From contig NIVC01003438.1 of NCBI GenBank assembly GCA_002269645.1, positions 1-64,000 of the forward strand: a stretch of DNA of 64,000 nucleotides, read 5' to 3'. The first letter of the stretch is position 1, and the number at the start of each line of letters is the position of its first letter. Below, one piece after another: positions 1 through 64,000 of this stretch. Position numbers and translations under genes: made by a program. The stretch is from Macrostomum lignano (taxonomy: Eukaryota). The notes beneath the pieces were generated by a model. It was not told where the DNA came from and made no database searches. It saw only the letters and a program-made list of their open reading frames with translations.

Positions 1-195
1 GGAGAGGGGCTGAGAGGGGACACAGGGGGGAGGGGCTGAGTGGGGGACACAGTGGGGAGAGGGCTGAGAGGGAGACAGAGGGGAGAGGGGCTGAGAGGGA
101 GACACAAGGGAGAGGGCTGAGAGGGAGACACAGGGGGGAGGGCTGAGAGGGAGACACAGGGGGGGGGGCTGAGAGGGAGACACTGGGACAGGGCG
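1..195. repeat. GA-rich ~28-bp minisatellite (intronic)
   Basis: Repeated gagaggggctgagagggagacacagggg-like units. Confidence 0.8.
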
Positions 196-301
196 AAGAA
201 GGAGACACATACATGTAGGAGGGAGATTCGCATTCAGTTGCAGCCCAAACGCAGCGGGCAGCATGACAAGCAAAAGCAGCAGATCTCAGCAGTCTACTCA
301 C

Positions 302-4994
<4,693 letters not shown>

Positions 4995-5087
4995 GACTGC
5001 TGCTGCTGCTGCTGTTTGGCGACTTGGCGATTCTGAGCTGCGTCTGCGGATAATCGGGTAGTTAGGACTCGAAAAATGCAATGTGGG

Positions 5088-5700
5088 AAGTGGGATTTAG
5101 GATTTGGGAATTGGGATTTGGTAATAGGGATTTGGGATTCAGGATTGGATTTTTCGGGATTTGAGAATTGGGATTCGGGATTTGAGAGTTGGGATTTGGG
5201 ATTTGGGATTCGGGATTTAGGATTTGGGATTCGGATTAGATTTTTGGGATTTGGAAATTGGGATTCGGGATTTGGGATTTGGGATTTGGGATTTAGGAAT
5301 TAGGATTCGGGATTTGGGATTATGGATTTGGGATTTGGGATTTGGGATTCAGGAATTAGGATTTGGGATTCGGGATTGGATTTTTGGGATTTGGAAATTG
5401 GGATTCGGGATTTGGGATTTGGGATTTGGGATTTGGGATTTAGGAATTAGGATTCGGGATTTGGGATTTGGGATTTGGGATTTAGGAATTGAGAAATCGG
5501 ATTTGGCAATTGGGATTTGGGAATTGGGATTTGAGAAATCGGATTAGGCAATTGGGATTTGGGAATTGGGATTTGAGAAATCGGATTAGGCAATTGGGAT
5601 TTTGGATTTTGGATTTTGGATTTGGTAATAGGGATTTGGGAATTGGGATTTGAGAAATGGGATTTGAGAAATGGGATTTGAGAATTTGAATATGGATAGG
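5088..5700. repeat. Degenerate GGGATTT-type simple repeat
   Basis: Irregular gggattt/gggattc/ggaatt units. Confidence 0.88.
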
Positions 5701-6227
5701 AATTTTGGGGTGCAATTTTTGGGATTTAGAAAACCGAATTCAAATTTTGGGTTTGTACTCGTAGTTGGAAATCCAGCTATTGGACTCAAAATTGGGACTT
5801 AAGTTCTGGTATCTGCGTATTCGAATTCGAAATTAAGATTGGAGTTCCGAGATTGGAATTTACACCTGTGTTGTGACCTCGTGCAATTTCGATGCAAGAA
5901 CTCCTATTTTCAAAGCTCGCTGCTTATGCTGCATTTTCATCTGGGGTAAAAGAAAATTAGCATGAAATCCAAAATATTGACAAAAATTGCTGAACTTGTG
6001 CCTGCTGCACTTCCCCTGGCAACCTCTCCGTCACTTCCCGTTCTCCCTCTGACGGGATTTTCTGTGCCTAACAACTGACTTCCGCTTCCTGTCGTCTGCT
6101 TTGACTCTCTTCTCCACCTCTGTCTCCAATCTCCCTCTCTTCCTTCGCCTATCTCATCTCTACTCTCCCTCTCTCACTTCTCCACTCTCAACCCTCTTTT
6201 CTCCACTCTCCACAATTCTCTTCTTCA

Positions 6228-6425
6228 ATCTCACGGCTCTCTCTTCTTCAATCTCATGGCTCTCTCTTCTTCACTCTCATGGCTCTCTCTTCTTCACTCT
6301 CATGGCTCTCTCTTCGTCACTCTCATGGCTCTCTCTTCTTCACTCTCATGGCTCTCTCTTCTTCAATCTCATGGCTCTCTCTTCTTCACTCTCATGGCTC
6401 TCTCTTCTTCACTCTCATGGCTCTT
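6228..6425. repeat. 23-bp pyrimidine-rich minisatellite
   Basis: Unit ctcatggctctctcttcttcact. Confidence 0.85.
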
Positions 6426-7044
6426 TTGTTCCCTCTCCTTATCTCATATCTTCGCTCTCACCTCTCTCTCATCTCTGCTCTCACGCACTCAATTCTACCC
6501 CTCATATTCCATTATCTCTCTTAAAAACTGTAGTTCATCCTCATCTATCTCAACCCCCTCAGTCTCCCCCACATCCCTGGCGCCTGGCAAGCAGAGCTGT
6601 GAAAACCACAAGATGGCTCACGAGGCTGGACTATACAGCGGCTTCACTGGGCTCTCCGGGGACCCGGGGCATCAGCTCTGGCATTTCAAAATGCCGATAA
6701 TCATATGCTGTTGCTTTATACAGTGAGCCATCTTTCTGTTTTGCTGATACACCAGTACACTGAGCCGACTCTGGATGGATTTGAGACTACTTTTCCTGAT
6801 TCATCACATGGGGCAAAGTTTCTCATTTTCTGTAGCAATCACTGCTTTTTACATTTTTTACACTTTACTTCAGATGCCATTGTTTAGAACTCTATGACTG
6901 AGTCTGGGAAAAGACTGCCAAATCTCAGCATCTGGAAGGGACAGTCGCAGGGGAAAATTACGGAATGCAACTGTCTATGGCCAGGCTCGATTCCAAGTGC
7001 AGTCGCATTATTTTGGGGCTAAATTGGAATCTCGGCTTGGGCCA

Positions 7045-7250
7045 ATCCCCAAGGCACAGGGAAGTGAACATGCTTAGCGATTAAGGTAAAGTTAGGGCCG
7101 CTGTACACTCCTGTGTGATTTTGTGCCTGTGTGTGTGCCTCTCAGAGGCGTCGGCGGAGTGGGCAGTAATGGCTCTCGCCGGTTAAAGTGTGACAATGTC
7201 GCTTAAAGTGCGCCAGGGAGCCCCTGCCTCTTTATCTAAAAAAGTCAAAG
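7045..7250 (+). mobile_element. Dispersed non-autonomous repeat (unclassified); related copies at ~22575-22670 (+) and ~30410-30520 (-)
   Basis: cccaaggcacag...gggccgctgtacactcc(t/c)gtgtg is shared with 22575-22670. The segment ggcagtaatggctctcgcc...gtcgcttaaagtgcgccaggg matches the reverse complement of 30410-30520. Confidence 0.55.
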
Positions 7251-8865
7251 GCCAGCCCTTAGCTGCGAAAACTTCAGCGAAAGCAGATTTAGAGACCAAT
7301 TGGCTTTCATTTCAACGGGTGCGTGGTACACTAATCTGGGCGGAAAGACAAGAAATACAAAGGAGAAAAACTTAAGAGACAAAAAAGGGCTCACGAGAAG
7401 CAGAACTCCTGTTTGCAAAGGAATTGCACTATTATAACTCAACAAACTGCTTATTGACTGCAGGCAGGCGCGGGGAGAAGGAAGCCAGAAGGCGACTCAA
7501 AGAGAGGAGGCTGCGATTTTGGGGTGGGCGGTCGCAGTATTCGCTGCAAGTTTCCCCTATAAATGCAATCATTTTGCTGCATCAGCTGCTGCCCCGCCTA
7601 AGTCGCACCTGGGCCTGCACTGCAGCCTCCCCACCTACCCGACTGAGGTGACTGAGGAATCTGGCGAGAGAGAGGGACGCAGGGAGAGAGAGAGACGGCA
7701 AGAGAAACCGTTGCCATGGAGAAGTGTATTTGGCAAACACGCGCTAGACTGGATTATTGTATATTTAACGGGCAGGCGGGGGGTGGCAGCTGGGATGGCC
7801 TAAAAGTCTAAACTGCTTTTGAACATGCCGGGTGGGCAGCGGGACCTGCCTATTCTGTGAGGGAAAGTTGTTTCAGAGAAAAAGATTTCCGGACCAGCCT
7901 GTTTACTGCGATGTGGGAAGAAACTTACGCAAAAAATATTTATCGGCGTCTGAAGCAAGGAGTGACTTTGCCGCGGCAGTAGCTCACGGCTGCTCTTCAG
8001 CAGTGTAGCTGCCTCAGTCTCCGGTTGGCTGCCCTGCAGACGGCTGAGAGAGTTTTATTGAAAACAGAGTCACCCCAGGGGCTGTCAGCCTATCAAACTG
8101 TCAAAGTGTCCGCCGGTTGCAGTCGGAGCCCCGGAGCAGCGGCTGGGCTTTCATAGGCTTCGGCGACGCACGATTTGCGAGGCCTGGGGTGGGGGGACCG
8201 CCGCCAGGACTGGCTCTGGCGGTGTCCAACCCCAGGCCTCGAATTCAACAACAGCCGACCGACCCTGCCTCAGCTGCATTTGCTCAGAGGGCGTCCTGCA
8301 GTCCCCCCCCCCCACAGTTCTCCCTCACCCCATGGGAGCGGACAGAATGGCCGAGAGAAGGGCGGCGGACCTGGAGGGGTGGCGAAGGCGAAACGGGGGA
8401 ATTGTGTCGCAGCTCGCGTCAAAAGGAAAATAAGGAGATGAGGGAGAGCCGGGAGCAGGCTGATGGTGATGATAGCAGCATAGAAGAGCAGATTCTCTTC
8501 AGTAAAAAATCCACTGAGCTGTCTTGAACCGCGTGTGCTCTGCTCCAGCTCTCCCTTTCCCTGCTGTCTTTCTTGCCTTTTCAAACTGAAACAGCAGAAG
8601 AAATCAATTCATCAAAGAAAGCCACCGAACGGACGGCAGCTGCGCCGCAATGATGGGGCAGCGGGCAGATCTCAGGCTAGGAATATTGCAGAAAATTCTC
8701 TTTGCGATGCCAGATTCGCGTCTGATTGCGCCTTTGACTATACCGTACCTGAGCGGGATTCGATTTTGGAAAATAATTATAATTTTCAACTACATTAAAT
8801 ATTCCTTGGAATTTTGAGCATTTACATTTTGATGACCAATTTGATAAGTTTCAATCATATTGCCG

Positions 8866-9207
8866 CCTCAATCACCCTCCACTGCTTCCCTCTATCCCCT
8901 TCGCAATCACCCTCCACTGCTGCCTTCTCTCCCCTCCGCAATCACCCTCCACTGCTGCCCTCTCTCCCCTCCGCAATCACCCTCCACTGCTGCCCTCTCT
9001 CCCCTCCGCAATCACCCTCCACTGCTGCCCTCTCTCCCCTCCGCAATCACCCTCCACTGCTGCCCTCTCTCCCCTCCGCAATCACCCTCCACTGCTGCCC
9101 TCTCTCCCCTCCGCAATCACCCTCCACTGCTGCCCTCTCTCCCCTCCGCAATCACCCTCCACTGCTGCCCTCTCTCCCCTCCTCAATTACCCTCCACTGC
9201 TGCCCTA
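8866..9207. repeat. 35-bp minisatellite, ~9-10 copies
   Basis: Unit aatcaccctccactgctgccctctctcccctccgc; period 35. Confidence 0.92.
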
Positions 9208-11186
9208 GCAGTGATAACAGTGTGGTCACTCCTTCTCAAGCACCGTATCCTTAATCTCCAATACGAAGCCAGCACCTTGAGCATAAACAGCCAGGATCCC
9301 GATGCAGAGCGACCCGTTCCCAAGGATTAAAATTGTTTGGATGAATAATAGTGAGGGGACTCGGCAAGCTGCTCCTAGAGACACACGAGTGCCCGCTCGA
9401 AACCCAGCACAAGGAAGGAAGCAGGATGCATGGGGGCAGGAGTCCAGCACAACGAAGGCCTCGCAGCTCGGGTTCTCACACAGCTTGAGTCCACGCGCTT
9501 TAATCCCCCACCCCCCTCCCCCCAAGGGTCGCCCAGCTTGCCATATTTGCAAGTGAGTGATTTTCTACTTTTTTCAGCGTCAGTGCATGCAGGAGTCGCA
9601 GATTCGAGTTCCGGACTGACGCTCTGAGGCTGCAATCCCCTGAATATAATATTGCATACTCACTCCTTGTGATTAGTTTCATATTAAAAATAAAAGTTTT
9701 TCGCGCACCTTTGTTAATTAAGAGTCAGCAGACATCGGTGGCCGAGCCTTGATCCCGGCCAGAGCTTCGGCCATGCAGGTAAAAATAGAGCTGGGCCGTA
9801 TGCTCGAGAGAGAGAGAGAGACAGGTGGACAGGCCGGACACTGTGGAGGATGCTGAGAGCCGGGGGAGATGGGGCACGTTCCCGCTAACTAATTAGGCAG
9901 GTAGGCTGGCAGGCAGGCAGTGTGTAAAAAGCAGCCGAGGACTGAGCAGGAAGCCAGAAGGGAGCTGGTTGGGGAAAGTTTGCCTGAAGGCAGCTGCGCT
10001 GAGCAGGGGACTCCGGAGCAGGGGCAGGGGGTGAGCAGCAGCTGACCAGCTTGAATCCTGCCGCGGGTACTTCGGGGAATGAAAGCATTGCAAAAAGGCA
10101 GGCTAAGAAAAAGTATACTGCCTGCTGCATAGAAAACAAGTTGAATTTATTCTCTGCGAATTCGACAAAGTGGTTGAATTTCAGTGTGTGAAGCTCAACA
10201 CGTCCTTCTTTGATCGACAACCGTCAAAAAATGCGCAGGGCATAAGCGGGTAGATTAAGTCATTAACGGGAGGGGTTGGGTGCAGATAAGAGAAGGAGGG
10301 GTGGGGTGCCCGACAGAGGAAAGAGGCAAGAGCGAACAGCCAATCAGAAGGCAGTGAGGGAGAGAGATAAGATTTACTGGGTTGAACTGGACAGAGAGAG
10401 AGAGAAAACAGAGACGAGTGCAGATGAACTGAAGGACTGACTAAGAAATCCGCGACAGCGATATGTGAGCTGCAGCTCTGCTCTCCAATATCCATAAATT
10501 TAAATTTGTACTTTTTTCAAATAATCGCTTATGCATGCACAGAGGCAGCTAATTGTGCAGGTATCCGGGCTTATAAATCTTTTCGCTGAGCACAGCAACT
10601 CGGTACTGCAGGGCTCTACAGATATAGCTAGATTCCCCCAGACCGGTAAACCAGTAGCTATAAACCGTGCTGTCCTCAATTATTAATGAGCACACGAGTA
10701 GCGAGGACTAAAAGCAGGGTTGGCTACATTAGCTATGGAGAACTGCATGTCTGTCCTACCTGAGGACTGCGTGCAGTAAAAGAGGGGGAACCGGACAGCA
10801 GGTGAGATAAAGAATGCGATGCGGCTTCAGTAGTTATACGGGAGATCGGAGCCTGGCTCGCGCCCCTCTGACTCTGTTCTCAACGCTCCTTCGTTCGTAA
10901 TCTTTTCTTCATTCTTCAACTGGAATATTTCAATAACGGATTCGACAGCCTTTGTTCCCGTGAATCCCGATCGTCATGTGGCAAAGCACGATCCTTTGAT
11001 GAAGATTTCTAATCAAAGGTCAGCGAGTAGTTATTTGGGGTGTATATGAAATTTCAAGACTCGAATGCCCTTTCCCAACTTTTTTATACGATGCCAGCGC
11101 TTTTGGGGAAAGGTCAATTTAACTGTTTACTTGTACAGTTACATACCCACAATACAATGTAATTTATTTATTTAACTGTGTATGTC

Positions 11187-11755
11187 CAAGGCCGTCGCCA
11201 CCGGAAGGGGGGCAGGGGGCCGGACATGCCCCCGTCCCAGTAAAAGCTATGGGGGAACATGCCAATGCTTTGTCACCCCACCCCACTGTGTGACCGCGGT
11301 TCTTCAAATCATTTTTTGTCTGCGGTGCCAAAAAGAGTGCCTGCAGCGCCAAAATGAGTGTATGCGGCGCTAAAATGAGTGCCTGCGGCGCTAAAATGAG
11401 TGCCTGCGGCGCTAAAATGAGTGCCTGCGGCGCTAAAATGAGTGCCTGCGGCGCTAAAATGAGTGTCTGCGGCGCCAAAAAGAGTGCCTGCGGCGCCAAA
11501 ATGAGTGCCTGCGGTGCCAAAATGAGTGCCTGCGGTGCCAAAATGAGTGCCTGCGGCGCTAAAATGAGTGCCTGCGGCGCTAAAATGAGTGCCTGCGGCG
11601 CTAAAATCAGTGCCTGCGGCGCTCAAATGAGTGCCTGCGGCGCTAAAATCAGTGCCTGCGGCGCTAAAATGAGTGCCTGCGGCGCTAAAATGAGTGCCTG
11701 CGGCGCTAAAATCAGTGCCTACGGCGCCAAAATGAGTGCCTGCGGCGCTAAAATA
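11187..11755. mobile_element. Second copy of the 21-bp-array MITE family, apparently missing its right terminus
   Basis: Starts caaggccgtcgcca. Shares atgccaatgctttgtc and the tgagtgcctgcggcgctaaaa array with 3307-3705. Confidence 0.62.
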
Positions 11756-12451
11756 AGTCTGTCTGTCTATGCATGTCTCAGTGCTTGGTCTGTCTGTCTC
11801 TGCCGATCCACAGTGAAAATCTCATGCAGTTGAATCGCTCGCAGTTGGGATAAGCGACAATTCATTAACAATTTGCTGAATCGGCCAGAGTTTGCGGCTG
11901 AAATCTGGGACAATTCAACAGCAGATACAAGCCAGAATAGTGCACTCGCTAATAAAAAGGAATAATCCGATATAGAGGGGATCTCGCGTGGCCGGACAGG
12001 AGCTCTCAGCCCCTCTCCGTCCCCCAGGGGGAATTTCCTGGACCAAGGAACGAACTGTGGCCACGCAGGCAGACAGCCACGCAATCGGGCCATGATGAAC
12101 ATCTCAGCCTGCAGGCCGTCGCATCCGATTGTCCTCAATCACGGACCGATAGACAGCTCGGTCTGGGCAGCCACTCAGCGGCCCAGAGCAGTGCAGCAAT
12201 AATTGCGCTTACAGCCTATGGAAATGAATATGCCTAGAGAGATAGATTTTTTAATAGCTGGCTCGAGGCAAGGCAATCCTGGGCTGAGCAGTCGGCCTCG
12301 GAGATAAAGACAGAATTCGACTGCAATTAAGCGAATGCCGAATCGCCTTGTCGCTTTGTGTGTGTGCGTCACTGCATGTAAGAATCGATGCTAGTGTTCC
12401 TTTTACTAAATGACTGAAATTTTGCATGTAAGATATCCATGAATGAGGGTG

Positions 12452-13207
12452 AAATGAAGAATCAGCAGTCCCTGAATGCAGAGCGGAATGAAGAATCAGC
12501 AGTCCCTGAATGCAGAGCGGAATGGAGAATCAGCAGTCCCTGAATGCAGAGCGGAATGGAGAATCAGCAGTCCCTGAATGCAGAGCGGAATGAGGAATCA
12601 GCAGTCCCTGAATGCAGAGCGGAATGAAGAATCAGCAGTCCCTGAATGCAGAGCGGAATGAAGAATCAGCAGTCCCTGAATGCAGAGCGGAATGGTTAAT
12701 CAGCAGTCCCTGAATGCAGAGCGGAATAGTTAATCAGCAGTCCCTGAATGCAGAGCGGAATGAAGAATCAGCAGTCCCTGAATGCAGAGCGGAATGGTTA
12801 ATCAGCAGTCCCTGAATGCAGAGCGGAATAGTTAATCAGCAGTCCCTGAATGCAGAGCGGAATGGAGAATCAGCAGTCCCTGAATGCAGAGGGGAATGGA
12901 GAATCAGCAGTCCCTGAATGCAGAGGGGAATGAAGAATCAGCAGTCCCTGAATGCAGAGCGGAATGGAGAATCAGCAGTCCCTGAATGCAGAGCGGAATG
13001 GAGAATCAGCAGTCCCTGAATGCAGAGGGGAATGAAGAATCAGCAGTCCCTGAATGCAGAGCGGAATGGAGAATCAGCAGTCCCTGAATGCAGAGGGGAA
13101 TGAAGAATCAGCAGTCCCTGAATGCAGAGCGGAATGGAGAATCAGCAGTCCCTGAATGCAGAGGGGAATGAAGAATCAGCAGTCCCTGAATGCAGAGGGG
13201 AATGAAG
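12452..13207. repeat. 34-bp minisatellite, ~22 copies
   Basis: Unit gaagaatcagcagtccctgaatgcagagcggaat; period 34. Confidence 0.95.
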
Positions 13208-14227
13208 AAGCTGTCCACCTGAGCCAGGAAAACAATCCAAGCAACAGGATGAAGTGCTGAAATGTAATTTCTCCAGTCCCGTATTGAAGCTGAGGCCAAT
13301 ATTACAGTTTTAGCGCCATGAGCGGTCCACGGGGCGGTCATTTCGGGGCCTGAAAGCGGCAACAACAGCCCAAATTAGAACGCGGAAGAGCGATATTCTA
13401 GCGCCCAGATGCATATAGCAGTGCCAGGTCCCGCAGCTGAACACTTTAATAAACAGATCGGAATTCATACGCACGCAAATTAGACAAACTGGGGACAACA
13501 TGGGCCTAAAAATAAACTGACTCGGCTTTTAATTGCCAAGCGAAACACTGCAGCAAGCCGTATCTTGCAGCCAAAGACAATTTTGGCTAATTGGCTGAAA
13601 AGCCAATAAAAGGGCCACTTTGAAGTTCCATTTAGCTTCGCAGTCGCTTAAAATTCGAATCCCCCACTTCTGTGACAAATATAAGGATGGGAATAGAAAA
13701 ATGAAAACAAAAAGCAGAATTTTAGCATCGTCATTTACAAAACTTGAAATAAATTGAATTATTATTAATGCAACAATACACAAGATATTACAAAATGATA
13801 AGCGATTTTTTACAGAGCAGATAGAAAAATAACAGAAAAAGCACCTTATACTACTGCAAGGCAGCAGATAGCAGTGATTAGTTAGTAGAAAAATGCTGGA
13901 CATAAAAAATAAAGTTGTATATAATGCATTACCGAGTTTATAAATGTTAGAAAAAATTATTAATTCCATAAACAAAAATAAAGAAAAAATACTACTGACT
14001 TGGTTTTGAAATGTTAGTAGTGCAGACAGCGACTCGACATCCCGTCAGACATTTATCTCATCGAAAAACTCTTGACAAGCGGCATAGGCTCCGGTGAGGA
14101 AAAACGTTCGGTCCTGGTTAATCCTCTCTGCCAACCGGGACTGCAGAGCCTGGCAACTGGAATTAATGACAATTATGATTTATTATTATGTTGTTGAAAA
14201 TTTTATGATCTACCATTAGAACTATGA

Positions 14228-15124
14228 TCAATCATGAGTCACCATGACCCAGTGACTGGTTACAGCATGGTGCTCAATCATGAGTCACAATGACCCAGTG
14301 ACTGATTACAGCATGGTGCTCAATCATGAGTCACAATGACCCAGTGACTGGTTACAGCATGGTGCTCAATCATGAGTCACAATGACCCAGTGACTGATTA
14401 CAGCATGGTGCTCAATCATGAGTCACAATGACCCAGTGACTGGTTACAGCATGGTGCTCAATCATGAGTCACAATGACCCAGTGACTGGTTACAGCATGG
14501 TGCTCAATCATGAGTCACAATGACCCAGTGACTGATTACAGCATGGTGCTCAATCATGAGTCACAATGACCCAGTGACTGGTTACAGCATGGTGCTCAAT
14601 CATGAGTCACAATGACCCAGTGACTGGTTACAGCATGGTGCTCAATCATGAGTCACAATGACCCAGTGACTGGTTACAGCATGGTGCTCAATCATGAGTC
14701 ACAATGACCCAGTGACTGGTTACAGCATGGTGCTCAATCATGAGTCACAATGACCCAGTGACTGATTACAGCATGGTGCTCAATCATGAGTCACAATGAC
14801 CCAGTGACTGATTACAGCATGGTGCTCAATCATGAGTCACAATGACCCAGTGACTGGTTACAGCATGGTGCTCAATCATGAGTCACAATGACCCAGTGAC
14901 TGATTACAGCATGGTGCTCAATCATGAGTCACAATGACCCAGTGACTGGTTACAGCATGGTGCTCAATCATGAGTCACAATGACCCAGTGACTGGTTACA
15001 GCATGGTGCTCAATCATGAGTCACAATCACCCAGTGACTGGTTACAGCATGGTGCTCAATCATGAGTCACAATGACCCAGTGACTGGTTACAGCATGGTG
15101 CTCAATCATGAGTCACAATGACCC
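14228..15124. repeat. 46-bp minisatellite, ~19-20 copies, immediately 3' of the KNL1-like stop codon
   Basis: Unit atcatgagtcacaatgacccagtgactggttacagcatggtgctca; period 46. Confidence 0.95.
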
Positions 15125-15139
15125 AAGCCGCACAGCAAC

Positions 15140-28983
<13,844 letters not shown>

Positions 28984-31233
28984 GGCTGATTAATGTTTAT
29001 CAGTGCTAAAAAACTGTAATGAGAAATTTTGTCACTTAAGATTTTCTTTATCCAAGAGCAGTTAATAACAATGACATTGTTTTTGTCAGACAATATTATA
29101 TATAGAAAAAATGATGCATATATTTAAGTCTTTGTCAAAATCATAATGCCATTTGGCATAATGACATCAAAACTGAAAATTTGTTATGCCATTTTCAATT
29201 TTGACATGCCATTAGCATAAAATGTAAAATAACACTTTGTGAGCCCATATTACTGTTTCCTTTCAAGGTAATACTTGAACAAGTTTAAAAGCAAAACTAA
29301 AATTTGGAATTGGGGATTTAGCATTGGCAATGGCATAATGGCATAATGGCAAAAAATTGTTATGCCATTTTGGCATAAAAGCATCAAAATCATTATGCTC
29401 TTTTTTAATTTTGATAGCATGCCTATAACATAAAAAACCTAGGCATATATTAATACAAAATACAAATTAATAAAAAAACAAAAACATGAAAATAGTTCTT
29501 AGACAAGACAAAAAAGCTTAGCTACCATATCATCTTATAAAATAAGATATATAATAAACAGTTATGATATCAGTTGAGAAAACTATATATGCCTAACCTT
29601 GGGAATCACATGGCCATTTCTAATGGCAATATACATATGTAAATTGCTATTGGCTATCATTTGACATATTTTGTCTTGTGTGTTGCTAATAGAAACAGCC
29701 AAGTTAATTCTTAGGTTACAACCAAACATAGAGAAATTTCTATAATTAAGCAATAATGAAAATAAACTTAGTAAATCGTCTTATATATTCTGTTGTACTT
29801 TTGACTTTCAAGAAGGGTGCGCCTACAAGGGTCAGAGTATGCAGGCCCATGCTGGCCTACGTTAGTGTGCGAGTGTACACATGGGACCCTAAGTCTGGGC
29901 TCTGGGGTATCAGGATGCACCCAAATGGCTGGCACACATATAGGGACACTGATGTCAATCACCTTTAGCAGGGCATCACGGTGCATGAGCTGGCATCTAC
30001 ATACAATGGGCTTACAGTACAGGGTGGTCCCTGGCTGACTACCCGGCCTAGTCCCCCCTTAGTTGGCCTTAGGACACACAGACTGCCCCTGCTATAGCCC
30101 CCAAAATGAAAGAGACAAGATAGTGACTTACTTCATGTACAGCTTGCCTTTGTGCATGCGGTCAATTAATTGCAGCTAAAGTCTGTTCACAGCTAGCAGA
30201 CATATGGCATAGGCATCGAAGTTCAAAGAAAATTGTTTGAGTTGTTTTTTGCTGAAATCGATCACACACACATGCACACACACAGACAGACCCTATTTGG
30301 TATATGGATAAGGGATAAAAAAGCAAAGAATTACATATTCCTTGGCCTATTATTGTTTGGCAGATTGGTATGGGCATAGAAATTGTTTAAGTTTATTTTT
30401 TATTAGAGGCAGGGGGTTGTGTGCACCCTGACGCACTTTAAGCGACATAGGCACACAACCGGCGGGCGGCGAGAGGCATTACTGCCCATTCCGCCGACTC
30501 CCCTGAGCAGGCACACAAGCGCGCGGATATACAAAATTACAGAAAGTTATATAATAAATTGTTATTATAGAAGTGTCTTTTTGCAGAAATGAATATAACC
30601 CTATATAGTCGACTATATAGGCCTAGTCTATAGACAAAATGCGTTAAACCTAGGCCTACGAAATGTTTAAAATTGAGGATACAAATTTTTAGAACTTTAT
30701 AAGTTTATTACTTGACCAATTTTTATAAGTAAGGGGTCTTCATACTTATGCAAATGAGATTTATCAGATGAATTAGAAATATACAAAAAATAATAATCAA
30801 AATTTCGCTCACAATCCTCATAGGCTAATGCTAGATAGATCTAAGCACGCGTCGCGAGTCCTAGTGCTACTTGACATGTTTCTAGGATTAGAATTTTTAC
30901 TTTTTTTAATATAGAAAAACAACTTTTTTACTTTTAGTGTGTACCACACATTTCTTTTACTGACCTATTAAAAATTTTAGAATAAATAATTTTATTGCTT
31001 TACAAAACATTATAAAAAATAAAATAATGATCATACCTTTATATCGAAGAGTTAGGGTTTAATTTAAAAATACTGCATCATTTTTAAAGCGCTTTAAATA
31101 AACTTTAAAAAGTGTACACTGAGCAAAGCTTCAGACAAAGCAAATATACTCTTAAGACATATGAAAGGAGTCTATTGATTTGCATCACAATAATTTTGAA
31201 TGCCTCTCAATGGCTAGGCCTAGTTATAATATC

Positions 31234-31707
31234 GTTATATTGCTTATTCATCTTCTAAAATTAAAGTTATTCATCTTACCATTCTTACCATAGTTATTCA
31301 TTTAACAACTATTTTAGATTATAAAATTTTTATCACTTCTAGCTTAAACTCAATTTGTGTCTTCTTAAAGCAATTTAATACTATTAATAAAATAGCTTAG
31401 TCCTAATTAATCCAGTAATTAATTAATTGGTTTTATTTAAATTAATTATGATTAGATTATCCTATTTATTATAATATTGTTATATTGCTTATTCATCTAT
31501 TCTATAATTAAGGTTATTCATCTTACCATTATTATAATAGTTATTCATTCAACAACTATTTTAAATTATAATATTTTTATCACTTCTAGCTTAAATTTGA
31601 TTTTGTATCTTCCTAAAACAATTTAATTCTATAAAATAGCTTAGTCCTAATTAATCCATTAATTAATTAATTGGTTTTAATAAAATTAATATTGATTAGA
31701 TTATCCT
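31234..31707. repeat. Tandem duplication of a ~230-250-bp very AT-rich segment
   Basis: gttatattgcttattcatct...gattagattatcct occurs at ~31234-31462 and ~31480-31707 with scattered substitutions. Confidence 0.85.
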
Positions 31708-32068
31708 AATTAAGAAATAAATAGCCAAGACTATATTTTAAATTTTTCTATAACCAAAATTTTCTTGTATCAATATCTAGATCTAGACTATAGCTAATTA
31801 ACTCATGTAGTAACTTTCTATAACTATTGACAATATAAAATCCAATGGCAGCAAGTCCTATATTATCATTAAGTATGGAGTATAAGAAAGTTAAGAATGA
31901 TTTAAATTTCATTTAAATTTAGTGTACAAAAAACTATATTCATTTTAGCTTTAGCCCTAGCCCCCCAACCAGGCAGAGATTAAAAATCTCTGTTGCTTGA
32001 GTTATCTTAATATATGAATAAGTTATAACATTTTCAGATATGAGTTATCAACAGAAATGGATTAAATA

Positions 32069-35000
32069 ATGCACTACAAGATCATTATCATTTTTTCTCT
32101 AATTGTCTTATTGACAATATGGAGTGCTACTTCAAGCTATGCAATAATTTTCACTATCAATAATAGGCACTTCTTTTCTTTTAAAGGTAATATTTAGCTA
32201 CTAAAATATTGCATTGTCTTTGCCTTCAACTTTAATTTACAATTCAAGCATCATTTTAGAATTAAAAAGTCAACTGACCAATGTCACTCTTAATGGAGGC
32301 TCAATCAAGCTTGTAGCTTCAACAGCTGGCTTCTACTACCTTGGTGGATTGTAAGCATTTTATAATTTAGAGTCTAACAAATTGATACTAAATTTATTGA
32401 TTCTCTATTGACATCATTTCTCTCGCTTGTTCATGCAGCAATGCTCTGTACCGAGTCAGCTGGTCTGGCAGCAGCAATTCACCACATCTGGTGGCTGCTG
32501 TGGGATCTGAAACGCGGCCAGTCACTGTAAAATACCTGTACATACTTGGAGATCCAGCATCTGCAGCATTTGTCTGTTCATACACTGCACAACCATCGGG
32601 ACTGCCTATGGTTGGAGCAACCCCTTCGTGCATTTTGTTTAATGTAACAGCTGAGTTACCATGGAAACCAGTTAATCTGACTAATCGTCAAACATCGACT
32701 GTAAGTAAATCTAGTAGTAAATTTAATAGGGGTTGTAGCATAGTGGCTAGAGCGTCAGACTCACAACTGAAAGGTCGGGGTTCGATTCCCGATCCCACTG
32801 GAAGAATTCGTGTCCTTGAGCAAGACACCTTAACTCTGCATTGCTTCAGTTCACCCAGCTGTAAAATGGGTGCCAGCATTAGCTGGGGTAATTAAAGCTG
32901 TGTGTGGCGACCCCCCAGTCCCTGGACTGAACAGCCCATTAGGACAGCAACAGCTGGGCAGGCATGTACATCTCTCTCTCGCACTCTCGCAGCTCCTGAC
33001 GGGATTTCTGATGCCAAACTCTCCGCACGACCCGGAGCGAATTTCCCTTCGGCTGAACGGCTCGCACGCCTTCATCAGCAACTATCCGCAGGTGCAGGAC
33101 ACCTTGGACATCATCGAGCTGCGCTGGCCTCGCTTCGATCGCATCGGCTGGCTCACCGCCGATTTTCTGTCGCGACGGAACCGGGAAGCCTGGATATCTA
33201 GGCTTGCTCAGCCGGTTGCTATGGCAACTAAAGGCGAGAAACTCTACGCGCTGTTTGTTGAGGAGGCCTTTGAAGCCAGCAATTATTATAGCAGCGTTAG
33301 CGGGGAAGCCTTCCGCACTTCCACTGCTGTTCTCAAGGTGAGCATTAGCCCTATCTGACTGACTGAGGAGCATTAGCCCCACCTGACTGAGTACCCTTAG
33401 CCCCACCTGACTGACTGAGTAGCATTAGCCCCACCTGACTGTCTGACAATCCTCCGCAAATGTAATTCCCCGCAGCTGCCGCGGTTCACCCGTCTCGCTA
33501 GGATCTGCTTAAACGACCCCGGCGGCCAGCAGCCCTATCAGGACATGCGCATTATGACATCATTCTTCAAGTTGCGTCTGATCTGTAGAAATGGAAGCGT
33601 GGACTACGATGTGCTGGGTGAGGGAGTGGACTGTATCCGTTATCAATATTTATGCTTGAGTTAACAGGTAAAACTCGCACTTGAAATCTCGCCTTCGACT
33701 CTCCCTTGACATCTCGCCTTAGACTCGCCTTTGGCATCTCGCCTTAGACTCGCCCTTGGTATCTTGCCTTAGACTCGCCCTTGACATCTCGCCTTAGACT
33801 CGCCCTTGGTACCTTGCCTTAGAATCTCCCTTGACATCTCGCCTTAGAATCGCCCTTGACATCTCGCCTTAGACTCGCCCTTGGTATCTTGCCCTAGAAG
33901 CGCCCTTGACACCTTGCCTTAGAATCGTCCTTAACATCTCGCCCTAGAATTGCCCTTGACACCTCGACTTAGAATGGCCCTTGACATCTCGCCTTAGAAT
34001 CTCCCTTGACATCTCGCCTTAGAATCGTCCTTGACATCTAGCCCTAGAATCGCCCTTGATACCTCGTCTTAGAATGGCCCTTGACATCTCGCCTTAGAAT
34101 CGCCCTTGACATCTCGCCTTATACTCGCCCTTGACATCTCGCCTTAGAATCGCCATTGACATCTCGCCTTAAACTCGCCCTTGACATATCGCCTTAGAAT
34201 CGCCATTGACATCTCGCCTTAGACTCGCACTTGACATCTCGCCTTAGAATCGCCATTGACATCATCCCCTTACAATGACCCTTGACATCCCGCCTTAGAA
34301 TTCGTCTATCTGAGTTAATGAGTCCCGGGAGTTTCAGATTACTTGTTAGTTGTTACTTTTTCAGACTCTGTTTTTTTATGTCAGACAGGCAGTGCGCTGG
34401 GGGGGGGGGTCTCAGCCCATACCCGGGTTGTAAATATTGATTAATAATAATTGTGCTTCCCTTTCTTGGCACGGCAGGATATTTAGTTATGGGGAGAAAG
34501 GGGAGCAGCTTTCCACCCAAGCTGGGCTGTTAGGGGTGCATATTTTAGCACTGTTTCCAGCTCTGCTCCCCACCCGGTCTCTCCCTCCCTCTCGGTGCAG
34601 TCCCAGTGCAAGCTATTCAACGCCAAGGCGCCACTTCCTGATCATTATGCGAAAGATTAAGTTCCTTGGTTTATTAGAAATCCAGCAAGTCTGTAGAAGT
34701 GCTTTGAAATTGCTTTACAGAAATTTTAGATCTCTCTTCTTCTGCCTTTCTCCCTGCCTGAGGTAACTACTTGCCTACAAGCCAACTGACAACCGCCTTA
34801 GCAACCACAAGTTAGGAATTACGTAATCATAAACTCTCGAATCTGTCTTCACAATCCAAAAGCCTTTCAAAGCGCCTGTCAACAAATTTCTCATATTGAT
34901 GAAACACAAAGTGTCCATGGCTTCCTGTAGCAGAATGTGAAAAGCTTGTTTTGTGTCTGTCTGCATTTCGATTGGAGGTTGGCTGTTGTCGCTGACCTCA

Positions 35001-38000
35001 ACTGACCTCGATGTAGCAGTTGCCGCTTTTTCCATTATTGGCATTTTGTGATCGGCGCACAGATGGCAATGGTGTTGCTTTTTCTGGCCAGATGTTTGGG
35101 GGGAAGCAAAGGAAAACTTTGTTTGGCAGGAAATCTTGAAGATTGCTGTGAGAATTTTTTTGCCTGCATTGAATTTCTTTGTGTTGCGGTGCCTTCCTTC
35201 CACCACTAAATGGCCCTAATAGAGCTCAGCAACCTTAGTACAGGTGAGGGACTTGAGTTTTTGCCTTGCTTTGCCTTTTCTCCAGCTCTATCTATATCTA
35301 ATCTCATCTCCCTGGCTTCTCCCCCTCCCGCTCTAACTATATCTAATCTCACTTCCCTCTCTTCTCCGTCTCCCGCTCTATCTATATCTAATCTCACGTC
35401 CCTCTCTTCTCCTCTCCCACTCTATCTATATCTAATCTCACGTCCCTCTCTTCTCCTCTCCCACTCTATCTATATCTAATCTCACTTCCCTCTCTTCTCC
35501 GTCTCCCGCTCTATATATATCTAATCTCACGTCCCTCTCTTCTCCGTCTCCCGCTCTATATATATCTAATCTCACGTCCCTCTCTTCTCCTCTCCCACTC
35601 TATCTATATCTAATCTCACGTCCCTCTCTTCTCCTCTCCCACTCTATCTATATCTAATCTCACTTCCCTCTCTTCTCCGTCTCCCGCTCTATATATATCT
35701 AATCTCACTTCCCCCTATTCTCCCTTTTCTGCTCTATCTATATCTATCTCATCCTCTTCTACCCCTCCTGCTCTATCTATATCTAATCTCACTTCCCTCT
35801 ACCACTTCAAATCCATCTAATCCAATTAATTCAAGATACTTCAAGAACCTCCCAGGATTTTCTACTGCCAGCTAGCTGTGTGCCAACCGATATCAAACTT
35901 TTCTTTATAAGATAATGATTTTGATGAAGCATTTCGTTCATTAGCAACAACCCATGAGCTGTCCGTCTTTGGTAGGGGCGGGGGTCATTTCAGGTAGTTT
36001 TTTCCTGCCAGACTGATTAACCGCGCGCTCTGAAAAGATAAGCTGAATCATGCTGCACCCAAGCCTGCCCCTCGGACTGTTGCAGCCGGTTCAAATATCA
36101 GCATATCCGATATGATCAAGTTGGAATTGCTTTTACATGTTGAATCACCCCAGCCCACCCTGAGGGAGGGGAGTATTTTCCTCGAATGTGGATGATGATG
36201 ATGCTGGAGGCAGGCCGTTCCGTTTGATTGGGGGCTCGCCGCCCTCCACATCGATAAGAGTTGCTGGGCCTGATGCGCAGGTAGGTACTGTATATTGATG
36301 AGGCTTTGGCTAGCGGATTCTGCACAATTAGATTCGCTTAATCTCGCTGTTTCTTGATTAATATGCCCCGAAAAACTGCCGAACTGGGAGGGATTGCAAA
36401 CTTACCTCGGAGGTTTGTAGCAGTTTTTTATTGCTTTCTGAACTGCAGCTCTGCGATGCTTTCAGAAGAAGCAGCAGAAACCCAGAAATCTTTCCCAAGC
36501 TTGTGACTCATGAGCTTGTGACTTATGATCTTGCGACTTTATGAGCTTGTGACTTTATGAGCTTGAGGCTTTATGAGCTTGTGACTTTATGAGCTTGTGA
36601 CTTTATGAGCTTGTGACTTATGAGCTTGTGACTTTATGAGCTTGTGACTTATGAGCTTGTGATTTATGAGCTTGTGACTTATGAGCTTGCGACTTTATGA
36701 GCTTGTGACTTTATGAGCTTGTGACTTTATGAGCTTGTGACTTTATGAGCTTGTGATTTATGAGCTTGTGATTTATGAGCTTGTGACTTATGAGCTTGTG
36801 ACTTATGAGCTTGCGACTTTATGAGCTTGTGACTTTATGAGCTTGTGACTTTATAAGCTTGTGACTTTATGAGCTTGTGGTTTTATGAGCTTGTGGTTTT
36901 ATGAGCTTGACTTTATGATCTTGTGACTATATGAGCTTGTGACTTTATGAGCTTGTGACTTTATGAGCTTGTGGTTTTATGAGCTTGTGGTTTTATGAGC
37001 TTGACTTTATGATCTTGTGACTTTATGATCTTGTGACTATATGAGCTTGTGACTTCATGAGCTTGTGACTTTATGAGCTTGTGGTTTTATGAGCTTGTGG
37101 TTTTATGAGCTTGACTTTATGATCTTGTGACTTTATGATCTTGTGACTATATGAGCTTGTGACTTCATGAGCTTGTGACTTTATGATCTTGTGACTTTAT
37201 GATCTTGTGACCATATGATCTTGTGACTTTATGATCTTGTGACTTGATGATCTTGTGACTATATGAGCTTGTGACTTCATGAGCTTGTGACTTTATGATC
37301 TTGTGACTTTATGATCTTGTGACCATATGATCTTGTGACTTTATGATCTTGTGACCATATGATCTTGTGACTTTATGATCTTGTGACTTGATGATCTTGT
37401 GACTATATGAGCTTGTGACTTCATAAGATTGTAATTTAATCAATATACTGAACTTTTGGCTTCATAATTTCAAAGATTCGCCAGCTTAAAACTGTACGAA
37501 CCTGAAGCTTTACGCATTTTTTATTATTCAAATAATCTTTCTCGCAGCAGCTCAACGATTATTCTTTCGTTGCAATTTCGAGCAATTTTCTTTCAGGTGC
37601 TGGTTTCTCTGCATTCAAAGCAAATTTTGTAACTGTCTACCTTCTGTGTGTCTCACGGTCCAATTCATTGTCAGTCTCGTCTTTAGAAGGCAAAAAATGT
37701 GAAGTGCGCTGTTGACCTGCTCAAATAAATAACTTGAATAAATAAAAACCACAATTTTATCATTTGCAGGTGCAGCCCTCTTATAGCCGCCTTTTAATTA
37801 AGTTGCATATAGAACTTATGCAACATTATTGCATAATTTTCTCTTAGATAAACTTCAGATGAATCTACAATGTTTAAATGCGTTTAATTTAACTGCAATG
37901 AATGTCTGTAGCTTTAAAAAGTTCGTGAAATATTCCATTATAAATTATTTAACTGTAGGCTATATGATCTCTGTTCATCTCTCTCTCTCTACCTCTCAGC

Positions 38001-41000
38001 CTCTCCTACGATTTCTCACTCTACTTCTCAGCTTCTCCATGATTTCTCACTCTACTTCTCAGCTTCTCCATGATTTCTCACTCTATCTCTCAACCTCTCA
38101 ATGTTTTCTTAATCTACTTCTCAGCCTATCTATGATTTCTCATTCTACCTCTCAGCCTATCTATGATTTCTCATTCTACCTCTCAGCCTATCTATGATTT
38201 CTCATTCTACCTCTCAGCCTATCTATGATTTCTTAATCTACTTCTCAGCCTATCTATGATTTCTCATTCTACCTCTCAGCCTATCTATGATTTCTCATTC
38301 TACCTCTCAGCCTATCTATGATTTCTCATTCTACCTCTCAGCCTATCTATGATTTCTCATTCTACCTTTCAGTCAGCCTATCTATGATTTCTCACTCTAC
38401 TTCTCAGCCTCTACCCATCTCTCGCTCAGCCTAGCATTTTATTGATATCTACGCTCATAGCTGTTTCCCGGTCGCTGATTACTTATCTGCATTTCAAACG
38501 GCATTTCTTAGTCTCCCCTGCAGCTAATCCACTGTTTAGCATTAATCCCACCAGTGCAGCCCGGAAATCCCCAATGAAAAGGAAAATCTCAGCTTTAACA
38601 ATGTCTGATCCTATTTAACAGACAGTTTCTCCATCACTGTGCCTCATCTATCACATTTGGGCAACTGCCTGCCTCTGGGATTTTGCACCTCGCGCTGCCT
38701 TCCACCAAGCTTTTTTAGACTCCGATATGCGCGCTGACGTTGGTTCGCATTCTGGGGCGGGATTTTATTCCCCTAATTCCCTTGCCTTGGCCCTCTTAGC
38801 TCAGTCTGACGCCTCGCCTGCCTCTTTCCTCCTTATATTCTGCCCTGGCAGCTGACTGGGAGAGGATTCTGGGCGCCGCCATCTCTCTCTCGCATTGGTG
38901 ACTTCCATGCCCTCTATGGAGGCTGTATACTATTTTTTCCTCTTTCCCAATCTGCGATGTACTTTTGTAGAAGCCCAGTTTTCTAAGGATCCGATGGAGC
39001 GCGCTTTGTTGGTTTTTGGCTTCTGCCTTTCGAAACTTATTATATTGTGCTGCTTGCAGGATGAAGGAAGCTGGATGATGGACGGTATTTATCCATGAAG
39101 CTGGGGCTCTGCAGTCTCCAGTTACACGACTGTTCCATTTTCGGCTGCTTAAACTGGGGCATCGAGCTGATTTCTAAGAAATATTTTCAAGGCCCTTTTT
39201 AGCCTTTTTTAGTTTGAACACAGGTGACTGCTGAGGGAACATGCAGTCTCACTAAATTCTGTTCATTTAATTGGAATTTTCTCTCAACTATTTATCTCAG
39301 TAGTGAATATCTCAAATCCCAAATGTCTACAGCCTGTATTGGAGTCTCCTATCCTTTCTAGGAATCACCCAATTCCATTCCAGGAATCACCCAATTCCAT
39401 TCCAGGAATCACCCAATTTCATTCCAGGAATTACCCAATTCCATTCCAGGAATTACCCAATTCCATTCCAGGAATAACCCAATTCCATTCCAAGAATCAC
39501 CCAATTCCATTCCAGGAATCACCCAATTCCATTCCAGGAATCACCCAATTCCATTCCAGGAATGACCCAATTCCATTCCAGGAATCACCCAATTCCATTC
39601 CAGGAATCACCCAGTTCCATTCCAGGAATCACCCAGTTCCATTCCAGGAATCACCCAATTCCATTTCAGGAATCACCCAGTTCCATTCCAGGAATCACCC
39701 AGTTCCATTCCAGGAATCATCCAATTCCATTCCAGGAATCACCCAGTTCCATTCCAGGAATCACCCAGTTCCATTCCAGGAATCATCCAATTCCATTCCA
39801 GGAATCACCCAGTTCCATTCCAGGAATCACCCAATTCCATTCCAGGAATCACCCAATTCCATTTCAGGAATCACCCAGTTCCATTCCAGGAATCACCCAA
39901 TTCCATTCCAGGAATCACCCAGTTCCATTTCAGGAATCACCCAGTTCCATTCCAGGAATCACACAGTTCCATTCTAGGAATCACCCAATTCCATTCCAGG
40001 AATCACCCAATTCCATTCCAGGAATGACCCAATTCCATTCCAGGAATCACCCAGTTCCATTCCAGGAATCACCCAATTCCATTCCAGGAATCACCCAGTT
40101 CCATTCCAGGAATCACCCAGTTCCATTCCAGGAATCACCCAATTCCATTTCAGGAATCACCCAGTTCCATTCCAGGAATCACCCAGTTCCATTCCAGGAA
40201 TCATCCAATTCCATTCCAGGAATCACCCAATTCCATTTCAGGAATCACCCAGTTCCATTCCAGGAATCACCCAGTTCCATTCCAGGAATCATCCAATTCC
40301 ATTCCAGGAATCATCCAGTTCCATTCCAGGAATCACCCAATTCCATTCCAGGAATGCCCGAATTCCATTCCAGGATTCCTGGAATTCCTTGAATTTCTGG
40401 AATTCCTGGAATCTTATTCTTTCTGGTAATTCCGCCTGCCCCAGATTAATACTCTCTTAATCTCCATCCCCATTGTGCAGAGAGCGTCACGGAAGTGTCC
40501 CAATCAGAGCCGGGCACTTTCTACGGCCTGTTCTCCCTGCAGAACTCGCCGTCGCCCGCTGGTCACAGCGCCCTCTGTCGGTTCACCCTGGCGGAGGCGG
40601 AGGCCCTGATCGGCAGCTCAAACTTCATCCAGCTGGAGCAGTCGGGCCTGCTGTCCTACACTGCCAAGCGGCTGTCCCGAGCCGCCTATGCCGCAGCCTC
40701 CGGCCGGCCTCGGCCCACCCTGTGCGAGTGGACTCCCGAGGAGGCCAGGCAGTTGAAGCTGAGCAATCTCAAAGTTGAGCACACGGCACCGCTGATGGCC
40801 AGGCCGCTGATATCCAACAGTTTGGTCACCTTTGACGCCGCGCCGATCGGCCAAGGCGGAGTCGCTTCGCTGTGTCGGGTGGCCGAGACCGAGCAGGGAG
40901 ATGTGCTGGCGGTTGGGACAGGTGCGGCTGGGTGGCATCTGCTTGTTGCTATGCGAGATCTGCTTGTTGCTATGCGAGATCTGCTTGTTGCTATGCGAGA

Positions 41001-44000
41001 TCTGCTTGTTGCTATGCGAGATCTGCTTGTTGCTATGCGAGATCTGCTTGTTGCTATGCGAGATCTGCTTGTTGCTATGCGAGATCTGCTTTTTTCTATG
41101 CGGGATCTGATAGTTGCTATGTCATGTGGGATCTGGTAGTTGCTATGCGGGATATGGTAGTTTGCTATGGGGGATCTGGTAGTTGCTATGCGGATCTGGT
41201 AGTTGCTATGCGGGATCTGGTAGTTGCTATGTGGGATATGGTAGTTGCTATGTGGGATATGGTAGTTGCTATGCGAGATGTAGTAGTTGCTATGCGAGTT
41301 GTAGCAGTTGCTATGCGAGATGTAGTAGTTGCTATGCGAGATGTAGTAGTTGCTATGCGAGATGTAATAGTTGCCATGCGAGATGTAGTAGTTGCTATGC
41401 CAGATGTAGTAGTTGCTATGCGAGGTGTAGTAGTTGCTATTCGAGATGTCAGTAGTCGCTATGCCAGATGTAGTAGTTGCTATGCGAGATGCGGTAAATG
41501 CTAAACTGGATCTGGTTTTTGCTAGGCTGAGGGTCCGGTATTTCTTTGTGTAAAATGTAAGTTTCTCTGCAGAATTACTGTTTGGAACAATCGGTACAAG
41601 GCGATATTCAGTTCTGTTTAATTACACAGAATCGCTCACGTATTTTTTGCGTCTGAACTGCTACTTCAGGCAGAAAGCATTCGCTAGACAGTTTAGATCG
41701 AAAAGATCATTGCTAACTTATTCATATCTTCTGCTACTTTTAACTCTATCAGTTATCCATATAGTTGTGCCATGCCTGAGGCGCGTGTGCAAACAAAGTA
41801 TCTGTTTTTGCGTGGCTTCTTTGAAGGGAGCTTCATGCGGGGGAGTGACGACACTCGGATGGCGCAGTGGCTACAGTTGAGGCCTAAGAGATCGAATGAC
41901 TGCTTGCTTGGGTCTGGCTTGCTTCTTTCTGCTTGGCTGCGTCCTTGCTTTTTGCGCACAGCTTGTCACAGTGTGCGACTGTCTGTCTCTCTGAGTGTCT
42001 CTCAGTCTCTCTGAGTGTCTCTCAGTCTCTCTGAGTGTCTCTCAGTCTCTCTGAGTCTCTCTCAGTCTCTCTGAGTCTCTCTCAGTCTCTCTGAGTGTCT
42101 CTCAGTCTCTCTGAGTGTCTCTCAGTCTCTCTGAGTCTCTCTCAGTCTCTCTGAGTGTCTCTCAGTCTCTCTGAGTGTCTCTCAGTCTCTCTGAGTGTCT
42201 CTCAGTCTCTCTGAGTGTCTCTCAGTCTCTCTGAGTCTCTCTCAGTCTCTCTGAGTCTCTCTCAGTCTCTCTGAGTGTCTCTCAGTCTCTCTCAGTCTCT
42301 CTGAGTGTCTCTCAGTCTCTCTGAGTGTCTCTCAGTCTCTCTCAGTCTCTCTGAGTGTCTCTCAGTCTCTCTGAGTCTCTCTCAGTCTCTCTGAGTCTCT
42401 CTCAGTCTCTCTGAGTGTCTCTCAGTCTCTCTGAGTCTCTCTCAGTCTCTCTGAGTGTCTCTCAGTCTCTCTGAGTGTCTCTCAGTCTCTCTGAGTCTCT
42501 CTCAGTCTCTCTGAGTCTCTCTCAGTCTCTCTGAGTGTCTCTCAGTCTCTCTCAGTCTCTCTGAGTGTCTCTCAGTCTCTCTGAGTGTCTCTCAGTCTCT
42601 CTCAGTCTCTCTGAGTGTCTCTCAGTCTCTCTGAGTGTCTCTCAGTCTCTCTCAGTCTCTCTGAGTCTCTCTCAGTCTCTCTGAGTGTCTCTCAGTCTCT
42701 CTGAGTGTCTCTCAGTCTCTCTGAGTCTCTCTCAGTCTCTCTGAGTGTCTCTCAGTCTCTCTGAGTCTCTCTCAGTCTCTCTGAGTGTCTCTCAGTCTCT
42801 CTGAGTCTCTCTCAGTCTCTCTGAGTGTCTCTCAGTCTCTCTGAGTGTCTCTCAGTCTCTCTGAGTGTCTCTCAGTCTCTCTCAGTCTCTCTGAGTGTCT
42901 CTCAGTCTCTCTGAGTGTCTCTCAGTCTCTGAGTGTTTCTCAGTCTCTCTGAGTGTCTCTCCGTCTCTCTGAGTGTCTCTTAGTCTCTCTGAGTGTCTCT
43001 CAGTCTCTCTGAGTCTCTCTCCGTCTCTGAGTGTCTCTCCGTCTTTCAAAAATGCATCGTGTTTATTTTTGTTTTGTCATAATGATTCGTCTCAAACTAT
43101 TCTTCCAGATTCCGGCTCCCTCATCAAGTTTTTTGTCCCAGCAGCATCATCATCAGCATCATCAGCAGCATCATCAGCAGGTGCAGCAGCATCATCAGCA
43201 GCTGTAGCAGCGCAGGCGCACCAAATCGAAACCCTCCAGCTGTTCCCTCCGGGCAGCGGTGCCCGCATTGACAGTCTGTCCGCCCGTGCTGGTCGTCTGT
43301 TTGCCGTCTCGGACAGCGTGGGCGCCGCCGTGTGGCTGGCCGAGTCGCGCTGCAATCGGCAGGCCGGCTGTGTGGCCTGCGTGTCGCTGCGGGACCCCCG
43401 CTGCAGCTGGCGGTTGGACCTGCGGGAGTGCGCGTTTGCTGCGGAGCCTGAGGGGTGAGCAGCGATTGGGGCTTGGCGTTCACCGTGACTTTAGAAGGAG
43501 GCGTTCAACGTGACTTTAGAAGGAGGCGTTCACCGTGACTTTAGAAGGAGGCGTTCACTGACTTTAGGATGCGTTCACCGTGACTTTAGAATGCGTTTGT
43601 TCATTTTGACTTAAAAAGGCGTTCACCGTATCTGCAGTGATCTTAGATGCATTCACTGAGTTTTAAAGGCATTCACAGGCGGTCAAATGTGAATAATAGG
43701 CGACTATGCGAGATTTCACAGTGATGGATTACCGCTGGAATCTCATTAAAGCTTCAAAGCTCTTCACTTTCCAGTCTGACCAACGCGTCCTCCGGGCATC
43801 ACAGCGGCTGCCCCATCAGCTCAAGAGACCTGAACAGCCGTGAGTTGCATTCAGAATATGCTATTATCATTAGTACACCTGCACTTTTACCTCTCCCCAA
43901 TGCTCTGCCGGCTTTTAACTGCTGCAGGCCTGCCATCGCTCGCTCCACCAACGCGGGGGGCCTCGCAGACCTCGGCGCTGCCGCCCCTCCTTGGAGCGTC

Positions 44001-44979
44001 TGGCGGCAGCCTGACCGACTCTGCGTCACTCGCGGCAGCAATGAACTCCGACGGAGTCAGCGGAGTCCCAGTCGGCAAATTCGTGGCCGCCCTCATCGCC
44101 CTGTGCCTGCTCTGCTTCTCTGTCGGCTTCTTCTTGGGCTGCTTTGTCCGGCGCCGGCGCAACGTGCGGCGGGATGTCGGCAGAGGCGGCGCTGAGGGCA
44201 GCGCAGCGGAGAGGGAGAAGTGCATCGGCGAGGTTCCGGCCAACTGCCACGGTGCTGCGGCTGCTGCGGCTGCAGGTGAGACTGAAGGACTTGCTGGGTC
44301 TGAGGTTGTCCGGTTCTTTCAGGTTCAGGGCTAATGTCAGGGCCAGGGCCAGGGCCAGGGCCAGGGCTAGGGCTAGGGCTATTGTCAGGGATATTGTCAG
44401 GGCTAGGGTCAGGACTAAAGAGTCAGGGCTAGTGTCAGAGCTAAAGCTAGGGTCAGGGCTAGGGTCAGAACTAAAGCTAGGGTCAGGACTATAGAGTCAG
44501 GGCTAGGGTCAGGACTAGGGTCAGGGCTAGTGTCAGAGCTAGTGTCAGAGCTAAAGCTAGGGTCAGGGCTAAAGCTAGTGTCAGGGCTAAAGCTAGTGTC
44601 AGGGCTAAAGCTAGTGTCAGGGCTTTCCTCAGCAGTTGAGCGCCCGTCCTCTCACCCGCCATTTTTCCCCACCGCAGGCGACGTGCCGCTGCGGCTCCGC
44701 CGGTCCCAGCACGGAGAGCGCGGCCACCAGGCGGTGTCAAACGAGTACACGGAGCACCCGCCGCAGGCAGTGGCCTCTTACGCCACCCCGCCAGCGGTCC
44801 CAGCCGTGATGAGGATCGTCAGCAGCCACTCGTCGGCTCTGGACAGCTATCAGAGCTGCAGCGCCGATGTGCCCGCCATCGATGATGTTGACGAGGACGA
44901 GGAAGAGAACTCCGGGATGCACACTCGGCGCGGTCAGCCGATCGGAGACCATCGAGACAATGACTGGAGACACATCTAG
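32069..44979 (+). CDS. Transmembrane semaphorin (signal peptide, Sema, PSI, TM, cytoplasmic tail; class 1/6-like, no Ig domain), 10 exons, ~819 aa
   Basis: Exons 32069-32186, 32260-32350, 32439-32700, 32993-33337, 33476-33617, 40481-40921, 43109-43454, 43775-43839, 43928-44275 and 44678-44979 total 2460 nt and are phase-compatible. Motifs: signal MHYKIIIIFSLIVLLTIWSATSSYA; YLGGFNALYRV; EKLYALFVEEAFE; TRLARICLNDPGG...MTSFFKLRLIC; FYGLF...SALCRF; RPRPTLC; PSI CNRQAGCVACVSLRDPRCSW; TM FVAALIALCLLCFSVGFFLGCFV followed by RRRR. Confidence 0.92.
32729..32892 (+). mobile_element. tRNA-derived SINE with a CORE-like central domain, in semaphorin intron 3
   Basis: A box tagcatagtgg and B box ggttcgattccc, then gtgtccttgagcaagacaccttaactctgcattgcttcagttcacccagctgtaaaatggg, which resembles the MIR/CORE consensus (gaccttgggcaag...cttaac...ctgtaaaatggg). 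Confidence 0.8.
33712..34300. repeat. 25-bp minisatellite (cccttgacatctcgccttagactcg)
   Basis: Period 25; semaphorin intron 5. Confidence 0.9.
35285..35800. repeat. ~44-bp pyrimidine-rich minisatellite (ctctatctatatctaatctcacgtccctctcttctcc...)
   Basis: Direct reading. Confidence 0.87.
36503..37428. repeat. 15-16-bp minisatellite (tgtgactttatgagct)
   Basis: Direct reading. Confidence 0.93.
37985..38412. repeat. ~31-bp minisatellite (tctatgatttctcattctacctctcagccta)
   Basis: Direct reading. Confidence 0.87.
39358..40378. repeat. 22-bp minisatellite (aggaatcacccaattccattcc), ~45 copies
   Basis: Direct reading. Confidence 0.95.
40935..41492. repeat. 21-bp minisatellite (ttgctatgcgagatctgcttg, drifting to gatgtagtag variants)
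   Basis: Starts ~13 nt after the donor site at 40922. Confidence 0.92.
41985..43040. repeat. 20-bp minisatellite (ctctcagtctctctgagtgt) with an internal CTCAG/CTGAG inverted repeat
   Basis: Direct reading. Confidence 0.95.
44335..44622. repeat. AGGGCY-based simple/minisatellite in the last semaphorin intron
   Basis: agggccagggcc and agggctaaagctagtgtc units. Confidence 0.82.
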
Positions 44980-45594
44980 ATGGCGCGCTTTTCTTGGTCA
45001 CTGTTGGCCAACTGGTGCATAAGAAGCGAATCCCCAATCCCCAATCTACTGTCTGCTTTGCTAATTTTATCGCTCACGAGTTGCTTCTTGCCTTGCAATC
45101 AAAATTAATATTTCAAAGCCTTGGAGAATTTTTTACTGCAGCTGTCCTGCAACAGCTGATCTGCTTTTAGCTGATGAGCTACTCATAGTAGGTCAAAAAC
45201 AATATTGACGAATAGACAGATTTTTAATCATTTTTTCCGTGCTAATCATACTACTTGCTTACGTTGCTGCTAGATACTAGTATATCAGATTTTTTTCTGT
45301 GCAATCCGATTCTTGACTGAAATTTGTTAATTAAACCTTATTTTTTAAACGCGATTCTCCGTTAAACTTTTTTATGTTTAAAAAGCACAATCAAAAGTTT
45401 AGGACCAAATTGTTTAATTTAGCATAAACTGTTTATCGGTCAATATTTTTTTAATATTTTTTCTTATAAATGTATTTTTATATAATGTGAGTATTCACCA
45501 TATCTACTACTGGTAGTTAAGGTTTAAATAGTAGCAAGTATTTCTAATAATGAATAAATTGCCAGCTTGTGATTCTGGGCTTTTTCTCTATTAA

Positions 45595-46032
45595 AGAGAT
45601 CAGAAGAGAGAAAATATTATAATTCTTATATATTATACTTTTCACTATTTTCACCTGACTCGCTATCGGGCTGAAGGGAAGAAGAACATTCATATTCAGG
45701 TGTCGAAAAACAGTGTCTTCAATGCTGACAGAGCTCGGTCAGTGCTCACCACTCATAAAAAGCTGCAGCGCAATAACGAGCCACCAGATGCTCAGAAGTG
45801 GATGTCCAGGCTGTGGCCTGCGTTGGACTTCTGCGGGGCTGTGAAGCTGGTTTCGGTCATAGACTATCGGACCAGCGACCTGGCTTACAAGGCCAGTCCA
45901 GGCTCTCTGGCCATCGATGTGGGCTATCACGTCTACACGAGCTACGGAGTCATGGGGCAGTCATTCAGGATTGACAAGAGGCGGACTTGGCGTATTGAAA
46001 AGCCTGTTCAGCACATTCTTTTGTTTGGGTAG
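45595..46032 (+). other. Unassigned protein-like open reading frame (possible exon or transposon fragment)
   Basis: Open for ~146 codons with non-repetitive sequence (…WMSRLWPALDFCGAVKLVSVIDY…GYHVYTSYG…); candidate cag acceptor at 45699 and GG|gtagac donor near the end; no family recognised. Confidence 0.3.
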
Positions 46033-47611
46033 ACGGAATGCAATATACCAATATACCAAACTACACCGTGTGTCAGGTCTGTATTCCATAATTTCCTGAG
46101 TTAAAATAGGAAATTATGATAGAAATAAGTAATACGTACTGAGCAACATGTTCTACTTTTTCCATATTATCCATATTCCAGAAAAAGGAAAGGAATAGAT
46201 TTTACTTCCATTTTGCCAGAAGTCTCCATTTGTCAGCTCCACTCTGAAACCGGTGGTCAACTTTTCTCAGATCTCAGCCCCAAGTGACGCAATTCCGACA
46301 TGCACGCGACCGCCGTTCCCGTCTCAAATTACAGTTCTGCACTGACAGTAATCTACTGATAGTATAGTAATGCCACAAGCATATACTGGTGTAACTGGCC
46401 TTACTACTGCAATAGTTTTCGAACATTTGTTTTTTGAACCCGACATTTTTTTAATGCTAAACTATTTCACCCAAGACGCCAAGAACGAGGATGTACGACT
46501 GATCAGCTTTAGCACTGCCTAGAGTTGTCGCGGGCTCTCGGTGGTTGGGCACTGAGCTTTGGAATTTTTCGTGCAGCGTTTCTTCAATGCAGTTCACGAT
46601 CTGCTTTCCCATTGTCTCGCTCTCACTCTGTGCCAAGCTTTTGTTTTGTTGCTCATCCCAGCAGCCTATACTCGTGAAACCATGGAAAGCACCACCTCTC
46701 TCTCTTGTCTCTCGTGTATCTCCCACGGACCACTTGGTATCTCCCAGACGTATCCCTAAACGTCTGATCGCGTACCTCCAGCTGTAGTTCCGAAGTGCTC
46801 ATCAAGTAGTCACCAAGCAACCAATCCGGTTTGTTTTGAGATGCGCAGGTTTTTCAGCGGCGATTGAACTTAAAGTTTAGAACAAATTTATTGTTTAAAT
46901 ATTTTCTATTAACTATACGAGCGTATTGAACTTTAAATTAAATCAATCACAGTCAGAAAATTTACGGAAACAATAAATAATATAAAATATAGATAATTAA
47001 ATAGGGTTAAGGCAGATCAACTTGAGTATAGATATCGCTTGAGCTGAAGAGCAAAAAAACAAAAACTGCGTTTGCGGCGCAAAGAGGGAGCAAAAATCGA
47101 ATAAATAATCCAGAAAAGCACGTACAGGTATCGGGTTCGTCTTTGATCTGAATTGGAAATCCTGTAAAGATAAAAAATTAGCGGCTAAATTATCTGAGAC
47201 CATCAGAACGGTCTGATATAAAGAGGGCACGGCAACACAAAACACGGCACAGAAAAATTTCGGCTGCTTGGATAAACTGGAGTAGTGCTTCAGCAACAAA
47301 ATGATAGTTTGTCAAAGGCAAAACATCTCGATTACAAAGCTTTAGACAATTTTTCTGGCTACTGGGCACCAGAGCGAAACAGGCTCTGCCTACCAATTGT
47401 AGCTACATGGTCACTATACGCTGTTCGATATCATTCAATTCAGCCACTTGTTAATTTTTCACCCCAAAGAAACCAGCGGTCAACATTTCTCAGATCTCAG
47501 CCCCTAGTGACGCAATTGACACCACTCACGCGGTTCTCCTCTCAACTGTGGGTGATGCAATTGGCGTCACATGGAGAATTTAATCACAGAAAGGTTTTGC
47601 TTCACAAATCA

Positions 47612-48015
47612 AAGCATCATTTTACCTTCAATTTCATTCGAACTGGAATTCACTTTATTAGACAATCGGAAGCCCAACTTCGACACTTATAGCTCTGTAA
47701 ATGTAAATCTTCATTCATTTTAGAAAAGCCACTTTTCAATATGAACTCCAATTCATATCGGACAATCTGTTGACGCAACTTATATAAACTCTGATTCACT
47801 TTCAATTTTGTCTTTTTTGTGCGTTAGAGTTTTTCAGAGCCAACAACTTATAGGCTTTCTTCCTAATAGAAATTTGTGTCTGCTGTCGATATTGAAAACG
47901 AGTTTGTCCAGAATGAATAGAGATTTACATGTACAGAGCTATAAGTGTCGAAGTTAAGCTTCCGATTGTCTAAAATAAATTGTAGTTCGAAGGAAATTGA
48001 ATGTAAAATGGTGTC
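47612..48015. mobile_element. MITE-like element with ~95-bp inverted arms
   Basis: tagacaatcggaagcccaacttcgacacttatagctctgtaaatgtaaat (~47660-47709) is the reverse complement of atttacatgtacagagctataagtgtcgaagttaagcttccgattgtcta (~47924-47972). Confidence 0.65.
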
Positions 48016-48121
48016 ATGTACTCTCAGTTCTCAGACTTTATAAACTTGTTCTGGGTGGAAACTCTAACATGTTGCTGAGTGTACATATACATAGCGTCTC
48101 AGAAACCGCTAAAAAAATTGT

Positions 48122-49159
48122 TCAGAAGCCTCTAAGCTTGTGAGCTCTTTCCGGATCGAAGCTGACTTGGCGTGAAAGCTGGTCAACTTTCTGCGGAACA
48201 ACACGATACAGGCTGTTTCTCATCCAAACAGGGTTCCTCTGCAAGTGGTCGCTCACATTTGTCATGATAGTACTGAGGTCGAGCTCACGGAAGTTTTTCT
48301 CGATGAAATCGCAAACAGTCTGCACGTACAGCGAACCCGTGTTGATGCTTCTAAAGGCGACTGAGCCTGGACTGTTGGCGTAGCAGACCATAAAGTCGCT
48401 CTCTGGGGTACAGACTGTGAGGTTGTACCTTGATTCTTCTCGCGAATAGGAAGCAAAAGTTCGATCCTGGCGGCTTCCGCGACCGGCCTGAATGAAGAAC
48501 ACCTTTGGCTTTCCTTCTAGGCTTCGGCAGACAGAGGTCTGTGATGCGATGGTAGTGGCGGTAAAGTCTTCAGCCTTTCAATAGTGAATTCCAGTCTAGT
48601 CCAGACTTTTGCAAATGCGAGAAACCAATTCTTTTTCAGACAATATTACATTTTGTTTCAATATCATACTCGTACATTTCTATACGGAGCTATTTGAATA
48701 ACCCTATTATTGCATATATCTAGATAACCATAATAGAAGCTAAGCATGTATTTTTGGCTTACCTGAAACCTTTCGGTCACTTTTCGAATTTCGTAGGGAC
48801 ACCCGTCCCTACCGTAGATGCAGTCGTGGCTGCCGTGCGCCATCAGGAAGCAGACAAAGCTGCCGTGCTTGGCAAGGTCTCGTGACTTTTTAATCTCACT
48901 GAGGAAATCATCCAACTGCTCAGTAGTAAGGTCTTTTTTTATCTTGACGATGAAGCGCAGCCTCTCGAATACCCGTTTCGCTTGTTCAACATCACGATCA
49001 GAACCCTTACGCTCTGTGATACTGAATGTGATGTCACTTCCGGACTCGTACTTGCTGATGTTGATGATCAGGCAGTAGCCTTGCGGGTCCGTCACTGGAT
49101 AGAAATCTCCCTCGAGCCTGGAATGCAGCAGACGCTCAATATACTCGTAATTTTTTATA
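48122..49159 (-). CDS. Caspase (peptidase C14A) p20/p10 domain exons, probably catalytically inactive (QAGRG)
   Basis: YPVTDPQGYCLIIN...RKGSDRD...FVCFLMAHG...CRSLEGKPKVFFIQAGRG...SDFMVCYA...AFRSINTGSLYVQ; intron 48762-48539 (gtaagc...cag). Confidence 0.93.
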
Positions 49160-52100
49160 CTGACAACAAAAACATAAATTATGTAGTAGCACCTTGGTGG
49201 TTGATGTCGAACTATTTTGGCTCGCATAGCTCCGCTGAAGTTTCTAAAAAGTTTTTTTTCATTGTCAAAGGGAAATTCATTTGAACTATTCAATGAGTGA
49301 ATATTTGTTAGCAGTTTTCACTGGACAAATAAAGTAACATCGACTCACGGATCTGCTTCCTCCGCTGTATCATCTCTTGGTTCCTCCGAATGGTCCGTGA
49401 CAATTTTTCGCCTGAAATGGTCAAAAAACTTTGTAGTCTATTAGCTATGCTTGCAGAAGCTGTGTGTGATGTAGCTGTGTGCTGTAGCTGTGTGCTGTAG
49501 CTGTGTGCTGTAGCTGTGTGCTGTAGCTGTGTGCTGTAGCTGTGTGCTGTAGCTGTGTGCTGTAGCTGTGTGCTGTAGCTGTGTGTGCTGTAGCTGTGTG
49601 CTGTAGCTGTGTGTGCTGTATCTGTGTGCTGTAGCTGTGTGTGCTGTAGCTGTGTGCTGTAGCTGTGTGCTGTAGCTGTGTGCTGTAGCTGTGTGCTGTA
49701 GCTGTGTGTGCTGTAGCTGTGTGTGCTATAGCTGTGTGCTGTAGCTGTGTGTGCTGTAGATGCGTGTTGTAGCTGTGTGCTGTAGCTGTGTATGCTGTAG
49801 CTGTGTGTCCTGAAGGAACTCACGGCAGTGCCAGAGGCTCGTTGAAGTAAACCTTGCCTTCGTAACTAAAATTGCAGAGTGGAGTCTGAAGTCAGGGGAA
49901 TTGAGGGTGAGCACCCTTGCTCCATGCTTCATTCTATGTTTTATCAATCTTCACTCTGTTCAACTGCCGAGCTTGCAACGTTCCAATTCTTTACCGTTGA
50001 AGTGATCTTAATTTAAGCATGTTATGCCCAATGTTATTTTTTAGTCTAATGCGAACTTCAGAAGGTTTTTCTATCAGGAAAGTACAGCACATGCTTGTGC
50101 ACCAGTAAAGATCCTATTGCGTGAAGCGAACACCAATGAAATGCGTTATAGAAATCATATATATACTAGCGTTCAGTGAGAATGAAGCCTCTCTCCAGTT
50201 TTTCCCGGTTCTCGGCTCTCCGCCTCTTTGCCTCCTCAACTGCTCCGCTAGCTTGCCCCAACAATCGGGCCTGAACTCTAATATCCCGATTTAACAGAGA
50301 TAAATCCGGACAAACGTCAATTCGTGCAACAATATCGATAAGTAGCCTGTGGCTCCATTTTCACTGAATTGCTTAACAAATTTGCGTAATTGCGTGATCA
50401 ATATCCTATTAGGAATTGCTACTAACATTGATTAGTAATAAACATCTTGTTGAAGGTTAGAGATCGAGAGAAACAAATCGAACCTCCGACTTATTTGATT
50501 CAACAGCAACATCAACGATCATAGTCATCGTCAGAGGGGCACACCCCCGCAACACATTATTCTAAAACATTTGACCGTAATAATACAGAAAAGTACAACA
50601 AAAACTGCCCCATTTTACGAGCGTAAGTTAAAACTATTTTTTTCACAGCAAAATGCTTGCTGCGCTGGTGTCTCACCATAGACCGTATATTCCATGGGCC
50701 ACTCACTATTAAAACTACTCGTATGTAAAAATTAAACCACTTTAAAGCTCACTTTCAGGGATTTATTGACATAGATTTTATTTTGCGGGATTTAATCGAT
50801 CACTTTCCCGGGCATATTGCAAGGATTATTGTATGTATGTAAATAAGCGAGCTTCTCTCTTCTCTTCCTTCGTGACTCGAGACATTTCTTAATGAAATTT
50901 CGTCTATGGTAAGAATGTGGGGGCTTCGCCTCTACACCCCAGCAGGGGCTTCGCCCCCACACCCCCATCCCCAACTTCAACCATAGACATACAAGTACCC
51001 CGAAAAAAGCTAGAAAAATCTTTAGGCCGACCACAGTCGCTGAAAGTTTAAGTTCAGTAGCTGAGGGACATAGAAAGTATTTTTGCAATGGAGAAGAAAT
51101 ATAAATTTATTTCAGTTGCACGAAGATACAGAAACTTCACAACCGCTAAAAAGACTGCCGTATATGAAAGTAAGTGAAAAAATTTGACACTTTTCTGTAA
51201 AAGCGGCAAACCTTTTAGGCAGACTTGAATATGCCTCTGCTTCTGCCACGGCTTCTTGGAAACTCAGAACTTTGTGGTCCTTGACGATGAGTTTTCCGAT
51301 GACAGCTTGGTTGCCGAGACAGCAGTTTAGGTCACGCAAGCGCTAATCTTTAATCAAGAACTAACAGAAGCCTTTAGTTGTTGGCACCATGATCTCACGC
51401 AGGGCCGTCTGGAGGTCATTGAACGACTTGCTTCCAGGTTTGTCTGGCCGCCGCGCTATCTGCCGATTTTTCGTATAGAGCCGGCGACAGTCGCAGCAGC
51501 AAGACTTGAGCTCGTGCGGCTGGATCCCAGTTGAACAATGCGGCTCCAATCTCAAAGCCAACGATCCAAATTGGCCGTCTCCTCGAGTCTTCCAACCTCA
51601 GACATGCCCGACGTTGGACTCCACTTTGGGTGACGCTCTGGTTATCACTCGGAGTTGCTCGTGACTGGGGGCTGCTTGAAGACACTGCTCCATTGCGGCT
51701 TGCAGAAATTGTAGCCGAATTGGTTCTTGCCTGTCCAAAAGACTTTGTTGGATCCCCTGCTGTCTTGGCTGGCTCCTTGCTCATTGCGTCAGGTTAGAAT
51801 CGCTGCGACGCCAATACTACTACTGAGGCTGTGTTTATTTGAGTTGCAGCTCGCAGCCGATAAACTACGTATTTTTCTGCTCAGCCGTAGGCCGTGCTCC
51901 AGAGCTTTCTATCTTAATAAATTAGCTTCTAAATTAGTATGAGCATAGTAAACTTCCAACTAAGAAAAATACATTAGCCTGTGTTCTGAATTTTTATGTA
52001 TGGCCAAGCTACTACAAAAATGTGAAAAATGCCCACTCAGAGCAACTGCAGTCAGCTGCTCAATATTCAATCATAATTTACAGCACATATAGTTTTCATA

Positions 52101-54099
52101 CATACATTCTCAGACATTCTCATTCTCAGTCGCCATGAAAACTCACCCACGCAGCAGCTCAGCCAGTCTCCAGTTTCTCTTTTGTGTGGCCAAGGCTAGC
52201 GCAGTCCTATACTTATTGTTCTTCAGGCTCCAATCCGCCCCTGAGTCCAGCAGAACCTGACTGACGTGCTGGGGCGCCCAGCAGGTTACTGCCTGTATGA
52301 GGGGTGTGTATTCACACTGATTCCTCGCATTGGCGGAGGCTCCGGCAGCCAGCAGAGCGGAAGCTGCGGCAGAATTGCCATCTTTGACTGCATGATGCAA
52401 ACAACTGTCAGCAGCAGTATTCGCACAGGTGGGATCACCAAGCTCCACCAGCTGCTTCCACAGAGCCTCATCACTCCTCCAAGCTTCGTTCATCGCAATA
52501 TAACCCCGTCTGTCATAAGCATCCATCTCCACCAGCTTCATCCGATCCTCAGCATTGAGCTGAGCTACGCCCATCAACGCGGTGAGACCCAAAAAGTCAG
52601 GCAGGTCGCAGCTGTCGCGGGTCGCTGCTCGTCGCAGTCCCGCCAAGTCGCGCGCGTTCACCAGCCGCTGCAGCTTCTGTCGATCCGCCTCCTCCTGCAA
52701 AGACGAACGGAAACTTTGAGCACAGCTACTCAGCTGCTGCAACATCAGCACCGCAGATTCCACTCACCTGAGCTGTCAGACCGGAGATAGTGCCATATTC
52801 ATCCACAACTAGCCGCATCTCCCTGCAACAGCAAAAATGAGCAGCGATGCGAATATGCAATTTTCTAAAATATGACAATTCCGATTGACAAAAAATTTAC
52901 TTTAATAAGGTCTAGATAATTTTTCATGATAAATTTAGTAAATGGAAATTCCTACTTATCTGAGCTGCTTACAGATGGAGTTTCCAAGAGGACTGCAGCA
53001 GCTCTGCAACAATCAGCATTGGCGAGAGCGCATCCGACTTCTCACACGCAGCTCATTTTCCATTTCTGCAGCATTAGTTTCCTTCCATCTCACAATGTCT
53101 CACAAAGCACTCACGCACAGCCTCCCAGTTCTCCATCTGCAGCTCAACCCACACACTCTCACTGCACACCGAGGCCCTACAGCTTCCATTCTTGACTGAG
53201 ATCAACCGGCACCCCATTGGCTGGGAGGCAGCCAGCTTATCAAGCAGCGAACTGCTCACTCACCGCTTGATGTAGCTGGCCAGCTCTGAGTGGCCGCTGA
53301 GCCTCGCCAGTGCGGACGCTGTCCAATCTTCGAGATCTTTCAGTCTGAGCAGCCGCGACCTCTTCGAGTTTCTGTGCTGTCTGCATTCATTGAACCTGTC
53401 CTGCCTCAGCAGGTGCAGCAGGTGCTTGGCGCATTTCCAGCTTCCAGTCCGCGCCGCCTCCATCAGCGGAGTGGCGCCGTTGTCATTCCGCAGCCACTTC
53501 GCATCGAACGACAGCAGCGTCAGCAGCCGCAGGTGGTCCCGCCGGGCTGCCAGGTGCGCAGCCGTGTTGCCGTTCGCGTCAGCTGCCTTGGGGATTGCGC
53601 CCAGCTCAAATAAGTACAAGATGCACTTTTCAGTGTGCACGGGAGTCTCAGGAGCGTCGGCCACCAGCATGAGGACGGTCCGACGATCTGCATCAGCGCT
53701 GGTGACCAGCTGGCGCGTTGCCAGCCGCCGCACCTTGCCGAAGTCACCTTGGATGACGAGCTGGGCGAGAGTGTGGAGATCGGCTGGTGAGTCTCCGACG
53801 CTTTCCCGGTTGCTGGGGTCCGGCTTAGTGAGTTGCTGCAACTGCAATTAAAGCATCTCTAACCTAAGTGCAAATCTTAGCACTGAAGTATTTTAGGAGA
53901 CTTGAATTTACGAGCGTATGAGCTACTGGAGTAGCTGAGAGATGACTAATTTATTACTAATTATTAGTTACTAATTACAGATTACTAGTCAATTTCAATA
54001 ACTTCAACTTACCGCTCTGTCAGAGAACATGGTTATTTTTTCGCTTTCTGACGAAGTGCTTGACGTGCTCAAAGAGCTTGAACTTGAAGAGCTGGACAT
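48122..54099 (-). CDS. Predicted ankyrin-repeat/caspase-domain fusion protein (catalytic Cys replaced by Gly), 8 exons, ~728 aa
   Basis: Exons 54099-54013, 53841-53264, 52822-52768, 52694-52147, 49865-49824, 49411-49349, 49159-48763 and 48538-48122 are all GT-AG and phase-compatible, totalling 2187 nt. The ANK-to-caspase junction (2.3-kb intron 52146-49866) is inferred from phase and splice signals only. Confidence 0.6.
49457..49808. repeat. 13-bp minisatellite (gctgtgtgctgta)
   Basis: Fills the intron between exons 49865-49824 and 49411-49349. Confidence 0.92.
51100..51800 (-). pseudogene. Frameshifted retrotransposon gag-like remnant (Ty3/Gypsy-type)
   Basis: Fragments in different frames: ...FEIGAALFNWDPAARAQVLLLRLSPALYEK, SKSFNDLQTALREIM, and LRDLNCCLGNQAVIGKLIVKDHKVLSFQEAVAEAEAY, the last resembling the gag pattern RD.F..GL....I..KL....LT..KAV..A. 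Confidence 0.5.
52147..53841 (-). CDS. Ankyrin-repeat exons (two clusters of about 3-5 repeats each)
   Basis: DANGNTAAHLAARRDH, NDNGATPLMEAARTG, DSCLHHAVKDGNSAAASALLAAGASANARNQCEYTPLIQA, GADWSLKNNKYRTALALA. Confidence 0.9.
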
Positions 54100-55513
54100 G
54101 GCAAAGCGCAGGGTGCTTGTTGGCGCAGGATGGCTGGGAAGTTCGGCATTGGGGCGGGGCAGGGACCTCTGCGGCAGATTTTATTGCTTTGGCTGCTCGC
54201 GGAGGACTGGCTGAGCGGCTTTGCTGTTCATCTCTTGCATTGTACTGAAGACCAGATAGGCAGGCTGCACAGTGCGCAATACGATGCATATTTTATGCTG
54301 TGCTGTGAAACAATAACTTCTCTTCTCATCTCACCCGTCTCTCTAATTAGCAACAGTCTTTCAAAAGCTGAGGTTAGCATTATCTAAAAATGGGCTTGCT
54401 GCCAGGACCATTAAATAGACAATGGGCAGGTATCCAATGGGCCGTTGGAAATTTAATTTTCTTCACGAATGCCAGAATGTTTTTTGTAATATAAAACAAC
54501 GAATGAACAAAATACGCTCGTAGTAGCAATTATAACGGTTAGAATAAATCGGCTTCAACGAATTATCACTACAATCAATTTAAAGACGCCACAACCCTCC
54601 CACTCTCAATCTCCATCTCGTAGGCTAAACGTTTGCATTTTTCTCAGCAGGTGGTACAGTATTCTGACCTGTCGATCCAAAAGGGTGGCCAACGCGAACA
54701 TCTGATAAGTTGACCCTGCAACCAATGCATTCCAGGCATAAAAAAGTTCGATCGCTCAATCTCGATTGGCTATTGTCGATTTAGGCTGCCCATTGTCGAG
54801 ATCAGTATCTTACCAAATGGTATGTAGGTGTGTCATCGCTATTGGCTTGATTTGTGGCATCCTGACCTGACTCCATATCCACAAAGAATTGTGTTGTGTC
54901 GTGTAACTTGACAGGCCAACTTCATTATAATTATTACGCTAATGTTTCTGGTATAACGTAAATGCTAATTATAGTATTAATATTATTCCTGTCATTTACT
55001 TATACTGCCACTTTAAGTAGAGTAGTTGATAAAGTACCTGTACAATTTATCACTAATCACGCTACATCTTTGGCTCTTGAATTTATCGATCGTGCAGTTT
55101 CTCTAGCGTGAATAAAATATCGATCATGTCGTTTTTCTAAAATGCTAAATACACTAAAGTCTAAAATATATATAAAGCAACTGTGCGCACCTAGAAATTT
55201 ACTCTGCAACTCATCTGGAAACTTCAAGTCTCGGCTATACAACAAATTGCAGTTGAACGACAAATCAATTTCATCAATATCGACTAAATTTCCACGAGTA
55301 GAAAGTGGTTAAAACCTGCTCCGGTTAGTTAGTTTTTGATGCCTTATCTGATTTTCCAACACTGCACATCTGTTTATATAGGCCTATGACATTTGAACTT
55401 TTACAAATCCTCTTGCTCTTTGAAATCTTTGCAGTTTGACGTGTGTATGCCGATGTCTATGGCCAGAAAGTCAGAGGTCACATATAACGGTCTCGAGGCG
55501 AGCGAGATGAGAC

Positions 55514-56336
55514 TATACCTTTTAGTTTTAACAATTTTTTTGGACATAAGTGAAGTTAATTTAGTCATTAGTCAGCTCAGTCCTAGAAAAGTCATAGACT
55601 ATAGACTATAGACTATATAGACCATAGACTATAGTTAAGAAATGAAATCGATTTAGTCAAGTGCCACGTATTTAAACCTTTCCATGACTTGATTTTAGTC
55701 AAAGTGAATTTTATTTAGTCATCATGGCGGCAGAGTTCATGGCTTGCAAAGTTTGGTTGCAGAATTCATGGCTGAACTGTCTGCATTGGTTGATGAGCCG
55801 TTCTGCCTTCTGTTTGACAATGCTCGTGCCCATTGGAATCCACCAGCCATGGAGGTAGAGCAAGAGTTCAAGCCTTTATCACCTTATTCTCCGTTTCTTG
55901 AGCGTGAACTGGAGGTCAGTATAGCAGCTGCCTCACTGCGAAGCCTGGCATCGTGAGAGCCTTCGATTCATACCCCGCTGCATTGCCACGAAAGACATCG
56001 AAGACATCGTTGATTGAGTCGAAAAGTGAAGCGTCGCAACAATAATTTGTTGTGTCTTGTGTTGTGTTGTGTTCGTTTGTGTTCTTCTCAAATCGAAAAA
56101 ATAATTTAACGAACGAAAGAGGAAAATCGCCAACGACTAAATAAAATTCACTTTGACTTAATAAAAGTTACGAAAGACGGATTTAGAGAACCTTGACTAA
56201 ATCGATTTCATTTCTTTACCATAGTCTATGGTAAACCCCGAGTGCTGACTACATCAAACTCACTTTTCTAGGACTGAGCTGGTTAATGACTAAATTAACT
56301 TCACTTATGTCCAAAAAATTGTTAAATGGTAGTATA
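55514..56336. mobile_element. Internally deleted Tc1/IS630-like DNA transposon with ~200-bp terminal inverted repeats
   Basis: ttaacaatttttttggacataagtgaagttaatttagtcatta...gtcaaagtgaattttatttagtc is mirrored at 56135-56326. The internal + strand fragment CLLFDNARAH...LSPYSPFL matches the DNA..H / LPPYSP.LNP motifs of IS630-Tc1 DDE transposases. Confidence 0.75.
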
Positions 56337-56946
56337 TTACTGGTATCGACCAAATAAATGAAATAAATTCAGTTGAGAGGAAAGGAGAGGAGTTGTGCTC
56401 TTAGCTAGTGGCTAGCATTCAATATATATTATGACGATTGCTGTACATGAGTGCGCGTACATTAGGCCGTATGAATGACAAAAGCATTTGCTCATGAGAA
56501 AATTCTCAGCCTTTGAGCACGAGTATTTGCTTCGAATTGGGAATACTCTCCGAGTGCCAGCAAATTCTCAAAGAGGACATGAATAAATAAAATCCTCAAG
56601 CTCTAAGAATTTTCTTCGTGACCAAAGCAAATTCTCAGCCACTTTAAACCATAGACAAGACGTCTTTCCACTTGATTCTATTGAACCAAGCTTCGCCTCA
56701 GCCAATAAACGCATCCTCAGCCGCTTACGAGCAAAATAAATAAAATTAGTGGGGAATAACATATACAGACTGGCTTGCGAGATGGGAAACAGAAAGAGAA
56801 AGTGCAACTACGAGCTATAGTACACGCATCACACGTGAAAATAAATCGTTCTATGGAAAAGAAAGTCCGAGGATACGCTTTTATCAGGCAGGATTCGGCA
56901 TGTACATGTACAATATTTGCGCAACGGAAGTAGAAATAATATCAGG

Positions 56947-57218
56947 CAGTGGCGGATCCAGAGTTTCATTTTGGGGGGGGGGCGGTCCAAGTTTGGGGCG
57001 CCAACACAAGTGGAAGGGGCGCCAATTTTTAAGCTAGGGGGCGCAAAAAATGCGCGTAGGGGGGGGCGAAAAATCAAGCTTAGGAGCGCAAAAAATGCGT
57101 ATAGGGGGCGAAAAATCACGTTTAGGGGGCGAAAATTTAGGTTTTTGGGGGGCGCAATATGTTCGGTCAAGCTATTTGGGGGGGGGGGCGTCCCCCCCCC
57201 CCCCTATATCCGCCCCTG
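56947..57218. mobile_element. hAT-like MITE (272 bp) with a perfect 8-bp target-site duplication
   Basis: TIRs cagtggcggatcca / tatatccgcccctg; TSD atatcagg at 56939-56946 and 57219-57226. Confidence 0.85.
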
Positions 57219-57392
57219 ATATCAGGTACATGAAATTGACCAGAAAGAAATTTCTGTGCTTCATTTTATAATTATGAGTGATGTTTTGAGCTTCCTGCAG
57301 TGTCTGAACGGTTTCCATAGCTACTGGGAAAACACTTGGTACTTGGCAGTTTCTGTTGGGAGCGCGAGGTTTTCCAGCACGCGGTTCATTAC

Positions 57393-57920
57393 GGACTGAC
57401 TGACTGACTGACTGACTGACTGACTGACTGACTGACTGACTGACTGACTGACTGACTGACTGACTGACTGACTGACTGACTGACTGACTGACTGACTGAC
57501 TGACTGACTGACTGACTGACTGACTGACTGACTGACTGACTGACTGACTGACTGACTGACTGACTGACTGTCTGACTGACTGACTGACTGACTCACTGAC
57601 TGACTGACTGACTGACTGACTGACTGACTGACTGACTGACTGACTGACTGACTGACTGACTGACTGACTGACTGACTGACTGACTTGAGTGAGTGGGTGA
57701 CTGACTGACTGACTGACTGACTGACTGACTGACTGACTGACTGACTGACTGACTGACTGACTGACTGACTGACTGACTGACTGACTGACTGACTGACTGA
57801 CTGACTGACTGACTGACTGACTGACTGACTGACTGACTGACTGACTGACTGACTGACTGACTGACTGACTGACTGACTGACTGACTGACTGACTGACTGA
57901 CTGACTGACTGACTGACTGA
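57393..57920. repeat. (GACT)n microsatellite
   Basis: Direct reading; source of the SQSV pseudo-ORFs. Confidence 0.97.
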
Positions 57921-58593
57921 ACTCTAATTTCTGAATAAAGCATGGAATGTTTAACAAATGCTATTGTGTTTGACAACAGAGTAAAATTCAAACAATTCAT
58001 TTCTTTCTTAGATGGAATTTTAATGAATGTGAGTGAAAGAAAACCAAACAATTAATTCAATTAAATATTGATGAAAGAAGCTGACTCCGATCATGGAACA
58101 TTTCAACAGAGTGAATTCAATATTGAAAAGTCTTGCAATAACTTCGTAAATAATTTTACCATTTTTACTACAGCTGTCGAACGCAAGGTGAAGTGAAATT
58201 GGAAAAATCGAAAACATCGGAGTGCAATGGCGCTCAGTGGGCTGCTAAGGAAAGCAGAATTGGTTAACTTTATTATTAAGAAATTTATGTATATATTCTG
58301 GCTAAAATATGATTGAACTGTCAATTTGTTAGTAAAATCGCAATTCCCAACGAATTCGACAACAATGGAACTGCCATTATTATTTGCCTAGCAATTTCTC
58401 AGTGTTTTTATACTCTGAGCTCTGAGTTTCAAACGCACTCTGTGCTCTCGTGCTAATTCTCGATTTAGCTGAGAGTAAATTTGTGTCGGCAGTGTCGGTT
58501 GAAGAATTAAGTAAAAATATTCTTGAATTAAAAAACAATTATCTGATACCAGCTTATAAGTACGACAGTTTTCATTTTTCGTTTCAAAAATTC

Positions 58594-61500
58594 CTATGGT
58601 TGTTCGCTCCAGTTTTCCTGAAGTCTCGCCTTCAGCCAATTGGGAAGATCTGCTCTCATCATCTTCAGTTTCTTTTTTATTTCCTGAATCTGCTCCAGAT
58701 TCGAAGAATATAAAGCAGCAACCAGCAGCTCCTGCTCATCCGAGTCCTCTCTTTCAGCCACATCCCGGATCCAGTCCTGAGCGCGCGCTTCTCGATCAGT
58801 CCGCAGCTCTAGCCGCAAAGCCCACAGCAGAGCGTCAAAGTTCATGTAGCAATACTTATAACTGTCTAAAAACTGGAGGGGAAAGCACTGCCGCAGAGCT
58901 CGTGTCAAGAACTCGAGTCTCGGTTGCTGGTCGAACCAAAAGCAAAACTTCCACGCCGAGTCGCGGCTGCTCAGATGCCACATCACGAACTCCACAGTCG
59001 CTTCAGTCGCCGACTTCTCACGAGACCAAGCGATGCCTCTGCTCACCGAGTGATCTGAGCACGAGCTCACGACTCTCTCTGCAGTTTCTCGGTCATCAAA
59101 CTTCAGGCAAGCCAGCGCTCTGAGAGCCTCCCGTGCTGAGAGGGCGCAGTCTGGCAGTCTGGCAATCAGCTCTGTGAGCGACTCCTGAGATCGCTGGCTG
59201 CAGTCACTGCGCGAAAGACGCACCAGACACTCTCTCACCACGTCGTAGATCTGATAGTACTCGAGAGCATTGGACTCCGTGAGGCGCATCGGACTCAGAT
59301 CCGGCAGGATTTGGAACGGGTGGAAGTAGAATGTGCCTGAGTCGCTCACAGGTCTGAGACTGCCGATGAACTGCTGCAGCAGTTGGGGCAGCCGATCGAT
59401 TACTGTTCTCAGTGTGCTTATGATGCCGTCCAAATGCTGGTCCGCTCTCTCCTTAGCCGCACCCTTGAGGTAGATGGCCGCATCGCTAAGAAAGAAATGG
59501 TTCATGATGCGACCCCGAGATCGGTCAGGTGTGTCAGGTGTTTGTCTGTCCTGCTCTCGGCTCTTCTCCACACAGTCGAGCAGCATCTGCAGCGACTGTC
59601 TCGTGAGACTCACGAGGTTCTCCTTCTTCCACTGCTCGACCGGCGTCTCATCCACCATTCGGAAGGTGATGGTCTTCACGTGGTAGGACTTCAAGCCTCG
59701 CTGATTGAAGCCATCTTTGTGACAGATGACCTTCTTGACCAGGTATTTGAGTGTGACGAACAGTTGGCCTTGCAGGGTAGTGAGACTTCGCAGCATCCGG
59801 TTCTCCAGGAAGCTGGTGCTCACGCGGAGCTCTTCGCCCCCTCGGTCAGGAGAGGCTGCGTACACCACGTGACAGGGCGATGAGGCGGAGGTGAGAACTT
59901 TCCGGAGAGCCTCCAGCACAGGATAGGGGACGTTTGAGACGCGGTTTGGCAGCAGCGGCGCGATGGGCGGGTAGCGGCAGAGACGGCATGCAGAGACATT
60001 GTCCAGCGCTGGCTTCAGTGTGCATCCGGGCGTCGAATGAGCAGGATTTGAGGCTGTAAAAACGATTCGGTTCCCGATGGGGCAAAATACAGCTTTGAGC
60101 CTGTGCAGTGATGCTTTGGACTGACATACCAAAACCGCTCAAAAAAATGGCACGATATTTGCAGCCACCCTAAACTCACTACGGAGAAGGTCTTATGTTA
60201 CCTTAAAATTGCCTAAATTCGAGTCCTTCTTAACTGAAAGTGCAAAAAGCTAACTTGCGTAATTTTTAACTGAATCCTCCATAGCGTTGCTCCACTTGTA
60301 CCAATGCTACTCAAACATGACACTTAAAATCTTGCCAAGTTTTCTTACATTCTTGCCAGAATGGACTAACCCCAGCACACGGAACTCAAGGACATGCTTG
60401 AACCATTTATTGTGAACCTTCTTAAACAAGAACTTCTACTGTCAATTTGCACTTTTAATATTAAATTATATTTTACCACTCCTCACTTGTGTTCTTTATT
60501 AGTTTTGCTGATGTTTTGCATCCCTACACTGCTTAGTTTCTGTAGAACACTTAAACAGTATCATTACTTTTCTCTCGTACGAGTTTGCCACCGCTTCTTA
60601 TCATTTTACATCAAAGCTACATATTAATCAGAACTCCTTGCTTCCGATTTTAAAATGCAAATGTATCAGCTCTATCCTAACAAAGCTTTGTTTGAGCATG
60701 ACTTTAGATTTCAAAATTTCATGCTTAACCCCGCCAACACTGATGGCACGCCAGGCGTGCCATGGGTCTCATTTAACCATACACTGAGAATACGTGTCTA
60801 TGGCCCAGATGGTTTAGCATAAATATGACTTTTCGACATCCCCATAAGTCACGGATGGCATGCTGTGCGTACCATGTTATTTTTTCGCAATTTTTTAACT
60901 ATATTTGACTGCAAGTACAGGATAGGTAACAAAAAATTTAAAAAAGGACAACAACAGAACAAAAAACAATTAGGTAAACAATATTTAAAACATCGATGAG
61001 GCATTTAGGAGGAGCGTTTTGAATTTCGTATTCTGAACGTAATTAAGTTTTGCACCGTACCACCAGTGCAACTACTGTGCTGCTGCAGTGTGCCAATTCT
61101 GAAAGCATGGGACAGCACACAGCCCGGGCTCTCCTGGGCAACCAGCGCATACGAACACCGTTCTTTTGGCCACACCATTGCTGTAGCAGACTCTGCATCG
61201 CTTTGTCGGCCTCGCATTGGCATCTGTCGGCGGCAGCTTCGATGGCGCGTGCTGTGAGATGGCCTTGCGCTTTGATGTATTCAGACGTTTGCCCCGGCCT
61301 GTCTGCTCCATGAGAGTACGGATCGCAGCTTCCAAAAATTCAACGAATTTGATATCGCTTCCTCCTTGGCAATTGCAGATCCAGGCATTGCGGACCAACT
61401 GCAGCAAAATGTGGAACCCGAGCTTCTGGTGCCATCTGTATGTTCTTCTCCCCGCACTGTAAGGCTGCAGTGCTGCATCAAGGCGATCAACGCCTCCCAT

Positions 61501-63709
61501 GTACTTATTGTACTGCAGCACCGAATTCGGCTTTAAAACTGACTCCTCCGCTCCGCCTCGGATCACTCGCCTCACTTCCGTGCTTTCAGCAACACCGTGC
61601 GTGTCCAACAAGTACACAGTTTTGCGACCGCTTGCCTTCCTGTCTACCAGCTTGACTGCGAGAACATCGCCGCGGCGCATCTGGGAGTGACTGACGGGTT
61701 GCAGGGACAGCACTTTCAGCTCATTCGGCACACCTCGATTGGGCCTCACCGTCCCAGTCAGTAAAGTACTGCGTTCCAGCAGAAACTGCGCCAGACGGAG
61801 CGATGTGAACCAGCTGTCACAGAAGACCTTGTACCCTAGGTCCAGCAAATTTTTACTCAACTCAACGACGATCTTCTCGCTCATCGATAAATTACCGCAG
61901 TTTAATCCATCTCCAAACTTGTCGTTATCCTGCTTAGCAGCATGTACATGAAAGTTCCACAGAAAACCTGTCGAAGCTTCCGTCAAGCAGTAGACCTTGA
62001 TGCCGAATCTGGCACGCTTGTTGGGCATGAACTGCCGGAAAATGAGCCTGCCCTTGTACATGACCAGTTCTTCATCGACAGACACCTCTTGATGTGGGCT
62101 GTAATTTGCTTGGCAAATATCGCGGGCAATGTTAAGAAAAGGTCGAATCTTTTTCAAGGAGTCCTGTTGGTTGTCGGTGGTGCAGTCGTAAAATCGAAGG
62201 AATGATAATATCTGCACAAACCGATCCCTTCCAAGGCAATGTTCTTTCTGGAAGTATTCGCCGCCGTAGAAGTCTCCCGTGGACCAGTACATGTGCATTT
62301 CGGGCTTCTTCACAAGACCCATGTACAGGATGATTGCTAGTGACTTCTTCACCTCATTGTCGGTACACGGTCTCCAAGTTGATAGCAAATTGGGAAGAGC
62401 TCCGTCCTGATCTTCAGCTGTCAAATGTTGAAGCTCCATGTCAGCTCGGGCGTTGGTCCAGATGCGAATGGCAGACACAAGATCAGCGGTGAGAAAGTGC
62501 TGCAAATAGAATTGCACCTGGGCCATTTTACCTTCAGGAGCTTGTGCTTGGATGTCTGGGTTCAGGCCAGGCACAGCGAGGAATTCGGGCAGATCGCTGA
62601 GACGCGAATCTTCACCATCTTGAGCAGTTGTCCATTCATTCTCGTTGGCGAACTCGACTCCATGCTCAGCTACTTCACCATTACTCTCACCATCTTCCTC
62701 GTCCAGCAACTCTTCATCGACACTCATATATTCGCCGTCGCTGGTGAAAACAGAACCTTCCATAATTGCAATTGCAGCATCATCAATGTTGTTAGCCATG
62801 ATTTTGAGTCTCGCGTAAGTTTAATTAATTATACAGTAAAGTTGGACAAGATTGTGATATCAGTAAAAATTTACTGCATGATTCTGGACTGTTTTTACCA
62901 TAGACAGTTTTAAAATAAACTGTAGTATCAGTCAAGCGCAAATTTTAGGACAGTTGGAACTCAATAGTTAAGTAAGCCAGTCAGTAGTCTATGGGAATTT
63001 CTTGAGCCGTAAATTGACACAGTGCTCTATCTGTGGCAGGGGGAAAGAGATTGAAGCCCCATGGTACGCGTGGCATGCCATCCGTCAATAGTGACTGTGT
63101 GCGGAAAAAAGCTCAGTGTGATACTGCTTAGAAAAGATCCAGAGTTAAAAGTCCGCAGGTTTCAACAGATTGCACATAATAAATGCAAGTTGCCAACACA
63201 GACCGTCAGGACAGTCAGGCTCTTGTTTAGATCTGCTTACTGAGCTTAGCTATACTATCGCATACAGAATATGTTCTACACCAATGCTTTACACGCTAAA
63301 AGCAAACGTCTCTAGCAATCACTAACAGAACTACCAGACCATCTCACTCCCAAGAGAGAACTCACCGAATCCTGAACACTGAATGTGCCCGTTCACCAAC
63401 TCGTGCTGCTCCGGAGCTCCATTGCACTCACATAAGCCTCTCTGGTGGTATTCTCGGCCTGGAGTCAATATCATCACATCAATGTCGGAATCGGCGTCAG
63501 TTCTGCCGTCCAGTGTCGTCAGGTTGTTGCCCCAGCCTTCTGAGTAGCTGCCGACGATAGAAAAGCCATCGTCGTGCAGTCGGCTTCTCAGAATCTGCTG
63601 CAGGGCATCGGCAGCTGCGCTATGCAATTTGGCTCGAGATTCGGTGAAGCCTGACTGCTCCAGTGCTGAGTGCAGCTGCTCGCTCAGCTCTGAGTCGCTG
63701 GGACTGCAT
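58594..63709 (-). CDS. cGAS-like receptor (cGLR)/Mab-21-family nucleotidyltransferase; 5' exon not identified
   Basis: Exon 63709-63366 carries IVGSYSEGWG...DSDIDVM (GS plus DxD catalytic motif). It splices in phase 1 (TTCG|gtgag ... tttacag|CC) to exon 60053-58594, which has LDNVSA (candidate third Asp), EELRVSTSFLENRML, TLKYLVK, LKSYHVKTITF...WKKENL and NHFFL, all typical of Mab-21/cGAS. Confidence 0.88.
60729..63088 (-). mobile_element. piggyBac-family DNA transposon inside the cGLR intron
   Basis: TTAA (60725-60728) is followed by CCCCGCC... at the 3' terminus. Palindromic subterminal repeat atggcacgcc-a-ggcgtgccat. A second repeat at ~60851-60876 is inverted at ~63060-63088. No ...GGG-TTAA found at the 5' end. 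Confidence 0.85.
61072..62799 (-). CDS. piggyBac transposase (PGBD-like), 575 aa, intact ORF
   Basis: Catalytic DDD motifs VSVDEELVMYKG, FCDSWFTS and YNKYMGGVDRLD; C-terminal cysteine-rich domain CRVC...CAGC...LCAVPCFQNWH. Confidence 0.96.
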   Translation of the reverse strand: MANNIDDAAIAIMEGSVFTSDGEYMSVDEELLDEEDGESNGEVAEHGVEFANENEWTTAQDGEDSRLSDLPEFLAVPGLNPDIQAQAPEGKMAQVQFYLQHFLTADLVSAIRIWTNARADMELQHLTAEDQDGALPNLLSTWRPCTDNEVKKSLAIILYMGLVKKPEMHMYWSTGDFYGGEYFQKEHCLGRDRFVQILSFLRFYDCTTDNQQDSLKKIRPFLNIARDICQANYSPHQEVSVDEELVMYKGRLIFRQFMPNKRARFGIKVYCLTEASTGFLWNFHVHAAKQDNDKFGDGLNCGNLSMSEKIVVELSKNLLDLGYKVFCDSWFTSLRLAQFLLERSTLLTGTVRPNRGVPNELKVLSLQPVSHSQMRRGDVLAVKLVDRKASGRKTVYLLDTHGVAESTEVRRVIRGGAEESVLKPNSVLQYNKYMGGVDRLDAALQPYSAGRRTYRWHQKLGFHILLQLVRNAWICNCQGGSDIKFVEFLEAAIRTLMEQTGRGKRLNTSKRKAISQHAPSKLPPTDANARPTKRCRVCYSNGVAKRTVFVCAGCPGEPGLCAVPCFQNWHTAAAQ

Positions 63710-64000
63710 CTAAAATGTGAGTTGATGGTGAAAAAACGTGCATGCGTCTAGAATAGTTAATTGACTAGCATAGGGCAGCAGTCTTGAACAGTGCATGAAT
63801 TGATATCAAGCAGTTGATCCTTTTAGTCCTTTTAGTTTTCGTTTAGAGCAATTTTTTGCATGTTTTGTTCCTGAAAAACTTCCAATTTTCATAACTCGCT
63901 ATACATAGTGTCTGTGGTATGGTTGGCACGTAGGAAGTGTTGATAAAACGATGAGGATTTGAGACTAGATTTTCGCACTGGATGTTGGATGTGGCTGGCG

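What the first reader, a model, noticed from the sequence alone, without database searches (positions are those of the whole stretch)
48122..54099. Ankyrin-repeat prodomain fused to a caspase domain: an unusual caspase architecture
Animal caspase prodomains are typically CARD or DED. Here two ankyrin clusters end …WRLAELLRG|gtgagt (phase 2). The next phase-2 acceptor exon (ttttag|T TAC GAA GGC…, 49865) leads through two micro-exons (YEGKVYFNEPLALP, RKIVTDHSEEPRDDTAEEADP) directly into the caspase p20. The result is one 728-aa ORF with an acidic linker. No independent start exon for the caspase was evident. It could be a sensor/adaptor in which ankyrins provide recognition and the dead caspase provides dimerisation or decoy output.
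Basis: partly seen in the sequence, partly recalled or inferred. Interest (0 to 1): 0.8.

Follow-up and report, generated by a model that had tools for sequence, protein, structure and literature searches.

The report
Flatworm ankyrin-caspase with dead active site
This is a real, transcript-supported gene of the free-living flatworm Macrostomum lignano that joins an ankyrin-repeat module to a caspase domain whose catalytic cysteine has become glycine; the architecture is already described in flatworms, so it is a new, probably non-cutting member of a known kind.

Summary
Nine GT/AG exons on the minus strand (54099-48122) give one 731-aa ORF: a Ser-rich N-terminus, an ankyrin module of about 400 aa, a disordered acidic linker of about 45 aa, and a caspase-3/8-like domain. 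The ORF equals GenBank protein BOX15_Mlig016858g2 of Macrostomum lignano, whose annotation is built from RNA-seq. The ANK-to-caspase junction is genuine: the 42-nt micro-exon is conserved in paralogs, and many paralogs at other loci share the architecture. The active site reads QAGRG (Cys to Gly). About 30 paralogs keep QACRG or QACRT. A second 98%-identical copy also has Gly, and between the two copies the caspase domain shows dN/dS 0.27 (P=0.027). This suggests a retained non-catalytic role, perhaps like c-FLIP, rather than decay. The architecture is not new. 'ANK caspases' were reported in Schistosoma (2014) and across flatworms (2024), though said to be restricted to parasites. New here are their expansion in a free-living flatworm, the dead variant, and an ANK module shared and exchanged with MAP3K-like kinase genes. 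Orthology to the parasite clade was not tested. Interest is moderate.

The parts
48122..54099 (-). Whole coding region (ATG to TGA) of the ANK-caspase gene, 9 exons, 731 aa. It equals M. lignano BOX15_Mlig016858g2 (PAA51405.1).
54013..54099 (-). Exon 1: start codon and Ser-rich N-terminus (MSSSSSSSSLSTSSTSSESEKITMFSDRA).
   Evidence: AF2 pLDDT is below 50 for aa 1-19.
53264..53841 (-). Exon 2: first ankyrin cluster (ANK1, aa 30-221).
   Evidence: Pfam Ank_2/Ank at aa 101-172. AF2 helical repeat with pLDDT above 90. It is 84% identical to the neighbouring paralog.
52768..52822 (-). Exon 3: 55-nt exon (REMRLVVDEYGTISGLTAQ) linking the two ANK clusters.
   Evidence: Conserved in paralogs.
52147..52694 (-). 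Exon 4: second ankyrin cluster (ANK2, aa 241-422), ending ...WRLAELLRG in phase 2.
   Evidence: Pfam Ank_5/Ank_3 at aa 337-409.
49866..52146 (-). Intron 4 (2281 nt), the long intron between the ANK exons and the micro-exon. Apart from its first ~136 nt, which match the L001 paralog's intron, it matches nothing else in the window or in L001/L002. It holds a 122-aa ORF without Pfam hits.
   Evidence: The sister copy g1 carries a further 1.76 kb here.
49824..49865 (-). Exon 5: 42-nt micro-exon YEGKVYFNEPLALP. It is the conserved last exon of the ANK module, shared with the ANK-kinase paralogs. The intron after it is the point where caspase and kinase effectors differ.
   Evidence: P0006 ...LRGYDGKIYFYEPLALP|kinase and P0005 ...YDGKNYFDEPQAMP. 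It is a separate 42-nt exon in the ANK-kinase gene too (L004 9065-9106).
49463..49807 (.). Minisatellite in intron 5: 13-nt unit TGTGTGCTGTAGC, 25.5 copies.
   Evidence: A similar repeat appears to have been translated into the N-termini of the paralog models P0040 and P0041.
49349..49411 (-). Exon 6: acidic linker (RKIVTDHSEEPRDDTAEEAD).
   Evidence: AF2 shows aa 434-477 as disordered. A homologous linker R[KR]V[VF]TDH..EEPSDDE occurs in group-A paralogs.
49193..49243 (-). Exon 7: linker (PNFSGAMRAKIVRHQPP). It contains an in-frame ATG at 49227-49225.
48763..49117 (-). Exon 8: caspase large-subunit (p20-like) part. It includes Arg (ERKG) and the catalytic His569 (CAC, 48837-48835).
48122..48538 (-). 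Exon 9: the active-site strand, the inter-subunit loop, the p10-like part and the stop codon. The pentapeptide is QAGRG.
48482..48484 (-). Codon 612, GGT (Gly), at the position of the catalytic Cys (caspase-3 Cys163).
   Evidence: Alignment to caspase-3. All other family members have Cys. The sister copy g1 has the same GGT.

Best explanation
The locus is one gene of Macrostomum lignano. It encodes an ankyrin-prodomain caspase in four parts: an ANK solenoid of about 400 aa, a conserved 14-aa micro-exon, a flexible acidic linker of about 45 aa, and a caspase-3/8-like protease fold. It belongs to a large, tandemly and segmentally duplicated, lineage-specific family. In that family the same ANK module is joined either to a caspase, to a MAP3K-like kinase, or to both. 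The ANK module takes the place that CARD or DED domains hold in classical initiator caspases. It is therefore most likely the recruitment or recognition part that brings the protease domain to a partner or platform (inferred). In this paralog and its 98%-identical sister copy the nucleophile Cys is replaced by Gly, so the protein cannot cleave substrates; this follows from established caspase chemistry. The His, the Asp-binding Arg/Gln/Arg residues, the fold, the ORF and all splice sites are kept. The dead domain has evolved under purifying selection since the two copies split. I therefore think it acts as a non-proteolytic regulator of its catalytically competent relatives, such as Mlig015407g1. 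It could pair with their protease domains or compete for the ANK ligand, in the manner of c-FLIP toward caspase-8. Shown: gene structure, architecture, loss of Cys, paralog family, selection signal. Inferred: recruitment role of ANK and the regulator or decoy mechanism.
For: Gene model and exact match to the transcript-derived annotation. Domains. AF2 model: pLDDT 80.8, ANK aa 27-422, disordered linker aa 434-477, caspase fold aa 480-727. Foldseek TM 0.8-0.89 to caspase-7/3/8/9. The junction is conserved in paralogs at other loci. Cys to Gly occurs only in this gene and its sister copy, among about 30 family members examined. The same GGT is in copy g1 on another contig and in two models from the independent ML2 assembly. 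Caspase-3 R64, H121, Q161 and R207 equivalents are kept. Purifying selection on the dead domain: dN/dS 0.27, 6 synonymous versus 6 nonsynonymous changes, binomial P=0.027 between the two Gly copies; 0.27-0.33 against the neighbouring paralog. An intact QACRG close relative exists as a possible partner (P0338).
Against: The selection signal rests on 12 substitutions only and is borderline. The Cys to Gly change is a single transversion. The family shows birth-and-death evolution: the neighbouring paralog on the same contig carries a nonsense codon in p20. The ANK module evolves fast (dN/dS 0.6-1.25), which could mean relaxation rather than diversification. There are no protein-level, expression-level or interaction data. 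Nothing shows that ANK caspases of any flatworm act as initiators. An in-frame ATG in exon 7, or internal SL trans-splicing, could also yield a caspase-only product.
Confidence: 0.55

Rival explanations
1. Young, decaying duplicate. The gene is real and transcribed, but loss of the catalytic Cys is the first step of pseudogenisation in a redundant, rapidly turning-over family. The protein would have no function of its own.
For: The neighbouring paralog has a premature stop. There are many near-identical copies and tandem arrays. The ANK module has dN/dS near 1 against close paralogs. Only one nucleotide separates Gly from Cys.
Against: Two copies keep complete 731-codon ORFs and all 16 splice sites. 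The caspase domain has dN/dS 0.27 between the two Gly-bearing copies (P=0.027). The substrate-pocket residues and the His are intact. The gene is present in the transcript-based annotation, which dropped novel transcripts below 0.5 RPKM that lacked de novo transcript support.
Confidence: 0.27
2. Annotation or read-through artefact. An ANK-only gene and a separate short-prodomain caspase gene (start at the ATG in exon 7) are merged into one model. The mature mRNAs would be separate, for example through SL trans-splicing.
For: The intron between the ANK exons and the micro-exon is 2.3 kb. There is an in-frame ATG at 49227-49225. M. lignano has polycistronic precursors resolved by trans-splicing. 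ANK-only paralog models exist (P0005).
Against: The micro-exon after the long intron belongs to the ANK module, not the caspase, and is conserved next to ...AELLRG in kinase- and caspase-bearing paralogs. The phases of all nine exons fit. The TBONE pipeline cuts transcriptional units at experimentally mapped trans-splice and poly(A) sites, and it left this gene whole. The same architecture recurs at independent loci with junction introns of 0.4-0.5 kb.
Confidence: 0.06
3. Pathogen or stress sensor family. The fast-evolving ANK module is a ligand-recognition surface under diversifying selection, coupled combinatorially to death (caspase) or stress-signalling (MAP3K-like) outputs. The dead-caspase member would be a decoy or negative regulator within that system.
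For: The ANK module has dN/dS 0.6-1.25, against 0.27-0.48 for the catalytic domains. The ANK and caspase trees are incongruent with 99% and 86% bootstrap support. Architectures include ANK-kinase, ANK-kinase-caspase, Ras/Roc-caspase and LRAT-caspase. The kinase is closest to MAP3K5/ASK1.
Against: There is no site-level test of positive selection. High dN/dS may simply be relaxed constraint. No expression or infection data exist. ANK repeats are generic interaction modules.
Confidence: 0.12

Closest known systems
ANK caspases of platyhelminths (first noted in Schistosoma, Lee et al. 2014; defined as a clade in Genome Biol Evol 2024, PMC11463336)
   Same: An N-terminal ankyrin-repeat pro-domain in place of CARD or DED, followed by a p20/p10 caspase domain. 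The phylum is Platyhelminthes. The caspase domain is nearest to caspase-8/10 and caspase-3 types, in line with the published placement next to DED caspases.
   Different: The paper states that ANK caspases are restricted to parasitic flatworms and absent from free-living ones. For M. lignano it reports only one 'kinase pro-domain' caspase. Here a free-living macrostomid has many ANK caspases in tandem arrays. That kinase-type caspase (P0092) itself carries ANK repeats. This member lacks the catalytic Cys. Whether the Macrostomum genes fall inside the published clade or arose independently was not tested, because I could not retrieve a neodermatan sequence.
c-FLIP(L) (CFLAR), the vertebrate caspase-8-like pseudo-protease
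   Same: It has a caspase-fold domain without the nucleophile Cys, retained under selection beside catalytically active close paralogs. The proposed mode of action is heterodimerisation or competition.
   Different: c-FLIP has tandem DEDs and has also lost the catalytic His and the pentapeptide. Here the pro-domain is ANK and only the Cys is changed (QAGRG, His kept). There is no evidence of heterodimerisation. The origin is independent.
ANK-kinase paralogs of M. lignano (e.g. BOX15_Mlig015152g1, P0006), with a STE/MAP3K5-like kinase domain
   Same: The ANK module is 70-73% identical, including the 42-nt micro-exon, with the same exon structure up to that exon. ANK1 dS is only 0.11.
   Different: The C-terminal effector is a protein kinase instead of a caspase.
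Human caspase-3/-7 (effector caspases, MEROPS C14A)
   Same: These are the best sequence and structure matches for the protease domain (E 6e-34, TM 0.8-0.89). H121, R64, Q161 and R207 equivalents are conserved.
   Different: Here the pro-domain is about 475 aa instead of about 28 aa. Cys163 is replaced by Gly. The IETD-type inter-subunit cleavage site is not conserved.

Membership tests
Caspase family (Peptidase C14A, Pfam PF00656) | Caspase/hemoglobinase fold with p20-like and p10-like parts | tested here: met
   PF00656 at E 1e-42, 147 bits against a cut-off of 21.4. phmmer to caspase-3 gives E 6e-34. The AF2 model matches caspase-7/3/8/9 at TM 0.8-0.89.
Caspase family (Peptidase C14A, Pfam PF00656) | Catalytic dyad His (SHG/AHG) plus Cys (QACxG) | tested here: not met
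   His569 is present (FVCFLMAHG). The Cys position is Gly612 (QAGRG, codon GGT at 48484-48482). So this is a caspase homolog by descent but not an active peptidase.
Caspase family (Peptidase C14A, Pfam PF00656) | P1-Asp pocket residues (caspase-3 R64, Q161, R207) | tested here: met
   They align to the R of TERKG, the Q of IQAG and the R of VAFRS in the phmmer alignment.
Platyhelminth ANK caspases (PMC11463336) | Ankyrin-repeat pro-domain N-terminal to p20/p10 in one polypeptide | tested here: met
   Ank_2/Ank/Ank_4/Ank_5 lie within aa ~100-420 and Peptidase_C14 at aa 488-696 in one ORF that equals the transcript-derived annotation.
Platyhelminth ANK caspases (PMC11463336) | Caspase domain falls in the monophyletic ANK-caspase clade, sister to DED caspases | not tested
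   No neodermatan ANK-caspase sequence could be obtained. The top 150 of an exhaustive search held only M. lignano ANK+caspase proteins. A profile search returned caspase-8/10/3. The paper's supplements are not held.
Platyhelminth ANK caspases (PMC11463336) | Restricted to parasitic flatworms, as stated by the authors | tested here: not met
   The host is the free-living M. lignano. This bears on the published distribution, not on the architecture.
c-FLIP-like pseudo-caspases | Caspase-like domain lacking the nucleophile but retained under selection | tested here: inconclusive
   The Cys is lost. dN/dS is 0.27 between the two Gly copies, P=0.027, but from only 12 substitutions.
c-FLIP-like pseudo-caspases | Tandem DED pro-domain and descent from caspase-8/10 | tested here: not met
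   No DED hit in Pfam; the pro-domain is ANK. Any similarity is functional analogy only.
c-FLIP-like pseudo-caspases | Heterodimerises with, and modulates, an active paralog | not testable with these tools
   This needs co-expression or pull-down with, for example, Mlig015407g1 (P0338).

The most novel reading that the evidence does not exclude
M. lignano has a lineage-specific, rapidly evolving ANK 'receptor' module that is repeatedly re-coupled by exon shuffling or gene conversion to alternative outputs: a caspase, an ASK1-like MAP3K, or both in one protein. This would form a modular death and stress-signalling system not described in animals. In it, the Cys-to-Gly ANK-caspase (two retained copies) would be an independently evolved FLIP-like brake. 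It would also mean that ANK caspases predate parasitism in flatworms, or arose twice.
Probability: 0.22. Interest if true: 0.65.

Novelty: new member of a known kind. Interest (0 to 1): 0.42.

Why it matters
Caspases with ankyrin pro-domains are the least understood branch of the flatworm cell-death machinery. They have been proposed as a parasite-specific replacement for the lost DED-caspase/FADD route. A free-living, genetically tractable flatworm with transgenesis and RNAi carries a whole family of them. That family includes a naturally dead member under selection and kinase-bearing siblings with the same ANK module. This corrects the reported distribution. It also offers an experimental system for asking what the ANK pro-domain binds and how such caspases are activated or restrained. 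It does not change the general picture of caspase biology.

Tried and rejected
1) I looked for more copies in the window by tblastn and found only this gene.

2) A first tblastn against 'L001' appeared to show overlapping ANK and caspase reading frames. This was an artefact, because the file held two loci (L001 and L002). It was resolved.

3) I tried to obtain parasite (neodermatan) ANK-caspase sequences for a joint phylogeny.
- The word-indexed search with the caspase domain gave 14 hits, mostly M. lignano.
- The exhaustive representative search listed only M. lignano ANK+caspase proteins in its top 150.
- The profile search returned vertebrate caspase-8/10/3.
- The paper's supplements are not held.
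Orthology is therefore left untested.

4) I checked whether intron 4 is a repeated transposon. Apart from its first ~136 nt, which match the L001 paralog's intron, it matches nothing else in the window or in L001/L002, and its 122-aa ORF has no Pfam hit.

5) P0002 could not be located on a contig. The sister copy was instead reached through the cluster listing.

6) A Biopython bootstrap timed out and was replaced by a numpy implementation.

7) I considered that Gly612 could be an assembly error. I rejected this because the same codon is present in a second contig of this assembly and in two models of the independent ML2 assembly.
Full report
WHAT IS THERE

The region lies on the minus strand of a eukaryotic genome. 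All are bounded by GT...AG and all have compatible phases. Together they give one 2196-nt ORF of 731 aa.

Pfam finds ankyrin repeats (Ank_2, E 2e-23, plus Ank, Ank_3, Ank_4 and Ank_5) within aa ~100-420. It finds Peptidase_C14 at aa 488-696 (E 1e-42). The protease part is most similar to human caspase-3 and caspase-7 among solved structures (E 6e-34).

In that alignment the equivalents of caspase-3 R64, H121, Q161 and R207 are conserved. Cys163, however, is Gly: the pentapeptide reads QAGRG, with codon GGT at 48484-48482.
- The ORF is 731 aa, not 728.
- Three small exons, not two, lie between the ANK exons and the p20 exon.
- Exon 7 contains an in-frame ATG (49227-49225).

WHOSE GENE IT IS, AND IS THE FUSION REAL?

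The 731-aa model is identical over its full length to GenBank PAA51405.1, 'hypothetical protein BOX15_Mlig016858g2' of the free-living flatworm Macrostomum lignano. The window is the first 64 kb of contig NIVC01003438.1 of assembly Mlig_3_7. The annotated CDS spans exactly 48122-54099.

That annotation is not ab initio. It is a genome-guided transcriptome built with STAR, StringTie and TACO. The TBONE step cuts transcriptional units at experimentally mapped spliced-leader and poly(A) sites (PMC5730564). So the exon junctions, including the 2.3-kb intron 52146-49866, come from RNA-seq, and the pipeline designed to split polycistronic precursors left this gene whole.

Independent support comes from paralogs:
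- The 14-aa micro-exon that follows the long intron (YEGKVYFNEPLALP) is not caspase sequence. It is the conserved end of the ANK module. It directly follows ...AELLRG in kinase-bearing paralogs (P0006...LRGYDGKIYFYEPLALP|kinase), in ANK-only models (P0005) and in other ANK-caspases (P0003, P0338, P0049). In an ANK-kinase gene it is likewise a separate 42-nt exon.
- Paralogs at other loci, only about 45% identical (P0004 on NIVC01004683.1), have the same order ANK1 - small exon - ANK2 - micro-exon - linker - p20 - p10, with junction introns of 0.4-0.5 kb.
- A second full-length copy (Mlig016858.g1, PAA63914.1, contig NIVC01001804.1) has the same nine exons and is 719/731 identical.

I put the 'two separate genes' reading at about 6%. 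What remains open is an additional caspase-only isoform from the exon-7 ATG or from internal trans-splicing.

STRUCTURE

AlphaFold2, run with an alignment of 34 paralogs, gives mean pLDDT 80.8 and pTM 0.62. The model has four parts:
- a continuous helical-repeat solenoid over aa 27-422, mostly with pLDDT above 90;
- a disordered segment at aa 434-477, which is the acidic linker encoded by exons 6-7;
- a caspase fold over aa 480-727;
- two disordered loops at aa 499-509 and aa 613-638, the latter being the inter-subunit loop.

Foldseek against the PDB returns caspase-7, -3, -8 and -9 with target-normalised TM 0.8-0.89.

THE FAMILY AROUND IT

On the same contig, about 35 kb away and in the same orientation, lies a paralog (P0003, L001 4946-9734). 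It keeps QACRG but has an in-frame stop in the p20 exon (FIVKVK*DLT). An intact 698-aa copy of that type exists elsewhere (P0338, QACRG). A third ANK exon follows in L001. Contig NIVC01004683.1 carries two ANK-caspase genes in tandem.

In every family member I could inspect, about 30 proteins, the pentapeptide is QACRG or QACRT. Only this gene, its sister copy g1, and the two corresponding models from the independent ML2 assembly (P0336, P0002) read QAGRG. The Gly is therefore real and predates the split of the two copies.

M. lignano also has other fusions:
- ANK-kinase-caspase proteins (P0092, three copies);
- kinase/ANK/caspase proteins (P0079, P0183);
- Ras/Roc-caspase (P0053, P0203);
- LRAT-caspase (P0073, P0082).

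The kinase of the ANK-kinase paralogs is STE-group, closest to MAP3K5/ASK1.

MODULE EXCHANGE

The ANK module of this gene is 70-73% identical to those of ANK-kinase paralogs, but only 37-51% identical to those of the other ANK-caspases. In a bootstrapped NJ tree of ANK modules, P0001 and P0003 group with 15 ANK-kinase or ANK-only members at 99%, excluding all other ANK-caspases.

In the caspase-domain tree, by contrast, the core ANK-caspases form one clade (86%). This gene sits in a 100%-supported subgroup with its neighbour (91%). Synonymous divergence tells the same story. ANK1 of this gene differs from ANK1 of an unlinked ANK-kinase gene by dS 0.11. The caspase exons differ from those of the tandem neighbour by dS 0.24-0.43.

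The ANK module and the effector domains thus have different histories. The intron after the 42-nt micro-exon is the exchange point, by exon shuffling or gene conversion.

SELECTION

Against the neighbour, Nei-Gojobori dN/dS is 1.25 for ANK1, 0.83 for ANK2, 0.27 for p20 and 0.33 for p10. Against ANK-kinase P0006 the ANK values are 0.69 and 0.81. Two kinase genes compared with each other give 0.58 for ANK2 and 0.48 for the kinase domain. The ANK module is therefore fast-evolving across the whole family, and the catalytic domains are more constrained.

The most direct test of the dead caspase is the comparison of the two Gly-bearing copies. The caspase domain has 6 synonymous and 6 nonsynonymous differences, giving dN/dS 0.27 and a one-sided binomial P=0.027 against neutrality. 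The whole CDS gives 0.45 (P=0.038). Introns differ by 1.3%. This is a small sample. Still, it points to continued constraint after loss of the nucleophile.

HOW IT MOST LIKELY WORKS

Shown:
- a single gene, with an ANK solenoid, flexible linker and caspase fold;
- the nucleophile lost, the pocket and His kept;
- two intact copies;
- purifying selection on the dead domain;
- close catalytically competent relatives.

Inferred from established caspase biology: long pro-domains recruit caspases to activating platforms, and c-FLIP modulates caspase-8 by pairing through its inactive protease-like domain. By analogy, the ANK module would be the recruitment or recognition element. This paralog would be a non-proteolytic regulator or decoy of the active ANK-caspases. 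I give this 0.55.

The main rival is that it is a young duplicate on its way to decay (0.27). A more ambitious reading is a sensor family under diversifying selection (0.12). It is not excluded, but it lacks any site-level or functional support.

COMPARISON WITH WHAT IS KNOWN

The architecture is not new. The 2024 Genome Biol Evol study of lophotrochozoan apoptosis (PMC11463336) describes 'ANK caspases' as a maximally supported, platyhelminth-specific clade, sister to DED caspases and first noticed in Schistosoma (Lee et al. 2014).

The same study states that these caspases are restricted to parasitic flatworms, that free-living flatworms lack them, and that M. lignano has only one unusual caspase with a kinase-like pro-domain. 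My results disagree with that distribution. M. lignano GenBank proteins include many ANK-caspases, and proteins of the kinase-caspase type (P0092 and its copies) themselves carry ANK repeats N-terminal to the kinase.

I could not retrieve a parasite ANK-caspase sequence. Whether the Macrostomum genes are orthologous to that clade or a convergent invention is therefore untested.

VERDICT

This is a correct observation of a real gene. The architecture is already known in the phylum, and the gene is already deposited as a hypothetical protein.

New elements:
- presence and expansion in a free-living flatworm;
- a naturally dead member kept in two copies under apparent constraint;
- an ANK module shared and exchanged with MAP3K-like kinases.

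Novelty: new member of a known kind. Interest: 0.42.

Noticed in passing
L001 8377-8880 (contig NIVC01003438.1, about 88.9 kb, outside the window): The neighbouring ANK-caspase paralog (P0003) keeps QACRG but has an in-frame stop in the p20 exon (FIVKVK*DLT). An intact copy of the same type (P0338, Mlig015407g1) reads E at that position. This looks like a copy-specific pseudogene or nonsense allele. It also gives the highest ANK dN/dS values (1.1-1.7).
   Followed up: partly
window 58594-60132 (-): A 512-aa ORF with a Mab-21_C (HhH/H2TH-like) domain hit (E 2.5e-5, just above the Pfam cut-off). It lies about 4.5 kb upstream of the ANK-caspase on the same strand. It may be part of a Mab-21/cGAS-like gene. 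No gene is called there in the deposited annotation.
   Followed up: partly
window 61072-62799 (-): An intact 575-aa piggyBac-type transposase ORF (DDE_Tnp_1_7, E 8e-62, plus the zf-Tnp_2 zinc finger).
   Followed up: partly
window 49463-49807: A 13-nt minisatellite (TGTGTGCTGTAGC x 25.5) sits in intron 5. A similar repeat appears to have been translated into the N-termini of the ML2 gene models of paralogs (P0040 'ATTQLQHT...', P0041 'AHTATAHTATAH...'). If so, it is conserved in this intron across group-A paralogs.
   Followed up: partly
window 38122-44979 (+): An annotated Sema-domain (semaphorin-like) gene of 813 aa lies on the opposite strand downstream of the ANK-caspase. It contains long coding-frame-open minisatellite arrays (39303-41504).
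   Followed up: no
window 574-1350, 15140-15826, 16771-17583, 21497-22291, 27346-28955, 57172-57957: Numerous long minisatellite arrays give spurious ORFs in several frames (for example the [23 protein letters not shown] and SQSV repeats). GC skew and AT skew swing strongly across them.
   Followed up: no
L006 (contig NIVC01001804.1) versus window 48122-54399: The sister copy g1 is 99.8% identical over the first ~2.5 kb (exons 1-4 and introns 1-3) but only 96-98% identical over the rest. It carries an extra 1.76 kb in intron 4. This suggests recent gene conversion of the 5' (ANK) half, or a mosaic history.
   Followed up: partly
M. lignano proteins P0053/P0203, P0073/P0082, P0092, P0079/P0183: Caspase domains in this species are also fused to Ras/Roc GTPase domains, to LRAT (NlpC/P60-like) domains, to ANK plus kinase, and to kinase/ANK combinations with two caspase-domain matches. 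Some may be merged gene models, but several recur on different contigs.
   Followed up: partly
window 51416-51784 (-): A 122-aa ATG-initiated ORF lies inside intron 4 on the gene's strand (MSKEPAKTAGD...). It has no Pfam hit. The intron itself has no further copy in the window or in L001/L002.
   Followed up: partly
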